Notes under the pieces: model-generated | The model's input: the letters and a program-made list of their open reading frames with translations, nothing else | Databases searched by the model: none | Told to the model about the DNA's origin: nothing | Translations under genes and position numbers: made by a program | From: Hirschia sp. | Lineage (GTDB): Bacteria; Pseudomonadota; Alphaproteobacteria; Caulobacterales; Hyphomonadaceae | DNA length: 64,000 bases | Direction: 5' to 3' | Assembly: GCA_002709235.1 (NCBI GenBank) | Contig: PAQI01000010.1 | Location: 200,278-264,277, forward strand | Shown here: positions 1 through 64,000 of the stretch, one piece after another | Numbering within the stretch: position 1 is the first letter of the stretch | Layout: every line of letters begins with the position of its first letter

Positions 1-231
1 GGGCCAGGCTTACAGGAAACAGGCCGACGGCAAGTGAACTGGAAGCTCAGGCCGAGAGGTGGCGACCCTGGCGCGGTTATGCGGCCCAACATTTATGGGC
101 ATCTCTGGGATAGTTTGCGCGGCTCCGGTCTCGTGGCAGCATGAGTTTCGATGAATTGCCAGAAATTGGGATGAAAACCTCCTATATTCCTGTATCGTTG
201 GAATAAATGAGAGTTCAGTGAAGTTTGGGAG

Positions 232-1617
232 TTGGCCGATATGTCAGCAGTTTATGTGTCGCCAGATGACATCAGGGATCGTTTCGCGGCGGCCATGTCT
301 GACATGTATCGCAGGGAAGTGCCTGCCTATGACAAACTGGTGGATCTGGTTGAAACGGTGAATGCTGAATATCGCAGCAACATGACAGCAGAGATCGCCG
401 CTGCCAGCGATGAACAAAGCGAGCGTTTCGAAAAGGAAAGACATGGTGCGATCCGCCTTGGAACGGCTGACGAGCTATCCATGATGAGGCGTGTGTTTGC
501 ACTGATGGGAATGTTACCCGTGGGATATTATGATCTTTCCCAGGCAGGGCTACCTGTGCATTCGACCGCGTTTCGCCCGGTCACAGCAGAAGCATTGTCC
601 GCCAATCCATTTCGCATTTTCACATCGCTGTTGCGCCTCGACATGATCGAGGATGAAGACCTCAAAAAGCGTGCAGGCGATGCGCTCGCCCAGCGAAAAA
701 TCTTCTCGGAAAGAGCGGTGGAACTGGTCAAAATCGGTGAAGCACAAACAGGCCTGACAACAAGCCAGGCTGAAGCGTTCATCAGCGAAGTGATCAAGAC
801 GTTTGAGTGGCATGCGCAGGCGCAGGTCTCACAGCAAGATTATTCCAGCTTCCTTGAGCTCAATGGGCTTATTGCCGATATCGTCTGTTTCAAGGGGCCG
901 CATATCAACCACCTGACACCGCGCACGCTGGATATTGATGACGTTCAACGTCGCATGCCGCAATGGGGGCTTGATCCCAAGGCCGTCATAGAGGGCCCAC
1001 CTGCAAGGCAGTGCCCGATATTGTTACGGCAGACATCTTTTCGTGCATTAAAAGAGCAAGTGTCGTTTCGCACAGGTGATGGCAAACAGATTGTCGGAGC
1101 TCACACTGCCCGCTTTGGTGAAGTTGAACAACGCGGTGCGGCGCTGACACCAAAGGGGCGGGCGCTCTATGATGAGCTGCTGGGTGCTGTGTTGGCTGAA
1201 ACCCGGTCAGCTAGTGCTTCGGTTGATTACACCGGTCTTCTCAGTGCTGTCTTTGCGGCGTTTCCTGATGATTGGCGACAGATGATGTCAGAGGGCCTTG
1301 CCTATTTTACCTTCGAGCTGACCGATGCAGGCAAGCGTGCCACATCTGGCATCGATGATGATGTGGAAACCTGGATTGAGAACGGGTGGGTGATCGCAGT
1401 TGCGCAGACCTATGAGGATTTCCTGCCGGTCAGTGCTGCTGGCATATTCAGATCCAATCTGGAGCGTGATGAAGCACCGCAATTTACAGCGAATTCCAAT
1501 CAATCAGCATTTGAAACCGCGCTGGGGGCATCGACGATGGATCCATTTGCACTCTACCAGGAAACGCAGGATCGTTCGCTGGCCAGATGCCGCGCGGCTT
1601 TGCTGGCAGCCCGTTAG
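232..1617 (+). CDS. ydcJ: YdcJ/HglS family (DUF1338) 2-oxoadipate dioxygenase/decarboxylase-like protein
   Basis: The 461 aa protein is collinear with E. coli YdcJ as recalled from memory. It has the blocks HGAIRLGTADELxxMRRVFAxMGMxPVGYYDLSQAGLPVHSTAFRP and NHLTPRTLDIDxVQ, and a C-terminal YEDFLPVSAAGIFxSNL. Confidence 0.8.
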   Translation: MADMSAVYVSPDDIRDRFAAAMSDMYRREVPAYDKLVDLVETVNAEYRSNMTAEIAAASDEQSERFEKERHGAIRLGTADELSMMRRVFALMGMLPVGYYDLSQAGLPVHSTAFRPVTAEALSANPFRIFTSLLRLDMIEDEDLKKRAGDALAQRKIFSERAVELVKIGEAQTGLTTSQAEAFISEVIKTFEWHAQAQVSQQDYSSFLELNGLIADIVCFKGPHINHLTPRTLDIDDVQRRMPQWGLDPKAVIEGPPARQCPILLRQTSFRALKEQVSFRTGDGKQIVGAHTARFGEVEQRGAALTPKGRALYDELLGAVLAETRSASASVDYTGLLSAVFAAFPDDWRQMMSEGLAYFTFELTDAGKRATSGIDDDVETWIENGWVIAVAQTYEDFLPVSAAGIFRSNLERDEAPQFTANSNQSAFETALGASTMDPFALYQETQDRSLARCRAALLAAR

Positions 1618-1670
1618 AGCGATCATTTTGAATTCTTGTTGTTTGGCCTGCGATATGTCACAGGGCCAGA

Positions 1671-2495
1671 ATGGAATTTTCGATTGCTGATATTTTGCCA
1701 TTGATTCTGGCATTGATTGTTGCGGGCGCATTTGCCGGGCTGATCGCTGGCTTGTTTGGCGTAGGCGGCGGCGTTGTGATCGTGCCTGCATTGTTCTTCA
1801 CCTTGTCCAGTCTTGGTTATCCGGAAACAGCGATGCATGTGTCGGTCGGTACATCACTGGCGACCATTGTGGTGACATCCGTGCGCTCGGTAATGGCCCA
1901 CAACAAAAAGGACGCGGTTGACTGGGGTCTGCTGCGTGGGTGGGTGCCCTGGATCATGTGTGGGGCGCTGCTTGGATCATTTGTGGCAAACCTGATCTCA
2001 GGGCCCGGTCTCACCATGGTCTTTGGCGGTGTCTCCATGATTATTGCGCTTCAATTCATCTTTGGGCGGCCAGGATGGCGCCTCGCACCTGACGTTCCCA
2101 AGGGGGCACCCATGATCGCAATGGCTGGCGGAATTGGCGGCCTTTCTTCAATTCTTGGCATTGGCGGCGGCGTATTCGGCGTGACATTGCTCACCCTGTT
2201 TGGCAGGCCGATCCATCAGGCCATAGGGACATCGGCCGGGTTCGGAGCCGCAATCGGCCTTCCTGCGGCAATAGGCTTTGCTTGGAATGGTCGTGATGCC
2301 TCTTTGCTTCCGCCATTGTCACTTGGATATCTGTCCCTTCCGGGATTTATCCTGATTGCGGTGATGACGACTATTTTCGCACCGATAGGTGCCACGCTCG
2401 CCCACAAGCTGGATGCGGCCATGCTGAAACGGGCATTTGGCGTGCTCATGGTCCTCACGGCACTCAACATGTTGCGCAAGGTCTACGGATTGTAA
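1671..2495 (+). CDS. TauE/SafE (DUF81) family sulfite/anion exporter-like membrane protein
   Basis: The 274 aa protein has about 8 TM helices. It carries duplicated glycine-rich GxGGG motifs (GLFGVGGGVVIVP and GIGGGVFGV) that are typical of TauE/SafE. Confidence 0.75.
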   Translation: MEFSIADILPLILALIVAGAFAGLIAGLFGVGGGVVIVPALFFTLSSLGYPETAMHVSVGTSLATIVVTSVRSVMAHNKKDAVDWGLLRGWVPWIMCGALLGSFVANLISGPGLTMVFGGVSMIIALQFIFGRPGWRLAPDVPKGAPMIAMAGGIGGLSSILGIGGGVFGVTLLTLFGRPIHQAIGTSAGFGAAIGLPAAIGFAWNGRDASLLPPLSLGYLSLPGFILIAVMTTIFAPIGATLAHKLDAAMLKRAFGVLMVLTALNMLRKVYGL

Positions 2496-2681
2496 GGCGA
2501 ATTCACGGTGTTTTGCAGATCACATGGCCGTGAGAAATGGTCACGGATCGGCGATCTGAGGCGTTCCAAGCCACGGTTTCTGTTCATATTCGGCATAGAT
2601 TCATCTGTAGCGGGTCAGGCCTGAAAAGCATGTACGGCTTGTTCATCTGCGGTTGTGGCGACCTGCGTCAGCATTCCTGCC

Positions 2682-3440
2682 ATGATGAAGAAGAACCCAT
2701 ATAAATCTCTCGCAACGGTCGTGGCTCTGGCATCGACCGTGCTGATCGCAACGCCTTCCGCTGTCGCTCAAGACACCTCACACAAGGCACTGACGGGACA
2801 GAACCTCAAAGCACAATTTCATCCGGCGGAAGCCAGAGGTCGAAATGATGGTAGAGGGCATAGTGGCTCCAACGGTCCAACCGCTCTGATTGAATGCGGG
2901 TCTGGCAGCTACAATTCCAACACATGTTACATTCGGGGCGGATTCCGGATTGCTGATGCCCGCGTGTACAAGCGCAAGTCAAAATCAGATTGTGATCGCG
3001 GCCAGGATTGGGGCCTGCGTGGAAATCAGATCTGGGTGAAAAATGGGTGTCGGGCTGTCTTCGAGGTGTCCAGTCAGAAATATCGTGATCAGTACTCGGA
3101 CCGTCGGTATTCCTACAATGACGACGATCGGTACCAACGTCGCAGCAACAATGGAGATCGTGGTCGCTCGCCATATGACAATGGCAATCTGGTGAGGATT
3201 GTCAGCCGCGACGTCAATCAGGCGATCAGGACGTGCGAAAGCGAGGGCCGACAGATTGCCCGCAATAGGGGACGTGAAGGTGCTGCCTATATTGGTCGAC
3301 CGAATGTGGATGTTGACCGCAATGGTGTCATACGCATTGACGGGGGCATGAGAAGCTGGGGCCGTCAGGGAGAACGACGCGTATCGACATCATGCGCTGT
3401 CAGAAATGGGCGGATCCTGGATTTCGACATCTATAGATGA
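2682..3440 (+). CDS. Secreted Cys-rich protein, DUF3011-like
   Basis: There is a signal peptide (MMKKNPYKSLATVVALASTVLIATPSAVAQ). The repeated Cys pattern (C..GSGSYNSNTCYIRGG...C.RGQDWGLRGNQIWVKNGCRAVFEV) resembles DUF3011. The track ORF begins with GTG at 2655, but I prefer ATG 2682 preceding the signal peptide. Confidence 0.5.
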   Translation: MMKKNPYKSLATVVALASTVLIATPSAVAQDTSHKALTGQNLKAQFHPAEARGRNDGRGHSGSNGPTALIECGSGSYNSNTCYIRGGFRIADARVYKRKSKSDCDRGQDWGLRGNQIWVKNGCRAVFEVSSQKYRDQYSDRRYSYNDDDRYQRRSNNGDRGRSPYDNGNLVRIVSRDVNQAIRTCESEGRQIARNRGREGAAYIGRPNVDVDRNGVIRIDGGMRSWGRQGERRVSTSCAVRNGRILDFDIYR

Positions 3441-3460
3441 CACACAGGACGCTAACCAAG

Positions 3461-3495
3461 AAACGGTGCCAATTGAGGCACCGTTTCGTGTTTTG
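3461..3495 (+). terminator. Rho-independent terminator after the DUF3011 gene
   Basis: A hairpin (aaacggtgcc / aattgag / ggcaccgttt) is followed by cgtgtttt. Confidence 0.5.
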
Positions 3496-3614
3496 ACAGA
3501 ATATTTTTCTGTATTAATCAAGTGATTGCCTGCTTTTGGCTTGCCAAGCGCAACGCCCGACAGCTATCTGGTTCCAAAGAACCGGAACAAATAGCTGATC
3601 TATAAGGGGCACCG

Positions 3615-5150
3615 ATGAGCAAGGAAATCCTCGCACTGCTGGAGGAGAAGCGTGAACGCACCAGAATGGGCGGCGGCAAGGCACGCATCGAAAAGCAACA
3701 CGCAAAAGGGAAGCTCTCTGCTCGCGAACGTATCGAACTTCTTCTCGATGAAGGGTCGTTCGAGGAATGGGACATGTTCGTTGAACATCGCTGTTCCGAT
3801 TTCGGCATGGAAGAACAGCGTGTACCCGGCGATGGTGTCGTCACCGGTTGGGGCACGATCGAGGGACGTGCGGTTTATGTTTTCTCCAAGGACTTCACGG
3901 TTTTTGGTGGATCTCTGTCGAAAGCGCATGCTGAGAAGATCGTGAAGGTTCAACAGGCCGCTGCACGCAATGGCGCGCCGGTGATCGGTCTGTTTGATGC
4001 AGGTGGTGCACGTATCCAGGAGGGCGTGGATTCGCTGGCCGGTTATGCTGACATCTTCATGGAAAATGTTCTGGCATCCGGCGTGGTGCCCCAGATCTCT
4101 GTGATCATGGGCCCTTGTGCGGGTGGTGATGTCTATTCGCCTGCCATGACAGACTTCATCTTCATGGTCCGTGATACCTCTTACATGTATGTGACCGGAC
4201 CGGACGTGGTGAAGACCGTCACCAATGAAGAAGTAACGCATGAAGAACTGGGTGGCGCACGTGTGCACGCCGTCAAGTCCGGTGTGGTGGAAGGTGCCTT
4301 CGACAATGATATTGAAGCGCTGACACAGATCCGCAGGCTGATTACGTTCCTGCCGCAATCCTATGCCGAGAAGCCGCCGGTCATTCCGTCTTTCGACAGC
4401 ATCGACCGGACAGACAGGAGCCTGGACACGCTCGTGCCCGCCAATCCGAACATGCCATATGACATGAAGGAACTGGTCGAGAAGGTCTGCGACGAAGGCG
4501 ATTACTTTGAAATCTCGCCAGACTTTGGTGGAAATATCATCTGTGCATTCGGGCGCATTGATGGCTCGACCGTTGGGTTTGTGGCCAACCAGCCGATGAC
4601 GCTCGCTGGTGTTCTGGACATTGATGCATCCCGCAAGGCTGCGCGATTTGTGCGCTTCTGTGACTGCTTCAACATTCCGATCGTGACCTTCGTGGATGTT
4701 CCGGGCTTCATGCCAGGCACGAAGCAGGAATATGGCGGTCTGATCAAACACGGTGCAAAATTGCTGTTTGCTTATGCCGAAGCGACTGTGCCGAAAGTCA
4801 CGGTGATAACGCGCAAGGCCTATGGTGGCGCGTATGACGTGATGAGTTCCAAACACCTTCGCGGTGATGTGAACTATGCCTGGCCCAATGCCGAAATCGC
4901 CGTGATGGGTGCCAAGGGCGCGGCCGAGATCATCTACCGTGCTGACCGTGACAAGCCGGAAAAAATGGCTGAACACACCAAATATTACGAAGAGCGTTTC
5001 GCAAATCCGTTCGTCGCGGCCTCCAAGGGCTATATCGATGACATCATCAAGCCGCACAATACGCGGTTCAGGATTGCGCGTTCCCTGCGTCAGTTGAAAA
5101 ACAAGGACGTGAAGAACCCACCGAAGAAACACGACAACATTCCGCTATAG
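3615..5150 (+). CDS. pccB: Propionyl-CoA carboxylase beta subunit (carboxyltransferase)
   Basis: The 511 aa protein has a canonical acyl-CoA carboxyltransferase N-terminus ([29 protein letters not shown]). It has two carboxyltransferase halves. The opposite-strand ORF 3600..5132 is a shadow of this gene. Confidence 0.93.
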
Positions 5151-5193
5151 GGCAGCGTCAGTCGGCCCGATATGACAGACAAGGCCATTCACA

Positions 5194-5781
5194 ATGGGTT
5201 TGACCTATCGGAACATTGATCTTGCAACTGCACCAGATGCCATTGAAGCACTGGCGCAGTTGCGGATCACGGTGTTTCGCGAGTGGCCTTATCTATATGA
5301 TGGCGATCTGGAATATGAGCGCAGCTATTTGCGTCCTTATGCGAAAAGCAGGGCGTGTATTATAGTCGGTGCTTATGACGGTGATCGTCTTGTAGGGGCA
5401 GCGACCGGCACGCCTCTGGAAGATCATGCCGACGATCTGGTGGAGGCCGCTGCCAAATTGTCGATCCCTGCATCAGATATATTCTATTGCGCTGAATCAG
5501 TGCTGCTGGCGGACTATCGCGGCCAGGGGGCCGGGCACAAGTTCTTTGACGAGCGTGAAGATCATGCCCGAAGGATCGGACGTGATTGGTCCCTGTTCTG
5601 CGCTGTTGAACGTGACAGCAATCATCCCTTGAAGCCAGATAATCACCGCGATCTTGGGTCGTTTTGGACGCGTCGGGGATATCAGCCTGTCAAAGATGTC
5701 TTCACCACGTTGAACTGGAAGGATGTAGACGAGGCAGCAAAGTCCGATAAGCGTCTGCAGGTCTGGCTAAAGCGTCTTTGA
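5194..5781 (+). CDS. GNAT-family N-acetyltransferase-like protein
   Basis: The 195 aa protein has a motif-A-like RGQGAGHKFF and the length and pattern of the GNAT fold. The assignment is weak. Confidence 0.4.
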   Translation: MGLTYRNIDLATAPDAIEALAQLRITVFREWPYLYDGDLEYERSYLRPYAKSRACIIVGAYDGDRLVGAATGTPLEDHADDLVEAAAKLSIPASDIFYCAESVLLADYRGQGAGHKFFDEREDHARRIGRDWSLFCAVERDSNHPLKPDNHRDLGSFWTRRGYQPVKDVFTTLNWKDVDEAAKSDKRLQVWLKRL

Positions 5782-5786
5782 GCGGT

Positions 5787-6056
5787 TCAGTCTTCGATTT
5801 CGGGCGTATCGAAACTGCCTTCGATCACTGACGGAGAGGAAATCGTCGCTGCCGGCGCGGCAGACTCTCCCTGCGTGGCGACAAAATGCTTCATGAATCG
5901 CCGGATCTCGCGCGAAGCGCTGGTGTCCAGTTCATCGCAAAGCGAAATGAATGCGTCACGATCCTCGACACTGACCCGGATAACCATCTGGCTATCCTTC
6001 TTGGACTTTTTTCGGGTCTTAGATTTCTTGCCGTCGCCCATGTCAGCCAGGTCCAT
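5787..6056 (-). CDS. Ribbon-helix-helix (CopG/Arc-like) domain protein
   Basis: The 89 aa protein has a Lys-rich N-terminus. It contains the RHH-like beta-alpha-alpha segment MVIRVSVEDRDAFISLCDELDTSASREIRRFMKHF. Confidence 0.45.
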   Translation of the reverse strand: MDLADMGDGKKSKTRKKSKKDSQMVIRVSVEDRDAFISLCDELDTSASREIRRFMKHFVATQGESAAPAATISSPSVIEGSFDTPEIED

Positions 6057-6133
6057 TCATTACATTTGTGCAAAGCATATACGTTTACAGCGCAAAATGC
6101 ACAAAAAGCCAAGGGTTTGCAGCATGAGATAAA

Positions 6134-6598
6134 TCAGCGCGCCTTGCGCCAATAGGCTCTTCTGGCCCATCTGGCTGCCAGGCTCAGATTGCGGGGGGCG
6201 TCATTCGGGTTACTCGGGGTCAATTGGCGGTTCAAAGGCGGACGAAGTTTCCTCACCAGATCTTCTTCGGTGCGTCGACGGGCTTCTTCATGCTTGATGA
6301 TACGGACATGCTTTTCCGTTGCACCCCTTGTCCAGAATGCTTCACCCCATCTTTCATGCTTTCGCAGCCGGGATTTCAGGCTGGCGGCCTTGCCGACATA
6401 GATGGGCTCCAGCCAGAAGATGTAGCGCCGCCGAACAAAGATGTAGACGCCCCCATCATCGGGAATATTGCGATCTGTCAGCAGGATGTTGAACCAGTAT
6501 TTGCGCCGGGTTTCGCCGCGCCAACGATGAAATCCATAGAGCAGCATATGGTCTCCGGTCACATTCATCCTGACGGGACCGTCAGACAGCTCAGACAA
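6134..6598 (-). CDS. GIY-YIG nuclease domain protein
   Basis: The 154 aa protein has a GVYIF...IYVGKAASLKSRLRKHER motif (GIY...YIG...R...H/E). The C-terminal tail is basic. Confidence 0.6.
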   Translation of the reverse strand: MSELSDGPVRMNVTGDHMLLYGFHRWRGETRRKYWFNILLTDRNIPDDGGVYIFVRRRYIFWLEPIYVGKAASLKSRLRKHERWGEAFWTRGATEKHVRIIKHEEARRRTEEDLVRKLRPPLNRQLTPSNPNDAPRNLSLAARWARRAYWRKAR

Positions 6599-7097
6599 TG
6601 AATGTCGCCCGAATTGTCCAGTGTCCCATCATGAACTTGTCGCGCCGCATGCTTTTATACAATGTCAACGGCGCGACCCGGATGATCCTATTCAGCGTTT
6701 TTGTTCAATTTGTGGGAATTGCGGGGCGGATCATGATGTGTCGTCACGGATGAATATTCAGCCACCACGCACCTGATGTTCCTGAAGGCGACAATCACGA
6801 CATTCGGGTGTGATGATCTCACACTCAGCGAAACAGGGCAGAGCCTCGGCGCGCTTGAGGTGGCGGCAGGAATTTTGCTGATTGGAGGGGCGATGCATTT
6901 CCTGTTTCTATCGCCGCATGTATTTATCGGCCGGAATCAAAACCTGTGTATCGGACGTCGTATCGGACAAAACCGAAAATGCGAGCATGAAATCATATGT
7001 TTGATTTGGCTGATGAATTGCTTTGTCTGTGTAGCCGTTCTATCAGCTAGACACATACAAATAGAGACGAATTAAAACAGCCGGGGCACCTAACTAA

Positions 7098-9101
7098 ATG
7101 TTCTCAAAAATCCTGATCGCAAACCGTGGTGAGATTGCGTGTCGAGTTATCAAGACCTGTAAGCGCCTCGGCGTCAAAACTGTTGTTGTCTATTCTGAGG
7201 CAGATGCAGGGTCGATGGCAGTTGAACTGGCAGATGAGGCCGTATTCATTGGCCCGTCACCAGCGTCCGAAAGCTATCTGGTCATGGACAAGATCATTGA
7301 TGCTGTAAAGGCGACAGGTGCGGAAGCTGTTCACCCTGGATTTGGTTTTCTGTCCGAAAATCCGGAATTTGCACGACGTTTGAAAAAGGAAAAGATCACC
7401 TTTATCGGCCCGAATCCTGAAGCCATCGAAGCCATGGGCGACAAGATCACGTCGAAGAAGTTTGCCGCCAAGGCAGGTGTATCGACTGTTCCTGGCTTCA
7501 TGGGGTTGATCGAAGACGCAGAACACGCCGTGAAGATTTCTAATGAAGTCGGCTATCCGGTGATGATCAAGGCGTCTGCCGGTGGTGGCGGCAAGGGCAT
7601 GCGGATCGCCTGGAATGACACTGAAGCACGCGAAGGCTTCAGAGATTCCAAAGCCGAGGCGAAGAGCTCCTTTGGTGACGACCGGATCTTTATCGAGAAA
7701 TTCGTCACACAGCCTCGCCACATCGAAATTCAGGTTCTGGGCGACAAGCACGGGAACTGCATTTACCTGAATGAGCGTGAATGTTCGATCCAGCGCCGTA
7801 ACCAGAAGGTCATCGAAGAAGCGCCTTCGCCTTTCATTGATGAGAAAACCCGCAAGGCGATGGGTGAACAGTCCGTGGCGCTTGCTAAGGCTGTGAACTA
7901 CGATTCAGCCGGTACGGTTGAGTTCATTGTTGATGGCGACAAGAACTTCTACTTCCTCGAAATGAACACGCGTCTGCAGGTCGAACATCCTGTGACCGAG
8001 CTGATCACGGAATGTGATCTGGTCGAGCAGATGCTGTTGGTGGCTTCGGGCGAAAAGCTAGCCATCAAGCAGAAGGATGTCGGCATCAAGGGCTGGGCGG
8101 TCGAAACCCGCATCTATGCTGAAGACCCATACCGCAATTTCCTGCCATCCATCGGTCGCTTGAAGCGTTGCCGTTTTCCGACTGAGGGCAAGCTGGGCGG
8201 GGGTGTCGTGCGTATTGATACCGGCGTTCGCGAGGGCGACGAGATCTCGATGTTCTACGACCCTATGATCGCAAAGATGGTCACGCATGCTGACACCCGC
8301 GAAAAAGCGATAGATGTGCACGAACTGGCGCTGGATAATCTTGAGATTGAAGGCATTCAGGACAACACACCTTTCCTTCAGACTGTCCTTCAGCAAAAGC
8401 GCTTCCGCGATGGAACGCTTACAACCGGCTATATCGCTGAAGAGTTTCCGGAAGGGTTTTCAGGCGCAGAGCCCACCAAGGCGCAATCAAGGCTTGCTGC
8501 TGCCGCTGCCGCCTATGCCCATGGTGTAGACAAGATCCGTATCGCCAAGATCTCCGGCCGTATGGACCCACCGAGCAAGCTGCGTGAAGACTGGGTTGTT
8601 CTCATCGAAGGTGAATCCTGGCCGATCAAACTCAAAATGGGTGAGGGCGAGGCCGAAATTGACTTCGGCACCAAGAAGAAAGATACGGTCTCGATCTCCA
8701 CAATGTGGAAGCCGGGTCAGAAGCTCATGGAAGGCCTGCTCGATGATGAGCCGTTCGCGCTTCGCCTTGAGCAAAGCACAGAAGGCCTTGTGATCCGCTA
8801 CAGGGGCTTTAAGGGCACCGCATTGGTTGTGACGCCCAAGACGGCGGAATTCCATTCCAAATTGCCGGAAAAAGAACCGCTGGATACCTCTAAAATGGTT
8901 CTCAGCCCGATGCCGGGTCTGGTCGTTTCGATGGATGTGGAACTCGGACAGGAAGTCAAAGCTGGAGAGCCTGTCTGTGTGGTCGAAGCCATGAAAATGC
9001 AGAATATCATCCGTGCTGAAGCTGACGGTGTGGTGAAATCCGTGAACGCAAAGGCGGGTGATCCCGTCGCTGCAGATGAAATCCTGGTCGAATTCGGCTG
9101 A
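7098..9101 (+). CDS. pccA: Propionyl-CoA carboxylase alpha subunit (biotin carboxylase + BCCP)
   Basis: The 667 aa protein has a biotin carboxylase N-terminus (MFSKILIANRGEIACRV). It has an ATP-grasp domain and a C-terminal biotinyl domain with the EAMKMQN biotinylation motif. Confidence 0.93.
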   Translation: MFSKILIANRGEIACRVIKTCKRLGVKTVVVYSEADAGSMAVELADEAVFIGPSPASESYLVMDKIIDAVKATGAEAVHPGFGFLSENPEFARRLKKEKITFIGPNPEAIEAMGDKITSKKFAAKAGVSTVPGFMGLIEDAEHAVKISNEVGYPVMIKASAGGGGKGMRIAWNDTEAREGFRDSKAEAKSSFGDDRIFIEKFVTQPRHIEIQVLGDKHGNCIYLNERECSIQRRNQKVIEEAPSPFIDEKTRKAMGEQSVALAKAVNYDSAGTVEFIVDGDKNFYFLEMNTRLQVEHPVTELITECDLVEQMLLVASGEKLAIKQKDVGIKGWAVETRIYAEDPYRNFLPSIGRLKRCRFPTEGKLGGGVVRIDTGVREGDEISMFYDPMIAKMVTHADTREKAIDVHELALDNLEIEGIQDNTPFLQTVLQQKRFRDGTLTTGYIAEEFPEGFSGAEPTKAQSRLAAAAAAYAHGVDKIRIAKISGRMDPPSKLREDWVVLIEGESWPIKLKMGEGEAEIDFGTKKKDTVSISTMWKPGQKLMEGLLDDEPFALRLEQSTEGLVIRYRGFKGTALVVTPKTAEFHSKLPEKEPLDTSKMVLSPMPGLVVSMDVELGQEVKAGEPVCVVEAMKMQNIIRAEADGVVKSVNAKAGDPVAADEILVEFG

Positions 9102-9122
9102 CCTGATTTCACAAGAAACGTT

Positions 9123-9161
9123 AAAAACACCGTTGCCGGTTCATCCCGGCGACGGTGTTTT
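9123..9161. terminator. Bidirectional hairpin terminator between convergent pccA and lipB
   Basis: The hairpin is aaaacaccgttgccgg / ttcatc / ccggcgacggtgtttt. It is flanked by T-runs (on + after the hairpin) and A-runs (on the other strand). Confidence 0.5.
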
Positions 9162-9840
9162 AAATTGGGGGGGTGCTCGTATAGGTGCGAACGCCGAAAA
9201 CGGTTTCAAAGGCGGTGCGCAACGCCATATCCGCTTCGACCATTGTGATGGGGGCGCCAAGATCTGCCAGGCTGGTCACGCCAAGGCCGTCTTCGCTGAT
9301 CCCGCAAGGGACAATCCCACCAAAATGGCTGAGATCCGGTTCCACATTCAAACTGATACCGTGAAACGACACCCATTTGCGCAAGCGCACACCAATTGCC
9401 GCGATCTTGTCTTCTCTCATGGGCGCATTCGGGCGTGTTCTGTCGATCCAGACCCCCACGCGGCCCTCTCTGGTCTCGGCCCTGATATTGAAGCTCGCCA
9501 GAGTCGTGATGATCCACTGTTCGAGATTCTGGATAAAACCCCGCACGTCTTTGCCGCGTTCGCCGACATTCAACATCACATAGGCCACGCGCTGACCGGG
9601 GCCATGATAGGTGAATTGTCCGCCCCTGCCAGCATTGAAAACCGGTAGTCCCAAAGGGTTGGAAACGTCGTCGGGATTGGCGCTGGTGCCGGATGTGTAG
9701 AGCGGGGGATGCTCAAGCAACCAGATCAGTTCGCTTGCCGTACCGGCAATGATCTGCGCGGCCCGTTCCTCCATGGCTTTCAGTGCGACCGGATAGTCGA
9801 CTAAATCATCAGAGATTGCCCATGCAATGTCGGCTGACAT
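9160..9840 (-). CDS. lipB: Lipoyl(octanoyl) transferase
   Basis: The 226 aa protein shows typical LipB conservation ([32 protein letters not shown]). Confidence 0.88.
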
Positions 9841-9878
9841 GATCGTCTTAACTCCTGAGTTACCGCATTGCCCGCATT

Positions 9879-10190
9879 ATGCACCCAACTGCGCAAGAGA
9901 GTGCAGGCCATAGTCTGTCTATTTGGGGTGTTGCAGTGTCTTCACAACTCGACTCAGTTGAGGTCAATATCACGGTCCTGTTGGGACGGTCCAAGATTCC
10001 CATGAAGCATTTGCTGCGCATGGGTCGGGGGGCAGTGATCCCACTGGATGCCAGCGAATATGATGAAGTCTGGATTCTTGCGAATAATCACCCGATTGCA
10101 CGCGGTGAACTTGTGATTGATGGCGATCGCGTCTCGGTCAGCATCACAGGGGCTGCACAGGTAGCAGATTACTACGCAACCGAAAGCTGA
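9879..10190 (+). CDS. fliN: FliN/SpoA-domain flagellar motor switch-like protein
   Basis: The 103 aa protein has the SpoA signature VEVNITVLLGRSKIPMKHLLRMGRGAVIPLD...IARGELVIDGDRVSV. Confidence 0.55.
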   Translation: MHPTAQESAGHSLSIWGVAVSSQLDSVEVNITVLLGRSKIPMKHLLRMGRGAVIPLDASEYDEVWILANNHPIARGELVIDGDRVSVSITGAAQVADYYATES

Positions 10191-10293
10191 TTCATTCGGC
10201 GGTTTGGTTTCTGAAGAAATATCAGTCTCAAAACTGAAATACAGGGTTCACAACACGGTTTGGTGATGTATATGTCCGCCTTCGTTTCGGCGT

Positions 10294-10378
10294 GCGGCCG
10301 TGGCGGAATTGGTAGACGCGCAGCGTTGAGGTCGCTGTGGGGCAACCCGTGGAAGTTCGAGTCTTCTCGGCCGCACCA
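10294..10378 (+). tRNA. tRNA-Leu (anticodon GAG)
   Basis: The 85 nt cloverleaf has acceptor stem gcggccg/cggccgc, a D-loop, an anticodon loop ttGAGgt, a long variable arm, TPsiC GTTCGAG and a 3' CCA. Confidence 0.9.
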
Positions 10379-10445
10379 AATCATCGCAAAATGGCATTCC
10401 TTGCAGGAATCTGAATTCCCTTGATCTGCTCGTGGGAGGTGCGTC

Positions 10446-11840
10446 ATGAGCGAAGCGAACCCTGAACATGTCGAGCCGCCGGAAAATGAAGATGACAACA
10501 CTGTTGTCACCGAAGCGCGCATCGATGAATTCAGCGAAGCCGTAGAACATGACGCCCGTGACTATCTTGTCAGCGAAATGGCAGATATGCACCCGGCCGA
10601 TATTGCCGACGTCATGGAGCAGATGCCTCGCCATCTTGCCCTGGACATGGTGGAGCTGCTGGGTCAGTCGCTGTCCTATGAGGCGCTCACCGAGCTTGAT
10701 GTGGATCTTCGCACTGAAGCGCTTGAACGCCTTCCGGACAATGTGCTGGCTGAAGCCATTGAAGAGCTGGATTCTGACGACGCCGCAATCCTGGTCGATG
10801 ACCTTGAAGAAGACCGCCAACAGCGCATTCTGCGACAGGTCAATCCAAGTGACCGATCCGCAATCGAGACATCACTTCAGTTTGACGAAGAGACCGCCGG
10901 TCGTCTCATGCAGCGCGACTTCGTGGCTGCGCCTGAATTCTGGACTGTAGGTCAGGCGATAGATCACATGCGCGCGCAGGTTGGTAATCTGCCCGAGCCA
11001 TTCTTTGAAGTGTATCTGATCGATCCGGCATTTCATCTCATGGGTGTGGTCGTCCTGTCAGAGCTCATCTGCGCCAGTCGCGATACGCCTCTGATTGAGT
11101 TGAAGGAAGACCTGACGGCGATCGTGAAGCCTGACATGGATCAGGAGGAAGTCGCCTATATCTTCCAGCAATACAATCTGACCTCAGCGCCTGTGGTGGA
11201 TGAAGATAACAGGCTGACGGGCATGATCACCATCGATGACATGGTCGATGTGATTCAGAACGAAAACAAGGAAGACCTGCTGGCTCTGTCACAGGTGAAT
11301 GACGGGTCCGCCAGCCAATCTGTGTGGGATGCCTTCAAGTCTCGGGCACCATGGTTGGGCGTGAACCTCTTCACGGCTTTCCTGGCGTCGGGTGTGATTT
11401 CCCTGTTTGAAACGGCTTTGGACCAGATTGTAGCACTCGCCATGCTGATGCCGGTTGTGGCAGCATTGGGGGGTAACGCCGGGTCGCAGGCTTTGGCGGT
11501 GACTGTGAGGGCAATTGCCGAACGTGATATGATGGGCGCAATGGTGGCGCGTGCTGTCAGGCGGGAATTGTTCACGGCTGTCCTGAATGGTGCACTGTTT
11601 TCAGCTGGCGTGTCGATTATCGCATTCATCTGGTTTCGCGATCCGCGACTTGCCGGTGTCATTGGCGCGGCAATGTTCCTGACATTCATCTGGGCAGGCT
11701 TGTCAGGTGTACTGGTTCCCCTGACGCTGAGGCGACTGGGAGCTGACCCGGCTGTGGCGTCATCTGTGTTTGTGCTGACGACCGTGGATATCGTCGGATT
11801 CTGCGCATTTCTCGGGTTTGCCAGCATGGTGCTGCTCTAA
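10446..11840 (+). CDS. mgtE: Magnesium transporter MgtE
   Basis: The 464 aa protein has an MgtE N-domain, a CBS pair and a C-terminal 5-TM MgtE channel domain. Confidence 0.88.
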   Translation: MSEANPEHVEPPENEDDNTVVTEARIDEFSEAVEHDARDYLVSEMADMHPADIADVMEQMPRHLALDMVELLGQSLSYEALTELDVDLRTEALERLPDNVLAEAIEELDSDDAAILVDDLEEDRQQRILRQVNPSDRSAIETSLQFDEETAGRLMQRDFVAAPEFWTVGQAIDHMRAQVGNLPEPFFEVYLIDPAFHLMGVVVLSELICASRDTPLIELKEDLTAIVKPDMDQEEVAYIFQQYNLTSAPVVDEDNRLTGMITIDDMVDVIQNENKEDLLALSQVNDGSASQSVWDAFKSRAPWLGVNLFTAFLASGVISLFETALDQIVALAMLMPVVAALGGNAGSQALAVTVRAIAERDMMGAMVARAVRRELFTAVLNGALFSAGVSIIAFIWFRDPRLAGVIGAAMFLTFIWAGLSGVLVPLTLRRLGADPAVASSVFVLTTVDIVGFCAFLGFASMVLL

Positions 11841-11956
11841 CCACACACCCGGCCTCGAACTTGCAACCATCAGGCGAGAAACGCCTCATCCAGTACCGTA
11901 ATATGATAGTGGATGGGCGAGTGTATCGTTTGGTGTCAAAAAGGGTCGGGTCGGGT

Positions 11957-13360
11957 ATGTTCTCCAATAAAGCAATGTTTTCTGTCGCTATGACGTTTGT
12001 AGCGGCTGGTGGTGCCGTCGCTCAAACGGCTGCACCCACAGCCGAACAAACCGCTCAATCGCTGGACACGCTGCCGTCGGCAATTGAATCGGTGCTGCTC
12101 AAGAACCCACGCATCATCGCGGAACGTGATCGACGTGACATCGCCAAGGAAACGCTGACACAATCGCATTCGGCATTACGTCCTCAGATAAGCCTGACAT
12201 CCAGCGGTGGATTTTCACGATCCGGGTCTACGCGTGGTTCCAGCTTTGCGGGTTCCACGCAGGAAATCGATTACTATGACAGCAAGTCCAAGCTGGCATC
12301 CATCGGCATTGAGGCGACCCAGACGATCTATTCCGGCGGCACCCTTCAGTCAGGTGTCAGACAGGCACAATATGGTGTGGACTCGGCAAATGCCGAGTTG
12401 ATGGCGGTCGTGCAGGGGCTCATTCTGGAAACTTCCACCGCTTATATTGATGTACGCACCGCCGAAGGCGAACTTTCGATCCGAAAGCAGAATGTGGATG
12501 CTCTCAAGAAGCAGTTCAAAGCGGCCAAAGACCGTTTTGAAGTGGGGGAGGTCACACGAACAGATGTCGCGCAGGCAGAAGCACGCCTATCCGGATCACA
12601 AGCTGATGTCGCGAGTGCCTATTCCGCACTCGAATCTGCCAAGGCGGTCTATTATGAACTGGTCGGACGCCCGCCAGTGGCGCTCGCACCGCAGGATGAT
12701 GTAGTCATCGCGGCAGCTGAGCTTGAAGAGGCAATCGAGATCACGCTTGCGCATAATCCCACGATCGTTTCGGCCCGTGCGGTTCTCGAAGTGGCACGCC
12801 AGAACGTGAAGATTGTAAAAGGCCAAAGACGCCCGACAATCGATTTGGTCGGTACTGCCGGTTATCGTCAGGAATGGTCAGATGGCCGCCTGGACGATGA
12901 CAATGTCGAGCTTGTCGCCCGCGCACGTTTGCCGCTTTATCAAGGTGGTTTGCTCGCCTCCCGCGTTCGCACGGCCAAGCTGGAAGAAAACCGCGCATTG
13001 ATGCAATTGCGTGCGACCGAACGCTCATTGATCGCTGGCGTATCCAGAGCGTGGTACACCGTGATTGCAGCCGATCAGGCCATTGAGGCTTCACAGCGTC
13101 AGGTCGAGGCTGCGCAGATTGCCTTTGATGGTGCTGAACAGGAGCTGGCGGCCGGGTTGAGAACAACGCTGGATGTGCTCGATCAGGAACGAGAACTGCT
13201 CAATGCGAGACTTGGTCTGATCAATGCCGAGCGTGCTGCCTATCTGGCGCGTCAGCAGCTCAATGCAGCGATGGGAGAACTTACACCTGAAAAGTTCGGT
13301 GTTAACATTACATTATCCAGTACTTATGACTATTCAGGACGAATCCATAATGGTGGCTAA
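11957..13360 (+). CDS. tolC: TolC-family outer membrane efflux protein
   Basis: There is a signal peptide (MFSNKAMFSVAMTFVAAGGAVAQ). The duplicated OEP coiled-coil repeats follow. The ORF extends upstream to 11861, but ATG 11957 precedes the signal peptide. Confidence 0.82.
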   Translation: MFSNKAMFSVAMTFVAAGGAVAQTAAPTAEQTAQSLDTLPSAIESVLLKNPRIIAERDRRDIAKETLTQSHSALRPQISLTSSGGFSRSGSTRGSSFAGSTQEIDYYDSKSKLASIGIEATQTIYSGGTLQSGVRQAQYGVDSANAELMAVVQGLILETSTAYIDVRTAEGELSIRKQNVDALKKQFKAAKDRFEVGEVTRTDVAQAEARLSGSQADVASAYSALESAKAVYYELVGRPPVALAPQDDVVIAAAELEEAIEITLAHNPTIVSARAVLEVARQNVKIVKGQRRPTIDLVGTAGYRQEWSDGRLDDDNVELVARARLPLYQGGLLASRVRTAKLEENRALMQLRATERSLIAGVSRAWYTVIAADQAIEASQRQVEAAQIAFDGAEQELAAGLRTTLDVLDQERELLNARLGLINAERAAYLARQQLNAAMGELTPEKFGVNITLSSTYDYSGRIHNGG

Positions 13361-13424
13361 GAGTCGGCTTAGAGGCTAAACTGACTGGCGCTACCTCCGG
13401 AATGCAGGACCAAGGGCCAAAACC

Positions 13425-14081
13425 ATGTCAGCCGACAACGCTCAAGCTGAACCAACGATGGAAGAAATCCTCGCATCGATCCGTCGGATTATCTCCGAGG
13501 ATGATGAAGGCGAGGAATCAGAAGTTCTGGAACTGGATGAGGAAGGTGCCGCCGAAGGCGATGCCGAGGAAATGGACATGGCCGCCGCAATGGAAGCGGA
13601 AGAAGATGGCCTGGACATGGAAGATCTCATGGCGGTTGACGCCGAGGACATTGTCGAAGCTCCCGCCGAAGAAGAACTGATTGATGAGGACAGTTGGGCA
13701 GAAGCTTTTGCTGAAGAAGAAAGCGATGTCGTTGAAATACCTCCTGAAGCTGCCGCGCCCGACATTGACGACTCAGAGATTGATTTCGGGATAGAGGAAG
13801 CTGAACCAGCACCTCAGCCTCCACCAAAAGCGCCAACCGCTGCGCCCGAACCCAGCAGTGCCTATGATGGTCTGGTCGCTGACAGCACAGCGACAGCAAC
13901 CGCCGGTGCGCTTGGCAAGCTGATGGGGTCCATGATGACCTCACAGGGCATGACGCTCGAAGATCTTGTGCGTGAAATGCTCAAACCGATGCTGAAAGAG
14001 TGGCTGGACGCCAATTTGCCAAATCTGGTGGAGCAGGAAGTCCAGAAGGAACTGCGCCGTATTTCCAAGATGGCCAAATAG
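13425..14081 (+). CDS. popZ: Polar organizing protein PopZ (DUF2497)
   Basis: The N-terminus MSADNAQAEPTMEEILASIRRIISEDD matches Caulobacter PopZ as recalled from memory. A very acidic low-complexity middle is followed by the C-terminal DUF2497 block LEDLVREMLKPMLKEWLDANLPNLVEQEV. Confidence 0.82.
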   Translation: MSADNAQAEPTMEEILASIRRIISEDDEGEESEVLELDEEGAAEGDAEEMDMAAAMEAEEDGLDMEDLMAVDAEDIVEAPAEEELIDEDSWAEAFAEEESDVVEIPPEAAAPDIDDSEIDFGIEEAEPAPQPPPKAPTAAPEPSSAYDGLVADSTATATAGALGKLMGSMMTSQGMTLEDLVREMLKPMLKEWLDANLPNLVEQEVQKELRRISKMAK

Positions 14082-14113
14082 CCGCCACGGATTGCAGCTG
14101 GCAGACCGACTCT

Positions 14114-14590
14114 TCAGGATGTGGAATCCATCGGGTCCGGATTGGCCTGATGATACATGGCGGCACTTTCAATCCCTGCCAGGCTGACGCCTAGAGCGGC
14201 TGCGCCTTCTTCCAGCATGTCCGAAAGCAATGGATGTCTGGCCAGATATTGCCCTGTCGGTGTGTCGGCACGATCCATCGCGGTTTGTTGGGCCTGGTTC
14301 CACTGGCTCGCATCGAAATCGCCACGACCAATCCAGAATATCGTCACAAGCGAAGCCTGTTCCTCAGCAGACAGACCGTCTATTGCCGCCACCAGCTCCT
14401 GAAGCGCCGCATTATCGGCATGGGAATCGAGAACGCTGACAAATCTGTCATCGGCTGAATCAGATGCATCTTCGGCGTCCGTTTCATTCGAGAGAACATC
14501 AAAACTACGCGCTTTCAGGACGATATGCGCCAATGTTTCTTCCGAGATGTTGAGAGTTTCCCATTCTCTGCCTTCGTCATGTAATGTCAT
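14114..14590 (-). CDS. DUF3775 domain protein
   Basis: The ORF is acidic and helical. The likely start is ATG at 14590 (MTLHDEG), since the track ORF extends upstream into the valS promoter region. Confidence 0.5.
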   Translation of the reverse strand: MTLHDEGREWETLNISEETLAHIVLKARSFDVLSNETDAEDASDSADDRFVSVLDSHADNAALQELVAAIDGLSAEEQASLVTIFWIGRGDFDASQWNQAQQTAMDRADTPTGQYLARHPLLSDMLEEGAAALGVSLAGIESAAMYHQANPDPMDSTS

Positions 14591-14794
14591 GTGGCGGTTC
14601 CTTATTGTCGAAATTAGCGTGCGTTGAGGCCAACAGGCTCCTGCCATATGGCGGCGCACGATGTGAAATGGCATCAATTGGTGCCAAACTCTCTTGGCAC
14701 AACACTCGCCCCGGGGGACAAGCCTTGTTATAGAGCCCACTTCGCAAACAGACGCGCCAGTTCGTGGCGCAGTTCCCGGCTAAAAAGAAAAAAG

Positions 14795-17722
14795 ATGCTC
14801 GACTCACATTTTGATCACCAGGCAGAAGAACAGCGGATCTACGAGGAATGGGAAAAGGCCGGGGCGTTCAAGCCCAAGGATGACCCGCAAGCTGAAACCT
14901 TTTCCATTGTGATCCCACCGCCAAATGTGACCGGTGTCCTGCATATGGGCCACGCCCTGAACAATTCGCTACAGGATGCCTTGTGCCGGTTCGAGCGTAT
15001 GCGTGGCAAGCGAGTCTTGTGGCAGCCGGGCACAGACCATGCGGGCATCGCAACGCAGATGGTGGTCGAGCGCCAACTGGCAGCTGAAGGCAAGAATGAA
15101 AGCCGTGTCGGCATGGGCCGCGAGAAGTTTGTCGAGCGCGTGTGGGAGTGGAAAGAAGAAAGCGGCGGCGCGATCTTCAACCAGCTGAAACGACTGGGCG
15201 CGAGCTGCGACTGGTCGCGTGAGAAATTCACGCTGGGCAAGAATGGCGCACCGGATGACCAGATGGTCCAGGCCGTCATGAAGGTCTTTGTGGACCTCTA
15301 CAATGAGGGCCTGATCTATCGTGACAAGCGGCTGGTCAACTGGGACCCCAAATTCCAGACCGCGATCTCGGACCTTGAGGTCGAGAACACCGAAGTCAAA
15401 GGTGGTTTCTGGCACTTTGCCTATCCACTGGCCGATGGCGTGACGTTTGATTTCCCGGTTCCCGTTCTGGATGAGGATGGCAAGCCGACCGAGGAAATGA
15501 CTACCGAAAACCGGGATTATATCGTTGTCGCCACCACGCGTCCGGAAACCATGCTGGGTGATACGGCGGTTGCCGTGAACAAGGATGACGAGCGTTATGC
15601 GTCATTGATCGGTAAGTTTATCGACCATCCGATCACGGGTCGCCGCATTCCCATCGTGGCGGATGAACACGCCGACCCGGAGCAGGGGTCAGGTGCGGTC
15701 AAGATCACCCCGGCGCATGACTTCAATGACTATGAAGTCGGCAAGCGCGCCAAGCTGCCGATGTTGAATGTCCTCGACAATGAAGCGCGTATTCTTGAGA
15801 CATTCGACGCCTATAATGGCGACGGCGCGATCTTCACTGTCGAAGCCGAAACAGCACCCGCAGGCTATGGTGGGCTGGATCGTTTTGCGGCGCGTGACAA
15901 GATCGTGGCCGACATGGACGCACTCGGTCTGCTCAAGGAGGTTGAAAAGAAGAAGATCGTTCAGCCCTTTGGCGACCGCTCTGGCGTGGTCATTGAGCCG
16001 ATGCTGACTGACCAGTGGTATGTGGACGCCAAGACACTGGCCAAGCCCGCCATCGAAGCCGTGGAGCAGGGCAAGACACGCTTCGTCCCGGAGAACTGGT
16101 CCAAGACCTATTACAACTGGATGCGCGACATCGAGCCCTGGTGTATCTCCCGCCAGCTCTGGTGGGGCCACAGGATTCCGGTTTGGTTCGGCGAAAAACT
16201 TGCAAATGACGGAAAGATCGACCCGACAGGCAAGTATGTCGAGTTTGTTGCTACGACAGAAAGCGAAGCACTGGAAAAAGCGAAAGCTTATTACGGAAAA
16301 AATGTGAGCGTAAGAATTCGTGATCATGTTTCGCACGAATTGGATGGTGAAGCCTTGGAGGCTGTGGACATTCGACAAGACACCGACGTCCTCGACACAT
16401 GGTTCTCCTCCGCACTGTGGCCATTCTCCACATTCGGCTGGCCTGAAGAGACAGACACGTTGAAGGCTTTCTACCCAACCTCCGTTCTGGTCACCGGGTT
16501 TGACATCATCTTCTTCTGGGTCGCCCGCATGATGATGCAGGGCCTGCACTTCATGAAGGACGAGGATGGCAACCCACAGGTTCCCTTCAAGGATGTCTAC
16601 ATCCACGCACTGGTGCGCGACGAGAAGGGACAGAAAATGTCCAAATCTAAGGGGAATGTGATTGATCCCCTGGAACTCGTGGATGAGTTCGGTGCCGATG
16701 CCGTGCGCCTGACGCTGACGGCAATGGCTGCGCAGGGCCGCGACATCAAGCTCTCCAAACAACGTGTCGCTGGTTATCGTAATTTCGGCACCAAGCTCTG
16801 GAACGCCGCACGCTTTTGCCAGATGAACGAATGTGCGTTGTTCGAAGGCGATGACTATGATCCGCTGAAGCTTGAGTTCACGCTCAACAAATGGATCGTC
16901 GGCGAAGTCGCGAAAACGGCTGAGACGGTCGAGCGCGAGATGGAGGCATACCGCTTCGATCAGGCCGCAGGTGCGATCTACAAATTCGTGTGGAATGTCT
17001 TCTGTGACTGGTATCTGGAGCTGATGAAGCCGGTCCTCAATGGAGATGATGAGGAAGCCAAGTCTGAAACGCGTAAGACGGCGGCCTGGACGCTGACCCA
17101 GATCATTCACATCCTGCACCCTTTCATGCCATTCGTGACCGAGGCGCTGTGGAAGGACATGGCGGAATATGGGTCCTGGAAGGAAGCTGGCCTGCTGTGC
17201 GAGCGCAGCTGGCCGCGTTTCGGACCAGACGCCCAATCTGCTGATGCCAATGAAGAGATAGACTGGGTCATTCGCCTGGTCACGAGCATTCGCTCGACCC
17301 GCGCTGACCTGAACGTTCCGGCCGGGGCAAAGGCTCCGGCCATCATCGTGAATGCGTCACCCCAGAACAAGGATCGCACGCGGCGCTATTCAGACATCAT
17401 CGAACGTCTCGCACGCCTTGAGCTGTTCTCGATATCGTCAGAAATTCCCGATGGTGCGGTCAGAATGGTTCATGATGAAGCCACCGTCGCATTGTCCATC
17501 GCCGAGTTCATCGACCTGAATGCCGAACGCGCAAGGCTGTCCAAGGAGATCGATAAACTCAACAAGGACATTGACGGCATCGACCGGAAACTAGCCAATG
17601 AACAATTTCTGGCAAAAGCACCGCCGGAAGTTGTCGATGAACAAAGAGAGCGCCGCGCCGAATCGGAAAACGTGATTGCTCGTCTTCAGGATGCACTCTC
17701 CACCCTGAGCGAGATTGGTTGA
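14795..17722 (+). CDS. valS: Valine--tRNA ligase
   Basis: It has the HMGH and KMSKS motifs, an editing domain and a C-terminal coiled coil. The probable start is MLDSHFDHQAEEQRIYEEWEKAGAF at 14795, because the track ORF has a spurious 57-codon upstream extension. Confidence 0.95.
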   Translation: MLDSHFDHQAEEQRIYEEWEKAGAFKPKDDPQAETFSIVIPPPNVTGVLHMGHALNNSLQDALCRFERMRGKRVLWQPGTDHAGIATQMVVERQLAAEGKNESRVGMGREKFVERVWEWKEESGGAIFNQLKRLGASCDWSREKFTLGKNGAPDDQMVQAVMKVFVDLYNEGLIYRDKRLVNWDPKFQTAISDLEVENTEVKGGFWHFAYPLADGVTFDFPVPVLDEDGKPTEEMTTENRDYIVVATTRPETMLGDTAVAVNKDDERYASLIGKFIDHPITGRRIPIVADEHADPEQGSGAVKITPAHDFNDYEVGKRAKLPMLNVLDNEARILETFDAYNGDGAIFTVEAETAPAGYGGLDRFAARDKIVADMDALGLLKEVEKKKIVQPFGDRSGVVIEPMLTDQWYVDAKTLAKPAIEAVEQGKTRFVPENWSKTYYNWMRDIEPWCISRQLWWGHRIPVWFGEKLANDGKIDPTGKYVEFVATTESEALEKAKAYYGKNVSVRIRDHVSHELDGEALEAVDIRQDTDVLDTWFSSALWPFSTFGWPEETDTLKAFYPTSVLVTGFDIIFFWVARMMMQGLHFMKDEDGNPQVPFKDVYIHALVRDEKGQKMSKSKGNVIDPLELVDEFGADAVRLTLTAMAAQGRDIKLSKQRVAGYRNFGTKLWNAARFCQMNECALFEGDDYDPLKLEFTLNKWIVGEVAKTAETVEREMEAYRFDQAAGAIYKFVWNVFCDWYLELMKPVLNGDDEEAKSETRKTAAWTLTQIIHILHPFMPFVTEALWKDMAEYGSWKEAGLLCERSWPRFGPDAQSADANEEIDWVIRLVTSIRSTRADLNVPAGAKAPAIIVNASPQNKDRTRRYSDIIERLARLELFSISSEIPDGAVRMVHDEATVALSIAEFIDLNAERARLSKEIDKLNKDIDGIDRKLANEQFLAKAPPEVVDEQRERRAESENVIARLQDALSTLSEIG

Positions 17723-17739
17723 GTAAAAAGGAGCCGCGA

Positions 17740-18789
17740 ATGTATTCGCGCTTTCTTGTATTGGTCAGTTGCGTCGCCGCAATTGGTTTCTGGTCCTGTT
17801 CGCGGTCCACGGCGGAGGAGGGATCTGCGCCCAAGCCCATGCAGACGGGCTATCTGGCAAAGGTCGAACCAGTGGCGTCCGATGAATGGGTCCTGCTCAT
17901 TCACGGCGGTGCAGGCGTCATCTCACGCAATAACATGACGGCTGCCAGGGAAGCCGCTTATCGTGAGGGGCTGGAGCGCGCTCTCGAAGCGGGCGGGTCG
18001 GTGCTTTCCGAAGGCGGCACGGCGCTGGATGCTGTTGAGGCTGCAGTGGTGCTGCTTGAGGACAATTCCTTGTTCAATGCCGGCAAGGGCGCAGTTCTGA
18101 CAGCCGACAGGACGCATGAACTGGATGCATCCATCATGTCGGGCATTGATCTGAATGCAGGCGCTGTGGCGGGCATCAGGACCACGAAAAACCCCATCAG
18201 GGCAGCGCGCGCGGTAATGGACCGGTCAGAGCATGTGATGTTCGCAGCGCAAGGCGCGGACAGATTTGCCCAGGACCAGGGTCTCGAGCAGGTGACCAAT
18301 GACTATTTCACGGTGTCATCTCGTGTGAAGGCGCTTGATCGGGTGCTGAAGACGAGGGCCGAAAAATCTGACAAGCGCGGCACTGTCGGTGCTGTGGCCA
18401 TTGATGTCCGGGGTAATCTGGCAGCAGCTACATCGACGGGCGGCATGACCGCCAAGATACCGGGCCGCGTCGGGGATTCTCCCATTATCGGGGCGGGCAA
18501 TTATGCAGACAATGGCGCATGTGCCGTATCTGCGACCGGACATGGTGAGTATTTCATACGTGTCGGTGTTGCCCAGCGTATCTGCATGGAGATGGAGCAG
18601 GGAAAAGCGACCCCCGGTCAGGCGGGGGCTGATGTCTTGCGCCGCGTTGCGGATCTGGGCGGGGATGGCGGATTGATCATTCTGTCGCCTGCGGGTGACG
18701 GTGCATTTGTTTTCGATACGCCGGGCATGTTCCGTGGCGTTATCCGCGCGAATGGCGCACTCTCGACATCAATCTATCAGGACGAGTAA
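17740..18789 (+). CDS. Isoaspartyl peptidase / L-asparaginase (Ntn-hydrolase, plant-type asparaginase family)
   Basis: The motifs HGGAG and the autoproteolytic GTVGAVAIDxxGNLAAATSTGG are present. There is an N-terminal signal/lipoprotein-like peptide. The RBS aaaaaggag lies 5 nt before ATG 17740. Confidence 0.85.
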   Translation: MYSRFLVLVSCVAAIGFWSCSRSTAEEGSAPKPMQTGYLAKVEPVASDEWVLLIHGGAGVISRNNMTAAREAAYREGLERALEAGGSVLSEGGTALDAVEAAVVLLEDNSLFNAGKGAVLTADRTHELDASIMSGIDLNAGAVAGIRTTKNPIRAARAVMDRSEHVMFAAQGADRFAQDQGLEQVTNDYFTVSSRVKALDRVLKTRAEKSDKRGTVGAVAIDVRGNLAAATSTGGMTAKIPGRVGDSPIIGAGNYADNGACAVSATGHGEYFIRVGVAQRICMEMEQGKATPGQAGADVLRRVADLGGDGGLIILSPAGDGAFVFDTPGMFRGVIRANGALSTSIYQDE

Positions 18790-18828
18790 CGTCTGCGGAC
18801 GATCTGAGTCTATGAAGCTGGGGAATGC

Positions 18829-19821
18829 ATGGCGGAAGAAGACGACAATGAGCGCCTGAATGCCGCTTTCTCTGGTCTACCCGATGAATTCGAATTCTTC
18901 CGGGATATCTACAACAACCAGATCAGGCCCGATCTGTCCTCGCGCGAAATCGAACGTCTGGCGGCAGCGCGCAAGGCCAGGAATTTCTCGACTTATGCAG
19001 TGGTGGGAGGCGTTACGCTCGCTGCGATTGTCTTCATTCTGTTTCGCAATCCCATCGGTCTGTTCCTGGGCGGCATCGCAGGGTTCGGCCTGCATGCATA
19101 CGGGCGTCAGGAACTGGGAAGTCTGTCTGTACGCGCCAAGACAACCATCATGAATGAAGTGTCCAGCGCCTTTGATCTGGATTATACGCTGCAACCCATG
19201 CAGCCACCGGTGCTGAGCCGGTTTCGGAATCTGCAACTTCTACCGAACTGGGATCGCTCCAGCTTTGAAGACATGCTGACGGGGCAAAGAGGCGGGTCAG
19301 CCTTTGAGTTCTTCGAAGCTACATTGAAACAACGCAGAACAACGACGGACTCCAAGGGGCGTAGCCGCACAAGATATGTCACCGTGTTTGATGGTCAGTG
19401 CCTCGTCGTGCATTTCCCCAAACCCTTTCTGGGCGTGACCAAGGTCTTTCGCGATGCGGGGATATTCAATGTCTTCAAGGGAATGGGAAACAAGGAAGAC
19501 CGTGTGCGTCTGGAAGATCCCAAATTCGAGAAAGCCTTCGAAGTTGTCTCGACCGATCAGATCGAGGCCCGGTTTCTGCTGACACCAGACTTCATGGAAA
19601 AGCTGCTGGAGCTGGAGCAGACCTTTCAGGGTGGAAAATTGAGATGCGCGTTCTCTGGCGGTGAATTGTTTGTATGTGTCGAGGGCGGTGATCTGTTCGA
19701 GCCGGGCTCGATGTTCACACCGCTAGACAATCCCGATCGCGTGCGAGAGCTGCTTTTCGATTTTGCTGCTGTTTTCCAGTTGATCGACACAGTGATCGAA
19801 CAAAGACGATTGTCGGATTGA
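18829..19821 (+). CDS. Hypothetical membrane protein (possibly DUF3137-like)
   Basis: The 330 aa protein has an acidic N-terminus and two TM helices (YAVVGGVTLAAIVFILF...GLFLGGIAGFGL). No recognisable catalytic motif is present. Confidence 0.45.
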   Translation: MAEEDDNERLNAAFSGLPDEFEFFRDIYNNQIRPDLSSREIERLAAARKARNFSTYAVVGGVTLAAIVFILFRNPIGLFLGGIAGFGLHAYGRQELGSLSVRAKTTIMNEVSSAFDLDYTLQPMQPPVLSRFRNLQLLPNWDRSSFEDMLTGQRGGSAFEFFEATLKQRRTTTDSKGRSRTRYVTVFDGQCLVVHFPKPFLGVTKVFRDAGIFNVFKGMGNKEDRVRLEDPKFEKAFEVVSTDQIEARFLLTPDFMEKLLELEQTFQGGKLRCAFSGGELFVCVEGGDLFEPGSMFTPLDNPDRVRELLFDFAAVFQLIDTVIEQRRLSD

Positions 19822-19962
19822 TCTGATAATTCCAGACAAATGGGCGAAAAACCCTGTTTTCGCCCGAAAAAAGCCCCGTGTGGTTTCGATATTCAGTTCA
19901 GGTTCAAAGGCTGTTTGATAGTTTCGAATGGCTTAGAAAGATAAAGACCAAGGAAAGCCCTC

Positions 19963-20355
19963 ATGCACAGTCGCTCAATCGTCGCCGCCGCAATTCTGAC
20001 TTTCACCATGTGTGGTGTCGCGAATGCTTCACCGGCCAAATGTTCGAGCATGTACAAGGAACTGGTCTCGCTTCAGGAGCGTGCTGTGGCCATCCAGACA
20101 TCGCAGGCCGAGCAGGAAGAGATCTTCAGGATACATGATGATGCACGTGCCAATGCTCGAGGTGAGCTCCAGAATCTGAGCATGAATATCAGTTCGGATT
20201 TCAGCCGTGAAGAACTCGAAGGCATGATCGCTGAACACCACGAGAAAGCCGAGGCTGCGAAATCGACCTTGAACGCGCTTAATGCAGAAGCGCTTGAAGT
20301 GTCTCCCGCCTACAAGCAGAAAGCGGAATCCTTCAATACGGAATGCACGAGCTAG
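19963..20355 (+). CDS. Small secreted hypothetical protein
   Basis: The 130 aa protein has a signal peptide (MHSRSIVAAAILTFTMCGVANA). It has two Cys residues and a helical, Ala/Glu-rich body. Confidence 0.4.
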   Translation: MHSRSIVAAAILTFTMCGVANASPAKCSSMYKELVSLQERAVAIQTSQAEQEEIFRIHDDARANARGELQNLSMNISSDFSREELEGMIAEHHEKAEAAKSTLNALNAEALEVSPAYKQKAESFNTECTS

Positions 20356-20787
20356 TTAGTTTTCGCGGAGCTCTCTTTGTGTCGCTATCTCAGCAGGCGT
20401 GATCTCGGCAGCTCTGGATTTCCACAGGATGCCGATAAACATGGCCTTGGCATAAGGCAGTATCGTCAAGCACATCGCCATGCCCAGCGACATCAGGCAG
20501 ATCGCCAACAGCCAGAGCGGCAGGGGGCTCTTGCCGGTTGCAAGCACCAGTACCGGCGCGAGTATGTGTCCGGTGATCAGGATGGTCAGCCAGGCAGGGC
20601 CGTCATCTGCTCGGATAGCCCCCAGATTTTCTGAGCAATTCTCGCAGCTATCGACCTGTTTGAGGTAGCCTTTGAAGAGCTTTCCGGTCCCGCAGGCCGG
20701 GCATTTGCGGGCGAGGGTTCGCTTGATGGCGGACCACATGGTCAGCGGAGCGTCAGGGATGGCACTGGTCATCAGTTTCTCGGTCAC
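20356..20787 (-). CDS. DUF983 domain membrane protein
   Basis: The 143 aa protein has a zinc-ribbon-like CPACGTGKLFKGYL...CENC followed by two TM helices. Confidence 0.6.
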   Translation of the reverse strand: MTEKLMTSAIPDAPLTMWSAIKRTLARKCPACGTGKLFKGYLKQVDSCENCSENLGAIRADDGPAWLTILITGHILAPVLVLATGKSPLPLWLLAICLMSLGMAMCLTILPYAKAMFIGILWKSRAAEITPAEIATQRELREN

Positions 20788-21563
20788 AGTGAGAACTCAC
20801 CAATAATAGGCACGTGGTCAGATGGCTTCTCCATCGCGCGCGCAACCTTGTGAATTGCAACAGATTCCAGCCGGTCAGCAGCCTGAGGGCTCAACAATAA
20901 ATGGTCGATCCGGATGCCGTGGTCCTTTTGCCATGCACCGCGCTGATAATCCCAGAAAGTATATTGATGCCCACGTGCATCACGCACTTCAAATGCATCG
21001 ACCAACCCCAACCACAACAGCTCTCTGAAAGCAGCGCGCGTATCTGGAAAGATAAGGGCATCATCAGCCCAGACAGCCGGGTCCCAGCAATCCTCATCGC
21101 GCGGAATGCAATTATAGTCTCCTGCCAGAATGAGGGGTTCTTCGGCCTTCAGAAGTTCAGCAGCGCGCGCTTTCAGTCGCTTCATCCAGTCCAGCTTGTA
21201 GTCATATTTCGGGCCGGGACGTGGATTTCCATTCGGCAGATATATGGTCGCGACACGGCAGGGTGTCTCGCTCAGTATGGTTGCCTCAATATAGCGCGCC
21301 TGGTCATCATCTTCATCGCCAGGCAGACCGGTCTGAACATCTTCAATCTGATATTTGGACAGAATGGCGACGCCATTATAGCTCTTCTGGCCGTGCGCGA
21401 TGACATTGTAGCCAAGGTCCTCGATTTCCAGATAGGGAAACTTCTGTGTCTCGCACTTGATCTCCTGCAGGCAGACCACGTCAGGAGATACGTCCTTCAA
21501 CACATTGAGGACCGTTGGCAGTCGGGCACCGACCGAATTCACATTCCAGGAAGCGATTTTCAT
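20784..21563 (-). CDS. xthA: Exodeoxyribonuclease III
   Basis: The MKIASWNVNS start, the catalytic VVCLQEIK motif and the C-terminal SDHVPI motif are present. Length is 259 aa. Confidence 0.92.
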   Translation of the reverse strand: MKIASWNVNSVGARLPTVLNVLKDVSPDVVCLQEIKCETQKFPYLEIEDLGYNVIAHGQKSYNGVAILSKYQIEDVQTGLPGDEDDDQARYIEATILSETPCRVATIYLPNGNPRPGPKYDYKLDWMKRLKARAAELLKAEEPLILAGDYNCIPRDEDCWDPAVWADDALIFPDTRAAFRELLWLGLVDAFEVRDARGHQYTFWDYQRGAWQKDHGIRIDHLLLSPQAADRLESVAIHKVARAMEKPSDHVPIIGEFSL

Positions 21564-21625
21564 AAGGACCGATTATCAGGCTTCACCAATGAGCGCCAGC
21601 TCCCGGCGAAGCCCTTGTCGTCGCA

Positions 21626-24280
21626 TCACTTGAACAATTTGTTCAGTTCTTCCTTCAGCTTCTGCTTTGCGCGTTCTTCATCACTCATCTCAGTCTCGGT
21701 GGGAGTGGGGGAAGGAGTCGCTTCTGGTGCCGGTTCTACCTCAGGCGCAGCATCCTGATCTGTTGTGGAATTGTCGTTTGCAGGCGTTGGAGTTGGCGTA
21801 GGCGTTGGTTTGGGTGTCTTGATACCCAGAGCATCGCGTAACGCATCACCCGCAGCATTCTTGGCAGCATCTTCCATCGAACCACTTTCTCCATTGACGA
21901 TCTTGCCAAGATCGGAACCGCCCAATTGCTTGCCCAGCTCATTCTTGATGGCATCTCCGGCTGCTGCCTTGAGCTTGGTCTGAACCCAGCTCTGATCAAT
22001 GCCCAGCTTCAGACCACCGCCCCAGGGACCGGTGAGTGTGAGAGGCGGGAATTCTCCATTCAGTCCCTTCTTTCCAGAAGGGTCTGTCGGCGTCAGGGAG
22101 AGCCCGAGATTCCGACCGCCAATATCCAGTTTGATTGCGCCAGGAATACGCAGGTCATCGGTCTTGAACACGAACCCCTTTGAGGTGGCAACGCCGTTCT
22201 GGATGCCGAAACTGGATGAGAAATTCTTGACCTCGGTAGACGCGTCCTGCGACAGAAAGCTCTTCCAGTTCCCAGACACAAAGCTGTCGAGAGACAATGT
22301 CTGAAACTTGTTCAGGTCGATGCCCTGAATGGCACCGTCATCGATTACGACATTGGCCGAACCTGATAGCGTTTTCATCAAGTCGGCCATTGTCGCACCC
22401 TGTCCGGTAAAGGACAGCTTGAGCTGTCCATCGCCCTGGATAAGGTTCAACTGTGCAAGCGCGCCGAGAAATGGCTGGAAGCTGACATTGTCGATGTCGA
22501 GATTCACATCAAATGTCGGAACCCCGTTTTGCGTGCGAGCCGTTACCTTTGCCCCGCCGATACCGCCATAAAAGTTTGTTTCCTCCAGATTGCCGACCAG
22601 CACGCCATTTTCGACCGTGAGGCGCGCTCTCGTCTTGCCAAAGTCCAGCACTTGAAACTTCAACGCCTCGATAGCCAGTCCGACATCGACCTGCACGTCA
22701 TTGAGGAAAGCGAGTTCCAGCGGTGTGTTTTCCCACCCGGTGGACTTCTTGGCTTGCGATTCTTCCTTCACCGCGCCTGACGCGACGGCATAGGGGGTCG
22801 CATCGATCTTGCCGGTCGTCAGATTGCCGGTCACTGACAATGGCTGATCAGGCGTCAGATCAAGTGCCATCGTGCCTTTACCTGTGATGTCATCGAAATT
22901 GACTACGGCATCACTCACCTTGATCTGGGTTAGGGAACCGCTGGCTGCACCAGACATTGAGAACGAGCGATAAATGGTGTCTCCGGCAGGCAATTCCACC
23001 GCTGCGCTCGTGGCGAGCGCGCGAAGCCTGGGGGCCGCGATATTGAACGGTCCGGAAAATGTCAGTTGGGGATCGCCACCTTCTGGCAGTTTCAGGCCTG
23101 CACGCCCATCAAATCCGATAGTCAGCAGGTCACTCTTGTGACTGAACTTCATGTTTGAAAATTGAAGATTGTCCATCACGCCGGTCACTGCGGTGGAAAA
23201 AGAAGCGCGACCCAAAGCGGATTTGGCCGGAAGCTCTATTTCGGCGACATCAGCGAGTTTCTGAAGGTCTTCCGCCACGATATCGAGAGTCAAATCTGTA
23301 TTGATGACATCCGTGAGCTTGACGGTGCCAGCACCCTTGGCGCTGAACATGCCCTCGGAGTGTGAAAAATTGTCGAGCTTGATTGTCAGATTGTCCATTG
23401 CGCCAGATGCGTGGCCGGACGCTTTCAATGCACCTAGCGCTTGTGCGAATGGAAGGTCCTCAACACCTGCAAAGCCTGCCAGTTTCGTGATGTTGGGGGC
23501 GTTGGTGTCAAAATCCAGATCAAGCGCAACAACCTCTCCAAGTGTCATCTTGCCATTTATTGAAGCGCTCAGAAGATCAGTGGTGAACGACCCATCAATG
23601 GAGGTTGGCTGATTCTCGATGATGTCCTGAAGAGCGCCAACCTTGATGTCCAGACTGAATGGCAGGTCATCCGCCACACCGTCTCCCTTGAAGGACAAGG
23701 GTGAGGTGAGGTCATCCATCCCGATGACAATATTCAGGTCTTTCAGATCATGAGTCTGCCCGGCTGCGCGATCCTCATAGGAGACCGACCCGTTGATGAG
23801 GCGAACGTCTCCCAGAGTGGCGGCAAAATCCTTGCTCGCCTGGTCATCAGCTGGTTTTTCATCGGGCGTGGCAGCCTCATCCGTCACGAAGGTCCAGTTG
23901 TTGGTGCCGTCTTCGAGTTGCACCAGTCGAATGGTTGGGTCAGCCAGGACAAATTCATCGATTTCGACACGCCGCGACAGCAATGGCCACAATTTGACGA
24001 CGGCTCGTAGCTCACTCATTTCTGCGAAGGGTTGATCTCCGAAACCTTCCGGATTGGCAATCTGAGCAGATCCGACGGTGGCCTGAATGCGGGGGAAGAT
24101 CCCAAGCTTGACGTCACCAGCAAGAGTGACATCCCGTTGAAGCGCATTTTCGGCGGCTTCCTCGATCTTCTGTTTGTAGACCTCGCCAGGTATCAGGAAT
24201 GTCGCAGCAATAACTGCGCCGACCAGAACGATAGCAATGGCAAGAATGACCAGGAATATTCGACGCATGAAAGGCCTCAA
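21626..24280 (-). CDS. asmA: AsmA-family outer-membrane biogenesis protein
   Basis: The 884 aa protein has an N-terminal TM anchor plus an AsmA N-domain (DVKLGIFPRIQA...). A long beta-rich repeat body follows. The C-terminus has a TPKPTPTPTPTPAN linker and a charged helix. Confidence 0.82.
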   Translation of the reverse strand: MRPFMRRIFLVILAIAIVLVGAVIAATFLIPGEVYKQKIEEAAENALQRDVTLAGDVKLGIFPRIQATVGSAQIANPEGFGDQPFAEMSELRAVVKLWPLLSRRVEIDEFVLADPTIRLVQLEDGTNNWTFVTDEAATPDEKPADDQASKDFAATLGDVRLINGSVSYEDRAAGQTHDLKDLNIVIGMDDLTSPLSFKGDGVADDLPFSLDIKVGALQDIIENQPTSIDGSFTTDLLSASINGKMTLGEVVALDLDFDTNAPNITKLAGFAGVEDLPFAQALGALKASGHASGAMDNLTIKLDNFSHSEGMFSAKGAGTVKLTDVINTDLTLDIVAEDLQKLADVAEIELPAKSALGRASFSTAVTGVMDNLQFSNMKFSHKSDLLTIGFDGRAGLKLPEGGDPQLTFSGPFNIAAPRLRALATSAAVELPAGDTIYRSFSMSGAASGSLTQIKVSDAVVNFDDITGKGTMALDLTPDQPLSVTGNLTTGKIDATPYAVASGAVKEESQAKKSTGWENTPLELAFLNDVQVDVGLAIEALKFQVLDFGKTRARLTVENGVLVGNLEETNFYGGIGGAKVTARTQNGVPTFDVNLDIDNVSFQPFLGALAQLNLIQGDGQLKLSFTGQGATMADLMKTLSGSANVVIDDGAIQGIDLNKFQTLSLDSFVSGNWKSFLSQDASTEVKNFSSSFGIQNGVATSKGFVFKTDDLRIPGAIKLDIGGRNLGLSLTPTDPSGKKGLNGEFPPLTLTGPWGGGLKLGIDQSWVQTKLKAAAGDAIKNELGKQLGGSDLGKIVNGESGSMEDAAKNAAGDALRDALGIKTPKPTPTPTPTPANDNSTTDQDAAPEVEPAPEATPSPTPTETEMSDEERAKQKLKEELNKLFK

Positions 24281-24732
24281 TTGGGAGCGTTTGATACAAC
24301 TCTACACGCTGAATATGGTGTTGTGATGTCAGCCAGTGGGCAACACATATGTGGGTGAATTCGCCTTTCATTGAAAGGAGTTTCAACATGTCGGGCATGA
24401 TCGAGCATTTCAAGACACGCAAGAGTGTCCTGAATTGTATCGTAAATAGCCAATTGGATGAATGTCAAAACGCATTCTACGCCAACGAGTAGAACTTTCA
24501 TCGGTTCCAATTGTCGATATGGTTCAATTGTTGCTAGGAATTCATCCGTAGACGCCATTCAGCGTCGGGGATCGTGCGTTTCGAATATCTGGTTTCCTGA
24601 AATCAGTGTGAAATAGAGCCACAATTTCCGCAAAGTGAATTGTTGCTGTCTTCTTGTTTAGTGACCACAGGTGCCAAAACCTCTGAATGTTCGGAAGTTT
24701 TTGCGGTGGTAAGGAATATTGGGCGCGCCGGT

Positions 24733-25623
24733 ATGGGCTTTGGCTTTGGCAGCATCATAGACGCATGGTACGACGCACGCCGTGTCGTATTGGAGCGCTA
24801 TTTTGACACGCGCGATGAGGTTGCCCTCAGATATCACGCCCTGCGGGACATGATCCGCACACACAAACCGACGTCCAGGATAGAATATATCGAGCCTCCG
24901 ATTACCAGAGTGCCCGAAGGGGTAACGGTATATGCGATAGGTGATGTACACGGTCGTGCTGACCTTCTCAGGAAGCTCACCGATATGATCCTTGAAGATG
25001 CGTCCCGTCAGGAAGATCCCAATCACCGGCATGCAGTCGTGTTTCTCGGTGATTATATTGATCGCGGCTTCCAATCCCGTGAGGTGATCGATCTTCTGGT
25101 GAGCGATGTCTTCAACGGGTTTGAAACTCGGTTCCTGAAGGGAAATCACGAAGAAGCCCTGCAGACCTTTCTGATCGATTCCTCCATGGGGCCGAAATGG
25201 GCCAATTTTGGTGGCATTGAAACATTGGTGTCTTACAATGTTCAGCCGCCGCGGTCCCGGGAAAGCCTGGAAGAATGGGAACGGGCCCGTCAGTCTCTCG
25301 TGCAGCAAATGCCCGACCTGCACCGCGATTTTCTCGACAATCTCGAACTGTGTCTTGTTCTGGGAGATTATGCGTTTGTGCATGCAGGCCTGCGTCCCGG
25401 CCGACCGTTGGAAGAGCAATCTGAAAGCGATCTTCTCTGGATTCGTGATGAGTTCCTGAATGACAGCCGCCCCTTCGAGAATATTGTTGTTCACGGCCAC
25501 ACTCCAATCGACACACCGCATCGTGATTACAGGCGTATCGGCGTGGACACCGGGGCGTATATGAGTGGTCAGCTCAGCGCCGTTCGGTTGTGCGGAGAGG
25601 ACGTCTCCTTCCTGTCGACCTGA
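24733..25623 (+). CDS. Metallophosphoesterase (ApaH/PrpA-type Ser/Thr protein phosphatase)
   Basis: The calcineurin-like phosphoesterase motifs GDVHG, GDYIDRG, GNHE and FVHAG are all present. Confidence 0.75.
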   Translation: MGFGFGSIIDAWYDARRVVLERYFDTRDEVALRYHALRDMIRTHKPTSRIEYIEPPITRVPEGVTVYAIGDVHGRADLLRKLTDMILEDASRQEDPNHRHAVVFLGDYIDRGFQSREVIDLLVSDVFNGFETRFLKGNHEEALQTFLIDSSMGPKWANFGGIETLVSYNVQPPRSRESLEEWERARQSLVQQMPDLHRDFLDNLELCLVLGDYAFVHAGLRPGRPLEEQSESDLLWIRDEFLNDSRPFENIVVHGHTPIDTPHRDYRRIGVDTGAYMSGQLSAVRLCGEDVSFLST

Positions 25624-25679
25624 GTCTCATTCGTGGAATATAGCTTGTCAGACGAATGGGCGGGCTGCACTGTTGCGAT

Positions 25680-26606
25680 ATGAATCGGCGCTTTGACCTC
25701 AATCTTCTGACAACGTTCGACGCCCTTTGGCGTGAACGAAACGTGACGCGGGCTGCCAAACGCCTGAATGTCACCCAGCCAGCTGTGTCCAATGCCCTGT
25801 CCCGGTTGCGCGAAGCCTTCAATGATGAATTGTTCATTCGCACGCCAAGCGGCGTTGAGCCTACTGAGCGCTGCGTTGAAATTTCAGCAGAACTCAAACT
25901 TGCGCTCCAGCATGTCGAAAAGGCGCTGGCCCCGACGGACAGTTTTGACCCGCTGACCTCCGAACGTGTCTTTCGCATTGGGGCGATGGATTATTTCGAT
26001 CATGTCGTCCTGCCGCCTCTGATGCAGGCGCTTGCGACGCTGGCACCGAAGGTCGATTTGCGTGTTGTGCCATTGTCCTATCTGAACAGCTATAGCGAAC
26101 TGGATACCGGAGAACTCGACTTCAAATTCGTGGATGGAGAAGACCCGCCCAAACGGATCAGCTTTGAACGCATGTTCGAGGAAAAATTCGTGATGCTGAT
26201 GTCGGACAAGCATTCCTTTGCTGACAAGAACATCACCCTGGAAGACTATTCAAATTTCAAGCACATCGTATTTTCAACGCGTGGTGATGGCACGACGTCA
26301 ATTGATGACATTCTGGCGCATGAAGGCCTGTCACGCAGAGTTGCCCTGACGTCTGCGCACCACACATCGATCGTGGTAACAGTGCGCTCTACAGACATGG
26401 TCGCAATGTCGCCCAGTCGTCTGGCGCGACGCTTTGTTGAACGTGGTGGCCTGATCGCACGCCGGGCTCCGCTACATCTTGATGGCTTTGAGCTGAAACT
26501 GTTCTGGAGCCGCAGGTTGAATACCGATCCTGGCGCTATGTGGTTGCGCTCAGTGATACGCGATGTCTGCACGGCGACACCTTTATATGATCCCGAGATC
26601 GTTTGA
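25680..26606 (+). CDS. LysR-family transcriptional regulator
   Basis: There is an N-terminal wHTH (LNLLTTFDALWRERNVTRAAKRLNVTQPAVSNALSRLRE) and a LysR substrate-binding domain. Confidence 0.85.
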   Translation: MNRRFDLNLLTTFDALWRERNVTRAAKRLNVTQPAVSNALSRLREAFNDELFIRTPSGVEPTERCVEISAELKLALQHVEKALAPTDSFDPLTSERVFRIGAMDYFDHVVLPPLMQALATLAPKVDLRVVPLSYLNSYSELDTGELDFKFVDGEDPPKRISFERMFEEKFVMLMSDKHSFADKNITLEDYSNFKHIVFSTRGDGTTSIDDILAHEGLSRRVALTSAHHTSIVVTVRSTDMVAMSPSRLARRFVERGGLIARRAPLHLDGFELKLFWSRRLNTDPGAMWLRSVIRDVCTATPLYDPEIV

Positions 26607-27794
26607 TCATGTCCTGAGTGCGCTGGTAAATGCCTGTGCAAGATCCTGCTTCAGGTCTTCGGGATCTTCCAGCCCGATGGCGAGCCGGATGATCGGTTTG
26701 TTGCTTGGCGGTGTCGTCGCGCTGCGCTTCAACTGAGGCCCGCAATTGATGGCAAGGCTCTCAAATCCGCCATAAGAAAAGCCTAGCCCGAAGAGCTCCA
26801 ATGCGTTCAGGAAAGCCAGGTCTGTTCCATCATCTGCTGCGTTTATCGAAAAGGCGAACAATCCCGACGCGCCTGTGAAGTCGCGCTTCCAGAGCTGATG
26901 GTAAGCATCGGTTTCCAGGGCAGGGTGAAAGACCTGCTCCACTTCTGGAAGCTCATTCAACCATCTGGCAATATCCAGAGCGCTTTGCTGATGGCGCTGC
27001 ATTCTGACCGTCAATGTGCGCAATCCTCGCAATAGCAGATAAGCGTCATCGGCAGAGGTGAACAGGCCCAGATCGGCAGAGGCTTCAGTGAGTTTGCTGA
27101 AGATCCGTTTGTCCTTGACCAGAATAGCCCCGGAAAAGCTGTCTGCATGGCCCACGGCGTATTTTGTGGTGGCCAGAATGGACATGTCCACGCCCAGATC
27201 CAGAGGGTTCAGATAGACGCCCGCTGACCAGGAATTGTCGAGCGCTGTCAGGACTTCGCGTTTTCGGGCGACCTCCACGATCGCGCGTATGTCCGGCATT
27301 TCAAATGTCAGAGAACCGGGTGATTCAAGGATGATCAGCTTTGTGTTGTCCTGGATAAGCCCTTCAATGTCGGCGCCGATATCGGCGTTGTAATAGCTGA
27401 CCTGCCCCCCCAGGCGCTTCAGGGATCGCTCACAATAGCGCCGGGTTGGTCCATAGACATTGCCGGGCAGGAGCACATGATCGCCCGCGCCAACAAAAGT
27501 GAAGATTGGCAGCGTGCAGGCAAGAAGCCCCGATTCGACGAGAATACAGTGATCGGCTTTTTCGAGCGTGCACAGAGCGGCCTTTGCTGCGTCATGCACG
27601 TCCATGCCTTGCAGGCCATAGGTCTTTATGCCGGGTGCATAAAGGTCTTCTGCCTTGTTGACCAACAGGGTGGATGCGCGCTGCGGTGCCAGATTGATCG
27701 CATGAGAGGGCGCACCATCCGGTCTGCCGGTATGGGTCAGGCGGGTCTCGAGCGCTTTGGATTTCAAGCGTTGGTCTTTGGGCTGAGTACTCAA
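26607..27794 (-). CDS. metC: Cystathionine beta-lyase
   Basis: The 395 aa protein is collinear with E. coli MetC as recalled from memory. It has the PLP Lys region ATKYAVGHAD, WKRDFTGASGLF and a C-terminal IRLxIGLEDxEDLxxDL. Confidence 0.82.
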   Translation of the reverse strand: MSTQPKDQRLKSKALETRLTHTGRPDGAPSHAINLAPQRASTLLVNKAEDLYAPGIKTYGLQGMDVHDAAKAALCTLEKADHCILVESGLLACTLPIFTFVGAGDHVLLPGNVYGPTRRYCERSLKRLGGQVSYYNADIGADIEGLIQDNTKLIILESPGSLTFEMPDIRAIVEVARKREVLTALDNSWSAGVYLNPLDLGVDMSILATTKYAVGHADSFSGAILVKDKRIFSKLTEASADLGLFTSADDAYLLLRGLRTLTVRMQRHQQSALDIARWLNELPEVEQVFHPALETDAYHQLWKRDFTGASGLFAFSINAADDGTDLAFLNALELFGLGFSYGGFESLAINCGPQLKRSATTPPSNKPIIRLAIGLEDPEDLKQDLAQAFTSALRT

Positions 27795-27806
27795 GGTGTC
27801 ATCCAG

Positions 27807-28682
27807 TCAATCGGTCACAAATGGGCAATCTGCCGCCTGGCCCCATTCGGACCACGACCCATCATAGAGGGCCACATCATCCTGTCCGAGCGATGCAAGG
27901 GCGAGCGAGATGATCGCAGCCGTCACGCCCGAACCACAGGTGGTGATGAACTGGCCATTCTCGACATCGACGCCGATAGTATCAAACAGGGCCTTGAGTT
28001 CAGCATTGGATTTGAACAAGCCATCCTCATTGATGAATTCGCCTGACGGGACATTCAATGCATTCGGCATATGGCCAGAACTGAGCCCAGCGCGAGGCTC
28101 AGGGGCACTTCCTGAAAAACGCGCCTGTGATCGCGCATCAAGAATGATCCGGGAGTTCTGGCGAACATCGTTTTGGACCTGGTCGAGACGCGCCAGCAGT
28201 TCAGGGCGGAAACTGGCAGAATAGTCTGAAGGAATGGCGTTCCCGGTAGACTGGGCACCGGTCGAGGTTTTTCCTCCCGCCGCCAACCAGGCCTTCAGGC
28301 CTCCATTGAGTACAGCGACACGCTCATGTCCCATGACGCGCATCATCCACCATGCACGCGCCGAGGCTACATAGTTGTTCTGGTCATAACACACCACAAA
28401 CTGGTCATTGCGCACGCCCAGCTCACTCAGCGCCTGCCCGAATTCAATAGGCGTTGGCAGCATGTGAGGCAAATCGCTGGATTGATCGGCAATCGCGTCG
28501 ATATCAAAGAACTGCGCATGGGCGATGTGCTGTTTGTCAAACAGCTCTCGTCCCTTGGTGTCCGGGTCCAGAAACGGCGCAATCCAGGTCGCATCCAGAA
28601 AGCAGACTTGCGGATCGTCGACCCGTTCAACCAGACTGTCGGCCTGGATCAGAGGGCCATTGAGTGTGTTTGCAGAAGCCAT
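27807..28682 (-). CDS. sseA: 3-mercaptopyruvate sulfurtransferase (tandem rhodanese)
   Basis: There are two rhodanese domains. The active-site loop is CGSGVTA. Confidence 0.85.
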   Translation of the reverse strand: MASANTLNGPLIQADSLVERVDDPQVCFLDATWIAPFLDPDTKGRELFDKQHIAHAQFFDIDAIADQSSDLPHMLPTPIEFGQALSELGVRNDQFVVCYDQNNYVASARAWWMMRVMGHERVAVLNGGLKAWLAAGGKTSTGAQSTGNAIPSDYSASFRPELLARLDQVQNDVRQNSRIILDARSQARFSGSAPEPRAGLSSGHMPNALNVPSGEFINEDGLFKSNAELKALFDTIGVDVENGQFITTCGSGVTAAIISLALASLGQDDVALYDGSWSEWGQAADCPFVTD

Positions 28683-28685
28683 GGA

Positions 28686-29690
28686 TCAATTATCCAGCCA
28701 GGAAGGGATGGGCAGTCCTTTTTCCCTCAGGAATTCAGGATTGTAGAGCTTTGACTGATAGCGGTTTCCATAATCGCACAGCATGGTGACGATGGTTTTT
28801 CCGGGGCCCATCTCCTTTGCCAGCGCCATTGCGCCTGCGATATTGATCCCGGCTGACCCACCCAGGCACATGCCTTCATTGATCGTCAGGTCGAACAGGG
28901 CTTCAAGAGCATCCGAGTCATGGATTCTGAAGGCTGAATCAAGTTCAAGGCCTTCCAGATTGGCGGTTATACGCCCCTGACCAATGCCTTCGGTTATGGA
29001 CGTGCCTTCTGATTTCAGCTCACCGTCCTTGTAATAGCCATAGAGCGCCGCGCCGCCGGGGTCGCTCAGCGCGCAGACAACACTCTTGTTGCGCTCCTTG
29101 AGGGCCATTGTAACGCCGGCCAGAGTGCCGCCAGATCCAACAGCGCAGGTGAAACCATCCACTTTGCCATCGGTTTGAGACCAGATTTCCGGACCCGTCG
29201 TGTCGAAATGGATTTGCCGGTTTGCGGTGTTGTCGAACTGGTTGGCCCACAACACGCCATTTGGTTCGGTAGCAGCACGTTCCTCTGCTACGCGCCGGGA
29301 GAAGTGCACATAATTATTGGGGTTCTTGTAGGGAACAGCATCGACTTCGATCAGTTCGGCACCGAGAATGCGAATGGCATCCTTCTTTTCCTGGCTCTGA
29401 GTTCGCGGCATGATGATGCAGGTGCGATAGCCCAATGCGTTGCCCACGACAGTCAGACCGATACCTGTGTTTCCCGCAGTCCCTTCAACGATCAGGCCGC
29501 CGGGCTTTAACAACCCCCTGGCCTCGGCATCGCGGATGATACCCAATGCAGCGCGGTCCTTGACGGATTGACCGGGGTTCAAGAACTCGGCCTTGCCCAG
29601 AATTGTGCACCCCGTGATTTCGGAAGCTTTCCTCAGCTTGATCAGAGGCGTGTTGCCAATGGCGTCAATAACGGAGTTTGCAATTGTCAT
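28686..29690 (-). CDS. Cysteine synthase / cystathionine beta-synthase-family PLP enzyme
   Basis: The PLP-Lys motif SVKDRAA and the glycine loop GTAGNTGIGL are present. The preferred start is ATG 29690 (MTIANSV). The track ORF begins at an upstream TTG. Confidence 0.8.
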   Translation of the reverse strand: MTIANSVIDAIGNTPLIKLRKASEITGCTILGKAEFLNPGQSVKDRAALGIIRDAEARGLLKPGGLIVEGTAGNTGIGLTVVGNALGYRTCIIMPRTQSQEKKDAIRILGAELIEVDAVPYKNPNNYVHFSRRVAEERAATEPNGVLWANQFDNTANRQIHFDTTGPEIWSQTDGKVDGFTCAVGSGGTLAGVTMALKERNKSVVCALSDPGGAALYGYYKDGELKSEGTSITEGIGQGRITANLEGLELDSAFRIHDSDALEALFDLTINEGMCLGGSAGINIAGAMALAKEMGPGKTIVTMLCDYGNRYQSKLYNPEFLREKGLPIPSWLDN

Positions 29691-29845
29691 GATCACGACC
29701 TTCTGAATTTTTGATCTGCCTATGAGAGTAGGGGGCGATGGCTCGCGGTTCAATTCTCATTCTGGTGATCTGGGCGTTTATCCTGCGCGTAAGCATGTCA
29801 CACAGCCGCTTTCTGCGCGCGCATCCATATGGGGTCTTTGACGAC

Positions 29846-30646
29846 ATGCCACGTATTCCGGCACATCCAGATAATGGCGCAGCCTGGATCACAGGTGCCA
29901 GCTCCGGCATTGGGGCAGCGCTCGCGGGTGAACTGCATTCGCGAGGCTGGTCTGTCGTTTTGAGTGCCCGCTCTGAATCCAGCTTGAATGAATTGGCCGC
30001 CAGGCTGGGTGACAGAGCCATGGCTGTGCCATGTGATGTCACGGACAAGGCTTCCATAGCTACCGCCGCAGCTCAGATACGCAGCAGGTTTCATAGAATT
30101 GGATTGGTGGTCTCAAACGCTGGCGTCTATGAGCCCTTTGAGGGCCAGAATTTCGACGCCGACCTGTTCAGGAAGACCATTGATGTCAATCTTGGAGGAG
30201 CTGCCCTGTTGGCTGAAGCCGTCCTGCCGGAAATGGCCCGCAATAAAGAGGGCCATTTTCACATCGTGTCATCTGCAACCGGATTTGGAGGCATGCCGAC
30301 CTGTTCTGCTTACGGAGCTTCCAAGGCAGGACTGATCAATATGGCCGAGTGTCTAAAACTGGAAATGAACCGCTTCAATGTCGGCATCTCCATCTCGACG
30401 CCAGGCTTCGTGGATACGCCTGCCCAGGCAGACACACCTTTTCCCAAGCCCTTCATGATTCAACCGTCCGAGGCTGCGATCAATATTGCCAATGCGGTTG
30501 AGCGTGGCGGTTTCGAAACGACATTTCCGAGGCGTTTCACATGGATATTGAAAGCAATCTACGCACTCCCCAGGCCGCTATATCTGCCGATTGTCAGGCG
30601 CTTCACCGGATGGAACAAGCCTGTAAAACCTAAAGACCTTGCCTGA
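29846..30646 (+). CDS. SDR-family short-chain dehydrogenase/reductase
   Basis: There is a TGASSGIG Rossmann motif and a catalytic YGASK. The start was chosen at ATG 29846. The upstream ORF extension overlaps the divergent cysK promoter. Confidence 0.8.
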   Translation: MPRIPAHPDNGAAWITGASSGIGAALAGELHSRGWSVVLSARSESSLNELAARLGDRAMAVPCDVTDKASIATAAAQIRSRFHRIGLVVSNAGVYEPFEGQNFDADLFRKTIDVNLGGAALLAEAVLPEMARNKEGHFHIVSSATGFGGMPTCSAYGASKAGLINMAECLKLEMNRFNVGISISTPGFVDTPAQADTPFPKPFMIQPSEAAINIANAVERGGFETTFPRRFTWILKAIYALPRPLYLPIVRRFTGWNKPVKPKDLA

Positions 30647-30658
30647 TATCGAGCCTGC

Positions 30659-31027
30659 CTAGCGCTTCTTCTTGTCCATGTGACGTTGCAGCAGTCTGAC
30701 ATTCATGAGGTTTGACTTGAAGGCCACGTCAAAGATGTCACCCAGTATAGGAATGGATCCGAATATCATGTCCAGAAGCCAGTTCCAGAGCATGCGGATA
30801 ATCAGGAAAAAGCCCGCACCTTCTCTCCATGCGCGGTAGATCAGATAGGCACCAATCCCACCCGATGCAGCATCACCCACACCCGGCACGAGCCCAATCA
30901 GACTGTCGAAACCAAACCTGATACCAAACAGCGAGAAACGCGTGTCCAGAAAGCGCGCTAGCGCCTCCAGACCCGCATCCTTGTTCGAAGATTCACGGGA
31001 ATACTCATCCCCTTTATCCCGTGGCAT
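30659..31027 (-). CDS. DUF4112 domain membrane protein
   Basis: The 122 aa protein has the conserved GLDSLIGLVPGVGD core. Confidence 0.55.
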   Translation of the reverse strand: MPRDKGDEYSRESSNKDAGLEALARFLDTRFSLFGIRFGFDSLIGLVPGVGDAASGGIGAYLIYRAWREGAGFFLIIRMLWNWLLDMIFGSIPILGDIFDVAFKSNLMNVRLLQRHMDKKKR

Positions 31028-31045
31028 ATATCAGTCCCGTAAGTG

Positions 31046-31222
31046 CTAGACCGTGCTCGGTGTCGAGCGGCGCGCGATGATCCAGATCGCGTGAACGATG
31101 CCGGGAATATACCCCAGAATGGTCAGCAATACATTGATCCAGAACTGTACACCAAGACCGACTTGCAGGAATACACCAAGTGGCGGCAAGAGGATGGCTA
31201 AAACGACCTTGAGAATATTCAT
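31046..31222 (-). CDS. YqaE/Pmp3 (UPF0057) small membrane proteolipid
   Basis: The sequence is MNILKVVLAILLPPLGVFLQVG...ILGYIPGIVHAIWII, with two TM helices. The start is taken at ATG 31222. Confidence 0.7.
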   Translation of the reverse strand: MNILKVVLAILLPPLGVFLQVGLGVQFWINVLLTILGYIPGIVHAIWIIARRSTPSTV

Positions 31223-31253
31223 GTATTCGCTCCCGTTTGAATGATTGTGTCTA

Positions 31254-32642
31254 TCAATCAACGTGGATCGGGCACGTCTGGTTCCTTTTCTTGTTGTCCG
31301 CTACCGTTTTGATATCGCGCACAAGTGCTGGTAGCCGTATGAGCAAGGTGACACCGCGCAACAGATAACTTGTGGTGATGGCGGTCCATGCTCCTGTCGC
31401 ACCGAAGGGCCGCAAGGCAATGTCGAGCGCGATATAAATTATCGTCACCACGATTGCGGCATTGCGCATATCTGCCGTGCGGGTGGCCCCGATGAAAATA
31501 CCGTCCAGCATCCATGGAAACGCGCCCAGCGCGCTGATCAAAGCGCAATAGGGAAGATAGGTGCTGGCCGCCTGCTGCACAGCTTCAACCTGCGTCAGAC
31601 TGGCGATGAACAAATCCCCAGCTGCAAACACTATCAGCGCCAATACCAGACCGGAGGCTACGCAAAATTCGCCAGTCAACCGGACTGCCCGCCAGAACTT
31701 TTCGACCGATCCGGCCCCAATCGCCGAACCGACGCGTGCTTCCGCAGTATAGGCAAATGCATCCAGAACGAATGCCACCACCATCATGATCTGCATGAGC
31801 ACATGATTGGCCGCCAGCTGCGTCTCACCCAGCATGGCCCCGGACCGTGTGAACCAGCTGAACAGGATGAGCAGGGCCAGTGTACGGATCAGAATATCGG
31901 TATTGACGGAAAACAGGCGTTTCAGCCGGTCTACATCCAGTAGCCGCGATCTGCCAAATACGCCGTCACGCCATCCGCCAGCATTTGCAATCAGTCTCAT
32001 GCAGAGCGCGATTCCGAAGACAAAGGCTATGGCCTGCGCGATAGCCGTACCCGCACCGACGCCTGCAGGCCCCATGTCCAGCCCAAGCACCAGCCACAGG
32101 CTGAAGATGATGTTCGCAGCACTCATCACGATCTGAACAGCCAGCGCAGAAGCTGAGCGGTTCTGTCCGAGCAGCCATCCGTTTAGCGCATAGACGGCCA
32201 GTTCAAACGGTGCACCCCAGAACCTCGCCCGTGCATAATCAAGCGCCATTTCACGCAGCGCGTTCTCGACCGAGAGAAACCGCATCACGCCCGCAAGCAG
32301 AAGAGACTGGACCAGAAACAGTACGACACCGATACCAAGACCGAGACCTGTCGCCCTTATTACAGTCGCCTGAACTTCCTCTTGATCTTTGCTTCCTTCA
32401 GCCTGAGAGGTCAGCCCGGTCGTGCCCATGCGCAGGAACCCGAAGGTCCACAAGATCAGGTTCATTGCTGTTACGCCAATGGCCACTGCACCCAGTGACA
32501 GGGTGTCGCCGGTGCGCCCGATCACGGCTGTATCAACCAGGCCTGCCAGCGGCGTTGAAGCCTGGGAAAGGATGATCGGCCAGGCCTGCATCCAGATGGC
32601 GCGCCGGGTCAGCGTTGATGGCGGGGATGAAGCGGATGACAT
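31254..32642 (-). CDS. MATE-family multidrug efflux transporter (NorM/DinF-like)
   Basis: The 12-TM protein has MATE N-terminal conservation (WPIILSQASTPLAGLVDTAVIGRTG). The start is taken at ATG 32642. Confidence 0.83.
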   Translation of the reverse strand: MSSASSPPSTLTRRAIWMQAWPIILSQASTPLAGLVDTAVIGRTGDTLSLGAVAIGVTAMNLILWTFGFLRMGTTGLTSQAEGSKDQEEVQATVIRATGLGLGIGVVLFLVQSLLLAGVMRFLSVENALREMALDYARARFWGAPFELAVYALNGWLLGQNRSASALAVQIVMSAANIIFSLWLVLGLDMGPAGVGAGTAIAQAIAFVFGIALCMRLIANAGGWRDGVFGRSRLLDVDRLKRLFSVNTDILIRTLALLILFSWFTRSGAMLGETQLAANHVLMQIMMVVAFVLDAFAYTAEARVGSAIGAGSVEKFWRAVRLTGEFCVASGLVLALIVFAAGDLFIASLTQVEAVQQAASTYLPYCALISALGAFPWMLDGIFIGATRTADMRNAAIVVTIIYIALDIALRPFGATGAWTAITTSYLLRGVTLLIRLPALVRDIKTVADNKKRNQTCPIHVD

Positions 32643-32941
32643 GTGTGGTGGGCAACTCCAGCGTGATCGATGAGATTGATCACACAGCATTTCATGGGCG
32701 TAGCGTGCGATTACAGGAAGCGAGCTGATTGCGAAAGTGCGTACACCGGCCTTGCCCCAGACCGCAGCCGACCGACAGTCATGTCCAGTTTCGTGAATTT
32801 AATCATTAAAATTGGTTAACTCGCCTGAGAGATGCAAGCGGTGGCTTATTGGTCATCAGATGCTTAAAACGACTCATCAGTAGATTCCACGACGGGCCGG
32901 GCTGGCCCTGATCGAAATTCAAACCGTTAGGCTGGAACGGC

Positions 32942-34096
32942 ATGTGGACATCAACTGTGGTATCCGATCACGAGAGGGGATTCCTTGTTCGACAGGGAAG
33001 GTTTGCCGGTATTCTGGCAGCCGGCCGACACAGCTGGTTTGATCCTTTCGGAAAACTGCGCGTGATCAAATGCGACATTTCCCAACCGGAAACAGACTCG
33101 CCCTGGGTCGATATTATCAGGCGCACGAATTACGCCCTGTTCGACCGCCATTTTGAACATGTGTCGACCGCTGACAACAAGATCGCCATTGTGCGTGTGG
33201 AAGACCATATCCACACCGTGGTGCCCCCCGGAACGTCACAGACCTTCTGGAAGGATCTGGTCCGCATAAAGGTTGAATATGTAGATATCTCAAACGCCCC
33301 AGCGATCGATCCTGCAATGCTGACAGGGCTTCAGGTCAGGGCACCGGAGGGATTGATCCAAACGCGGTTGATCAAGGCCCATGAGACCGGTTTGATGTTC
33401 GTCAATGGACGGTACAAGCGCCTCTTATCACCGGGGCGTCATGGCTTCTGGTCTGACAAGGGCGCGGTGGAGATTCATGTTGTCGACATGCGAGAGCGTG
33501 AGGTGGCTGTCACCACGCAGAGCATGTTGACGCATGACCACATCACATTGAGCATGACACTCAGTGCGACATGGAAGGTCGTGGATCCGCAAAAGGCGTC
33601 CTTCAACATCAACGATCTGGATGGCAGGATCACCAGGAGCATGCTGTCTGCCATTCAGGGGGCCGTGGCGGCACGTTCTCTGGAAGATGTGCTGGGTGGC
33701 CGCGAAGCCATGGACGCAGAGCTGAATGCCGTCGTGCGGGCGATGGCCCGGGAAAGCGAGCTGGGTATCCAGATCGACAGCGTTCAGATCAACGAAATCC
33801 TGCTTCCCGATAACATGAGAGAGATCCTCTACCGTGTGGTCGAAGCTGAAAAACATGAGCAGGCCGACATCATTCGTCGGCGCGAGGAAGCTGCAGCCCT
33901 GGAGGCACTCGCCAGCACAGCGCGCCAGATGGAGAATAATCCCACCCTGATGCGCCTCAGAGAGCTGGAGGCACTGGAAAAGCTGTTGGCAAAGATCGGG
34001 CAGGTGGATTTGCCGTCGACCGAGTCAGCGGGCATCAACAACATGCTGTCCAAAATCCTGTTGCAACGAACCCATGGCAAGGATGGGGACGGGTAG
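32942..34096 (+). CDS. SPFH/Band-7 (slipin/flotillin-like) domain protein
   Basis: The SPFH core is followed by a coiled-coil C-terminus (REILYRVVEAEKHEQADIIRRREEAAALEAL). Confidence 0.72.
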   Translation: MWTSTVVSDHERGFLVRQGRFAGILAAGRHSWFDPFGKLRVIKCDISQPETDSPWVDIIRRTNYALFDRHFEHVSTADNKIAIVRVEDHIHTVVPPGTSQTFWKDLVRIKVEYVDISNAPAIDPAMLTGLQVRAPEGLIQTRLIKAHETGLMFVNGRYKRLLSPGRHGFWSDKGAVEIHVVDMREREVAVTTQSMLTHDHITLSMTLSATWKVVDPQKASFNINDLDGRITRSMLSAIQGAVAARSLEDVLGGREAMDAELNAVVRAMARESELGIQIDSVQINEILLPDNMREILYRVVEAEKHEQADIIRRREEAAALEALASTARQMENNPTLMRLRELEALEKLLAKIGQVDLPSTESAGINNMLSKILLQRTHGKDGDG

Positions 34097-34162
34097 AGCA
34101 GAGAAAGCTGTTCAGCATTTTCCCTATGGCTAAATGCAGATTGTCCCTTAGATTTCCCGGCA

Positions 34163-35068
34163 ATGCTGCCAATTGTCCATCATCCGCTTTATGACGCCCA
34201 AACTGTGCCGGACAAGCACCGGTTTCCCATGCGCAAATATACCCTTGTGGCGACTTTGGCTGCCGAGATGGGACTGGTTGGTTCACAAGGATTGATACGC
34301 CCGGTCATGGCAAGGGAAAGCTGGTTGTCGCTGGCCCATGACCCCGGATATGTCGATGCGGTGCTACATGGAAAGCTGACCACCGACCAACAAAGGCGCA
34401 TCGGGTTTGAATGGACACCCGCCGTGGCAGACCGGGCAAGGGCATCAGCTTCGGGTACCTTGCTGGCCGCGCGTCTGGCGCTTGAGCATGGGGCCGCAGT
34501 GAATGCTGCGGGCGGATCGCACCACGCCTCCCATGAGGGCGGAGCAGGGTTTTGTGTTTTCAACGATGTCGCCATAGCTGCCCGCGTGCTGCTGCATGAA
34601 GGCACGGTCCGGCAGGTATTGGTCATAGATTGCGATGTACATCAGGGCGATGGCACAGCCCGCATCTTCGCGGATGAGTCTGCCGTGTTCACATTCTCCA
34701 TTCATTGCGAAGACAACTGGCCGCGCGACAAGCCACCTTCCGACCTTGATGTCGGATTGAATCGGGGGACGCAGGACCTTGAATATAATGAGATTCTTCA
34801 ACATTCACTCGACCGGGTCTTCAGCCGGGTTTCACCGGAAATCGTGTTCTACAATGGCGGCGTGGACCCGCATATCGATGACCGACTTGGACTATTGGAG
34901 CTGACCGATGCTGGCCTGGCAGCTCGCGATGCGATGGTGGCTGAAGCTTGTGCGAGCCGGCATGTTCCGGTGGTCGGTGTGTTGGGCGGTGGCTATGGTG
35001 ATGATGCCGAACAGGTCGCGCGTCGTCACTTGCTCATGTTCCGCGCCTTGTCGGAAATAGCTGGCTGA
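34163..35068 (+). CDS. Histone deacetylase-family (acetylpolyamine/acetoin-utilisation AcuC-like) protein
   Basis: The HDAC motifs GGSHHASHEGGAGFCVFNDVA and DCDVHQGDG are present. Confidence 0.83.
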   Translation: MLPIVHHPLYDAQTVPDKHRFPMRKYTLVATLAAEMGLVGSQGLIRPVMARESWLSLAHDPGYVDAVLHGKLTTDQQRRIGFEWTPAVADRARASASGTLLAARLALEHGAAVNAAGGSHHASHEGGAGFCVFNDVAIAARVLLHEGTVRQVLVIDCDVHQGDGTARIFADESAVFTFSIHCEDNWPRDKPPSDLDVGLNRGTQDLEYNEILQHSLDRVFSRVSPEIVFYNGGVDPHIDDRLGLLELTDAGLAARDAMVAEACASRHVPVVGVLGGGYGDDAEQVARRHLLMFRALSEIAG

Positions 35069-35192
35069 ACAGCAAACGGACCGAATGCGGGGGTCTGCAT
35101 TCGGTCCGTTCTAAAGAGGTGCGCTCATTGTTACCTGGAGCTCGAAACCAGGGGCCTTGGTAGGGCTAGCGTCCTCTTGTTCTGTTGCGGTG

Positions 35193-35525
35193 TTAGCCGT
35201 TTGAATTGCGCTCCTGCATGGCCACATCCAGTTGTGGGGAAGCGATCTGGTTCACCGCATTGGCAACAGTGGCCTGTGTACACGCTTTCATCTGACGAAA
35301 TTCAGTAGCTGTCAGACGAACATGGCCATTGGAGCAGACCCGGCGAGCTTCAGCTTCGATGTCTTTCAACACCTGCTCTGCGCCATCGGAAGTGGAGAGT
35401 TGCTCACGGCTGAATTTGAATTCGTTCGATTTTACATCCTGAGCAAATGCAGGTGCTCCAAGAAGAGCGGTTGCACCAAGAGCTGCAGCGATGATGCGGG
35501 CGGTGTTGGCTTTGAAAGTTGTCAT
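35193..35525 (-). CDS. UrcA-family small secreted protein (probable)
   Basis: A signal peptide (MTTFKANTARIIAAALGATALLGAPAFAQ) and two Cys residues are present. The size (~110 aa) fits UrcA-like proteins. The start was chosen at the internal Met, since the track ORF is extended to GTG 35711. The start coordinate may be off by 1 nt. Confidence 0.4.
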   Translation of the reverse strand: MTTFKANTARIIAAALGATALLGAPAFAQDVKSNEFKFSREQLSTSDGAEQVLKDIEAEARRVCSNGHVRLTATEFRQMKACTQATVANAVNQIASPQLDVAMQERNSNG

Positions 35526-35844
35526 GATTTTATGTTCCTTTTTCTTTTCCAGTTTTATGTTCCACCCGCTCGATATGCGCTTTGAGGGAAAGCGCCCTTT
35601 CGAGTAGGGGTGACCTCGAAAGACAATGAATAATTGTTGTTTTTCGATAAAATAGTCAAGACTATCGATAAACGATAAATGCGTGCTTTGTGAAAAATCA
35701 CGGAAAATCACAGGGTTAGCAGCGAAAAAAATTTTCCGTTTATCGATAAATTTGAGGCTCGAAGCCTGTTTGGCGTGAAATTCCTGTGCAGGAAAGTCGC
35801 AAACCGGGTCGCTAGGCGGGCCCCGATTGCGTTAACCTTGGCCA

Positions 35845-37713
35845 ATGACAGCTGAGTCGATCTCTCCCACATCCGCTTCTCTACCTGCTCCTGACATGGA
35901 GGCAGCGCGCAAATTGCTGCGCGAAGTGTATGGCTATGATGCTTTTCGAGGGCTCCAGGCCGACGTGATCGAAGCCGCATTGGCCGAACGCGACGTGCTG
36001 GCCGTCTTGCCGACGGGCGGTGGTAAATCGCTGTGTTACCAGATTCCGGCCATTCTCAGAGAGGGTGTGGGGTTGGTCATCTCACCATTGATCGCGCTGA
36101 TGGCCGATCAGGTTGATGCCTTGAAACAGGCCGGTGTACGCGCAGAGCGCCTCGACAGCTCCATGCCTTATGAAGACAAGCTGGCTGCGCTGGATGCCGC
36201 GGCGAATGGTGAGATGGACCTTATCTATGTCTCGCCCGAAGGCCTGATGGGAAACGGCCTGCGCGCGCGGCTCTCGCAAATGAGGCTGTCGCTGATTGCC
36301 GTCGATGAAGCACACTGTGTGAGCCAGTGGGGCCATGACTTCAGGCCAGACTATCGCGCGCTGGGTCGGCTCAGGGATGCATTTCCCGGTGTTCCGCGTA
36401 TGGCGGTGACTGCGACAGCAGACCCGCGAACGCGCGCGGATATCCGCGAGCAGCTTCAGCTACCGGATGCAGTTGAACTGGTCGCCAGTTTTGATCGCCC
36501 CAATCTGGTTCTGAACGCAGAACGCAAGGATGGCCGCGGTACGGACCGGGTGATTCAGCTGGTCAAATCCATGAAGGGACAACCGGGCGTCATATATGCG
36601 GGCACGCGCGATGGCGTGGAAAAGCTGGCCGAGGGACTGGAGAAAGCCGGCATTCCTGCGCTCGCCTATCACGCCGGGCTCGAGGCTTCCTTGAGAGAAG
36701 AGCGCCAGCGTCGCTTTTTGCTGGAGGATGGACTGGTGATGGTCGCGACCGTGGCGTTTGGCATGGGCGTCGACAAACCGGATGTGCGGTTTGTGATCCA
36801 CGCCGATCCACCCAAGAGCATGGAGGCTTACTGGCAGGAGGTCGGCCGGGGTGGTCGTGATGGTGAACCAGCAGAGGGCTGGTGCCTCTATGGTCCATCA
36901 GACATGCGCCGACTGGTACGCTGGGCCGAACAGTCAGATGCGGTTGAAGAGGTGCGCCAGGTCCAGATCCGCAAGACGCGGCAACTCTTTTCTTTTCTCG
37001 ACGGCATGGCGTGTCGTCGTGCAGCGGTTCGCCGCTATTTCGGTGAGGCAGAGGCCAGCGATTGCGGAGAGTGTGACAATTGCCGCCGCCCGCGCGATGA
37101 CGGCTATGACGCGACCCGCTTTGCGCAGATGGCGGTATCTGCCGTCCTGCGAACGGGCCAGCGCTTCGGGCGTGGTCGGATCGTCAACCATCTGCGCGGC
37201 GAGGCCAAGGATCAGATGGACAAGGATCTTTCCAATCTGTCCACATATGGTGTCGGCGAAGCGCTGGGACCTGCGGGCTGGCGCGCAGTGATCGATCAAT
37301 TGCTGTTTGATGGCCTGCTGGGTGAAGATGATCGCGACAATCGTCCAGTCCTTTACGCGCCGGAAAAGGACACCACGCGCAGCCTGTTTCAGGGTGATAT
37401 CACCGTGTCACTGCGCGAAGACCCGTCAAAGGTCCGCAAGCGTGAACGCGCAAAGACCGCCAGCGCTGATCTGGCTGCGGAATTGTCTGAAAACGACAGG
37501 GCGCTGTTCGAGGCATTGCGTGAATGGCGGCGCGAATCTGCTCGCGAAACCGGCGTTCCACCCTATGTGATCTTCCACGACAAGACATTGCTCGCCATTG
37601 CATCCGCACGTCCACATGGCGAAGAGGCACTCACAGCAATTCCCGGCGTTGGTGCCAAGAAAGCAGCGCGTTACGCTGAAGCGGTCGCCGAGGTCATTGC
37701 GGCTTCTGCCTGA
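35845..37713 (+). CDS. recQ: ATP-dependent DNA helicase RecQ
   Basis: The helicase motifs ([17 protein letters not shown] box), a zinc-binding RQC domain and a C-terminal HRDC domain are present. Confidence 0.93.
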
Positions 37714-37812
37714 GCTGTCAGCCCTGCCATGGCACCGGACGGATCAATTTCCTGAAACAAAACAGCATGCGGGGCGTTGGTCTGTCATAGCTGAATAACA
37801 AGGGAAAATATC

Positions 37813-38028
37813 ATGTCATCCAATGTCTACGCCATCTCCAAAATCGTCGGTACATCAGAGAAATCCGTGGAGGATGCAATCAACAACGCCCTGGTGACAG
37901 CTGGCAAGACGCTTCGCAACATGGAGTGGTTCGATGTCAGTTCCACGCGCGGCCACATCGTCGATGGTCGGGTTGGCCATTATCAGGTGACGCTGGAAAT
38001 CGGCTTTCGCTATGACAAGCCCAGCTAG
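37813..38028 (+). CDS. Dodecin-family flavin-binding protein
   Basis: The 71 aa protein has the sequence MSSNVYAISKIVGTSEKSVEDAINNALVTAGKTLRNMEWFDV...GHYQVTLEIGF. This matches the dodecin signature. Confidence 0.8.
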   Translation: MSSNVYAISKIVGTSEKSVEDAINNALVTAGKTLRNMEWFDVSSTRGHIVDGRVGHYQVTLEIGFRYDKPS

Positions 38029-38061
38029 TCGCGTCGCATCACAATCTGACTGCAAATGAAA

Positions 38062-38096
38062 ACAGGCGCTCACATATGTGAGCGCCTGTATTTTTG
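38062..38096. terminator. Bidirectional terminator between dodecin (+) and giant gene 1 (-)
   Basis: The perfect hairpin acaggcgctcaca / tat / tgtgagcgcctgt is followed by a T-run. Confidence 0.55.
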
Positions 38097-38117
38097 CTGT
38101 CTACTCAGAAGAGCCGA

Positions 38118-41100
38118 TTAGCTCGTCAGGAAGTAGTCATCTGTGTGAGCGAACATGCCGCCGGCGTCACCGCCATACAGTGCATCCAGAACCTGAAGGT
38201 CACTTTCAAAGACTGGCATAACAGTGCCCGTCGCGAAGGATTGACCAAGGTCGGTGATCATCTGCACGGAGGAGACATCCGCACGCTGACCGAAGGCTGC
38301 ATCCAGCAGGAAGTCAGATGGTCCACCAGTTTGCTGACCTGCGTCACTGGAAGAGCTGCTGTCTGCGGAGCTGGACCTGGCCATTGGCCCGATTGATGAC
38401 ATCGCCGACGAGGCCGGGGAGCTTGGTGCCTCGTAGAAGAACACGGCGGTCCCTTCAGCTGTATCACCTTCATCATCCTGAATGACATATTGGAAGGTGA
38501 TCGGGTTTGCAGAGAAGTCATAGTTCGGTGCGGTGAAGGTGAAGTCACCATTCGATGACAGTGTCAGCGTTCCTTCGCTTACCCATTGGCTTGGGTAGAG
38601 GAAGGTGACCGTACCACCATCAGGGTCGAAGTCAGCTCCATTGCCATTGTCGGCCAGTACATTTCCACTGACTGAACCACCAGCGCTGAGGTAGAACTCG
38701 TCATCCACAGCTATCGGCAACACATCAACCGGTTCGACAGTGAAGGTCGCAACAGCCGTGCTGGTCTCCGCACCATCGGTCAGCGTGTAAGTGAATGTGT
38801 CTTCACCGTAATAGCCGACAGCCGAGGTGTAGGAAATTGCACCCGTTTCGTCGATTGTCACACTACCACCATTTGCAGTGGTCCCGGAGGCTGCGACGAC
38901 CGAGATGGCATCGCCATCAATGTCGAAATCAACACCATTGCCATTGTCAGCCAGGACGTTGAACGCATTGGTCGTTCCATCGCCAGGTACTGTGAAGGCA
39001 TCGTCCACGGCAGTTGGTGCATCATTGACGGGCGTAACCGCAATGGTGACCACTTGAGTGACCTGAGAATTGGCTTCACCGGCACCATCATCGAAGACCA
39101 GCGTGGCAGCGACAGGGCCTGTAAAGTCTGCTGGTGGCGTCCAACTCAATGGCTGGCCGCGATCCACTACAATGGTCTCGTCAGCAATACCCGAGATTTC
39201 CGGATAGGTCAGCGTTATGGTGAGGTTGACCTCGTCTCCATCAACATCAGACGTATAGGCATCCAGATAGGCATTGATTTCAGCAACCGTTGCGTCGACA
39301 GGCGTATCTTCTTCCGTTGGCAGGATAAGGCCAGTCAGATCAGCAACCACAGGTGCATCATTGACAGGAAGAACCGTGAGCGTGGCCTGCTTCGTGGTCG
39401 ACAATTCACCGTCATCAGCCAGGACCGTCAGGGTGATGTCACCATTATAGTCCTGAGGCGGTGTCCAGCTGAAGTCTTCAGCCGGGTTCACGACAATGAC
39501 TTCTTCTGCCAGTCCGCTCTCGACCGGATATGTGAAGGTCAGGGAAACGGTAACGACGTCCCCATCAACATCAGCAACCAGTGCACCAAGATAAGCCTGG
39601 ATTTCCGCCGGAGTGGCTTCAACCGTTTCGTCTTCGTCGAGTGTCAGGTCGAGACCTGAGAGATCGGCGATGACCGGTGCATCATTGACATTGGTGATGT
39701 TCAGCGTCTGCGTCACATTTTCCAACAGTCCTGATTTTCCATCCGAAACAGTGTAGGTCAGCGTCAGTGCACCTGTGAAGTTCTGGGTGGTGACAACTGT
39801 GTAGCTTCCATTGCGATTATCAACGACACCGCCATTGGAAGAGGAAATCGACGTGATCTGCATCGCGTCACCTTCCGGGTCAGTCAGTCCCTCAAGCAAT
39901 TGTGCTTCGGAAACAACCGTTGGTGTGTCTTCGATACCATTGGTCAACACTGCGGTTGGTGTGCCCGTTGGTCCCTGGTTGGTGTCAGGGATGGAGAGCG
40001 TGAAGGTGACAGGTGTACTGTCGACTTCACCGTCATTGGCAGTGATCGTGATGTCGAACTCACCCCAGAGGTCAGGGTCAGTCGGGTTGATGGTCAGCGT
40101 GGAACCGTCCAGCGTTGTGAACAGTGCAGCCTGACCAGCTGTCAGGGTGAAGCTCAGGTCATCGCCATCGATGTCGAAGAAGGCTGAGTCAAGATTGATG
40201 GCAATCTCGGAGTTCAGATCCAGCGCGAAATCGAACAGGTAGCCCTGTGGTGCCGAGTTTGGCGGCAGGGTTGTGACCGTGATGTCAGCATCGACAGAGT
40301 CTTCGCCATCTGTTGCCGTAATGGTCAGTTCGAAATCGCCAGCATTGGCCGGGTCAATCGTCAGTGTCGCACCATCAAGAGTTGCGACAGCTGCATCTGC
40401 TCCACCCAGTGAGAAGGTGAGAGCATCTGAATCAGCGTCAGAGAAGAAGTTGTTCAGATCGATGACAAGTGGCTCACCCAGATCCATGGTCAGGTCACCA
40501 AGCGTGGTTTCCGGAGCATTGTTGGGGAAGTTGGCCGTGACGTTGAAGATGACAGGCTCGCTGTCCACAGCACCATCATTGGCAGTGACGGACAGTCCGT
40601 AAGTGCCGACTGCCTGCGGGTCGATGGTCAGCGTGGAGCCGTCCAGTGACGCAATTGCAGCACCTCCACCAGAGAGGCTGAAGGTCATTTCGTCGCCATC
40701 AGCATCCGTGAACAGGGTCAGCAGGTCGAGAACAACCGGCGTGCCGATTGTGGCGTTGACATCGTCAATGTCACCGGTCGGAGCTGAATTGTCTGGAGCA
40801 GCCGTGACCGTGAAGCTCACCGGATCACTGTCGTCTTCACCGTCATTCGCTGTGACAGTGAGTTCAAAGTCACCAGCTGTTTGTGGGTCGAGTGTCAGTG
40901 TAGAGCCGTCCAGGGATGCAATAGCAGCACCTGCACCCGATACCGAGAACGTCAATGCATCACCATTGGCATCGGTGAACAATGTCGACAGGTCCAGCAC
41001 AACCGGCGTGCCGATTGTGGCGTTGACGTCGTCAATGTCACCTGTCGGAGCAATGTTTGCTTCTTCAGCCGTGACGGTGAAGGAGACAGGAGCACTGTCT

Positions 41101-44100
41101 GCCGTGCCATCATTGGCAGTCACGATCAGCTCGAAATTGCCTTCGACAAACGGATCGATTGTGAGGGTTGATCCGTCGATTGAAGCAATCGCTGCACCTG
41201 CTCCAGACAGGCTGAAGGTCAGGGCGTCACCGTCGACATCCGTGAATACGGTTGTCAGGTCAATGATGACCGGTGTGCCCAGTTCAGCAGTCACGTCGTC
41301 AATGGATCCGGTTGGGGCCGTATTGGGTGGCGTGGTTTCGCCAACTGGGGTGAATGTCAGCTTGTCGACACGTGCCCATTCAGCATTGTCACGCGCCCCT
41401 GTGATCTCGATGACGTCGCCGTTCTCGATCTCAAGACCTTCCACCGTGTAGGTCATCAGGCTGCCAGCATTTGCAGCATTGGAACCTGTGTCTGTGTTCA
41501 TGACGATCGTGGCCACGAGCACACCATCGACGCGGATCTCCAGAGGAGACTGGCCGTCGGCTTCGTCGAAGACTGCAAGATCGAGGTCGAACGTGCCGTT
41601 GTCACCAGCCCATGTGTACATCATGGTTCCGGTCGTTGGCGAACCTTCAACTGTTCCAGTGAACAGGCCAGCATATTCGCCGCCAGAAGCTGCTGCGCTC
41701 GTTTCGACGACATAGCCGTCGAGAACCAGGTCTTCAGCTTCGATTACGACAGGCTCACCAGTCGGAGTTGGTGTCGGCGTGGTCAATTCGCCGGTCTGGG
41801 CGAAAGCCAGCTTGTCGATACGAACTTCTTCATTGTTGTTCTTTGTACCAACCAGTTCGATTACATCACCCGTACGCAGTTCCAGACCTGGGATCGGAAA
41901 CTCCTTGAGCGTGCCGCTGGTCATGTAACCGGCGGATGTGGCTCCATCCATGTCGATGGTGGCAACCAGTTCGTCATTCACAAAAATGTCGATGGAGGCT
42001 GCGCCATCATTTTCGTCAAAGGCCGAGAGGGTCAGCGTGTAGACGGCATCGCCACCAGCAAATGTGTAAGCCAGCGTGCCTTCTGTTGCGCCGCTGTTGA
42101 ACAGCGATGCAACTGCACCTTCAGATGCCAGGCCGGTGTTCTCGACGATGAAGCCTTCAGCGATGATGCTTTCGGCCTCGACTTCGAAGGTTTCACCAAC
42201 GGGTGTTGGCAGGGTAGCGGAGACAGTGAAGGTAACAGGCGCGCTGTCCACTGTGCCGTCATTGGCTGTCACGGTCAGGGCGAAATCGCCTGCTGCGGCT
42301 GGGTCGATGGTCAGTGTGGAACCATCAATGGAACCAGCGGCTGCACCTGCACCAGAAAGCGTGTAGGTGAGGGCGTCACCGTCAATGTCGCTGAATGCTG
42401 CATCCAGATCGATGGTGATGGGTGTGCCGACGACCGCGTCAACATCTGCAATGTCACCGGTTGGTGCCGTGTTGGTTGGTCCTGGCGTGCCGTCAATCGG
42501 CGTGAAGGTCAGCGTGTCGATACGTACCCACTCATCGGCATTTTGCGTCGCCGCGATCTGGATCGTGTCGCCAGCTTCAAGGCTGAGACCAGCGATGGTG
42601 AAGTCCAGCAGATTGCTGGCTTTCATGCCGCCAGAGTTTGTCGAATTGTTCATCGTGATGGTCTGGACCAGCGAGCCATTGACCAGGACATCGAACGAGC
42701 TTGCACCGTCATTCTCATCAAAGGCTGCGATCGTCAGGTCATATGTGCCCTCACCACCAGCGAATGTGTAGGCGAGCGTGCCGGATGTGTTGCCACTGTT
42801 CAGCAGCGACGCGACCTGGCCATCGGAGGCCGGCGAAGAGTTCTCGACAATGAAGCCATTGGCGATGATGTCTTCGGCTTCAACAACAATCGTGCTGCCA
42901 CCTGCAACTGGAGCCGTTGCAGACACTGTGAAGGTCACAGGCGCACTGTCGACCGTGCCGTCATTTGCCGTGACAGTGATGTCATAGCTGCCTGCCGCAA
43001 AGGCGTCGACCGTAAGCGTTGATCCATCAAGGCTAGCAATCGAGGCCCCTGGACCAGAGATCGAGAATGTCAGCGCATCGTCGTCCGCGTCAGTGAAGAG
43101 CGTGGAGAGGTCAAGTGTGACAGGTGTACCGACAACAGCGTTTACGTCAGCAATGTCGCCTTCTGGTGCGGTGTTGGTCGGGGTTGGAGCCGGGGTGGTG
43201 TCACCTTCAGGTGTGAAAGTGAGCTTATCGACACGTGCCCATTCTGCGTTGTCGCGGTTACCCGTGATTTCGACAATGTCACCTGATTCCAGCGAGAGAC
43301 CGGCAACCGAGTAGGTGATCAGGCTGGCTGCATTGGCAACGCCCGAACCCGTGTCAGTATTCATAGAGACAGTTTCGATCAGGACGCCATTCACGCGGAC
43401 CTCGAGGGTCGAGTTACCGTCTGATTCGTCAAACACATCCAGGTAGAGCGTGTAGTCGCCTGCACCGCCTGTGAATGTGTAGGTCATGGTGCCTGTCGTT
43501 GGCGAACCTTCAACCGTACCGGTGAACAGTCCGGCATATTCGCCACCGGAAGCAGCACCGCTGGTTTCTACCACATAGCCATTCAGGACCAGGTCTTCAG
43601 CTTCCACAACAATGGATTCGCCCGTAGGGGTTGGAGCCGTTGCAGACACTGTAAAGGTCACAGGTGCGCTGTCGACCGTGCCGTCATTTGCCGTGACGGT
43701 GATGTCGAAGCTGCCTGCTGCCGAAGCATCGAGAGTCAGTGTCGAACCATCAAGGCTAGCAATCGAGGCGCCTGGACCAGAGATCGAGAATGTCAGCGCA
43801 TCGTCATCCGCGTCAGTGAAGAGCGTGGAGAGGTCAAGCGTGACGGGCGTGCCGACAACAGCGTTTACGTCAGCAATGTCGCCTTCTGGTGCGGTGTTGG
43901 TCGGTGTCGGAGCCGGTGTGGTGTCACCTTCAGGTGTGAATGTCAGCGTGTCGATACGAACCCATTCATTGGCGTTCTGTGTCGCCATGATCTGAACGAG
44001 GTCGCCAGCTTCCAGGCTTAGGCCGGTAACTGTGAAGTCGAGCAGGTTGCTGGCTTTCAGTGCGCCAGAGCCCGTTGCGTTGTCCATTGTAAGCGTTTGA

Positions 44101-44834
44101 ACGAGCGTGCCATTGACCAGGACGTTCAGCGTGCTTGCGCCATCGTTTTCGTCAAAGGCTGCAATGGTCAGTGTGTAGTCACCTGTTCCACCGCCAAATG
44201 TGTAGTTGAGCGTGCCGGAAGTGCCGCCACTGTTCAGCAGGGACGCAACCTCACCGCCTGATGCCAGGCCAGTTGCCTCGACGACAAAACCGTTGGCAAT
44301 GATGCTTTCCGCTTCAATGACGAGGGGCTCGGCTGAAGGTGTGGGGGTAGGCGTAGGAGCTGGTGTTGGGGTGACTTCACCCAGCGGTGAAAAGGTCAGC
44401 TTGTCGACGCGCGCCCATTCAGCAAGGTCTCTGGAACCGGTGATCGTGATCACGTCACCGAATTCAAGGTCCAGGTCGTTGAGTGTGTAGGAAATCAGGG
44501 ACGTTGCGGACACACCACCATCACCGGTGTTGGTGTTCATCACAACCGTGTCGATCAGTGTGCCATTGATACGCACTTCAAGAGGCGAGGCACCGTCGTT
44601 CTCGTCATAGACAAAAAGCTCCAGATCATAAGCACCGTCGCCACCTTCAAATGTGTAGGTGAGTGTTCCGGATGTCGGAGAGCCGTCGACTGAGCCATTG
44701 AACAGGGAGGCATAGGAGCCACCTGAGGCTGAGCCGTGGTCCGCGACCACATATCCATTTGTGATAATGTCTTCGGCTTCAATAGTAAGAACGCCGGTTG
44801 CTTCGTCAATTGAGCTTATTGTGCCGTCGGCCAT
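38118..44834 (-). CDS. Giant secreted repeat protein with novel beta-module repeats, cadherin-like/Ig domains, VCBS-like repeats and a shared C-terminal domain
   Basis: The 2238 aa protein has six ~145 aa modules of the form IEAEDxxxNGxVVE..ASGG..A.LxN...GTLxYTF.GG.G.YDL.L..FDE.DG.S.L.V.VNG.L....M......NAEWARVDKLTF. These are separated by PT linkers and about 9 ~90 aa domains of the form NTAPxGDIxDVxAxxGTPVxLDLSxLFTDADGDALTFS.SGxGAxIASLDGSTLTxDP..AG.F.LTVTANDG..DS.PV.F.V.A, typical of dystroglycan-type cadherin-like (putative Ig) domains. PVNDAP-type repeats follow, then a Ser-rich linker and a ~110 aa C-terminal domain. The ORF is continuous in the six-frame track, and its shadow ORFs on the + strand were rejected. 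Confidence 0.85.
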   Translation of the reverse strand: MADGTISSIDEATGVLTIEAEDIITNGYVVADHGSASGGSYASLFNGSVDGSPTSGTLTYTFEGGDGAYDLELFVYDENDGASPLEVRINGTLIDTVVMNTNTGDGGVSATSLISYTLNDLDLEFGDVITITGSRDLAEWARVDKLTFSPLGEVTPTPAPTPTPTPSAEPLVIEAESIIANGFVVEATGLASGGEVASLLNSGGTSGTLNYTFGGGTGDYTLTIAAFDENDGASTLNVLVNGTLVQTLTMDNATGSGALKASNLLDFTVTGLSLEAGDLVQIMATQNANEWVRIDTLTFTPEGDTTPAPTPTNTAPEGDIADVNAVVGTPVTLDLSTLFTDADDDALTFSISGPGASIASLDGSTLTLDASAAGSFDITVTANDGTVDSAPVTFTVSATAPTPTGESIVVEAEDLVLNGYVVETSGAASGGEYAGLFTGTVEGSPTTGTMTYTFTGGAGDYTLYLDVFDESDGNSTLEVRVNGVLIETVSMNTDTGSGVANAASLITYSVAGLSLESGDIVEITGNRDNAEWARVDKLTFTPEGDTTPAPTPTNTAPEGDIADVNAVVGTPVTLDLSTLFTDADDDALTFSISGPGASIASLDGSTLTVDAFAAGSYDITVTANDGTVDSAPVTFTVSATAPVAGGSTIVVEAEDIIANGFIVENSSPASDGQVASLLNSGNTSGTLAYTFAGGEGTYDLTIAAFDENDGASSFDVLVNGSLVQTITMNNSTNSGGMKASNLLDFTIAGLSLEAGDTIQIAATQNADEWVRIDTLTFTPIDGTPGPTNTAPTGDIADVDAVVGTPITIDLDAAFSDIDGDALTYTLSGAGAAAGSIDGSTLTIDPAAAGDFALTVTANDGTVDSAPVTFTVSATLPTPVGETFEVEAESIIAEGFIVENTGLASEGAVASLFNSGATEGTLAYTFAGGDAVYTLTLSAFDENDGAASIDIFVNDELVATIDMDGATSAGYMTSGTLKEFPIPGLELRTGDVIELVGTKNNNEEVRIDKLAFAQTGELTTPTPTPTGEPVVIEAEDLVLDGYVVETSAAASGGEYAGLFTGTVEGSPTTGTMMYTWAGDNGTFDLDLAVFDEADGQSPLEIRVDGVLVATIVMNTDTGSNAANAGSLMTYTVEGLEIENGDVIEITGARDNAEWARVDKLTFTPVGETTPPNTAPTGSIDDVTAELGTPVIIDLTTVFTDVDGDALTFSLSGAGAAIASIDGSTLTIDPFVEGNFELIVTANDGTADSAPVSFTVTAEEANIAPTGDIDDVNATIGTPVVLDLSTLFTDANGDALTFSVSGAGAAIASLDGSTLTLDPQTAGDFELTVTANDGEDDSDPVSFTVTAAPDNSAPTGDIDDVNATIGTPVVLDLLTLFTDADGDEMTFSLSGGGAAIASLDGSTLTIDPQAVGTYGLSVTANDGAVDSEPVIFNVTANFPNNAPETTLGDLTMDLGEPLVIDLNNFFSDADSDALTFSLGGADAAVATLDGATLTIDPANAGDFELTITATDGEDSVDADITVTTLPPNSAPQGYLFDFALDLNSEIAINLDSAFFDIDGDDLSFTLTAGQAALFTTLDGSTLTINPTDPDLWGEFDITITANDGEVDSTPVTFTLSIPDTNQGPTGTPTAVLTNGIEDTPTVVSEAQLLEGLTDPEGDAMQITSISSSNGGVVDNRNGSYTVVTTQNFTGALTLTYTVSDGKSGLLENVTQTLNITNVNDAPVIADLSGLDLTLDEDETVEATPAEIQAYLGALVADVDGDVVTVSLTFTYPVESGLAEEVIVVNPAEDFSWTPPQDYNGDITLTVLADDGELSTTKQATLTVLPVNDAPVVADLTGLILPTEEDTPVDATVAEINAYLDAYTSDVDGDEVNLTITLTYPEISGIADETIVVDRGQPLSWTPPADFTGPVAATLVFDDGAGEANSQVTQVVTIAVTPVNDAPTAVDDAFTVPGDGTTNAFNVLADNGNGVDFDIDGDAISVVAASGTTANGGSVTIDETGAISYTSAVGYYGEDTFTYTLTDGAETSTAVATFTVEPVDVLPIAVDDEFYLSAGGSVSGNVLADNGNGADFDPDGGTVTFLYPSQWVSEGTLTLSSNGDFTFTAPNYDFSANPITFQYVIQDDEGDTAEGTAVFFYEAPSSPASSAMSSIGPMARSSSADSSSSSDAGQQTGGPSDFLLDAAFGQRADVSSVQMITDLGQSFATGTVMPVFESDLQVLDALYGGDAGGMFAHTDDYFLTS

Positions 44835-45324
44835 GGTAGATCCCCACCCTAGGTAAGATACTGAACAATTGACGCCAAAATCTCATGTTAGGGAATTGTT
44901 TACTACCTGATTCAACTCGATGGTGTGCAAATAATATGTATTTCCGGTAATATACCTTTTGACGCGAATATTAGGCATATTGCTTAACCCTAACAGGGAA
45001 AATGAATGCCTGTTGGTTTATGAAAATATAATATAATTCAGTAATTTAGATGAAAATTTACTGCTAATTATTTGGAATGGGGGTGGTTATTGTTAATTCT
45101 CCATAAATGCGTTTAACGTCGATCAAATACTCCCGTCAGGTTGAGTTTATAACGTATAAATCTCCTGCTGAGTGAAGAGGCTTGTGCTCTTTACATTAAA
45201 GGTCTGGAGACAGTTTTCCATATGCGGGTTTGAGGGCGGAACTGGTCTGATCATTGCTAGATAGGACCGACAGGATGCAACCGTTTCGCCCCGTTGGGGA
45301 ATAAACACTCGCGTCCTCCGATTA
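44835..45324. promoter_or_regulatory. AT-rich divergent promoter/regulatory region between the two giant genes
   Basis: The 490 bp region is markedly AT-rich (about 35% GC vs about 58% in the window; eyeballed, not computed). It contains many A/T tracts and lies between divergently transcribed giant ORFs. Confidence 0.4.
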
Positions 45325-48300
45325 TTGAGCCATTGCGGTACGTGGAGGTACATTGGCATGAGTGAGATCGCTGATATCGGCACCGGGCTGACCGAGGTTG
45401 AGACGCTTACGCTCTCGGGAAGCTATGAAGTCGAGACAGTAACCGGGGCATCTGGTGGTGCCGTGGTGCAAACTCTCAGCGATGTGAGTGCAGGCCAGGC
45501 TATAGGTATCTTTAATGGTGCCGCAGGTACTTATGAGTTCACAATAAACTATATAGACGGCGCAAACGGTGCCTCTGATATTGTTGTGCTGGTCAATGGC
45601 GGCGCAGTTCACTCCTGGGCAGCCAATGGTACCGCAGGCGCAGCCAGCGAAGTTTTCCAGCTCGAATTGTCACCCGGCGACGAGATCTCGATCTCCGGTG
45701 TCAAGGATGGCGATGACCTGGCGCGTCTGGACTCGATCAACCTGTCTCCGGTTGGTACGATGACCGAGCCAGCGAGTTTCACAATCGAAGCCGAGGATAT
45801 TATCGGTGCCGGATATGTCGTGGAAACCTCCACCAAGGCATCAGGCGGAAAACTGGCATCGCTCTTTGACGGCTCGACAGCAAATTCTGCCACCTCCGGC
45901 ACGCTTAGCTACACATTCGACCAGACCGCAGGCATCTACGATCTTGATCTGACCGTTTTCGACGAGTCCGATGGCGCATCGACAATTGATGTGCGGGTCA
46001 ATGGCGAACTTATCACGACATTTACACTCGATGCACCGACCAGCTCGGCTGGTGTGTCGAACAACAGCAGACTTGTCTACTCCGCCGAAGGGTTGGAGCT
46101 GCAGGCAGGCGATTTGATCGAATTAACAGGCAATCAGGACAGTGGCGAATGGGCACGTATCGACAAGCTCGACTTCGTCGCCATTGAGGGAATCATGACC
46201 AGCGAACCGACAACAACAGAACTACCATCCAGCGAAACAGCATCAAGCGGTCCGACGCCGACCAGTAGCGCGCTGGCAGCAGGTGATCTGATCATCGGCC
46301 TGAATGAAGCCGAGGACATGCTCTTGTCCGGCGGTTACACGGTGGAAAACAGTGCGATCTATGCCAATGGGCAAGGCGTTCAAAATGCAGATGTCGGCCA
46401 GACCGTCGGCACCATTGAGGGCACTTTCACGGGCGCTGCCGGTGACTATGAACTGACGGTCGCATATTATGACGAAAGCGATGGAGAAGCTGACTACATC
46501 CTGCTGATCAATGGCTCTGCCGTTGACAGCTGGAGCGGTACTGGCGGCACGTCCATTGAAGGCGACAGGGTAGAACGCACGATTTCTGTCACGCTGACGG
46601 GCAATGACACCATTGAAATCGCAACCCACCGCAATGACAATGGCGAACTGGCACGCATCGACTCCATCGCAATCGAGTCTGCATCCACAACACCAACACC
46701 AACGCCGACTCCCACGCCTACGCCTACACCGACCCCAGCGCCTACACCGACAGGCGAACCGGTTGTTGTGCAGGCTGAAGACATCATCAGCGGCGCTGGT
46801 TATGTGGTTGAAACACACAATGCGGCTGCGGGTGGTGAATTTGCCTCGCTCTTCAACGGCACGGTCGCCAACTCGGCCAGTTCCGGCAAGTTGAGCCACA
46901 CCTGGACAGGTGACACCGGCACTTACGAACTCGTCCTGGATGTCTTTGATGAAGCCGACGGCAATTCCACATTGGAAGTCCGCGTGAATGGCGTCCTGAT
47001 CGACACGGTCACGATGGACACCAACACGAATGTGAACGGCTATAACGCCAACAACCTGATCTCCTACACGGTCGAGGGACTTTCGCTCACATCCGGTGAT
47101 GTTGTTGAAATCACAGGTAACCGCGAGAACGCCGAATGGGCGCGCGTGGACCAGTTGACATTCAACCCTGTCGACACCGGCACACCGACTCCCACGCCAA
47201 CCCCTACACCGACGCCAACGCCGACAAACACGCCGCCAGAAGGCGACATCAATGACGTCAACGCTGTTGTCGGTACACCGGTCACCATTGATCTGGACAG
47301 CCAGTTCAGCGATCTGGACGATGATGCACTGACATATGTCCTGTCCGGCTCCGGCGCATCTGTCGCAACCTTGAACGGCTCGACACTGACCATTGATCCT
47401 TCGGCAGCAGGCAATTACACGCTGACCATCACTGCCAATGACGGCACCGACGACAGCGCGCCTGTGACCTTTACAGTATCTGCGACGTCGCCCACGCCGA
47501 CCAGCGGCCCGATCATCCTCGAAGCAGAGGACATGATCTCCAATGGCTTCGTGATCGAGAACACATCAGTGGCCTCCGAAGGCCAGGTTGCATCCCTGCT
47601 GAATTCCGGTGGAACAACCGGAACGCTGTCTCACACCTTTGCAGGTAGCGCAGGCACCTATGACCTGACAGTGGCCGCATTTGATGAAAATGACGGCGCT
47701 GCAACAATCGATGTTCGTGTGAATGGCGTGCTGATCGACACCATTTCGATGGACAACAACACTTCCTCCGGTGGTCTGAAATCCTCCAACCTGCTCGACT
47801 TCACCGTTTCCGGCCTCGAACTTGAAGCAGGGGATGTTGTCGAGCTGATCGGACATCAAAACTCAGGCGAATGGGTGCGCATCGATACGGTCACGTTCGA
47901 AGGTGTCGCCGGTTCACCAACTCCGACACCGACACCCACGCCGACGCCAACGCCGACCCCCACACCGACGCCTCTTCCTGAGCCTTTCGAGGTTGAAGCA
48001 GAATCCATCATCTCCAGCGGTTTCATCGTGGAGAACACCGGTCTGGCATCAGATGGCAAGGTTGCGTCCCTGTACAATAGTGGCGCAACACAAGGCACGC
48101 TGGCTTACACATTTGCTGGTGGCGATGCCGTCTACACACTGACCCTTTCCGCCTTTGACGAGAATGATGGTGCAGCCACTATCGACATTCTGGTCAATGA
48201 CGAACTGGTCGCAACCGTCGACATGGATGGGGCAACGTCAGCTGGCTATATGACCAGCGGCACGCTCAAACAGTTCGAGATCCCAGGTCTGGAACTGCGC

Positions 48301-51081
48301 GCAGGTGACGTGGTTGAGCTCGTCGGTACCAAGGACAATTTCGAGGAGGTCCGCATCGACAAGCTGGCCTTCGCTCCTACCGGCGAACTGTCGACACCAA
48401 CTCCAACCCCCACGCCAACACCTACGCCGACTCCAACGCCAACCGGCGAGGCAATCTCGATCGAAGCTGAAGACATGGTGCTCAATGGCTATGTCATCGA
48501 AACCCATGCAGCAGCCTCGGGCGGCGAATATGCCGGCCTGTTCAATGGCTCGGTTGAAGGTTCGCCAACAACCGGAACCATGTCTTACACCTGGACGGGC
48601 GGAAATGGCACGTTCGACCTTGACCTTGCAGTCTTCGACGAAGCGGATGGTCAGTCTCCTCTGGAAATCCGCGTCGATGGTGTGCTTGTGGCAACGATCG
48701 TCATGAACGCCGACACGGGTTCCAACGCGGCCAGCGCAGCCAGCCTGATCACCTACACGGTGGAAGGCCTGGAGATCCAGAACGGCGACGTCATCGAGAT
48801 CACGGGTTCCCGTAACAACGCTGAATGGGCCCGCGTCGACAAGCTGACCTTCACACCGGTTGGCGAAACCACGCCGACACCAACCCCAACTCCCACCAAT
48901 ACACCTCCAGAAGGTGACATTGATGATGTGGATGCGGTTGTGGGCTCGCCGGTCGTGATCGATCTGGATGCTCAGTTCAGTGATCTGGACAATGATGACC
49001 TGACCTATTCGCTCTCCGGTTCAGGCGCATCCATTGCCACGCTGAACGGCTCCAATCTGACGCTTGATCCTTCGTCCGCGGGTACCTACACGATTACCAT
49101 CACGGCCAATGACGGTTCGGACAACAGTTCGCCCGTCACCTTCACGGTGAGCGCAACGGATCCTGTCGTGACGACCGGCCCGATCGTGCTGGAAGCCGAA
49201 GACATTATTGCTTCTGGTTTCATCGTGGAAAACTCGAACCCTGCATCGGGCAATCAAGTGGCCTCGCTGCTGAATTCCGGCGCAACCACAGGCACGCTCA
49301 GCTACACCTTCGCAGGTGCAGATGGCGATTATGACCTGACATTGGCGGCGTTCGATGAGAGCGATGGCAATTCTACAGTGTTGATCCGTGTGAACGGTTC
49401 TACCGCCGCGACCATCAACTTGGATGGAAACACCAGTTCCGGCGGCATGAGCTCTGGAAACCTGCTCGACTTCACGGTCTCCGGACTGGCGCTGTCGACG
49501 GGAGATCTCGTTGAAATCGTGGGTAGCCAGAACGCTGATGAGTGGGTGCGTCTCGACACCGTGACCTTCACACCTCTGGATACCACCCCAACACCAACTC
49601 CAACCCCGACGCCAACTCCCACACCGACGCCAACGCCGACCTCTTCAGTCGATATCGGGGTGGGAACAACGCAAGCGGAAGTGCTGGAATTGTCCGGTGG
49701 TTACCAGACAGAAAACAAGACCAATTACACAAATGGTGCAGGTATCCTGAACCTGGCCAATATTGGTGAAACGGCCACGGCTTCGGGTGCTTTTACGGGT
49801 AATTCAGGTGCCTATGACATCACCGTCACCTATCTGGATGAAAGCGACGGTGAGGCCAGCTGGTCATTGCTCGTCAACGGTGTTGCGGTGGATAGCTGGA
49901 ATGGTACAGGCGGCTCCAACGCCACCGGTACACCAACAGAACGCTCCATCCTTGTCGATCTGGACCCAGGCGATGTCGTGACCGTCAGCGGTACACGCAA
50001 CGACAATGGCGAAATGGCGCGCATCGACAAGATCAACATCCAGGCACAGCAAGTCCCTGGTCTGATCTCTACCGATGTCGACTACTTCGTCTTTGCCGGT
50101 CAATCGAATGCAGAACGCCACTTCTACCGTGCGAGCGGCGACAACAGCACGGGTGATCTGGGGGCTGATGTCTTCGAGCAGACCATCACAAACCTGACAG
50201 GCTACAACACAACTGCAATCGAAGCGGCCAAGGGTGGTTCCGGGTCGAACGAAAATGCAGACCCTGACAGCTATTGGTGGAACCTGGCCACGGACCAGCC
50301 AGGTCCTGAGCTGATCGCAGCGATCAACACGATCAATGCGACGCTCGGAGCCGGTAAGGATATCGATGGTATCATCTGGTCTCAGGGTGAAGATGATGCC
50401 CGCGCCATGACCAGCGCCAGCGGTAATGCCGAGCAGGTGATTGCGGACCTCAAGACAGCCACGACCAAGGTGTTTGAATATTTCTGGTCGATCTATGGCG
50501 AGGATGTTCCGATCTTCATCCAGGAAATCGGTGATTTCCCGGAAGGTTCAGGCTTCTATTCCGATGGTCCCGTCGGTGCCCTTGAACTGGTTCGGCAGGC
50601 CCAGCAGGAACTGATTGCAGAACTGGACAATGTCTATTTCGGTGCAAGCACTGACGGTGTTGAGCAGTTTGGTGACATTCACTTCTCCGTCGCCGGATAT
50701 GGCGATATCGCAGAAGATCTCGCTGACTCTGTTGTCGACTACCTCACGCCGGGTTCCTCCACCTCGTCCATGCAGTCATTTGCAAGAGTGGCAGAACCCA
50801 CGTCAGAGAGCGCCGAGCAATCAGAATCGACGTCATCTTCTGATGGTGGACATGGTGAGTTTGCCTATATGGGAGGGGCCGGAACCGATGGGTTCCTGCT
50901 GACCAACACCAATGCGTTCGACACGCTTCCGGTATTCGTGCCGAAGACTCAGGTCGCTGAATCGCCCGATCTGGGCGGTGGGGGCGCAATGACGTTCACG
51001 CCGATGGCTGACATTTTCAGCGCAGAAGGCATGGATTTCGATCTGGGTGGAAGCCAGAACGACGACTGGTACATCATCTGA
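45325..51081 (+). CDS. Giant secreted repeat protein with novel beta-module repeats, cadherin-like domains and a C-terminal SASA/DUF303-type SGNH carbohydrate esterase domain
   Basis: The 1918 aa protein may start at ATG 45358 (MSEIADIG). It is built from two module types (an A-type like gene 1 and a B-type, LSGGYxxEN...G.FTG..G.YD.TV.Y.DESDGE....L.NG.AVDSW.GTGG...ARID.I.I) plus cadherin-like domains and PT linkers. The C-terminus (about 50050-50760) carries the GQSN, IIWSQGEDDA and DIHFS motifs of a sialate-O-acetylesterase-like SGNH hydrolase. After that comes a Ser-rich linker and a ~100 aa terminal domain homologous to that of gene 1. Confidence 0.85.
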   Translation: MSHCGTWRYIGMSEIADIGTGLTEVETLTLSGSYEVETVTGASGGAVVQTLSDVSAGQAIGIFNGAAGTYEFTINYIDGANGASDIVVLVNGGAVHSWAANGTAGAASEVFQLELSPGDEISISGVKDGDDLARLDSINLSPVGTMTEPASFTIEAEDIIGAGYVVETSTKASGGKLASLFDGSTANSATSGTLSYTFDQTAGIYDLDLTVFDESDGASTIDVRVNGELITTFTLDAPTSSAGVSNNSRLVYSAEGLELQAGDLIELTGNQDSGEWARIDKLDFVAIEGIMTSEPTTTELPSSETASSGPTPTSSALAAGDLIIGLNEAEDMLLSGGYTVENSAIYANGQGVQNADVGQTVGTIEGTFTGAAGDYELTVAYYDESDGEADYILLINGSAVDSWSGTGGTSIEGDRVERTISVTLTGNDTIEIATHRNDNGELARIDSIAIESASTTPTPTPTPTPTPTPTPAPTPTGEPVVVQAEDIISGAGYVVETHNAAAGGEFASLFNGTVANSASSGKLSHTWTGDTGTYELVLDVFDEADGNSTLEVRVNGVLIDTVTMDTNTNVNGYNANNLISYTVEGLSLTSGDVVEITGNRENAEWARVDQLTFNPVDTGTPTPTPTPTPTPTPTNTPPEGDINDVNAVVGTPVTIDLDSQFSDLDDDALTYVLSGSGASVATLNGSTLTIDPSAAGNYTLTITANDGTDDSAPVTFTVSATSPTPTSGPIILEAEDMISNGFVIENTSVASEGQVASLLNSGGTTGTLSHTFAGSAGTYDLTVAAFDENDGAATIDVRVNGVLIDTISMDNNTSSGGLKSSNLLDFTVSGLELEAGDVVELIGHQNSGEWVRIDTVTFEGVAGSPTPTPTPTPTPTPTPTPTPLPEPFEVEAESIISSGFIVENTGLASDGKVASLYNSGATQGTLAYTFAGGDAVYTLTLSAFDENDGAATIDILVNDELVATVDMDGATSAGYMTSGTLKQFEIPGLELRAGDVVELVGTKDNFEEVRIDKLAFAPTGELSTPTPTPTPTPTPTPTPTGEAISIEAEDMVLNGYVIETHAAASGGEYAGLFNGSVEGSPTTGTMSYTWTGGNGTFDLDLAVFDEADGQSPLEIRVDGVLVATIVMNADTGSNAASAASLITYTVEGLEIQNGDVIEITGSRNNAEWARVDKLTFTPVGETTPTPTPTPTNTPPEGDIDDVDAVVGSPVVIDLDAQFSDLDNDDLTYSLSGSGASIATLNGSNLTLDPSSAGTYTITITANDGSDNSSPVTFTVSATDPVVTTGPIVLEAEDIIASGFIVENSNPASGNQVASLLNSGATTGTLSYTFAGADGDYDLTLAAFDESDGNSTVLIRVNGSTAATINLDGNTSSGGMSSGNLLDFTVSGLALSTGDLVEIVGSQNADEWVRLDTVTFTPLDTTPTPTPTPTPTPTPTPTPTSSVDIGVGTTQAEVLELSGGYQTENKTNYTNGAGILNLANIGETATASGAFTGNSGAYDITVTYLDESDGEASWSLLVNGVAVDSWNGTGGSNATGTPTERSILVDLDPGDVVTVSGTRNDNGEMARIDKINIQAQQVPGLISTDVDYFVFAGQSNAERHFYRASGDNSTGDLGADVFEQTITNLTGYNTTAIEAAKGGSGSNENADPDSYWWNLATDQPGPELIAAINTINATLGAGKDIDGIIWSQGEDDARAMTSASGNAEQVIADLKTATTKVFEYFWSIYGEDVPIFIQEIGDFPEGSGFYSDGPVGALELVRQAQQELIAELDNVYFGASTDGVEQFGDIHFSVAGYGDIAEDLADSVVDYLTPGSSTSSMQSFARVAEPTSESAEQSESTSSSDGGHGEFAYMGGAGTDGFLLTNTNAFDTLPVFVPKTQVAESPDLGGGGAMTFTPMADIFSAEGMDFDLGGSQNDDWYII
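46687..46752 (+). repeat. Pro-Thr linker-encoding microsatellite-like tract (ACNCCN)n
   Basis: The tract acaccaacaccaacgccgactcccacgcctacgcctacaccgaccccagcgcctacaccgaca encodes TPTPTPTPTPTPTPAPTPT. Similar tracts occur at about 47170-47225, 47918-47973, 48395-48445, 48870-48900 and 49590-49645, and in gene 1 (for example 44290-44350). Confidence 0.8.
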
Positions 51082-51122
51082 TTGCAACAGCACTGAACAA
51101 TCGTTCAGGCAAAATGACCATG

Positions 51123-51157
51123 AAGGCGGCGGGTATTATGCTCGCCGCCTTCTTTTT
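51123..51157 (+). terminator. Rho-independent terminator after giant gene 2
   Basis: The hairpin aaggcggcg / ggtattatgct / cgccgcctt is followed by ctttttgcgtttt. Confidence 0.55.
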
Positions 51158-51313
51158 GCGTTTTGGGGCTGACAGTTAACCACATTGAGATTAAACGAGC
51201 GGGCCCGGACAAAGCTTGTCCATGGGGGGCTGACCTTCATGGACTGTGCGGCGCTCTCCCTGGGGGGCAGAGCGTCGCACCCTGGTCCGCCGTTGAATTT
51301 TAAGTGGCATTGC

Positions 51314-52030
51314 ATGACTCATTACGACATCGCCGCGCTTGCATGGTTTCTCATCACATGGCGGCTATATGCCTGGAGCACTGATGACAGTCGCTGGTCC
51401 AAGCTGACCTTGTCATACGCAATGCATGAGGAGCGTCGTCGCTGGATGCTGGCAATGGCGCGGCGTCCTGTCAGGATACTTGATGGCAACATCATTTCCG
51501 GCCTTCAGAATTCAACCAGCTTTTTCGCATCCACCGCATTGCTGGGAATTGGTGCGGGCTTTGGTCTGATCTCGGCCTCGGACGAACTGATCCGGGCGAT
51601 GGAAACATCTGCCGTTCATCTGACGGTGAATACTGAAAGTTTCTATCTCAAAGTGCTCGTGCTCATGGGGCTGTTCGCCTATGCGTTCTTCAAGTTCGGC
51701 TGGTCCTACCGATTGTTCAATTATGCGGCGATCATGATGGCCGCGTCGCCAGAGGCCGGAGAGCCGGAAGCTGAAGAAAAGGCGCTCGTCGCGGCCGAGA
51801 TGAACATCTCTGCATCCAAACAGTTCAATTATGGCTTGCGCTCGTTCTTCATGACCATTCCGGTACTCGCCTGGTTTGTCGGTGCGTTGGCGTTTGCATT
51901 TGTCACGACAATGGTGATCGGCGCATTGGCGCATCGCCAGTTCTGGTCAAAACCGCGATCCATTGCCCGCGACGCCATTTTCGACACGCCGCAGCAAGCC
52001 TCAGCACGCAAAGATGACAAAACCGCCTAG
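51314..52030 (+). CDS. DUF599 domain membrane protein
   Basis: The 238 aa protein is taken from ATG 51314 (MTHYDIAALAWFLITWRLYAW). It has 4 TM helices and a DUF599-like topology. Confidence 0.55.
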   Translation: MTHYDIAALAWFLITWRLYAWSTDDSRWSKLTLSYAMHEERRRWMLAMARRPVRILDGNIISGLQNSTSFFASTALLGIGAGFGLISASDELIRAMETSAVHLTVNTESFYLKVLVLMGLFAYAFFKFGWSYRLFNYAAIMMAASPEAGEPEAEEKALVAAEMNISASKQFNYGLRSFFMTIPVLAWFVGALAFAFVTTMVIGALAHRQFWSKPRSIARDAIFDTPQQASARKDDKTA

Positions 52031-52039
52031 ATCACAGTT

Positions 52040-52267
52040 TCAGAAGCGAAAAGGGCTCTTGCCCGGTCCGGTCTCAAAACCTGCCAGGTTCATCAGATGG
52101 GCCACGATCAGCAGGCTGAAGACGACCGGAATGAACGACAATAATCGCCACGGCACCATTCGCGGTTCGGGTGTGTCATTGGGCTTTCCGGCCTTCCAGC
52201 TACAGAACTGGAACCCGGCAACACCAAGAGCGATGCCGATAATACTCAGCACGATTTCGACGATCAT
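52040..52267 (-). CDS. Small two-TM membrane protein (hypothetical)
   Basis: The 75 aa protein has two hydrophobic helices. Its start overlaps the stop of the upstream GT2 gene by 4 nt (ATGA-type coupling). Confidence 0.35.
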   Translation of the reverse strand: MIVEIVLSIIGIALGVAGFQFCSWKAGKPNDTPEPRMVPWRLLSFIPVVFSLLIVAHLMNLAGFETGPGKSPFRF

Positions 52268-53739
52268 TCTGCGTGCAGACCTTCAAGATTTACCGGCGGT
52301 CGGCTGAGCCCGTGCCGCGTCTTCGCCCATTCATGTGGTCTTGATCGCATCTCCCACAAGGCCCTCATTGCAGCAATTGATTGAAGCGGCCAATAAAACG
52401 GCATGGTCAACAGGGTAGACAGGCTCAGGTCACGACACAATTGACCGCGCAATCCGACGACAGCAGCCATCGCGGCCGACAGATAGCCAGCCGACAACAA
52501 TCCCAGATAGATAAGCGTTTTCACCCCCTCGGGATGGAAGCAATGCCAGATCGTCCAGAGCAGCAAAGGCCCATGAAGGAATGACGCCACTAGCGACAGC
52601 GTGAAGGTCAGTTGCAAACCAATGAATCGGCTCACACCAATGGCGCGCATCTGGGTGAGGGGATCACGCATTATCACCAGCCAGGTCTGCAAATGTCCCT
52701 TGATCCAGCGTGAGCGCTGTTTCAGCCATTGGCCCAGTTCAACTGGCGCTTCTTCCAGAGTGACCGAGGGGATCATCGCTGATGAATATCCACCCGCCGC
52801 AAGTCGGAAGCCAAGGTCTGCGTCCTCGGTGACATTATAGGGATCCCATCCGCCAGCCGCGCGCAGTTTGGCGGCATCGAAATGATTGGAAGTTCCCCCC
52901 AGGCTCAGCGGCCAGCCCAGATCCGCGATGAAAGGCAACCAGACCTTGAACTGGATATTGTATTCCAGCGTGAACTGGCCAGCGATCCAGCTGGCATCCC
53001 GGTTATAGGGGGCCAGCTCGGCCTGCACCACTGCCAGCGTGTCATCACCATATGCAAACGCTTCCGCTGCATGTCGCAATTGTTGCGGATCAGGCAGGTC
53101 CTCGGCGTCGTAGACCGAGATGATGTCGCCAGTCGCGAGGCTCAGTCCGTAATTGAGCGCACGCGGTTTGGTGCGGGGCAGTGCATGAGGCAGGGCTATG
53201 ATATCGAAATCGAGCAGGTGTCGGCATCGGCACAATTCGCGGATCGTCTCGGTATCATCAGCTTCGACAAGATAGAGCACCTGCAATTTCTCCGCAGGGT
53301 AATCCAGCCTTGACAGCGCGCGGACAGATTGGCGCGCAACTTCCGCTTCCTTGTATAGAGGCGCGAGCAGGGTGAAGTGCGGCAGGTCATGATCTGCCAG
53401 ACTTGGCTCAGGCGGTGTATCGTCACGTAGCAGCGAGGCCAGGGCTGCAATCAGGCGCAAGCTGATATTGACGGCAAACAGAGCGGAGGTCGTGGCCACC
53501 ATGGCCAGTGCGACGGCTTGCGGGCAGATCATGAGAAACAGGCATAGCGCACCCAGAACCGCGTGAACGCCTGACCTTTGTGAGGATGTCAGCCCATGCG
53601 CTGCACTGGCATCTTCATTGGTTTCAGCCAGCAATCGGCTCGCATTGAAAAGTCTGTGTGCACGCGCGACATCAGCCTGCACAGTGTCAACGTCTTGTCT
53701 TACTGGATCGACGCTGAACGCGCGTCCTCCATCGGCCAT
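52264..53739 (-). CDS. Family-2 glycosyltransferase, membrane-integrated (processive beta-glycosyltransferase-like)
   Basis: The GT-A motifs are DAED (DxD) and QRSRWIKG (QxxRW). TM helices flank the catalytic domain, as in PgaC/BcsA/NdvC-type synthases. Confidence 0.78.
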   Translation of the reverse strand: MADGGRAFSVDPVRQDVDTVQADVARAHRLFNASRLLAETNEDASAAHGLTSSQRSGVHAVLGALCLFLMICPQAVALAMVATTSALFAVNISLRLIAALASLLRDDTPPEPSLADHDLPHFTLLAPLYKEAEVARQSVRALSRLDYPAEKLQVLYLVEADDTETIRELCRCRHLLDFDIIALPHALPRTKPRALNYGLSLATGDIISVYDAEDLPDPQQLRHAAEAFAYGDDTLAVVQAELAPYNRDASWIAGQFTLEYNIQFKVWLPFIADLGWPLSLGGTSNHFDAAKLRAAGGWDPYNVTEDADLGFRLAAGGYSSAMIPSVTLEEAPVELGQWLKQRSRWIKGHLQTWLVIMRDPLTQMRAIGVSRFIGLQLTFTLSLVASFLHGPLLLWTIWHCFHPEGVKTLIYLGLLSAGYLSAAMAAVVGLRGQLCRDLSLSTLLTMPFYWPLQSIAAMRALWEMRSRPHEWAKTRHGLSRPPVNLEGLHAE

Positions 53740-53861
53740 ATGTCATTGCCCCATCAGTCCTGTGGAAAACTTAACCAGCGTAATCATGAGCAAACAAGTC
53801 GATATATCGCTTCTGGCGAATCATCATTGCCAATTCGCGAGTGACACGTAATTGAAGGCGG

Positions 53862-54890
53862 ATGAACTTTCTCTCTGATACCGCTGCGCCAGCCCATCCG
53901 TCCGTGCTTGAAGCCTTGATGGAGGCAAATACGGGGTCTGCATCCAGCTATGGTTCAGATCCCTGGACCTTGGCGGCACGCAACGCCCTGTGTGAATTGT
54001 TCGAGACTGATCTTGAAGTCTGGTTCGTGTCTTCAGGAACGGCTGCGAACGCCCTGGCACTCAGCGTCATGTGCAAGCCGGATGAAGCCATTCTCTGCCA
54101 TCGGGAAGCCCACATTCATTGCGATGAGCGCGGGGCACCTGAATTTTTCACCGCTGGTGCCAAATTGAGACTGCTCGATGGCACCAATGGCCAGATCACG
54201 CCAGACAAGCTGCTGAACCAGCTGGATAGGGAAAATCCGAGCCATGTACATGAAACCCCGTCAACTGTTCTGTCCCTGACCAATCTGACGGAATGCGGCA
54301 CATCCTATCAGGCACAGCAGATAGCGGATCTTGGCCGGGTCGCATCCGATCGGCGATTGCGCGTTCATCTGGATGGTGCACGTCTGGTCAACGCGCTTGC
54401 GCACACAGGTGACAGTCCCGCAGATGCAAGCTGGCGTGCAGGGGTCGATGTTCTGACATTCGGCATGACCAAGACGGGTGCGATGGGATGTGAGGCCATT
54501 ATTCTATTTGGTGACATGAAAGATCGTTTTTCGAGCCTGCTGGTTAATGCCAAACGGGGTGGGCACATGCCTCCCAAACAGCGCTATTTGGCAGCACAGA
54601 TGTCAGCCATGCTTGATGGCGGTTTGTGGAGGCGATTGGCGCAGATCGCCAATGAGCATGCCGCGCAACTGGCCCAGATACTCATAAACAAGGGAGAAGG
54701 GTGCTTGCGCCACCCGGTCGAGGGCAATGAGATTTTCATCGAACTGCCAGATAAGACAGCGAATATTTTGCATAATGCCGGGGTGGGGTTTTGTTCCTGG
54801 CCCTTTGGTGGATATCGCTTTGTCTGCAGCTGGAACACGACGCAGACGGACCTTGATGCCATAAGCAAGCTGTTCGAGACGGCACCTTGA
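53862..54890 (+). CDS. ltaE: Low-specificity L-threonine aldolase
   Basis: The 342 aa protein has a beta-eliminating lyase/threonine aldolase fold. The PLP-Lys region is MTKTGAMGCEAIILFGD. Confidence 0.8.
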   Translation: MNFLSDTAAPAHPSVLEALMEANTGSASSYGSDPWTLAARNALCELFETDLEVWFVSSGTAANALALSVMCKPDEAILCHREAHIHCDERGAPEFFTAGAKLRLLDGTNGQITPDKLLNQLDRENPSHVHETPSTVLSLTNLTECGTSYQAQQIADLGRVASDRRLRVHLDGARLVNALAHTGDSPADASWRAGVDVLTFGMTKTGAMGCEAIILFGDMKDRFSSLLVNAKRGGHMPPKQRYLAAQMSAMLDGGLWRRLAQIANEHAAQLAQILINKGEGCLRHPVEGNEIFIELPDKTANILHNAGVGFCSWPFGGYRFVCSWNTTQTDLDAISKLFETAP

Positions 54891-54984
54891 AGCGGCGGGT
54901 TCCAGCCCGGCATAGTTAACAAGAACGCGCAAATTCAAGATCAGACTTCACGCTATCTGCAGACATCTGTGACAGGTTTCGCTG

Positions 54985-57375
54985 GTGTGGCCGGTAGGAC
55001 GCTGGCGAGGGCTGGGTGAGTGGATGTTGGACTTCGACATCAGGAAATTTTTTCTGGGTGGCGTCACGGTGCCGCATGACCGTGAAGATCTGGTCCGGTT
55101 GGAGCAGGTTCACGCGTATATTGCGATGATTCCGGCGGTGACGCTGGCAATGGTGATCATATCGCTGACATTGACGGTCCTGAACTGGGGCGGTGTGTTC
55201 TGGCCGGTATATTTTGCTTTCTGTTACGCTCTGTTCGTCAAGGCTTTCCTGCTTGTCCGTCTCTGGATGGGCCATCAGCAAAAGCCCATCGCGTTGAAAT
55301 ATTCCGAAGCATCGGGAATCCTGAAACGCATATCGTTTCACGCTGGAATTTCGGGGGTGATCTGGGGCCTGTTGATCGCTTTTCTGGTGTTCGACCAGAA
55401 CTCCTTGAACATGGCGATTGTCGGTGGCTTGCTCATCGGATTGATGTGTTTCGGCGCGTTTGCGCTCTCCATCGCCCCGCATGCGTCGATGATTTATCTC
55501 ATCGGTATCAGCTCGGGTTATTTTCTGGCGCTATTGGCTGTCAGCGATCCTGTTTTCTACTGGACGGCACCGGTCCTGGCAGCGTTCACACTGATCCTTC
55601 AGCGGGCAGTGGCCTGGAATTTCGGTCGCTTTGTCGAGCAGGTGCTGAACTACAAGAATCTGGAAGAATCCGGAGAAGTCATCAGCCTCCTGTTGCATGA
55701 CTTCGAAACCCATTCCGCAGACTGGCTCTGGGAGGTAAATGCGCAAGGTCAGTTGAGCCGCGTCTCCATGCGGTTTGCGGAAGCTGTCTGCCGCCCACGC
55801 GAAGTCGTGGAAGGTGCCAGCTTTCTGGATTTTTTCGAAGGTGAGTCTGCCGAACGCCTTGAAGAACTGATGTCCAATGAACGCAGCTTCCGTGATGCCA
55901 TAGTCCCCGTGCGCATCGCAGGCGAAACACATTGGTGGTCGATCAGCGCGCGTCCACGTGAAGAGCATGGAGAGTTTGCCGGCTATCGCGGTGTCTGCAG
56001 CGATGTCACCCAGGAACGCGATGCAGAAGCGCGCGTCGCCTATATGGCACATTTCGATGCGCTCACAGGCGTTGCAAACCGCGCACACTTTGCCAGTGAG
56101 CTGGAGAAAGCCGTCGATCAACTCAAATCGAATGGTGAGGAATTTGCCCTTCACTGTATCGACCTTGATGACTTCAAGGGGGTCAATGATGTGCACGGCC
56201 ACCCAGCAGGTGATGAACTCCTGAAAACCGTTGCACGCCGGGTGAATGCCTGCATCACCGCGAACGATCTGATCGGTCGGCAGGGTGGAGACGAGTTTGT
56301 GGTCCTGCAACGCAAGCTTGAATCGCATGAGGACGCATACCTCATGGCTGACTTCATCTGTGATGCCTTGCTGGAACCGATCCAGTTGAAGGCCAATCGC
56401 CTTCTCGCCACGGGCAGTATTGGTTCGGCAATCGCACCCTTGGATGGCGATGACGCGGCCACCTTGCTCAAACATGCCGATCTGGCGCTTTATTCTGCCA
56501 AGAAATCCGGTCGCGGCTGTTCGCGTTTCTTCGAACCGACAATGGATGAGGAAGCCCGGCGCCGGTCGCAGATCGAACAGGAACTGCGTGCCGCACTCCG
56601 CAGCAACGAGCTGGAATTGCACTTCCAGCCACTCATCGATGTCAAGACGATGGAAACCAAGGGCTATGAAAGCCTGTTGCGCTGGCGGCGTCCAAATGGC
56701 GAAGTCATCATGCCCAGCGAGTTCATCGAAATCGCTGAGACCACAGGACTGATCATACCATTGGGCGAATGGGTCATCCGTACGGCGATCGCAGAAGCTG
56801 CAACCTGGCCAGACCATGTCACTGTGGCCATCAATTTGTCGCCCATTCAGATGACCAATCCATCCCTCATTTCGACCGTTGTTTCGGCTCTGGGGGCGTC
56901 GAGCCTGAACCCGGCGCGGGTAGAATTCGAGATCACCGAAAGCGTCCTGCTTGAAGAAACCGAAGTGAACCTGAAAACGCTGCACACATTGCGTGACCTC
57001 GGGGCCAAGATCGCCTTGGACGACTTCGGCACAGGGTTCTCGTCATTGAACTATCTGCGCGCATTCCCGTTCGACAAGATCAAGATCGACAAGTGTTTTG
57101 TTGGCGAAATGGAAGAGCGTCAGGATTGCCGCGCCATCATCAAGGCCGTTATGAGCCTTGCACGCGAACTGAACATGCGCACCACGGCAGAAGGCGTCGA
57201 AAATGATGTCCAGATGAACATGCTGCGCGAAGAGGGCTGCTCCGAATTTCAGGGCTTCCTGTTCTCACGCGCCATTCCTGCCAGCGAGCTGCCCAGGAAG
57301 AACGCGCGGACAGCTGTCGGTGAAACACTTGCACATTGTGTTGTTCCGCTGAAGAAACGCATCGGAAATGGCTGA
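54985..57375 (+). CDS. Membrane-anchored PAS-GGDEF-EAL c-di-GMP signalling protein
   Basis: About 6 N-terminal TM helices are followed by a PAS-like region. The GGDEF domain carries RQGGDEF and the EAL domain carries EFEITES, with the DDFGTG, KIDK and EGVE motifs. The start could also be ATG 55024. Confidence 0.88.
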   Translation: MWPVGRWRGLGEWMLDFDIRKFFLGGVTVPHDREDLVRLEQVHAYIAMIPAVTLAMVIISLTLTVLNWGGVFWPVYFAFCYALFVKAFLLVRLWMGHQQKPIALKYSEASGILKRISFHAGISGVIWGLLIAFLVFDQNSLNMAIVGGLLIGLMCFGAFALSIAPHASMIYLIGISSGYFLALLAVSDPVFYWTAPVLAAFTLILQRAVAWNFGRFVEQVLNYKNLEESGEVISLLLHDFETHSADWLWEVNAQGQLSRVSMRFAEAVCRPREVVEGASFLDFFEGESAERLEELMSNERSFRDAIVPVRIAGETHWWSISARPREEHGEFAGYRGVCSDVTQERDAEARVAYMAHFDALTGVANRAHFASELEKAVDQLKSNGEEFALHCIDLDDFKGVNDVHGHPAGDELLKTVARRVNACITANDLIGRQGGDEFVVLQRKLESHEDAYLMADFICDALLEPIQLKANRLLATGSIGSAIAPLDGDDAATLLKHADLALYSAKKSGRGCSRFFEPTMDEEARRRSQIEQELRAALRSNELELHFQPLIDVKTMETKGYESLLRWRRPNGEVIMPSEFIEIAETTGLIIPLGEWVIRTAIAEAATWPDHVTVAINLSPIQMTNPSLISTVVSALGASSLNPARVEFEITESVLLEETEVNLKTLHTLRDLGAKIALDDFGTGFSSLNYLRAFPFDKIKIDKCFVGEMEERQDCRAIIKAVMSLARELNMRTTAEGVENDVQMNMLREEGCSEFQGFLFSRAIPASELPRKNARTAVGETLAHCVVPLKKRIGNG

Positions 57376-58149
57376 TCAGTTCACGGATGAAAAGTCAGCA
57401 TTCGCCGTTGAGAAATAGCTCGACCAGAATGCCTTCACATCACTCATGGGCAGGTCATAGCTCTGGCGCGGCACGATGCGGGCGACGACTTGCGCACCTC
57501 CAGTGTCGCGTACATCCTGAGCCAGCCGGGATGTCGAGAATGTCTCGAAATCGGCTCCCATGCGGTAGAAATTGAAGTTCTCCGAATTCTGGATCAGATC
57601 CGAGATGATCACCACGCGGCGCTTGTCACCCGGAGGGCTGAAATCAGCCCGGTCGAAGATCGAGTGAATGGCCTCGGCCAGTGGGGAGGAGGGCGCAACC
57701 TGATCTTCCAGCACCGTGCGCACAGCTGCGTTCAGCGGATCACGAAACTGCATACGCCAATTGTCCTCCACCATGCGTGGGTTCTCGAAGAACGGATTGG
57801 CAGCGTCGGCTGATCCTGTTGAACACTGCGAAAAGACCTGCTGGGGATCATAAGGGTTCTTCACATTTGGCGTCATCACCGTCAGACGCCCATATTTGGG
57901 CAATTGACGCGCTTCCTGGTCGATAAACGCTTCAACCCACCCAAAATCATTGGTGCTGAACGGATCTGACTGGTCGATCAACAGGACCGTATGCGCTGGG
58001 TCGCGGTGATCGGTACGGCACGCCGTTTGCGGATCTGTGGCGGGTGGCATGTTCAGCGCGACGACGGCAAACAATCCGAAAACTGCGCCGAGCATCGCGA
58101 CAATCGACCAGCGCCAGAATGCCTTGGATTTTTCGCGTTTGCGGGCCAT
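57376..58149 (-). CDS. Hypothetical membrane-anchored periplasmic protein (second gene of uncharacterised two-gene operon)
   Basis: The 257 aa protein has an N-terminal TM anchor (WRWSIVAMLGAVFGLFAVVAL). The periplasmic domain has VLLIDQSD and RRVVIISDLIQN beta-strand-like motifs of a possible vWA-like or alpha/beta fold. No family was recognised. Confidence 0.5.
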   Translation of the reverse strand: MARKREKSKAFWRWSIVAMLGAVFGLFAVVALNMPPATDPQTACRTDHRDPAHTVLLIDQSDPFSTNDFGWVEAFIDQEARQLPKYGRLTVMTPNVKNPYDPQQVFSQCSTGSADAANPFFENPRMVEDNWRMQFRDPLNAAVRTVLEDQVAPSSPLAEAIHSIFDRADFSPPGDKRRVVIISDLIQNSENFNFYRMGADFETFSTSRLAQDVRDTGGAQVVARIVPRQSYDLPMSDVKAFWSSYFSTANADFSSVN

Positions 58150-58160
58150 GTGTGGCTACC

Positions 58161-59816
58161 TCAAGCTTGCGCTGTCTTGCGCGGTGGAGGCGTGTTGAGC
58201 GCCTTTGTGGGACGGGCGTTTGTACTGTCACCCAGCTTTTGTCCCCCCTTTTGCCCCCCACGGGATTCATCCAGAATCTGCTCGACTTTTTTTTCCACGC
58301 TGGCCAGGCCCTTCTGGACAGTCTGGATGTGGGTATCGAGCCATTGGCGTGTGATCGTCAGCGCCTTCATGTTGAGATCAAGCGTCTGGATCGCCTTGTC
58401 AGCCTGTTCGCGTTCACGCGTATAGTCGAACTGGGGCAGGTTGGCGGTGACAATCTCGTCGAAATAGGCGGGCACTTCAGCGTTTTCGCCCAGTTCCTCA
58501 CGAAACATGTTGCGCTCGCGGCGATGTGCCTGGCGGTAGGAAACCTTCAGCACGCGTTCCTGATCACCGACCTTGGCAGCCGTGGATTGGGCTTCTTCGC
58601 GGCGCACATCCAGCCAGTTGATGGCTTTCTCGATTTCGCGCTTGGCCTCTGCGTGGCGGTTCACCTGACTGTCGAACCATGAGCGGCTGGAGGTATAGTA
58701 TTCCGCCAGTTCCTCACGGATGGACAGGCGCACTTCCTGGCGTTTCTCATAGGCCTGACGCTCCTTGCGCCATACGCGGCCATAGCCGGGATAGCGGTCG
58801 GAAATCTTGTCATAGCCTTCAAACACGGCCACCGCGAAGATCGCCAGCCCCATGAAAAGCAGGCCGAAAGCGACCATGGAATCCAACCCGACCAGATTGG
58901 GGAACATGCCGCCGATCACACTGCCCGGAGCGATGTCAAACATCGAGAATCCAGCCAGGGAGCCATTCTCCATGCGCGCGTGCAGCTCTCGTTCAACCGT
59001 GTCACGAAAATGAGCGACAAACAGGTTCAGGAACAGGCCGAAACTGATGAACAGCCCCGCCGTGATCCCACCCAGAACCTTGAACGGTATCTGTGGGTGG
59101 TTGAGATAGCGCAGGCCAAAGAAGCCAGCGATCACGCCACAGCCTACATTCACCGCAGACACACCGAATGCGACAAGCAAGCCGCCCAGCAGGCCGTTTG
59201 ATTGGGCATCCTTGAACAGCAGGGCGTTGAAACATCCTTCGATGATCATCACGAATAGCAGGATCGCAATGGCCTGCTCGATGCTCTTCTTGATATCGGG
59301 CGTACGCTTGCCGATCTGGTCGCCATGCGTGTCCTTGAACGCTGCCAGCTCGACGACAGTGGCCTCATGTTCGGCCCGGGCATCCTGCACGTCGTCGATC
59401 TCATAGGAGCGGATCTCGTTTTCTTCCGCCTTGATGCTTTCGCGCAGGATATCAGGGTCGATTTCCGCAGGTGTGCAGTCCTGAATGAAATTGCGCACGG
59501 AAGCAGAGGACGCGGCGAACCATGATGTCAGGCCGCGGCGCATGTCTTCGGCTTCTGCGGCGATCTGTTGTTCGCGCTCAGACCATTGATCAAAGGTTGA
59601 GGCCGTGGAGACGGGGATGCCGTCCCGCGCGTCTTCCTTGGCGACCTTCTTGGTCTTTTCTCGGTTGAATGACAGTTTTCCTTCAGCCTTGGCACCGGAC
59701 AGGCCGTGCGCGCCGAGGGGAATGTTCGGATTGTGCGTCTTGATCTTGGATTGATAGCCGATCTCACGGCCCCAACTCGGGGTCTTTCCAGCCATAGTCA
59801 TCATCCTCCGGTTCAA
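58161..59816 (-). CDS. Hypothetical integral membrane protein with N- and C-terminal coiled-coil domains (first gene of uncharacterised two-gene operon)
   Basis: The 551 aa protein has a ~190 aa charged N-terminus and 4-5 TM helices (aa about 195-330). The ~200 aa C-terminal region is strongly helical and charged. No known motif was seen. Confidence 0.5.
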   Translation of the reverse strand: MNRRMMTMAGKTPSWGREIGYQSKIKTHNPNIPLGAHGLSGAKAEGKLSFNREKTKKVAKEDARDGIPVSTASTFDQWSEREQQIAAEAEDMRRGLTSWFAASSASVRNFIQDCTPAEIDPDILRESIKAEENEIRSYEIDDVQDARAEHEATVVELAAFKDTHGDQIGKRTPDIKKSIEQAIAILLFVMIIEGCFNALLFKDAQSNGLLGGLLVAFGVSAVNVGCGVIAGFFGLRYLNHPQIPFKVLGGITAGLFISFGLFLNLFVAHFRDTVERELHARMENGSLAGFSMFDIAPGSVIGGMFPNLVGLDSMVAFGLLFMGLAIFAVAVFEGYDKISDRYPGYGRVWRKERQAYEKRQEVRLSIREELAEYYTSSRSWFDSQVNRHAEAKREIEKAINWLDVRREEAQSTAAKVGDQERVLKVSYRQAHRRERNMFREELGENAEVPAYFDEIVTANLPQFDYTREREQADKAIQTLDLNMKALTITRQWLDTHIQTVQKGLASVEKKVEQILDESRGGQKGGQKLGDSTNARPTKALNTPPPRKTAQA

Positions 59817-60393
59817 GGCATTCGTCTGGATGATGAAATTTGAAGCAGTTAACAGTAAACACTTCGAAAATTACAAATTGGATGGTTTTGCTGCAGACCT
59901 TGTTAACCAAAATCAATCTTGAGACACAGTCAGTTAGGTGGCTTGCAATAATCGTCTATGAATCAAGGCGAGCCGAGGAATGCATGGCCATATATGCTCG
60001 AGCATACCACCAGAAAATGCCATTTAGTGAGCTATATTAATTATTGGTAGTGTTGCTGTTCCCGCGCCATTCTCGCTCTGATCATCGGGATTGATCGGCT
60101 TGTAACGCGCCTGAATGTTCTGGAATGGCACGCTTGGTTCCTCAATGCGTCCCGTTTTTCCTGAATACGGCAATAGCGAAATCGCCTTAGCCGCTAGTCT
60201 CTCGAAAAATTCTCGCCTTCTGCAAGTAAAAGCGCCGGTTCTATTTGACTTCAATAAAAATTTCTCGATGGGCATCGGAATTGCTGGATCCTGAAAGGAC
60301 AGATGTCTTCAGGTCAGCCCTTTGGGAGCTTCTGCAGGACTAGGACGAATAATGTGTGACGGGATCGCGCAATTGGACCTGAGGGATTGAGAC

Positions 60394-62367
60394 ATGAAAT
60401 ATCGGCCCGATATCGACGGGTTGCGGACAGTCGCGGTTGTCCCGGTCGTACTTTTTCACGTCGGTCTGGGGATGACTGGGGGCTTTGTCGGGGTCGACAT
60501 CTTCTTCGTGATTTCCGGTTTCCTGATCACTGCCATCACATGGGGTGAGATCAATGAAGACCGCTATTCCATCATAAATTTCTACGAGCGCCGCGTGCGC
60601 CGGATCTTTCCGGCCCTGTTTGCCATGATGGCCGTCACGGCGATCGTCGCCACCGCCATGTTGCTCCCGCATCATCTGGAAAGTTTCGGCAAGAGCGCGT
60701 TCGCGGCCACAGCCTTCTTCTCGAATTTGTGGTTCTATTCAACAACCGGATATTTCGCCGTCGAAGCCGAGATGCAACCCCTGCTGCACACCTGGTCACT
60801 GGCAGTGGAAGAGCAGTATTACATTGTTTTCCCGATCCTGCTCTGGGTGCTCTACAAGCTGATGCGCCCCGCAGCATTGTTCGCCGTGCTGGCAATCCTG
60901 TATGGCGTTTCCTTCTACTTTGCCCAGCGGGCCTTGATTCTGGACCCTGAAGCCGCATTCTACCTTCCGCATTTTCGCGCCTGGGAACTATTGGCGGGCT
61001 CGATGCTGGCGATCGCCATGCGTCAGGGTTGGCTCGATGCAATCTTGAAGAATTCGCTCGTCGCACATCTTCTTGGCCTGGGCGGAATGGCGGCAATCAT
61101 CTGGTCGATCTTCTGGTTCGGCGTTGAGACACCCTTTCCGGGCACGGCTGCGCTTGCACCCGTTCTGGGGACCGTAGCCATCATTGCAGCGGGAACCTAT
61201 CGCAAGAACCCGGTCAGAACGGCACTCAGCCTTCCGCCAATGGTGTTCGTCGGCAAGCTGTCCTATTCCTTCTATCTCTGGCACTGGCCGGTAATCGTGT
61301 TTGCACATTACGCACATGTCGAACCGCTGACCCTGCCGCTCAAGCTGGCCTGTGTAGGGACAGCCTTCCTATTGGCCTATATATCACTGATCTTTGTCGA
61401 GCAGCCTTTCCGCGACAAGCGCCGTATCGGCCGCACACCCATCTTCGCATCAGGCGCAGCCGCAATGGCAGTCATTTGTGGTGTTGGCGTGGGACTGGGC
61501 AAGACCGATGGCATGCCCGAGCGCGTACCGGGAGAATTTCTGGCCCTGATCGACAAGGAAAGCAAATATTACGCATTGCGCAATGCGTGCCATTTCATAA
61601 CACCCGAACGCGCCATCCGTAAGGATCTGTGTATTCGCGGCGCAGAAGGCGTCGACCCCAGCTTCATCCTGGTCGGAGACAGTCACGCAGATGCGCTGAG
61701 CCCTGCCATCTTCACGGCGGCAGAAGAACTCAACCTCTCAGGCTATCAATACACCAATTCCGGTTTCCGGCCCTTGCTCGGCGTGGAAAAACAGGGCGAC
61801 CCGGACTGGGGCGCACAGGCGAGGGCGCTGGTCATCTTCCTTGAGGCGCATCCATCCGTGGAGACTGTCTACCTCACGGGGTTCTGGGAATATCAGGCGA
61901 CCGGCTATTCATTCCGCGGCGGCGGCCACACTTTCCGCGATGAACATTATGACGGCACGCGGACCCGCTATAATGCTACAGCCATGAAGAACGGACTGTC
62001 GCGATTGGCCCAGACCTTCCCGGATCGTCGCTTCATCATTCTTGACGATGTGCCATCAGGTCATGAGATGGACCCGGAAAGGCATGTCAGGAACGCCATG
62101 TTCTCCAGCGACAAGCACTATCTGGACGCCGGAATCCACCGCGATGATGCAGAGCGCCAGCGCGCCAAATACGAGCCGATCCTCGTGGATCTGGCGCACA
62201 GGCATGACAATCTGGAATACAGACCCGTCCTGGCCGCGCATTGCATAGAGGACCATTGCCCGCTCTTCGACAATGGCAAGGCCCTCTACCGCGACGGCGA
62301 CCACCTCAGCGAAGACGGCGCCCTGCGCCTCACCCCCATCATCCGCGAACACGTCCTGATCAATTAA
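60394..62367 (+). CDS. Acyltransferase-3 family membrane O-acyltransferase with C-terminal SGNH domain (OafA/OatA-like)
   Basis: The N-terminus DIDGLRTVAVVPVVLFHVGLGMTGGFVGVDIFFVISGFLIT is a canonical AT3 motif. About 10 TM helices are followed by a ~270 aa C-terminal SGNH-like periplasmic domain. Confidence 0.85.
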   Translation: MKYRPDIDGLRTVAVVPVVLFHVGLGMTGGFVGVDIFFVISGFLITAITWGEINEDRYSIINFYERRVRRIFPALFAMMAVTAIVATAMLLPHHLESFGKSAFAATAFFSNLWFYSTTGYFAVEAEMQPLLHTWSLAVEEQYYIVFPILLWVLYKLMRPAALFAVLAILYGVSFYFAQRALILDPEAAFYLPHFRAWELLAGSMLAIAMRQGWLDAILKNSLVAHLLGLGGMAAIIWSIFWFGVETPFPGTAALAPVLGTVAIIAAGTYRKNPVRTALSLPPMVFVGKLSYSFYLWHWPVIVFAHYAHVEPLTLPLKLACVGTAFLLAYISLIFVEQPFRDKRRIGRTPIFASGAAAMAVICGVGVGLGKTDGMPERVPGEFLALIDKESKYYALRNACHFITPERAIRKDLCIRGAEGVDPSFILVGDSHADALSPAIFTAAEELNLSGYQYTNSGFRPLLGVEKQGDPDWGAQARALVIFLEAHPSVETVYLTGFWEYQATGYSFRGGGHTFRDEHYDGTRTRYNATAMKNGLSRLAQTFPDRRFIILDDVPSGHEMDPERHVRNAMFSSDKHYLDAGIHRDDAERQRAKYEPILVDLAHRHDNLEYRPVLAAHCIEDHCPLFDNGKALYRDGDHLSEDGALRLTPIIREHVLIN

Positions 62368-62489
62368 GGGCGGGGGTGGGGCCGTCCCGCCTTTCAAACT
62401 TATCCGCCTCCCAAGCGAAAGCTGGGGTCCAGATAAAACGCCAAATGCCAGTCACGGTGGTTTTCGCTTTTCGTGCAAAAAGAGGTGCA

Positions 62490-62523
62490 GTAGGGCGGGT
62501 TGAGCGTTAGCGATACCCGCCAT
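62490..62523 (+). repeat. REP element (gtagggcgggttgagcgNNcgcgatacccgccat family), forward copy
   Basis: The sequence gtagggcgggttgagcgttagcgatacccgccat has a GTAG head and an imperfect palindrome. Copies recur at 63140-63172 (inverted), 63753-63786 (forward) and 63804-63838 (inverted variant). A related variant lies at 63088-63126. Confidence 0.75.
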
Positions 62524-62554
62524 AATCTTTCCGCGTGGTGAGTGGGGGGATACA

Positions 62555-63076
62555 ATGCCTAAATATCGACGCCTATATATTCCCCGCGGAACGTTTTTCT
62601 TCACTCTGAACTTGCAGAACCGCAGGAGCCGTTTGCTCGTCGATCGCATCGCGGATCTGCGGGCTTCATGGAATCACGTTCAACATTCCAGACCTTTTCA
62701 GACCATCGCGGCAGTGGTCCTGCCCAACCATCTGCATGTTGTCCTCACATTGCCCGACGGCGATGGCGACTATTCCACGCGCGTTCGTCTCCTCAAGACG
62801 GGTTTTACGCGCCGATTGCCGACTGCTTTCAAGTCAAACGACCGTAAGGGCCAGCGGGGAATCTGGCAAAAGCGCTATTGGGAGCACGCCGTTCGCGACG
62901 ATACTGATATGGGCGCATATGTCGATTATATCCACTTCAACCCGGTGAAGCATGGACTCGTCGCCAGCCCGGATGACTGGCCCTATTCAACATGGCACCG
63001 CTGGAAGCAGGAGGTTGCAAAGCCATACGTTGTTCCGGCAGATTGGAAGCCACCGCCAGAGATCGAAGATGAGTAG
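62555..63076 (+). CDS. REP-associated tyrosine transposase (IS200/IS605 Y1 TnpA-like)
   Basis: The 173 aa protein has an HuH motif (LPNHLHVVL) and a catalytic Tyr region (YVDYIHFNPVKHGLV), both typical of REP-associated transposases. Confidence 0.78.
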   Translation: MPKYRRLYIPRGTFFFTLNLQNRRSRLLVDRIADLRASWNHVQHSRPFQTIAAVVLPNHLHVVLTLPDGDGDYSTRVRLLKTGFTRRLPTAFKSNDRKGQRGIWQKRYWEHAVRDDTDMGAYVDYIHFNPVKHGLVASPDDWPYSTWHRWKQEVAKPYVVPADWKPPPEIEDE

Positions 63077-63087
63077 GCCGGTTCAAT

Positions 63088-63172
63088 GTAGGGCGGGTCG
63101 AGGCAAAGCCGACCCCCGCCATGGCGCAGGCGGCAAGACGGCGGGTATCGCTAGCGCTCAACCCGCCCTACG
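63088..63172. repeat. REP doublet (forward variant + inverted copy)
   Basis: The forward variant tgtagggcgggtcgaggcaaagccgacccccgccatggcg is followed by ggcgggtatcgctagcgctcaacccgccctac, which is the reverse complement of the REP consensus. Confidence 0.7.
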
Positions 63173-63199
63173 GTGCTACCAAATCTAAAGGGGCGGATT

Positions 63200-63739
63200 A
63201 TGCAAGCGACGGTGAAACAAATAAAATGTCTGGCAATGATGATGGTGGCTTCTTGTGCCGCAAATCAAGTTGCAGTGGAAGATAGCCCATATATAGTATC
63301 CGTTTCACACTCACGCTATAGAGATTTTGGATTTGTGGAGGCTTGCTCGTTGGGGGCAAATAAAAGCAATTCGGCATGTTTTAGAATTGAATCAAATATT
63401 ATTGACAAGGGTAACGGTGATTACCTTAGTTATTTGAGTAGGGTTGAATTATATTTCCAGAATTCAGATATCAGGAAGATCTGGAAATTCAGTTCGGATG
63501 CTTTCAACTATCCGATATTGAGTGAGGCCAGCATCAAAACAAGTTGGGAATATGATCGTACCCCCGCTGTAGGTGATCATATCGAGGTTCGGGTTCCCTA
63601 TGATTTTGTGAATATGAGAACTGCTTGCAATATCGAAGGTTATGATGATGTCATGCACTATTCAAATATCGTAAGTTTTGTACTGCGTTATAGCTCGACC
63701 TCTGAATTTGATATCGAGGCTGCGGAATGTTTGAAGTAG
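63200..63739 (+). CDS. Hypothetical secreted protein encoded in low-GC insert bracketed by REP doublets
   Basis: The 179 aa protein starts at ATG 63200, with an RBS-like aaagggg upstream. It has a signal peptide (MQATVKQIKCLAMMMVASCAANQ). GC is about 40%, versus about 58% in the flanks. The codon usage is AT-rich and atypical. Confidence 0.45.
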   Translation: MQATVKQIKCLAMMMVASCAANQVAVEDSPYIVSVSHSRYRDFGFVEACSLGANKSNSACFRIESNIIDKGNGDYLSYLSRVELYFQNSDIRKIWKFSSDAFNYPILSEASIKTSWEYDRTPAVGDHIEVRVPYDFVNMRTACNIEGYDDVMHYSNIVSFVLRYSSTSEFDIEAAECLK

Positions 63740-63752
63740 TTGTGTGAGTCCC

Positions 63753-63838
63753 GTAGGGCGGGTTGAGCGAACGCGATACCCGCCATTTCGCCACCCGCAC
63801 CACGACGGGTATCAGCCTTCGGCTTCAACCCGCCCTAC
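63753..63838. repeat. REP doublet (forward copy + inverted variant)
   Basis: The forward copy gtagggcgggttgagcgaacgcgatacccgccat is followed by a spacer. The inverted variant is gacgggtatcagccttcggcttcaacccgccctac. Confidence 0.7.
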
Positions 63839-63920
63839 ATTCGCTTGCGCTGGCAATGCGCGAAACTAACCGCCAGATAACCCTTCCAACCGTTCCCGTT
63901 TCACCCCATATTCACCGCCA

Positions 63921-64000
63921 TGAGCAAATCAACCAAATCTCGTGGTGTCTCAGAGGCACCTGGCGCGGCCTTCATTCCGGCAGGCGAGGCCCAGCATCCT
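63921..64000 (+). CDS. 5' end of an unidentified CDS (partial)
   Basis: An ATG at 63921 opens a frame (MSKSTKSRGVSEAPGAAFIPAGEAQHP) that runs off the window. The product is unknown. Confidence 0.25.

Follow-up and report, generated by a model that had tools for sequence, protein, structure and literature searches.

A divergent pair of giant genes with CBM35-like repeat modules in a marine alphaproteobacterium: a candidate adhesin and a predicted polysaccharide acetylesterase

The gene pair and its parts

Two giant genes lie back-to-back in a 64-kb stretch of DNA (the window) from an uncultured marine alphaproteobacterium, and are transcribed divergently from a 0.5-kb spacer. Gene 1 (38118-44834, minus strand) starts with ATG and encodes 2238 aa. 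Gene 2 (45325-51081, plus strand) would encode 1918 aa from a TTG start; an ATG at 45358, giving 1907 aa, is the likelier start because it is preceded by GGAGG. GC content falls to 0.315-0.325 at 44900-45199 within the spacer, compared with about 0.55 in the flanks. Both ORFs, with exact coordinates, and the shared AT-rich region had been described in a first-pass annotation of this DNA, and our results agree. The minus strand of the spacer has three sigma-70-like sites where 1.5 would be expected, an excess without significance. An Rfam search of the spacer gave no match at E<=1, and the idea of a riboswitch or another known RNA there was dropped. The features of the locus are as follows.

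38118..44834, minus strand: gene 1, with six CBM35-like modules, eight He_PIG-type Ig domains, a cadherin/Big_9/'tandem-95' array, a Ser-rich linker and a tail
44376..44789, minus strand: gene 1 module 1, A type (aa 16-153; phmmer E 1.3e-53)
43923..44339, minus strand: gene 1 module 2, A type (aa 166-304; phmmer E 1.1e-44)
43644..43904, minus strand: gene 1 Ig-like domain 1, He_PIG/dystroglycan-type cadherin-like (aa 311-397; local HMM 119; Pfam He_PIG/Big_9)
43200..43628, minus strand: gene 1 module 3, A type (aa 403-545), the copy used for the structure model
42921..43181, minus strand: gene 1 Ig-like domain 2 (aa 552-638; local HMM)
42498..42899, minus strand: gene 1 module 4, A type (aa 646-779; phmmer E 5.7e-39)
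42219..42479, minus strand: gene 1 Ig-like domain 3 (aa 786-872; local HMM)
41790..42203, minus strand: gene 1 module 5 (aa 878-1015; phmmer; inverted DNA repeat I2)
41337..41765, minus strand: gene 1 module 6 (aa 1024-1166; phmmer; inverted DNA repeat I1)
39993..41330, minus strand: gene 1, five tandem He_PIG-type Ig domains (aa 1169-1614; local HMM 95-118; direct DNA repeats D1, D2)
38430..39983, minus strand: gene 1 cadherin-like/Big_9/'tandem-95' array (aa 1618-2135; Pfam and NCBIfam)
38121..38429, minus strand: Ser-rich linker of gene 1 leading into its C-terminal tail (...HTDDYFLTS), a putative signal for type I secretion
44835..45357, no strand: AT-rich divergent promoter region, assigned from the GC dip
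45325..51081, plus strand: gene 2, with three B and six A modules, two Ig domains, (PT)n linkers, a predicted SASA/SGNH esterase and a tail
45391..45756, plus strand: gene 2 module B1, B type (aa 23-144; phmmer E 4.7e-9)
45775..46179, plus strand: gene 2 module 2, A type (aa 151-285; phmmer E 1e-42)
46303..46671, plus strand: gene 2 module B3, B type (aa 327-449; phmmer E 1.2e-13)
46747..47169, plus strand: gene 2 module 4, A type (aa 475-615; phmmer E 9.3e-56)
47221..47481, plus strand: gene 2 Ig-like domain 1 (aa 633-719; local HMM 123)
47497..47901, plus strand: gene 2 module 5, A type (aa 725-859; phmmer E 3.5e-39)
47977..48387, plus strand: gene 2 module 6, A type (aa 885-1021; phmmer E 7.3e-34)
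48439..48867, plus strand: gene 2 module 7, A type (aa 1039-1181; phmmer E 3.9e-66)
48892..49152, plus strand: gene 2 Ig-like domain 2 (aa 1190-1276; local HMM 120; Pfam Big_9, PKD, He_PIG)
49180..49575, plus strand: gene 2 module 8, A type (aa 1286-1417; phmmer E 4.8e-37)
49702..50040, plus strand: gene 2 module B9, B type (aa 1460-1572; phmmer E 1.4e-12), immediately 5' of the esterase
50080..50748, plus strand: gene 2 predicted SASA/SGNH carbohydrate acetylesterase domain (aa 1586-1808; Pfam, motifs, AF2, Foldseek)
50749..51078, plus strand: Ser-rich linker of gene 2 leading into its C-terminal tail (...TDGFLL...NDDWYII), a putative signal for type I secretion

Module copies were located using phmmer with a single module (gene 1 aa 403-545) as query. 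Gene 1 contains six copies of about 140 aa each (E 1.8e-31 to 7e-90) and gene 2 contains nine, of which six are A type (E 7e-34 to 4e-66) and three belong to a divergent B type (E 5e-9 to 1e-13); the repetition, 15 copies in both genes together, is far above chance level. The earlier count of about six for gene 1 is the same as ours, and the B variant it proposed for gene 2 exists, while its figure of 7-8 copies for that gene was wrong. Ig domains and (PT)n linkers are interleaved with the modules, as had been described; the He_PIG/Big_9/cadherin-like Ig domains occur in eight clean copies in gene 1 and two in gene 2. Gene 1 is matched in Pfam by Big_9 (214 bits), Cadherin_5 (181 bits) and He_PIG (27.8 bits), and in NCBIfam by the tandem-95 repeat NF012211 (228 bits against a cut-off of 90). 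The best stretches within its array are aa 1619-1713 (Cadherin_5), 1937-2032 (Big_9) and 1635-1724 (NF012211). This array had been overlooked in the first-pass annotation.

The two genes share an inverted DNA repeat (41329-42209 and 47965-48875, 80-84% identical). Module 5 of gene 1 is 86% identical to module 6 of gene 2, and module 6 of gene 1 is 87% identical to module 7 of gene 2. A recombination 'shufflon' between the genes was dropped as an explanation: the inverted block is just 80-84% identical and therefore points to old paralogy, with no active switch. Whole-protein Pfam matches of the two genes to SH3_2 (58.9 bits), DUF6805, GldM_3rd, BcsB, PapC_N and BiPBP_C were rejected as artefacts because they sum weak matches to the repeated 'GDxIEITG' and to Ig strands; most of these families have no individual stretch above cut-off. 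Only distant cadherin-repeat matches were returned for gene 1 among GTDB species representatives, and gene 2 had no match in JGI metagenomes.

The repeat module: fold, homology and family

An AF2 model of gene 1 aa 403-545 was obtained at pLDDT 93.6 and pTM 0.87. Foldseek searches of the PDB placed CBM6E (8j3x), MiXBM (7ehg), CBM35 (2w47) and CBM36 (7ay3/1ux7) at the top, with probability 1.0 and TM of about 0.7, and the beta-jelly-roll of the model superimposes on solved CBM35, CBM6 and CBM36 members. Remote homology was examined with a profile of 53 diverse family modules searched against 177,635 sequences. The profile matched CBM35 (2vzp, E 1.8e-4), the CITase CBM35 (3wnp, E 3.9e-4) and, over the full length, CBM36 (1w0n/1ux7, E 2.6e-4 to 3.2e-4); this sequence homology to CBM35 and CBM36 is significant yet marginal. 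In the profile alignments the EAE and the last-strand Asp of the modules align with those of CBM36. We take the E-x-E of the first strand and the last-strand Asp to form the structural Ca2+ site in CBM6, CBM35 and CBM36.

Curated libraries barely register this relationship. CBM_35 was matched by three of the 15 window modules (best E 7e-4, below the gathering score) and CBM_6 by two (best E 0.087); among the 53 diverse family modules the corresponding numbers were two (best 1.3e-4) and one (3e-3). Whole-protein Pfam scans of gene 1 and gene 2 reported neither CBM_35 nor CBM_6, NCBIfam matched neither the modules of the window nor those of the wider family, and no description of the module was found in a literature search for the motif FDENDG and for the architecture. 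Family members carry NCBI names derived from other domains only. By its profile matches and modelled fold, the module is a divergent branch of the CBM6/CBM35/CBM36 jelly-rolls that has no model in the curated libraries.

The first-pass annotation was right that no curated Pfam or NCBIfam model names the module, and its guess of a carbohydrate-binding beta-sandwich is consistent with the predicted fold. Its view of the module as a new, orphan family does not hold, as fold and profile place it within the CBM6/CBM35/CBM36 superfamily, and malectin, PA14 and laminin-G, which it had suggested for comparison, are not the fold. We downgrade the claim rather than reject it, because neither a confident Pfam or CAZy match nor a published account of the two-gene architecture emerged from the Pfam and literature searches. 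The proposal of megaproteins built from a new module was partly sound: the modules are real, and the esterase, the cadherin arrays and the type I-like tails had been left out.

The consensus given earlier is essentially correct, with EAE, ASGG, FDExDG and E..R.D invariant or nearly so. Across family modules, E9, A10 and E11 are kept in 92-98% and D134 in 100%. The aromatic residues that usually make up the binding platform of a CBM are conserved only in part: residue Y18 is aromatic in 92%, and W87 is Trp in 62% and missing from the A-type copies of the window. Two loops, near residues 34-44 and 90-102, account for most of the difference between the subtypes, and the first of them lines up with the CBM36 ligand loop that contains Tyr40.

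Compared with CBM35 (Amycolatopsis CsxA 2vzp, Paenibacillus Xyn30D 4qb1, PF16990), the module has about 20% identity, under the Pfam gathering score. An invariant (Y/F)FDExDG takes the place of the CBM35 'RYANG' strand-loop, E..R.D is present before and into the last strand, and the modules form arrays of up to 11 copies in proteins without a signal peptide. CBM36 (Paenibacillus xylanase 43A, 1ux7/1w0n) and CBM6 (S. degradans CBM6E, 8j3x) share only one acidic residue and the Trp of the loop with the module; this Trp is missing from B-type and most family modules, and the Pfam models give no match at threshold.

With clustering at 50% identity, HMMER places 1596 cluster representatives in the module family at E<=1e-10 and 2386 at E<=1e-3. 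The family is already abundant in public data. One module searched against a word index of 5.8 billion proteins gave no matches, which reflects a limit of the word index, since exhaustive HMMER returned thousands. The family occurs in marine Alphaproteobacteria and cyanobacteria. Among 51 members scanned, partner domains included a GDSL/SGNH esterase (10/51), RTX repeats (9/51) and cadherin/Big_9 (4-5/51), as well as polysaccharide lyase, GH5, beta-helix and PA14 domains, and some members had a T9SS sorting domain. If the modules bind glycans, a name and likely function would follow for a domain in well over 1000 protein clusters, mostly of marine Alphaproteobacteria and cyanobacteria, whose proteins are now annotated merely as 'cadherin-like', 'Ig-like', 'GDSL esterase' or 'hypothetical'.

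Predicted esterase domain, probable export route and genomic neighborhood

The C-terminal part of gene 2, overlooked in the first-pass annotation, matches Pfam SASA (PF03629) with 31.4 bits when scanned alone and 25.8 in the full-length protein (gathering score 24.8). It carries the motifs FAGQSNA, GGSGSN, WSQGEDD and GDIHF. In an alignment of seven sequences, the core residues of GQSN, GGS(G)SN and QGE(D/N)D are invariant in all seven, including G64, S65, Q113, G114, E115 and D117, and a D-x-H motif ahead of the last helix is kept in all six that reach that far. By analogy with the family, the Ser in GQSN would be catalytic, with Gly/Asn blocks for the oxyanion and an Asp/His block towards the C-terminus. 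An AF2 model of the domain (pLDDT 84.4) retrieved 1zmb (TMq 0.71, E 3e-8), 2apj, CE2 esterases, SIAE and the N4 gp65 domain with Foldseek, and its fold is of the SGNH alpha/beta/alpha type. By motifs and modelled fold, the gene 2 C-terminus is predicted to be an intact SASA/SGNH carbohydrate acetylesterase domain, and homologues likewise place a B module ahead of it. SASA/SGNH esterases (PF03629; 1zmb, a putative acetylxylan esterase; sialate O-acetylesterases) have the GQSN, GGS, QGExD and D-x-H blocks and the SGNH fold in common with gene 2, and the esterase-like domain of the phage N4 tail sheath gp65 (9lc0) aligns with it at E 4e-14. The gene 2 domain differs from any solved or named enzyme in its identity (<=30%) and in its fusion to nine CBM-like modules. 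A phage origin was considered and dropped, as the matches in phage genomes, annotated 'tail carbohydrate esterase', are just about 26% identical.

By inspection, the N-termini MADGTISSIDEATGVLTIEAED and MSEIADIGTGLTEVETLTLSG have no basic/hydrophobic leader, and the first module begins at about residue 16 in gene 1 and about 12 residues past the ATG in gene 2. At the other end, both proteins close with a Ser-rich linker and then a tail whose residues turn from acidic to hydrophobic; TDDYFLTS (gene 1) and NDDWYII (gene 2) resemble DDDFLA, DDLFLTS and DDFVIL of relatives. The missing signal peptides and the similarity of the tails had gone unremarked in the first-pass annotation. Type I secretion signals are uncleaved and C-terminal, often with an acidic residue and then hydrophobic residues at the extreme end. 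The two proteins lack a signal peptide and have tails suggestive of such a signal, and therefore are most likely type I secretion substrates. RTX nonapeptides (GGxGxDxUx, by regular expression) numbered none in gene 1 and one in gene 2, and Pfam HemolysinCabind matched neither; at least two RTX repeats occur in 28 of 150 family relatives. No ABC transporter or HlyD-type (membrane-fusion) gene was found among the scanned ORFs of the window, where a TolC-like OEP gene at 11861-13360 was the sole secretion-type component found. This is weak counter-evidence because type I ABC/MFP genes are frequently unlinked from the genes of their substrates, and one-step export by a system encoded elsewhere in the genome is the most likely route that we infer from these sequence features.

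Short homologues occur in an exopolysaccharide context. An 802-aa relative consisting of four B modules and an esterase, without a signal peptide, lies between a priming sugar transferase and two GT4 genes in a Wzx/Wzy-type cluster (locus L011). In Hyphomonas beringensis (L005), the module-esterase gene is cut by the contig end and is followed by two GT4 genes, a 569-aa gene, a 341-aa gene and a flippase, an order that matches L011 on this downstream side. Homologues at three further loci (L007, L016, L017) adjoin glycosyltransferase or sugar-nucleotide genes; no sugar genes lie near the esterase homologue at L018. In the window, the DNA downstream of the pair has a synthase-type GT2 at a distance of 1.2 kb and an AT3-SGNH acetyltransferase at 9 kb. 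A conserved neighbor of about 550 aa (unannotated proteins in the window, L005 and L007) was dropped, as these proteins are mutually unrelated.

Proposed function and comparison with known systems

We consider it probable, on sequence and model evidence, that both proteins of the pair are secreted, one being a multivalent adhesin that binds glycans and the other a polysaccharide O-acetylesterase targeted by its CBM-like modules. The modules keep the EAE...D positions of the superfamily, a candidate Ca2+ site, and add an acidic loop of their own, (Y/F)FDExDG. Once outside the cell, the gene 1 protein, with its six modules and about 13 cadherin/Ig-like domains, could act as a Ca2+-stiffened polysaccharide-binding adhesin or matrix cross-linker. 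The nine modules of gene 2 would hold the SGNH/SASA esterase on a polysaccharide from which it would remove O-acetyl groups; the cell's own exopolysaccharide or capsule is the most likely substrate, and algal or other foreign glycans are the alternative. The recurrent linkage of module and esterase within exopolysaccharide clusters points to extracellular de-O-acetylation as a testable step, one that may tune the stickiness or solubility of capsule, holdfast or biofilm polymer.

More tentatively, and with less than even probability, the module may represent a new CBM family, sister to CBM35, CBM36 and CBM6, through which SGNH esterases and adhesins exported by type I secretion are tethered to the O-acetylated exopolysaccharide of the producer. 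Its signature would be EAE...(Y/F)FDExDG...E..R.D, and binding would probably be Ca2+-dependent. The whole might form a matrix-editing system like the Rhizobium Rap/Ply proteins with a different lectin fold, of which the giant pair could be an expanded version with several specificities (subtypes A1, A2, A3 and B).

The same architecture might instead serve to attach to and de-acetylate algal or phytoplankton glycans for nutrients or attachment, which we regard as rather unlikely. Solved CBM35, CBM6 and CBM36 modules are mostly appendages of enzymes for the breakdown of plant or algal glycans, some family members have the lyase, GH5 or T9SS sorting domains mentioned above, the lineage is marine, with matches in TARA and marine metagenomes, and the giant pair itself lies outside any complete exopolysaccharide biosynthesis cluster in the window. 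Against this, the closest esterase-bearing relatives lie in or beside polysaccharide biosynthesis, not degradation, at no fewer than four independent loci (at least four), and no glycoside hydrolase, TonB-dependent receptor or sugar-uptake gene adjoins the pair in the window.

It is less probable still that the modules are non-lectin, Ca2+-stabilized spacers that extend or stiffen an adhesin, the CBM-like fold being a relic. Ig-like extender domains lengthen and stiffen RTX adhesins, the most conserved positions of the module (EAE, DExDG, D134) are acidic, Gly or core hydrophobic, a pattern typical for structural Ca2+ sites, many copies stand in tandem, and many relatives are RTX/cadherin-type adhesins. 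Against this, the modules fall into distinct subtypes that differ mainly in two loops, one of which aligns with a CBM36 ligand loop. The modules are also recurrently joined to single catalytic domains in short proteins (four modules and an esterase in 800 aa), which is classic CBM usage, and the He_PIG/cadherin domains between them already serve as spacers.

We give a similarly low standing to the idea that the SGNH/SASA domain of gene 2 and its short relatives is a polysaccharide O-acetyltransferase (like AlgX, AlgJ, PatB or the SGNH half of OatA/OafA), with the modules holding nascent polymer. The exopolysaccharide clusters of the short relatives also contain an Acyl_transf_3 membrane acyltransferase, an AT3-SGNH acetyltransferase gene is present in the window 9 kb downstream of the pair (60394-62367), and AlgX is reported to combine an SGNH-like domain with a CBM (PMC4148444). 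The domain is nevertheless matched by Pfam SASA, a family whose characterized proteins are esterases, it is closest in fold to acetylxylan and sialate esterases, and known SGNH transferases reach the periplasm via Sec, whereas the gene 2 protein has no signal peptide. Binding of a protein or cell receptor, as by Cry toxin domain III, with the genes encoding toxins or contact-dependent effectors, is highly improbable, as Cry matches rank well below CBM35, CBM6 and CBM36, Pfam recognizes no pore-forming or toxin catalytic domain in either gene, and the partner domains are an esterase and adhesin repeats.

Taken as an adhesin and an esterase, the pair is a fairly ordinary type of secreted polysaccharide-handling surface protein: esterase, cadherin-like arrays and type I-like tails are a familiar design of alphaproteobacterial matrix and adhesin proteins. 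CBM-targeted esterases and giant Ca2+-dependent adhesins are well known already, and no concept is changed. Giant RTX/'tandem-95 repeat' adhesins of the LapA/MpIBP/FrhA type share with the pair large size, lack of a signal peptide and ligand-binding modules, sugar-binding ones included, and share with gene 1 long arrays of Ig/cadherin-like Ca2+-binding repeats (NF012211, 228 bits). Unlike them, the pair has no RTX nonapeptide repeats, no recognized N-terminal retention module and no adjacent ABC/MFP/LapG-type genes found.

The Rap proteins of Rhizobium leguminosarum are small, about 25-60 kDa, and the glycanases PlyA and PlyB are secreted by PrsDE alongside the RapA lectins and RapD. The Rap/PrsDE system of R. 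leguminosarum follows the same logic as that proposed here, in which a type I system exports both lectin domains and polysaccharide-modifying enzymes. The cadherin-like Rap lectins leave the cell through PrsDE, a type I system, and attach to the acidic exopolysaccharide of the same bacterium (PMC5061743); they are extracellular alphaproteobacterial proteins, lack a signal peptide, have cadherin-like Ca2+-binding domains and take part in remodeling of the biofilm matrix (PMC5061743, PMC9298526). The cadherin-like domain is itself the lectin in the Rap proteins, whereas the candidate lectin of the giant pair is the CBM35-like jelly-roll, in proteins of about 200 kDa with an SGNH esterase.

Two divergent giant genes and their chromosomal setting

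Two long divergent ORFs had been described in the first-pass annotation, and both are present exactly where it placed them:

38118-44834, minus strand: gene 1, ORF of 2238 aa with an ATG start
45325-51081, plus strand: gene 2, ORF of 1918 aa counted from a TTG codon

An ATG at 45358 of gene 2 is preceded by GGAGG and yields a protein of 1907 aa; this codon is likelier than the TTG to be the start. GC content is 0.315-0.325 at 44900-45199, in the intergenic spacer, versus ~0.55 around both genes, and a search of the spacer for known RNA elements found none.

The window is an ordinary segment of an alphaproteobacterial chromosome. RecQ is encoded upstream of gene 1, and downstream of gene 2 lie genes for DUF599, a synthase-type GT2, a GGDEF-EAL protein and an AT3-SGNH acetyltransferase.

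Further features of the window
10294-10375: single tRNA gene upstream of mgtE (Rfam RF00005, 52 bits)
11861-17722: TolC-like, DUF2497 and ValS genes
35193-35711, minus strand: UrcA family ORF of 172 aa (NCBIfam TIGR04433, 46.9 bits against a cut-off of 25)
52264-53739, minus strand: synthase-type GT2, resembling PgaC and CelA at scores far below their cut-offs
54985-57375, plus strand: PAS-GGDEF-EAL protein
57376-58149, minus strand: ORF of 257 aa, no Pfam or NCBIfam match
58161-59816, minus strand: ORF of 551 aa, no Pfam or NCBIfam match, with hydrophobic stretches resembling membrane segments
62555-63076: IS200-like Y1 transposase (Pfam Y1_Tnp, 24.3 bits against 23)

TolC-DUF2497-ValS is the usual alphaproteobacterial arrangement. 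The ORF of the UrcA family (named for uranyl) lies directly upstream of RecQ, the adjacent 257-aa and 551-aa ORFs sit between the GGDEF-EAL gene and the AT3-SGNH acetyltransferase, and the transposase is the sole mobile-element-like gene seen in the window. Together, the GT2 and the PAS-GGDEF-EAL protein could form a c-di-GMP-linked exopolysaccharide synthase module beside the giant genes. A 6.4-kb ENA metagenome contig encodes a protein with 100 % identity to ValS; the next relatives of ValS (75-82 % identity) occur on metagenome contigs only, and identity to ValS of named Hyphomonadaceae (Hirschia, Henriciella) is 58-64 %. In a pattern search of 185,579 GTDB species representatives, no close relative of gene 1 was found.

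The repeat module and its family

Module copies were counted with phmmer using one module, gene 1 aa 403-545, as the query. Gene 1 carries six copies (E 1.8e-31 to 7e-90) and gene 2 carries nine: E ranges from 7e-34 to 4e-66 for its six A-type copies and from 5e-9 to 1e-13 for the three copies of the divergent B-type. The repeat reported in the first-pass annotation was thus upheld, while its copy number for gene 2 required correction to this figure. An alignment of the 15 copies reproduced the consensus proposed there and revealed E11, D67, G71, D117, R132 and D134 to be invariant. Interspersed among the modules are Ig-like domains of ~87 aa, named He_PIG, Big_9 or cadherin-like by Pfam (eight clean copies in gene 1 and two in gene 2), as well as (PT)n linkers. 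Module 6 of gene 1 is followed by five further He_PIG-type Ig domains and then by an array of ~520 aa that scores 181 bits for Cadherin_5, 214 bits for Big_9 and 228 bits for the NCBIfam "tandem-95 repeat" (cut-off 90). Giant adhesins typically carry such an array.

Modules 5-6 of gene 1 and modules 6-7 of gene 2 share 86-87 % protein identity, and this two-module block is encoded by an inverted DNA repeat of ~0.9 kb (41329-42209 and 47965-48875; 80-84 % identity). Together, these observations show a past exchange or duplication of the block between the two genes. An active inversion switch was rejected, since the identity of the inverted repeat is too low.

Searches of whole proteins and single modules against Pfam gave no match above the gathering score on the module, and NCBIfam likewise gave no match to it. 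The only sensible weak Pfam matches were to CBM_35 (best E 7e-4, in 3 of 15 copies) and CBM_6. SH3_2, DUF6805 and the like scored high over the whole proteins, but these scores add up tiny matches to one repeated strand and were discounted.

Structural modelling shows the module as a predicted beta-jelly-roll of the CBM6/35/36 fold, an assignment that sequence also backs once family members are sampled broadly. A remote-homology profile built from 53 diverse modules matched the CBM35 2vzp (E 1.8e-4), the CBM36 structures 1w0n/1ux7 over their full length (E ~3e-4) and the CBM35 of cycloisomaltooligosaccharide glucanotransferase (E 3.9e-4). In the profile alignments, the EAE and last-strand Asp of the module coincide with the same residues of CBM36, positions which hold the structural Ca2+ in published CBM6/35/36 structures. 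Ahead of the last strand, the "RDNAEW" loop of the module is matched with "SDDGTWD" in CBM36, the Ca2+/xylan-binding loop (Asp116, Trp120, Asp121); the numbering offset of the alignment is consistent with these positions. Where CBM35 has "RYANG", the module has a near-invariant (Y/F)F-D-E-x-D-G hairpin, and E..R.D at the module end is a second mark of this branch.

An exhaustive HMMER search of 1.84 billion representatives of 50 %-identity protein clusters recovered 2386 proteins at E<=1e-3, of which 1596 pass E<=1e-10 and 430 pass E<=1e-30, with up to 11 module copies per protein. The named members belong to Pseudooceanicola, to unclassified Pseudomonadota MAGs and to several cyanobacteria (Xenococcaceae, Leptolyngbya, Aerosakkonemataceae). 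Their annotations read "cadherin-like", "Ig-like", "GDSL-type esterase" or "hypothetical" and in no case reflect the module, and Pfam CBM_35 touches only 2 of the 53 diverse modules (best E 1.3e-4). On the strength of these counts, names and sparse contacts, the module family is real, large and without a Pfam model, yet part of a well-known superfamily. Partner domains among 51 family proteins were GDSL/SGNH esterases (10), RTX repeats (9), Big_9/cadherin arrays (4-5) and beta-helices (4), with single cases of a polysaccharide lyase, GH5, PA14, a legume-lectin domain and a T9SS tail; this is the usual company of CBMs. The earlier suggestion of a carbohydrate-binding beta-sandwich was right in kind, but the fold is not new. 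Nor do the two genes represent a new protein class; they encode new, unnamed variants in which CBM35-like modules form part of adhesins and esterases built in the style of type I secretion substrates. What is gained is that a large, so far unannotated family of domains has been assigned a fold.

The predicted gene 2 esterase domain and the loci of its relatives

Gene 2 ends in a domain absent from the first-pass annotation:

50080-50748 (gene 2 aa ~1586-1808): SASA/SGNH esterase domain, by Pfam SASA, motifs and fold

Scanned alone, this domain scored 31.4 bits for Pfam SASA against a gathering score of 24.8. It contains the motifs FAGQSNA, GGSGSN, WSQGEDD and GDIHF, whose core residues do not vary among six homologues, which come from Hyphomonas, Jannaschia, Paracoccaceae and other sources. 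The predicted fold is that of an SGNH hydrolase (pLDDT 84.4), with the putative acetylxylan esterase 1zmb (TMq 0.71), At4g34215, CE2 esterases, sialate esterases and a phage N4 tail sheath domain as the nearest structures. Among solved structures, the one nearest in sequence is a domain inside the N4 "non-contractile tail sheath" gp65, at residues ~434-598 (PDB 9lc0, 9yf4/5/t; E 4e-14, 28-29 % identity); a paper on N4 does not treat this domain as an esterase. "Tail carbohydrate esterases" of E. coli myophages also match the domain, at ~26 % identity.

B-type modules followed by the esterase also occur in the family proteins P0007 (Pseudooceanicola lipolyticus, 1996 aa), P0018, P0024 and P0031. 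The genomic context of such homologues was compared at several loci, including one on a metagenome contig, L011:

8282-10690 of L011 (JGI contig Ga0207882_1000001, 2.0 Mb): module-esterase gene

The 802-aa product has four B modules with poly-Pro linkers and the esterase, without a signal peptide. Its gene has a Bac_transf priming transferase directly on one side and, directly on the other, a pair of GT4 genes, beyond which lie, on the opposite strand, an unannotated membrane-protein gene (~570 aa) and genes of 339 and 523 aa. At L005 (Hyphomonas beringensis AWFF01000037.1), the module-esterase gene is cut by the contig end; over the downstream side, which the comparison covers, gene order is the same as in L011 and includes a Polysacc_synt flippase, with an Acyl_transf_3 gene next. 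By position only, the 523-aa gene of L011, which is of flippase size, would be the counterpart of this flippase. The L011 cluster is a Wzx/Wzy-type polysaccharide cluster. Elsewhere, the neighbours of homologues are GT2 genes at L007, a sugar epimerase together with a GT1-group transferase at L016, and a UDP-GlcNAc 2-epimerase at L017; no sugar genes were found at the L018 locus. The neighbours at L011, L005, L007, L016 and L017 thus make the module-esterase unit a recurrent part of surface-polysaccharide biosynthesis loci, a link between module, SGNH esterase and exopolysaccharide clusters that is gained here.

Export and proposed function

On inspection, neither protein has a signal peptide, and the first module starts within ~15 residues of both N-termini. 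Both end in a Ser-rich linker and a tail of ~75 aa whose last residues are first acidic, then hydrophobic (TDDYFLTS in gene 1; NDDWYII in gene 2):

38121-38429: Ser-rich linker and C-terminal tail of gene 1, two-part motif
50749-51078: Ser-rich linker and C-terminal tail of gene 2, two-part motif

Relatives end in DDDFLA, DDLFLTS or DDFVIL, several with a DGFLL-like motif upstream. Comparison of both window genes with the C-termini of the family proteins P0001, P0002, P0005, P0010 and P0013 revealed a recurring tail without RTX repeats, composed of (S/T/D)(D/G)F(L/V)L ~55-65 residues before the end and a terminus like DDDFLA, DDLFLTS or DDWYII. This tail may serve as a secretion or sorting signal specific to the family. 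RTX nonapeptides were present in 28 of 150 relatives and in neither gene 1 nor gene 2. Among the ORFs scanned in the window no ABC or HlyD gene was found, and of such secretion genes it holds only the TolC-like one. The sequence evidence, still an incomplete case, points to type I secretion of both proteins.

We propose that both proteins leave the cell by this route and that their modules bind polysaccharide, probably with the involvement of Ca2+. With six binding modules on a stiff Ig/cadherin stalk, gene 1 would cross-link or anchor polysaccharide, or attach the cell to glycan-coated surfaces. Gene 2 would act as an O-acetylesterase that its nine modules keep attached to the polymer, a role already partly shown because the motifs and fold of the esterase are intact. 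The gene context of relatives suggests the cell's own exopolysaccharide as the target polymer; a foreign algal glycan is a somewhat unlikely alternative target. A role of the modules as mere spacers is improbable, and we similarly doubt that the SGNH domain is an acetyltransferase like AlgX. Toxin-like binding of receptors by the modules is very unlikely. The closest functional precedent for the mechanism proposed for gene 1 and gene 2 is the Rap system of Rhizobium, in which the PrsDE type I system secretes cadherin-like lectins that bind the bacterium's own exopolysaccharide and shape the matrix (PMC5061743).

What the first reader, a model, noticed from the sequence alone, without database searches (positions are those of the whole stretch)
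38118..38480. Shared ~110 aa C-terminal domain on both giant proteins: candidate secretion/sorting signal
Both giants end with a Ser-rich linker (SSPASSAMSSIGPMARSSSADSSSSS vs SSTSSMQSFARVAEPTSESAEQSESTSSS) and an alignable terminal domain. Gene 1 ends ...SDFLLDAAFGQRADVSSVQMITDLGQSFATGTVMPVFESDLQVLDALYGGDAGGMFAHTDDYFLTS. Gene 2 ends ...DGFLLTNTNAFDTLPVFVPKTQVAESPDLGGGGAMTFTPMADIFSAEGMDFDLGGSQNDDWYII (50760..51081). The shared pattern is FLL-x3-5-AF-x(n)-PVF-x2-(K/S)-x-QV, followed by a Gly/Asp-rich acidic tail. There is no LPXTG, no PEP-CTERM hydrophobic anchor and no obvious RTX GGxGxD nonapeptides. The N-termini lack classic signal peptides. This suggests a non-canonical C-terminal export signal, for example a type I secretion signal; a TolC homologue is at 11957..13360, though no ABC/MFP pair is nearby. 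Alternatively it could be a novel cell-surface sorting domain.
Basis: partly seen in the sequence, partly recalled or inferred. Interest (0 to 1): 0.65.

Follow-up and report, generated by a model that had tools for sequence, protein, structure and literature searches.

The report
Likely type I secretion tails, unrelated
Two giant surface proteins of a marine Hirschia bacterium each end in a floppy, acidic tail that most likely works as an ordinary C-terminal export signal for a type I secretion system, but the two tails are not a shared conserved domain and nothing here looks like a new sorting mechanism.

Summary
Both giants (gene 1, 38118-44834 minus; gene 2, 45358-51081 plus) end in a 26-30 aa Ser-rich spacer and then a 75-79 aa acidic tail. 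Neither has a membrane anchor or an N-terminal signal peptide.

The claimed "alignable shared domain" is not supported:
- BLASTP gives E=0.14, and Smith-Waterman against shuffles gives p=0.24.
- The tails share three 3-mers against 2.9 expected by chance.
- AlphaFold gives both tails pLDDT about 30-55, next to well-folded neighbouring domains.

Its tail holds one perfect and three near-perfect GGxGxDxUx nonapeptides (P=0.0003). It also aligns weakly (hhalign P=7e-4) with the RTX end-cap of classical type I secretion (T1SS) substrates.

Both proteins are Cys-free with pI about 4, and they end in DDWYII and DDYFLTS. Relatives of their Big_9 and SASA modules carry RTX repeats or end in an acidic residue followed by hydrophobic residues.

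Best reading: both are ordinary T1SS substrates with fast-evolving, disordered signals. Gene 2's tail is a decayed RTX block and gene 1's is an RTX-less orphan. No ABC/MFP transporter lies within the window or 10 kb either side, so export is inferred, not shown. Interest is low.

The parts
38118..44834 (-). Gene 1: 2238-aa leaderless giant protein. It contains unclassified ~140-aa CBM-like modules, Ig-like He_PIG/Big_2 modules, 7 Big_9/cadherin-like (tandem-95) repeats, a Ser spacer and an acidic tail.
   Evidence: ORF and translation. Pfam and NCBIfam hits. 0 Cys and pI about 4.05. Annotated as a hypothetical protein, MBB35033.1, in a Hirschia sp. MAG.
38346..38423 (-). Gene 1 Ser-rich spacer, SSPASSAMSSIGPMARSSSADSSSSS.
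   Evidence: Translation. It lies between the last Big_9 domain (pLDDT 80-92) and the tail; pLDDT falls through 56-47 here.
38121..38345 (-). Gene 1 acidic 75-aa tail ending in DDYFLTS. Putative RTX-less T1SS secretion signal with no detectable homologues.
   Evidence: 11 D+E against 1 K+R, and no RTX-like nonapeptide. No family hits. No homologues found beyond identical copies. pLDDT 33-47. hhalign to the RTX-end profile is negative.
38062..38089 (.). Bidirectional intrinsic terminator hairpin between gene 1 and the convergent dodecin gene.
   Evidence: 12-bp stem with 8 GC pairs and T-runs on both strands. It shows that gene 1 ends here and has no co-transcribed downstream gene.
45358..51081 (+). 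Gene 2: 1907-aa leaderless giant protein (the ATG at 45358 is the start used in public gene calls). It contains CBM-like modules joined by Pro-Thr linkers, Ig-like modules, a SASA-type esterase domain, a Ser spacer and an acidic tail.
   Evidence: Translation. Pfam hits. This exact protein is called on 29 blocks of marine metagenome contigs. 0 Cys and pI about 4.05.
50065..50754 (+). SASA-like (sialate O-acetylesterase / SGNH-type) carbohydrate esterase domain just before the spacer.
   Evidence: PF03629 hit. Relatives P0004-P0013 are 33-56% identical. AlphaFold pLDDT is mostly 85-99.
50752..50841 (+). Gene 2 Ser-rich spacer, GSSTSSMQSFARVAEPTSESAEQSESTSSS.
   Evidence: Translation. pLDDT about 28-38.
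50842..51078 (+). Gene 2 acidic 79-aa tail ending in DDWYII. A decayed RTX block plus a T1SS-type extreme C-terminus.
   Evidence: Four RTX-like nonapeptides, P=0.0003 against shuffles. hhalign to the RTX-end/T1SS profile gives P=6.8e-4 over 56 columns. pLDDT 28-44.
50845..50898 (+). Two RTX-like nonapeptides in exact 9-residue register: GGHGEFAYM, then GGAGTDGFL.
   Evidence: This is the only strict RTX match in either giant.
50974..51000 (+). Degenerate RTX-like nonapeptide GGGGAMTFT (4 of 5 constraints met).
51046..51072 (+). Degenerate RTX-like nonapeptide GGSQNDDWY (4 of 5 constraints met), overlapping the terminal DDWYII motif.
51122..51152 (+). Intrinsic terminator after gene 2.
   Evidence: 14-bp stem with 9 GC pairs, followed by TTTTT.
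11861..13360 (+). TolC-family outer-membrane factor. A possible outer-membrane partner for any T1SS, but not specifically linked to these genes.
   Evidence: PF02321 hit, E=5e-67. It sits next to the DUF2497 and ValRS genes.

Best explanation
Both giant proteins are substrates of a type I secretion system (ABC transporter, membrane-fusion protein and TolC-like channel) encoded elsewhere in the Hirschia genome. Each would be exported unfolded, in one step from the cytoplasm. The transporter would recognise an uncleaved, intrinsically disordered signal in the last ~60-80 residues: acidic, almost free of Lys/Arg/Pro, and ending in Asp-Asp followed by aromatic or aliphatic residues. The Ser-rich stretch is a flexible spacer that keeps the signal clear of the last folded domain. 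The two tails are functional analogues that evolve too fast to be alignable; they are not a conserved domain. Gene 2's tail is a decayed remnant of the RTX block and end-cap found in classical T1SS substrates. Gene 1's tail has lost any recognisable RTX repeat.

Shown here: the anatomy, the composition, the absence of leader and anchor, the RTX remnants, the predicted disorder, and the RTX or hydrophobic ends of relatives.

Inferred: that export actually occurs, that it goes through a T1SS, and that the tail is the signal.
For: 1. There is no Sec/Tat leader. The first CBM-like module starts at about residue 15 of gene 1, and no upstream start codon exists.
2. The domains are extracellular in type: Big_9/cadherin-like, Ig-like and a SASA esterase.
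3. Both proteins have 0 Cys in 2238 and 1907 residues and pI about 4. Predicted RTX proteins are almost all acidic (pI 3.2-4.9 for 90%), and RTX lipases and S-layer proteins lack Cys (PMC3034196).
4. In the last 20 residues, D/L/T/V/I/F minus R/K/E/P scores 9 for gene 1 and 7 for gene 2. Ten relatives' tails, nine of them RTX/T1SS-type, score 5-14. Only 2 and 4 of 33 other window proteins reach those scores. K+R in the last 60 residues is 1, against a background of 6.7+/-3. These criteria come from PMC8861453.
5. The extreme ends fit known motifs. DDWYII is Asp followed by hydrophobic residues, as in AprA-type proteases, and its last two residues fit [FLI][VAI]. DDYFLTS resembles TliA's EGVLIS (PMC2642768; PMC8861453).
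6. Gene 2's tail has 4 RTX-like nonapeptides, two of them in 9-residue register (P=0.0003). It aligns with the 'GGxGxDxLxGxxGaDTFvF...DxIxDF' end of RTX blocks (hhalign P=6.8e-4).
7. Relatives of gene 1's Big_9 region mostly end in GGxGxD repeats plus a classical T1SS C-terminal domain. These relatives are mainly alphaproteobacterial, plus one cyanobacterial MAG.
8. Relatives of gene 2's SASA domain that have a complete N-terminus lack a leader. Two carry PF00353 RTX repeats, and most end in an acidic residue followed by hydrophobic residues: DEFVFV, DQFNFA, DQVYVA, DNLLA, DYFIA, IDLFA, SDFI, EFGFDLA.
9. Both tails are predicted to be unstructured, next to confidently folded domains. This is expected for a T1SS signal.
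Against: - No HlyB-type ABC or HlyD-type MFP gene lies in the 64-kb window or within 10 kb either side. The ABC/MFP pair on the left flank is YbhG/YbhF-like efflux, next to an RND pump. Presence of a T1SS in this genome is therefore untested.
- Gene 1's tail has no RTX remnant, no match to the RTX-end profile, and ends in TS rather than a hydrophobic pair.
- The acidic, K/R-poor composition holds for the whole proteins, so tail composition alone does not discriminate.
- NCBIfam's T1SS C-terminal target-domain models were not hit.
- The hhalign probability for gene 2 is only 27%.
- The low pLDDT of the tails may partly reflect the lack of aligned homologues.
Confidence: 0.62

Rival explanations
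1. The tails have no signal function. They are disordered, low-complexity C-terminal extensions, for example decayed linker or RTX remnants. Whatever directs export lies elsewhere in the proteins, or in the last few residues only.
For: No significant similarity between the tails. No homologues found in searches of billions of proteins. No predicted fold. Several SASA relatives end directly after the enzyme domain with only a short acidic-hydrophobic end, so a long tail is dispensable in this family.
Against: Both paralogues keep the same three-part layout: a Ser spacer where all internal linkers are Pro-Thr, an acidic tail, and a DD-aromatic-hydrophobic end. This holds even though the tails follow different last domains. 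P0011, a relative whose SASA region is 43% identical, has the same layout. T1SS signals are known to lie in the last ~60 residues (PMC3034196).
Confidence: 0.15
2. The tails are a genuinely homologous, lineage-specific C-terminal domain. It would act as a new sorting or retention module, for example anchoring the adhesins to the cell surface or to the holdfast or exopolysaccharide, or docking to a dedicated non-T1SS exporter.
For: Motif echoes recur in gene 1, gene 2 and P0011: a Ser-rich stretch containing M-x-S, then FL[LA]..AF, then a DD-aromatic end. The locus carries polysaccharide and c-di-GMP genes. Two neighbouring membrane proteins (57376-58149 and 58161-59816) have no family assignment.
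Against: Every statistical test of tail-to-tail similarity is at chance level: gene 1 vs gene 2 p=0.24, gene 2 vs P0011 p=0.60, gene 1 vs P0011 p=0.83, and shared 3-mers P=0.55. There is no predicted fold. There are no other proteins with such tails in the window, in 40 fetched loci, or in the large libraries. The 'FLL' of gene 2 is explained as part of an RTX nonapeptide.
Confidence: 0.1
3. The proteins are not exported by a T1SS at all. They reach the surface by another leaderless route, such as vesicles, lysis, or an uncharacterised system, and the T1SS-like features are inherited relics.
For: No transporter genes are linked. Both genes are monocistronic between a divergent promoter region and strong terminators.
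Against: Established knowledge (PMC3034196; Roseobacter exoproteome papers listed) is that leaderless, Cys-free, acidic giant repeat proteins in Proteobacteria are typically T1SS substrates. From my own knowledge, they are often unlinked to their transporter in marine Alphaproteobacteria. Relatives keep intact RTX blocks.
Confidence: 0.08

Closest known systems
RTX-family type I secretion substrates with the classical C-terminal target region (HlyA, CyaA, AprA/PrtG proteases, TliA lipase, Caulobacter RsaA)
   Same: - No leader peptide, Cys-free, pI about 4.
- An uncleaved C-terminal region.
- An acidic residue followed by hydrophobic residues at the extreme end.
- Gene 2 has one perfect and three degenerate GGxGxDxUx units, followed by a 'DxFLL...AF..D.L..F' stretch that aligns with the RTX end-cap.
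   Different: - There is no real RTX array (at most 4 degenerate units, against 4 to more than 40), so no beta-roll is expected.
- The Pfam HemolysinCabind and NCBIfam T1SS target-domain models are not hit.
- Gene 1 has no RTX unit at all.
- A Ser-rich spacer takes the place of the RTX block.
- No transporter is linked.
Non-RTX or RTX-poor T1SS substrates (HasA haemophore, Salmonella giant adhesin SiiE, Rhizobium Rap/Ply proteins exported by PrsDE)
   Same: These are large repetitive Ig-like or cadherin-like adhesins, or polysaccharide-active enzymes. They are exported through a C-terminal signal without a substantial RTX block, and the signals are not conserved in sequence. This comparison rests on my own knowledge plus the non-RTX T1SS class discussed in PMC8861453 and PMC12607715.
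   Different: No sequence similarity to any of them was detected. Those substrates have experimentally identified transporters, usually adjacent; here none is known.
Leaderless CBM-like plus SASA-esterase proteins of other Alphaproteobacteria (P0004-P0013; Hyphomonas beringensis, Paracoccaceae and Defluviicoccus MAGs)
   Same: The SASA region is 33-56% identical. The same unclassified CBM-like module lies upstream in P0004-P0008 and P0011. Members with a complete N-terminus have no leader. Most ends are an acidic residue followed by hydrophobic residues. P0011 has a positionally equivalent long tail after a Ser-rich start.
   Different: Most end directly after the enzyme domain, or carry true RTX arrays (P0009, P0013). 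None has a tail significantly similar to that of gene 2.

Membership tests
Type I secretion system substrate (general class) | No N-terminal Sec/Tat signal peptide | tested here: met
   The N-termini are MADGTISSIDEATGVL... and MSEIADIGTGLTEVE.... The maximum 19-residue hydropathy is at most 1.03, and no upstream start exists in the ORF. No dedicated signal-peptide predictor was available.
Type I secretion system substrate (general class) | C-terminal ~60-residue region with T1SS-type composition: D/L/T/V/I/F-rich and R/K/E/P-poor in the last 20 residues, with a hydrophobic end preceded by an acidic residue | tested here: met
   One search gives scores of 9 and 7, within the 5-14 range of the relatives' tails and in the top 2/33 and 4/33 of window proteins. 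The ends are DDWYII and DDYFLTS. Criteria are from PMC8861453 and PMC2642768. Gene 1's last two residues (TS) do not fit [FLI][VAI].
Type I secretion system substrate (general class) | A cognate ABC transporter and membrane-fusion protein in the genome, often adjacent | tested here: inconclusive
   None is present in the window or within 10 kb either side. TolC is present at 11861-13360. The rest of the genome (GCA_002715175.1) could not be read with these tools.
Type I secretion system substrate (general class) | Demonstrated tail-dependent export | not testable with these tools
   This needs exoproteomics or reporter fusions.
RTX protein family (Pfam PF00353 HemolysinCabind) | Tandem array of GGxGxDxUx nonapeptides detectable by the family model | tested here: not met
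   PF00353 was not hit for either protein or either tail, even at E<=10. Gene 2 has only 1 strict and 3 degenerate units, which is significant against shuffles (P=0.0003) but not an array. Gene 1 has none.
NCBIfam 'type I secretion C-terminal target domain' models | Match to the curated HMM | tested here: not met
   No NCBIfam hit for either tail at E<=10 or for the whole proteins. A home-made profile built from six relatives' RTX ends gives P=6.8e-4 (27% probability) for gene 2's tail and nothing for gene 1's.
Membrane-anchored C-terminal sorting signals (LPXTG/sortase, PEP-CTERM/exosortase, GlyGly-CTERM/rhombosortase, and the like) | A short motif followed by a hydrophobic transmembrane helix and a basic tip | tested here: not met
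   Neither tail has a hydrophobic helix (maximum KD19 0.59-0.74). Each tail has only 1 K+R. There are no NCBIfam or Pfam hits.
   Tail-to-tail similarity is at chance. No true homologues were found. pLDDT is below 50 in both tails.

The most novel reading that the evidence does not exclude
Marine Hyphomonadaceae might use a distinct, RTX-independent class of C-terminal export or retention tail on giant carbohydrate-binding adhesins and esterases. The tail would be a Ser-rich spacer followed by a disordered acidic segment ending in DD-aromatic-hydrophobic residues. It would be recognised by a dedicated transporter or surface receptor that has not been identified. Gene 1, gene 2, P0011 and perhaps the Robiginitomaculum protein in L016 would be its first members.
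Probability: 0.1. Interest if true: 0.5.

Novelty: new member of a known kind. Interest (0 to 1): 0.2.

Why it matters
If the reading is right, there is little new mechanism here. It adds two RTX-poor or RTX-less substrates to the already heterogeneous set of type I secreted giant adhesins and enzymes. It also illustrates how an RTX block can decay into a Ser-rich spacer and a disordered acidic tail while the protein presumably remains exportable.

The practical value is for annotation. These abundant Tara Oceans proteins of a Hirschia-like bacterium are currently labelled 'hypothetical'. They can be flagged as probable secreted carbohydrate-binding adhesins or esterases in an exopolysaccharide and c-di-GMP neighbourhood.

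The tails would become interesting only if an RTX-independent recognition mode or a retention function were shown experimentally.

Tried and rejected
1. Homologue searches with each tail in the 5.8-billion-protein word-indexed library returned only an identical 152-aa fragment for gene 1 and nothing for gene 2. Gene 1's full-length protein was not returned even though it is a cluster representative in that collection, and gene 2's exact sequence is not in it at all. These negatives are therefore weak.
2. A full HMMER scan of 1.84 billion representatives with the two tails joined end to end gave only two hits at E<1e-3. Both are repeat artefacts: P0002 is a protein of repeats I recognise as PD40/TolB-like, whose 'YVMGADGTNQTRLTNNT..D..PAFSP' unit echoes gene 2's 'YMGGAGTDGFLLTNTNAFDTLPVF'. 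P0003 is a repeat-rich protein that looks like a Gram-positive surface protein. I rejected both as homologues. The two window proteins themselves were not recovered, so these tails are poorly represented in that library.
3. Scans for 8-residue peptides from the tails found no tail match in 185,579 species-representative genomes. In JGI metagenomes they found one identical fragment.
4. A phmmer search of both tails against all six-frame ORFs of the window and 31 loci found nothing but identical copies.
5. I looked for variation among metagenome copies to measure constraint on the tails. All copies are identical, so this was uninformative.
6. I looked for T1SS genes next to three SASA relatives, P0011, P0006 and P0009. 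Their neighbours include polysaccharide-synthesis genes (P0006, P0009), and there is no transporter near any of them.
7. Literature searches for the MAG accession, and for Hirschia together with type I secretion, found nothing.
8. I considered sortase/exosortase-type anchors, the T9SS C-terminal domain (seen only in the Bacteroidota relatives L008 and L019) and double-glycine N-terminal leaders. I rejected all three on sequence grounds.
Full report
**What is there**

The finding covers the 3' end of a 2238-aa ORF on the minus strand (38118-44834, "gene 1"). It compares this with the end of a divergently transcribed 1907-aa ORF (45358-51081, "gene 2").

- Gene 1 contains unclassified ~140-aa CBM-like modules, Ig-like modules and seven Big_9/cadherin-like "tandem-95" repeats.
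- Gene 2 contains many of the same CBM-like modules joined by Pro-Thr linkers, and it ends with a SASA-type carbohydrate esterase domain.
- Large internal blocks of the two proteins are 64-66% identical.
- Both genes are followed within about 30-40 nt by strong intrinsic terminators (38062-38089 and 51122-51152). The C-termini are therefore genuine, and neither gene is co-transcribed with a downstream gene.

Identical copies of the locus occur on many Tara Oceans and other marine metagenome contigs. It also occurs in the NCBI MAG GCA_002715175.1, where the organism is named Hirschia sp. (Hyphomonadaceae) and gene 1 is a "hypothetical protein".

**Checking the observation**

The quoted sequences are correct.

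- After the last folded domain, each protein has a 26-30 aa Ser-rich spacer (38346-38423; 50752-50841). An acidic tail of 75 or 79 aa follows (38121-38345; 50842-51078).
- Neither tail has a hydrophobic helix, and neither N-terminus looks like a signal peptide.
- Neither tail hits any Pfam or NCBIfam model, even at E<=10.

The claim that the tails form an "alignable terminal domain" fails every test I could apply:

| Test | Result |
|---|---|
| BLASTP, tail vs tail | best E=0.14 (8/23 identities) |
| Smith-Waterman vs shuffles, tails alone | p=0.24 |
| Smith-Waterman vs shuffles, with Ser spacers | p about 0.02 |
| MAFFT alignment | FLL motifs not aligned |
| Shared 3-mers (FLL, PVF, DLG) | 3 observed, 2.89 expected, P=0.55 |

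The p of about 0.02 with the spacers reflects the shared layout of composition, not shared residues.

AlphaFold models the SASA domain at pLDDT mostly 85-99 and the last Big_9 domain at 80-92. Both linker-plus-tail regions score only about 28-56. The caveat is that the tails had no aligned homologues. What the two proteins share is an architecture and a composition, not a domain.

**The RTX point**

This holds for gene 1 but not for gene 2.

- Gene 2's tail starts D-GGHGEFAYM-GGAGTDGFL. These are two units in exact 9-residue register, and the second is a perfect GGxGxDxUx. It is the only strict match in either giant.
- GGGGAMTFT and GGSQNDDWY follow further along the tail.
- Four windows meet at least 4 of 5 RTX constraints, against 0.41 in composition-preserving shuffles (P=0.0003). 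The protein bodies have 0.13-0.18 such windows per 79 residues.
- I built a profile from the RTX ends of six relatives found. It aligns gene 2's "GGHGEFAYMGGAGTDGFLLTNTNAFDTLPVF" with the consensus "GGxGxDxLxGxxGaDTFvF...s..DxIxDF", with hhalign P=6.8e-4 and 27% probability.

Gene 1's tail gives nothing in either test.

**Relatives**

Neither tail has detectable homologues:

- Word-indexed searches found only an identical fragment.
- A full HMMER scan of 1.84 billion representatives gave two repeat artefacts.
- Peptide-pattern scans of 185,579 genomes and of JGI metagenomes gave only identical sequence.
- No other ORF in the window or the fetched loci carries such a tail.

These negatives are weakened because some libraries did not return the query proteins themselves.

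The relatives of the adjacent domains are informative. Homologues of gene 1's terminal Big_9 region mostly end in GGxGxD arrays plus a classical T1SS end such as ...NGSLVV...NGTVIV or ...DQFDFV. They are mainly alphaproteobacterial, plus one cyanobacterial MAG.

Ten homologues of gene 2's SASA region were recovered (33-56% identity):

- Those with a complete N-terminus have no leader peptide.
- Two carry PF00353 RTX repeats.
- Most stop right after the enzyme domain with an acidic-hydrophobic end: DEFVFV, DQFNFA, DQVYVA, DNLLA, DYFIA, IDLFA, SDFI.
- One, P0011, has a positionally equivalent long tail: a Ser-rich start, then "FLATNEAFD", ending in "DDEFGFDLA". It echoes gene 2, but its similarity is at chance level (p=0.6).

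This pattern fits a rapidly evolving, compositionally constrained signal attached to a family of T1SS cargoes.

**Mechanism**

I conclude that both giants are most likely exported by a type I secretion system, with the signal in the disordered acidic tail and the Ser stretch acting as a spacer. Support:

- Neither protein has a leader peptide.
- The domains are of extracellular type.
- Both proteins have zero cysteines and pI about 4. Predicted RTX proteins are almost all acidic, and RTX lipases and S-layer proteins lack cysteines (PMC3034196).
- The composition of the last 20 residues falls within the range of the relatives' RTX/T1SS tails and in the upper tail of the window's other proteins, using the criteria of PMC8861453.
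- The extreme ends are DDWYII and DDYFLTS. These match the "acidic residue followed by hydrophobic residues" motif of AprA- and TliA-type substrates (PMC2642768), and DDWYII also fits the [FLI][VAI] terminal pair.
- Gene 2's tail contains RTX remnants.

Export itself is not shown. No HlyB/HlyD-type genes lie in the window or within 10 kb either side. The left flank holds a YbhG/YbhF-like ABC pair and an RND pump. The TolC gene at 11861-13360 sits next to DUF2497 and ValRS, so it is not specific evidence. I could not read the rest of the genome. My confidence in the T1SS reading is about 0.6.

**Rivals**

- The tails are functionless disordered remnants (about 0.15).
- The tails are a real lineage-specific sorting or retention module (about 0.1).
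- The proteins use a non-T1SS route (under 0.1).

**Comparison and novelty**

The closest known kinds are the RTX family, of which gene 2 is a decayed member that fails the family HMMs, and the RTX-poor T1SS cargoes such as SiiE, HasA and the Rhizobium Rap/Ply proteins. Membership of the RTX family and of the NCBIfam T1SS target-domain family was tested and not met. Membership of the broader functional class "T1SS substrate" is met on every sequence criterion I could test and is untested on transporter presence and on function.

This is a new member of a known kind. The "shared novel domain" that made the finding interesting is not real. Interest is low, about 0.2. The most novel reading not excluded is an RTX-independent Hyphomonadaceae tail class with its own receptor or transporter, at about 10% probability.

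Noticed in passing
window 38118-44834 and 45358-51081, e.g. gene 1 aa 405-535; also P0004-P0008 and P0011: A ~140-aa module (EAED..GYVVE..ASGG..FDE[ND]DG..VRVNG..GD.VEI.G...EWARVDKLTF) occurs about 6 times in gene 1 and about 10 times in gene 2 (rough counts by eye from the translations). It matches no Pfam family; only spurious sub-threshold SH3 hits appear. It looks like an uncatalogued carbohydrate-binding-type beta-sandwich module, and it also occurs upstream of SASA esterases in other Alphaproteobacteria.
   Followed up: partly
window 38118-51081: The two divergent giant genes share internal blocks of about 380 aa at 64-66% identity. Their last domains differ (Big_9 vs SASA) and their tails are unrelated. 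This suggests module exchange between the paralogues that stopped short of the 3' ends.
   Followed up: partly
window 51185-62367: The genes downstream of gene 2 look like an exopolysaccharide and c-di-GMP neighbourhood: DUF599, a 491-aa GT2 (cellulose-synthase-like) glycosyltransferase, a PAS-GGDEF-EAL protein, and an Acyl_transf_3+SGNH O-acetyltransferase-type protein. There are also two membrane or coiled-coil proteins with no family (57376-58149 and 58161-59816). SASA relatives P0006 and P0009 elsewhere also sit among polysaccharide genes. This hints that gene 2 de-acetylates a surface polysaccharide.
   Followed up: partly
whole window; L001-L004, L025-L037: The locus is identical at the protein level on dozens of contigs from different Tara Oceans and other marine metagenomes. 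It also occurs in the MAG GCA_002715175.1 (Hirschia sp.). No variant tails were seen. This points to a widespread, nearly clonal population.
   Followed up: partly
window 38062-38089: A perfect 12-bp palindromic hairpin with T-runs on both strands lies between the convergent dodecin gene (37813-38028) and gene 1. It is probably a bidirectional terminator.
   Followed up: no
gene 2 tail, 50857-50940; P0002: The stretch FAYMGGAGTDGFLLTNTNAFDTLPVFVP resembles the repeat unit of P0002 (YVMGADGTNQTRLTNNT..D..PAFSPDG), which I recognise from memory as a PD40/TolB-type beta-propeller repeat. This produced the top hit of the 1.84-billion-protein scan, with E=3.8e-6 summed over 5 repeats. I judged it a repeat-inflated coincidence, but it remains unexplained.
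   Followed up: partly
L016 4943-8551 (Robiginitomaculum sp. MAG, Hyphomonadaceae): A Big_9 relative in another Hyphomonadaceae member also ends in a Ser-rich, acidic spacer and an acidic tail (..YYTDLFNFL), with no RTX array in its last 160 residues. It has the same style of tail as the window proteins but no significant similarity to them.
   Followed up: partly
window 62555-63076: This 173-aa ORF looks, from memory only, like an IS200/REP-associated tyrosine transposase. The gene calls at this position differ between metagenome contigs (147, 173 or 179 aa upstream variants). It was not checked against Pfam.
   Followed up: no

Follow-up and report, generated by a model that had tools for sequence, protein, structure and literature searches.

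A REPtron and a predicted foreign lipoprotein gene in a gene-turnover hotspot at uvrB in a marine Hirschia sp.

The locus and its parts

The window analysed here is a 64-kb stretch of DNA (64,000 nucleotides) from a marine 'Hirschia sp.' (Hyphomonadaceae). Close to its right end lies a REPtron, that is, an HUH-Y1 RAYT gene together with its cognate GTAG-footed REP hairpins. Read from left to right, the locus comprises REP1, the RAYT gene, doublet A (REP2 and REP3), an open reading frame referred to below as ORF179, doublet B (REP4 and REP5), uvrB, and doublet C. These parts and the DNA to their left are listed here by window position, strand and identity, doublet C being placed on contig L002.

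59817..60393, no strand: intergenic stretch of low GC (0.42-0.48 in the composition profile), where alignable homology to the intergenic region of L222 fades
60394..62367, + strand: AT3 + SGNH acyltransferase gene, 657 aa, native-like GC of 0.577 (Pfam Acyl_transf_3 7e-26, SGNH 8e-43)
62490..62523, + strand: REP1, the 5' REP of the REPtron, with GTAG foot, GAGCG-loop type
62555..63076, + strand: RAYT (TnpA-REP), HUH-Y1 REP-associated tyrosine transposase, 173 aa
63088..63122, + strand: REP2, outer half of doublet A, GCC-loop variant
63138..63171, - strand: REP3, inner half of doublet A, the canonical 3' REP(-) of the RAYT, foot toward ORF179
63200..63739, + strand: ORF179, compositionally foreign, near-orphan, predicted lipoprotein gene
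63753..63786, + strand: REP4, inner half of doublet B, orthologous in three species
63802..63838, - strand: REP5, outer half of doublet B, GCC-loop variant
63920..64000, + strand: uvrB, 5' end; core gene and anchor of the hotspot, identified by gene calls and Pfam in L001-L007
L002 9505-9594, past the window end: doublet C, third and decaying, after the uvrB stop codon

By synteny comparison, the low-GC intergenic stretch is the left edge of a block of about 4.1 kb that is missing in two related loci, L222 and L223. The acyltransferase gene belongs to this extra block and does not lie between the 549/528-aa gene and uvrB in either of them. The 'Hirschia sp.' itself is cosmopolitan and marine and is absent from JGI metagenomes; the closest relative of its UvrB is P0131 (98%).

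The RAYT and its REP hairpins

A preliminary description of this DNA had named the 173-aa protein a HuH-Tyr transposase of the REP-associated type, and the searches bear this out. The protein scores 175.5 bits against NCBIfam NF047646 (REP_Tyr_transpos, cutoff 80), matches PDB 4ER8 (TnpArep) with an E value of 2.1e-39, and reaches only 16.9 bits against the IS200 model NF033573, below the cutoff of 55. Its catalytic motifs, H59-L-H61 and Y125-I-H-F-N-P-V-K-H-G, the latter in the RAYT-specific context of the catalytic Tyr (Y..H.NPV.HG), align to 4ER8 and fall in columns that are invariant or nearly so among 28 aligned sequences. With a GC3 z score of 0.05 relative to the window genes, the RAYT is native-like in composition, and its genomic context is the same in 23 out of 23 contigs that carry it (contigs, not complete genomes).

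The 16-mer GTAGGGCGGGTTGAGC, with up to three mismatches allowed, finds five matches in the 64 kb, all at the REP/RAYT locus; shuffles give an expectation of 0.45, and five were reached in 0 of 100. The remaining ~62 kb of the window hold no REP, a family-agnostic caller found no other real family of GTAG-footed hairpin repeats in the 64-kb window, and one further doublet (C) lies just beyond uvrB. Among the matches listed from genome contigs, the exact REP pattern occurs in at least 119 stretches from many phyla.

All five REPs previously described around the RAYT are present, and each can be folded into a hairpin whose 5' foot is GTAG. Their orientation is not strictly alternating, as had been stated, but +,+,-,+,-, and they do not share the single 34-nt consensus once proposed, because the GCC-loop variants REP2 and REP5 lie outside it. 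Doublets A and B each form one long hairpin (-27.6 and -29.5 kcal/mol, z -3.7 and -6.7) and are inverted copies of one another (alignment score 45 inverted versus 30 direct), a symmetry that reaches into their flanks, with AATG|TAGGG outside and CCG|TAGGG inside. The RAYT is flanked by REPs in the manner of a REPtron: REP1(+) lies 32 nt 5' of its start, REP3(-) lies 62-95 nt downstream, and REP2(+) sits between. In most of the 80 RAYT loci surveyed below, this position of REP1 is the canonical one and the layout of REPs around the RAYT recurs. The same type of REP is found in several genera of Hyphomonadaceae and Parvularculaceae, in relatives also far from any RAYT, and doublet A is 84-89% identical to the REPINs of two related loci, L220 and L221.

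ORF179, a predicted lipoprotein gene of foreign composition

The stretch from doublet to doublet (63172-63752) comprises 581 nt with a GC content of 0.41, and a low-GC ORF is indeed tightly flanked by the two, as the preliminary description had it. ORF179 encodes 179 aa from an ATG with a Shine-Dalgarno site, or 188 aa from an upstream GTG. Its GC (0.402) and GC3 (0.394) were compared with those of 31 window genes (GC 0.558 +/- 0.018, GC3 0.618 +/- 0.041), giving z scores of -8.9 and -5.5, and a CAI-like index places it at z = -2.7. Measured against the window genes, ORF179 is therefore atypical at synonymous sites as well.

The protein begins with lysines K6 and K9, a hydrophobic stretch and a lipobox, V16-A-S-C19, as defined by the pattern [LVI][ASTVI][GAS]C after an N-terminal signal peptide. 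The lipobox Cys is invariant in the aligned homologs, P0123 and P0124 having the lipobox-like NGSC and IGAC. Because the lipobox is conserved in homologs, the product is a predicted lipoprotein, a refinement of the earlier view that it is simply secreted. Four further Cys besides Cys19 are conserved, and the mature part is under purifying selection among the homologs; the conserved lipobox and Cys pattern, together with this selection, indicate that ORF179 belongs to a real gene family. An AF2 model is predicted to be beta-rich (pTM 0.61) and has no fold match, and searches of Pfam, NCBIfam, PADLOC, and plasmid and phage collections returned no domain or element match.

The family is extremely sparse and patchy. 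Among 5.8e9 proteins I found only the cluster identical to ORF179, and among 1.84e9 representatives three weak relatives. The DNA around the homologs is free of REPs, and in one case it is a REP-free low-GC island of lipoprotein genes; one member is native at 66% GC in a high-GC genome, and the family is AT-rich also in a second genome of ~55% GC. With a leader of 28 nt and no predicted promoter of its own, ORF179 probably depends for its expression on read-through from the RAYT gene.

Within the population there is little variation on which to draw. Sixteen aligned contigs are 99.8-99.9% identical, all 16 carry ORF179 with no allele lacking it, and the gene shows 0 SNPs across them, so the population data are uninformative on selection. 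The context is the same in 14/14 contigs that carry ORF179. The NCBI MAG contig L004 seems to carry an insertion of 171 bp at doublet B, but this consists of Ns that stand for an assembly gap at the repeat.

A hotspot of gene turnover at uvrB

The hotspot has conserved flanks that run from PAS-GGDEF-EAL through uvrB to a 65-aa gene, rnd and aspS, and the accessory or defence genes between them differ species by species. L222 and L223 are empty sites, in which the 549/528-aa gene is followed directly by uvrB with no acyltransferase, RAYT or ORF179, and L225 has a different arrangement at uvrB. ORF179 is absent from 5/5 related uvrB loci and is not conserved in synteny. The proposal that the low-GC segment was acquired horizontally thus stands on its foreign synonymous-site composition (GC3 z -5.5), its absence at the corresponding place in L222 and L223, and the different genes found in its stead in L220 and L221. 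By these sequence comparisons, ORF179 is a near-orphan, predicted lipoprotein gene of horizontal origin.

Doublet B of the window species has aligning orthologs in L220 and L221, placed likewise at the corresponding site 5' of uvrB, and from doublet B through uvrB the window and L220 form one contiguous BLAST alignment of 82%. Its outer half, REP5, is degenerate in L220 and deleted in L221. The low-GC neighbour of doublet B is different each time: ORF179 in the window, and a GNAT gene and ORF155 in the other two species (L220 and L221). Since doublet B is ancestral at its position, it did not arrive with ORF179; doublet A I take only as the other boundary of the slot. An accessory gene upstream of uvrB is present only in these three REPIN-bearing species. 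The hotspot houses one or two RAYTs, and among the relatives the position of the RAYT is not conserved. The three species are each other's closest relatives and hence are not independent cases.

The hotspot exists also without REPs. Directly after uvrB, relatives that lack REPs carry a STAND-like gene (GC 0.42), an OLD nuclease (0.41) or a 269-aa ORF (0.36), low-GC genes gained beside the same core gene. Moreover, uvrB itself is bracketed by doublets B and C just as ORF179 is by A and B. The suggestion that the REP/RAYT system mobilised ORF179 as cargo is not upheld by these observations, nor by the finding that ORF179 and its DNA occur at this locus only and that its homologs are REP-free.

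REPs and foreign genes at other loci

A survey of 80 unrelated RAYT loci, with small sample sizes and thresholds set post hoc, points to some relation between REPs and low-GC DNA. Low-GC windows occur just 3' of the RAYT (+100-500 nt) in 6/65 cases, compared with 4 of 280 distant windows (p = 0.004), and in 0/173 from +1100 nt onward; the enrichment is short-range and confined to the downstream side. A downstream distal REP, as called by a stringent hairpin caller, has a low-GC neighbour in 4/7 versus 5/36 cases (p = 0.026). A seed-only caller (12-mer, two mismatches, no hairpin needed) proved noisy, misclassified L174 and L204, gave p = 0.44, and was rejected. REPs of the present type that lie far from RAYTs adjoin low-GC DNA at about 3x background (p = 0.014), examples being Hyphococcus and Marinicaulis, in which the REPIN is on one side only.

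The order RAYT, REP(-), foreign ORF, REP(+) is found at five loci (the window, L107, L174, L204 and L220), the foreign ORF coming directly after the 3' REP. Across RAYT loci the cargos are unrelated single genes, including one for a type IV restriction enzyme and a CdiI-like gene, which rules out a common cargo family, and their orientation relative to the RAYT is mixed (four on the + strand, four on the - strand). The bracketed cargos have no junction motif in common beyond the REPIN unit itself, which in three related species extends ~8 nt past the foot. At L221, L097 and L132 foreign genes lie beside a REPIN with no RAYT nearby. Since REPs in Pseudomonas avoid DNA of atypical composition (PMC3390384), one would not by default expect them to enclose a 40%-GC gene so closely. 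Mere coincidence of REPs and foreign DNA does not account well for the survey enrichments or for the pattern upstream of uvrB.

How ORF179 may have reached its place

What explanation covers both the REPs around ORF179 and the turnover at uvrB without them? The reading I favour, with moderate confidence, is an ordinary REPtron in a uvrB gene-turnover hotspot, where ORF179 arrived by generic recombination and not by transposition of a REP-cargo-REP unit. The RAYT would be a domesticated, single-copy HUH-Y1 transposase at a fixed locus (single-copy being read from the one context in 23 contigs), at which REP doublets are present in every intergenic gap of the short stretch, in keeping with the known habit of REPs to pile up beside their own rayt gene. 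ORF179 would then have landed beside the older doublet B, in a slot with doublet A on its far side, through illegitimate or short-homology recombination. The REPs look like old landmarks of the hotspot and not like the vehicle that brought ORF179 in; as long-lived landmarks they are probably also recombination-prone slot edges, so that the doublets mark, and may favour, breakpoints. They may double as RNA hairpins that insulate or stabilise flanking transcripts. Recombination at or near REPs may have facilitated gene entry, given that the neighbours of doublet B differ and that the architecture recurs at unrelated RAYTs.

A stronger role for the REPs, which I regard as possible but on balance doubtful, is REPIN-guided cassette replacement, in which the doublets are crossover points and incoming DNA swaps what lies between or beside them, by way of an ~85-bp conserved sequence common to genera of Hyphomonadaceae and Parvularculaceae or of hairpin-induced breaks. 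In its favour, the orthologous doublet B has three different low-GC neighbours, and the right breakpoint of ORF179 lies no more than 13 nt from the foot of REP4. About 45 nt at the doublet B breakpoint are common to L220 and L221 and missing in the window, and L221 has an array of REPIN, ~360 nt of low GC, REPIN, low-GC ORF155 and REP. Further points on this side are that the REPINs are 84-89% identical in species whose uvrB DNA is 81-82% identical, and that the REP type is spread over several genera, together with the three survey associations (p = 0.004, 0.026 and 0.014, the last with Hyphococcus and Marinicaulis). However, REP homology would be of no help in a first capture from a REP-less low-GC donor, no cassette turned up a second time, and in Hyphococcus and Marinicaulis the REPIN is one-sided. 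The same turnover proceeds downstream of uvrB in REP-less relatives, and the associations come from small samples with post hoc thresholds and, at uvrB, from three closest relatives.

More generally, REP clusters, chiefly on the 3' side of the RAYT, might be preferred landing or exchange sites for single foreign genes, integron-like slots served by RAYT strand transfer or by REPIN-guided recombination. I consider this unlikely. If true, gene acquisition would be among the tasks of the domesticated RAYT/REPIN system, and the change of low-GC gene beside an orthologous REPIN across three species would be explained. RAYT/REPIN systems are commonly seen as vertically inherited, self-contained replicators and REPs as marks of old, stable DNA; REP clusters that mark or promote foreign-gene breakpoints would be a new class of flexible-genome micro-hotspot, the genes concerned here being those for lipoproteins, restriction enzymes and immunity proteins. 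What domesticated RAYTs do has long been asked, and gene entry would offer a testable angle. If REPs and foreign genes merely share permissive DNA, both the REPtron and the horizontally acquired orphan gene beside it are ordinary, and the main gain is the extension of RAYT/REP systems to marine Hyphomonadaceae.

Capture catalysed by the RAYT itself I hold to be improbable. The HUH enzyme would cut ssDNA at a CT near the REP foot of its own 3' cluster, and a foreign 3'-OH ssDNA end would resolve the phosphotyrosine intermediate, so that a foreign gene is stitched into an integron-like slot. E. coli TnpA-REP does perform CT cleavage and strand transfer, and a monomer could take any 3'-OH ssDNA (PMC3479197; PMC3333891). 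The five loci with cargo directly after the 3' REP, the short-range, downstream-only enrichment and the unrelated single-gene cargos are consistent with such a reaction. But heterologous capture would need two joining events, cargo orientation is mixed (4 + and 4 -), no junction motif is conserved beyond the REPIN unit, and the RAYT-free surroundings of the foreign genes in L221, L097 and L132 are at odds with it. The feet-inward geometry of the REPs is expected from any split of an alternating cluster, and is therefore no independent evidence for capture.

It is very improbable that ORF179 is an old native gene, made odd in composition by its amino acids or by a local mutational bias, around which REPINs inserted. 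The lack of polymorphism in the population and an AT-rich family member in a second genome of ~55% GC would suit this; yet synonymous sites are atypical too (GC3 0.39 versus 0.62 +/- 0.04), none of the five related uvrB loci has the gene, and a sparse, patchy family with one member native at 66% GC has the pattern of a horizontally moving gene.

That REPIN-ORF179-REPIN is a composite mobile element, with the doublets as terminal repeats and the adjacent RAYT acting in trans, is hardly credible: the doublets are inverted copies with symmetry into their flanks, but the unit is single-copy in the same context in 14 ORF179 and 23 RAYT contigs, has neither a second site or genome nor an exact empty-site allele among the 16 aligned contigs, shows no visible target-site signature, and has as relatives only three distant, REP-free homologs among 5.8e9 and 1.84e9 proteins, while REPtrons as units are not known to move (PMC3333891).

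Comparison with known systems

The E. coli K-12 REPtron (tnpA-REP/yafM, BIMEs, 4ER8) belongs to the same HUH-Y1 family (E 2e-39) and is alike in its 5' GTAG foot and imperfect palindrome, in its flanks, with a REP/BIME 5' of the gene and a variable cluster of REPs 3' of it, and probably also in being a single-copy gene at a fixed locus that is itself replaceable. It is not mobile as a unit, and B1 strains have hicAB in its stead (PMC3333891). The present locus differs in that its 3' REP cluster is split by a foreign protein-coding gene and that its host is an alphaproteobacterium; whereas E. coli has ~400-600 dispersed REPs, here they occur only at the locus within 64 kb.

The REPIN-RAYT systems of Pseudomonas fluorescens and P. 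chlororaphis (Bertels & Rainey) likewise have inverted doublets of ~85-95 bp that fold as long hairpins and a RAYT flanked by cognate REPs. Across Pseudomonas species REPINs stay in orthologous places, as doublet B does here (bioRxiv 10.1101/2021.07.10.451892). REPs mark old regions there and DNA of atypical composition lies in REP deserts (PMC3390384), whereas in the window and several relatives REPINs adjoin low-GC genes and the position of the RAYT is not conserved. A gathering of REPs near rayt instead of genome-wide is known from some marine bacteria (Nunvar et al. 2010, on gammaproteobacteria and Thauera; PMC2817692). The RAYT first noticed in that study stood one gene away from a horizontally transferred one, REPs lying between the neighbouring genes; in contrast to the present locus, no foreign ORF precisely bracketed inside a REP cluster is described there (PMC2817692). 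The tnpA-REP genes spread as accessory genes do (PMC6006769), and the study of Touzain et al. 2010 (PMC2884548) is about generic repeats, not REPs.

Elements of the IS200/IS605 group (e.g. IS608, with tnpA and tnpB) share the Y1 HUH transposase, subterminal hairpins, a 5' guide tetranucleotide, ssDNA chemistry and a gene beside tnpA between hairpins. Here the passenger is a lipoprotein gene, not tnpB, with no sign of movement as a unit, and an IS200/IS605 element with a passenger gene was rejected on the IS200 model score (16.9 < 55 bits), the single context in all contigs and the ancestral doublet B. Integron cassettes offer an analogy: a short, apparently promoterless, single ORF of odd composition between ssDNA-folding imperfect palindromes, an adjoining gene for a recombinase that would act on ssDNA hairpins, and, in L221, an array-like arrangement. 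The likeness is structural; unlike systems with IntI, attI, and attC with R/L core boxes, cargo orientation is mixed, no cassette occurs twice, and the genes examined around the locus include no integrase.

The 'minimal mobile elements' of Neisseria are gene-turnover hotspots between conserved core genes. Hotspots of that type resemble the uvrB region in their conserved flanks and in the different accessory or defence genes found in each species; what sets the present one apart is that in three species its slots are delimited by REPINs and that it holds one or two RAYTs.

The transposase, its REPs and the gene between them

The transposase gene, the REP hairpins and the bracketed open reading frame that the preliminary description had placed in this region are all present; the strict alternation of REP orientation that it described is not borne out, the order being +,+,-,+,-.

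Features of the locus (window position, strand, element)
62490, +, REP1, GAGCG...GCGATA loop region
62555-63076, +, RAYT (REP-associated tyrosine transposase), 173 aa, NCBIfam NF047646 and 4ER8 matches
63088, +, REP2, GCC-type loop
63171, -, REP3, GAGCG...GCGATA loop region
Inter-foot segment, 581 nt between REP feet, GC 0.41
63200-63739, +, ORF179, 179-aa lipoprotein ORF, GC 0.402, GC3 0.394
63753, +, REP4, GAGCG...GCGATA loop region
63838, -, REP5, GCC-type loop

The RAYT scores 175.5 bits against the NCBIfam model NF047646, 'REP-associated tyrosine transposase' (cutoff 80), and just 16.9 bits against an IS200 model (below the cutoff of 55). Its residues 1-164 match the crystal structure of E. 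coli TnpA-REP (4ER8, E 2e-39), and the H59-L-H61 and Y125 motifs are both retained. Its GC3 is in line with the genes of the window (z 0.05), and among its thousands of homologs the nearest outside its own cluster, labelled 'Hirschia sp.' by NCBI, is about 66% identical.

Each of the five REPs is an imperfect palindrome, GGCGGGT...ACCCGCC, with a GTAG foot at its 5' side. The REP 16-mer, with up to three mismatches, has five matches in the 64 kb, all at this locus (0.45 expected by chance; five reached in 0 of 100 shuffles), and a family-agnostic caller for GTAG-footed hairpins revealed no further true repeat family in these 64 kb. Single REPs fold into hairpins, and doublets A (REP2 and REP3) and B (REP4 and REP5) form long ones of -27.6 and -29.5 kcal/mol (z -3.7 and -6.7). 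The doublets are mutually inverted copies (alignment score 45 inverted versus 30 direct) with their GAGCG-type REPs towards ORF179, and the symmetry continues into the flanks; this feet-inward geometry is not independent evidence, because any split of an alternating REP cluster yields the same. Multi-copy REPs with the foot and stem start GTAGGGCGGGTYGA...CCCGYC occur in unrelated phyla (L018-L136, among the matches listed), for example at at least 8 sites in a Planctomycetota MAG and in several Dokdonella and Gemmataceae MAGs; this head is either widely shared or was reached repeatedly by different RAYT lineages.

Within the species, TARA and other marine metagenomes and one NCBI MAG carry RAYT on 23 contigs and ORF179 on 14, all in a single gene order: acyltransferase, RAYT, ORF179, uvrB. 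The 16 aligned contigs are 99.8-99.9% identical, with no SNP in ORF179 and no ORF179-less allele among them. An apparent insertion in the MAG contig (L004) was rejected as an N-gap at a REP: the N run, at 7207-7377, lies exactly within doublet B, which indicates that the repeat breaks short-read assemblies. The same cause probably explains why many ORF179-carrying contigs are only 1-1.6 kb long.

Compared with 31 window genes (GC 0.558 +/- 0.018, GC3 0.618 +/- 0.041), ORF179 is atypical in GC (z -8.9), GC3 (z -5.5) and a CAI-like index (z -2.7), and since synonymous sites are affected, amino-acid content alone is insufficient to explain its composition. Both a Shine-Dalgarno site and a lipobox (VASC, Cys19) are present in it. 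Among 5.8e9 proteins, a word-indexed search found no relatives beyond its own cluster, and an exhaustive HMMER search of 1.84e9 representatives found two full-length relatives, P0123 and P0124, at 23-24% identity. All three share the lipobox Cys, four further invariant Cys and several motifs, and two diverged copies of P0123 are separated by 14 replacements, of which the signal peptide accounts for 11 and the mature protein for only 3, with about nine synonymous changes. Together these patterns indicate that ORF179 truly belongs to a very sparse family of lipoproteins. It had no match in Pfam, NCBIfam, PADLOC or plasmid and phage sets, and its best AF2 model (pTM 0.61, beta-rich) gave no convincing fold match. 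The family homologs at L137 111-656 and L139 8001-8546 are about 98% identical in the mature protein, but 11 of their first 19 residues differ, as if the signal peptide or 5' end had been swapped; the latter has several other small lipoprotein genes around it in a 35%-GC island. P0128, 92% identical to P0123, is encoded on an alphaproteobacterial contig of about 55% GC, within a REP-free island of 35% GC that holds several small lipoprotein genes, and the P0124 gene has native GC (66% on a 65%-GC contig); thus, the family moves or persists without REPs.

Neither a promoter nor a terminator is predicted near ORF179, whose 28-nt leader includes about 8 nt of the REPIN (REP doublet) unit, so that read-through from RAYT is its likeliest route of expression. 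An Rfam search of the locus gave no family matches.

Turnover around uvrB

Relatives at graded distances were picked via their UvrB homologs. L222 and L223 (UvrB 85% and 81% at the amino-acid level) keep the window's upstream genes, namely PAS-GGDEF-EAL, a ~257-aa gene and a ~530-550-aa gene, the last directly before uvrB; acyltransferase, RAYT, ORF179 and REPs are all absent. The window therefore has about 4.1 kb extra (59817-63900), and the differing GC of the three genes in this block (0.58, 0.55 and 0.40) implies more than one event. At its left edge lies a 577-nt low-GC (0.42-0.48) non-coding stretch (59817-60393), flanked by a divergent 551-aa gene and the AT3-SGNH acyltransferase, in which no ORF, REP or RNA family was detected. 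L225 (80%) has PAS-GGDEF-EAL immediately upstream of uvrB.

In L221 (87%), the slot just upstream of uvrB holds a different low-GC lipoprotein ORF (ORF155, 155 aa, GC 0.42), flanked by a REPIN 88-89% identical to doublet A and by a REP orthologous to REP4. The array at 4000-11700 runs REPIN, IS3 transposase, REPIN, a ~360-nt low-GC stretch with a small membrane-protein-like ORF, REPIN, ORF155, REP, uvrB, two REPINs and a low-GC patatin gene, with no RAYT within 16 kb. L220 (92%) has a degenerate but contiguous doublet B ortholog upstream of uvrB, with a low-GC GNAT gene directly against it. Downstream of uvrB (8752-10114) it carries a different RAYT lineage, 59% identical to that of the window and flanked by its own short-hairpin REP type (GTAGGGCGGGCCTCGGCCCGCC), then an a/b-type REPIN 84% identical to doublet A, a lower-GC CdiI-like immunity gene and a degenerate REP; two RAYT/REP families thus share one hotspot. 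In an alignment of the window, L220 and L221, the position of REP4 is identical in the three species, and about 45 nt upstream of it, common to L220 and L221, are missing from the window, where the ORF179 stop codon lies 13 nt from the REP4 foot. Doublet B therefore predates the gene now beside it.

On the 3' side of uvrB, four relatives (L222 9479-11101; L223 8285-10551; L221 9817-11616; L225 8444-11429) each have a different low-GC gene of accessory or defence type, the kinds being a STAND-like NTPase, an OLD-family nuclease with a small partner, a patatin and unknown ORFs. With a conserved 65-aa gene, rnd and aspS as its boundary, this flank resembles a defence-island hotspot. In the window's own species, a low-GC patch (0.32-0.47) downstream of uvrB (L002 11000-11700) lies beside a GIY-YIG gene and contains a 75-aa ORF; its surroundings are free of REPs.

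Did the REPs capture ORF179?

The proposal that REPs captured or mobilised this gene is undercut from two sides. A third, decaying doublet C lies right past the uvrB stop in the window's species (L002 9505-9594), so that a core gene is bracketed exactly like ORF179, and the three REP-less relatives each have a low-GC gene directly after uvrB (STAND-like NTPase, GC 0.42; OLD-family nuclease, 0.41; 269-aa ORF, 0.36), so that the hotspot exists without REPs. REPINs simply occupy each of the intergenic gaps near RAYT; some marine bacteria have the same REP build-up near rayt (Nunvar et al., PMC2817692). On balance I lean towards an ordinary REPtron (a RAYT with its cognate REPs) in a gene-turnover hotspot flanking uvrB. 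REPINs, locally amplified and partly ancient, would fill gaps near the RAYT; ORF179, an orphan lipoprotein gene gained by horizontal transfer, would occupy one slot; and the REPs would be landmarks, perhaps fragile edges, rather than vehicles.

A survey of 80 RAYT loci (46-55% identity, JGI metagenomes), using a caller that demands GTAG foot, hairpin and recurrence inside the locus, gave a canonical layout of REP(+) ~25-30 nt upstream of RAYT and REP(-) ~45-55 nt downstream. Among 21 inter-REP gaps without RAYT, dGC is -0.116 or lower in four and within +/-0.05 in the other 17. The four (this window, L107, L174 and L204) all lie immediately downstream of RAYT with one ORF each. With low GC defined as a 400-nt window of dGC <= -0.10 relative to RAYT, and this locus left out, low-GC windows downstream number 6/65 at +100-500 nt, 2/50 at +600-1000 and 0/173 from +1100 on; the adjacent bin differs from distant windows on both sides (4/280; Fisher p = 0.004). 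Upstream the count is 4/63 and the decay flatter. A downstream low-GC neighbour accompanies 4/7 loci with a distal REP versus 5/36 without (p = 0.026), an association not found upstream. Across at least 119 listed REP-centred genome loci, nearly all RAYT-less, 3.7% of REP-adjacent and 1.1% of distant windows are low in GC (~3-fold, p = 0.014), where REP-adjacent windows also contain more intergenic DNA. Thresholds were set after the data were seen, samples are small, and L177 and L181 are probably one species. The cargos of different RAYT loci show no relatedness and are typical flexible-genome genes: a MrcB_N+HNH type IV restriction enzyme, a DUF2247 protein, lipoproteins and membrane proteins. 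The single-gene restriction enzyme (L204 5580-6658; GC 0.45 versus 0.61) is precisely bracketed by REPs directly 3' of an unrelated RAYT on a JGI metagenome contig, a layout repeated in L174 (182-aa membrane protein) and L107 (252-aa membrane protein). In Hyphococcus luteus and Marinicaulis, one low-GC ORF abuts a REPIN on a single side.

These associations keep a link between REPs and foreign genes alive, and they make two more specific alternatives worth testing. REPIN-guided cassette replacement is possible, if clearly less probable than an ordinary REPtron in a hotspot. RAYT-catalysed capture is improbable, if chemically conceivable: TnpA-REP cuts ssDNA at CT dinucleotides that flank a REP on one side or the other, requires the GTAG foot and performs strand transfer, and for the monomer resolution by any 3'-OH ssDNA is possible in principle (PMC3479197; PMC3333891). 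A native origin of ORF179 is disfavoured as very improbable, and a mobile REPIN-ORF-REPIN unit is more doubtful still.

The literature searched contains no description of passenger ORFs inside REPtrons. The nearest precedents are a RAYT discovered at one gene's distance from a gene acquired by horizontal transfer (Nunvar; PMC2817692) and hicAB in place of the REPtron in some E. coli strains (PMC3333891). Pseudomonas shows the opposite tendency, REP deserts holding the atypical DNA (Loper et al., PMC3390384).

Elsewhere in the window, 38118-51081 encodes two giant, divergent, highly repetitive surface-type proteins (2238 aa, -; 1918 aa, +) with matches to Big_9/PKD, SH3-like and SASA esterase domains, and with PT-rich linkers. 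The lowest GC of the window (44526-45479, minimum 0.396) falls in the divergent region between these genes and reaches into their 5' ends.
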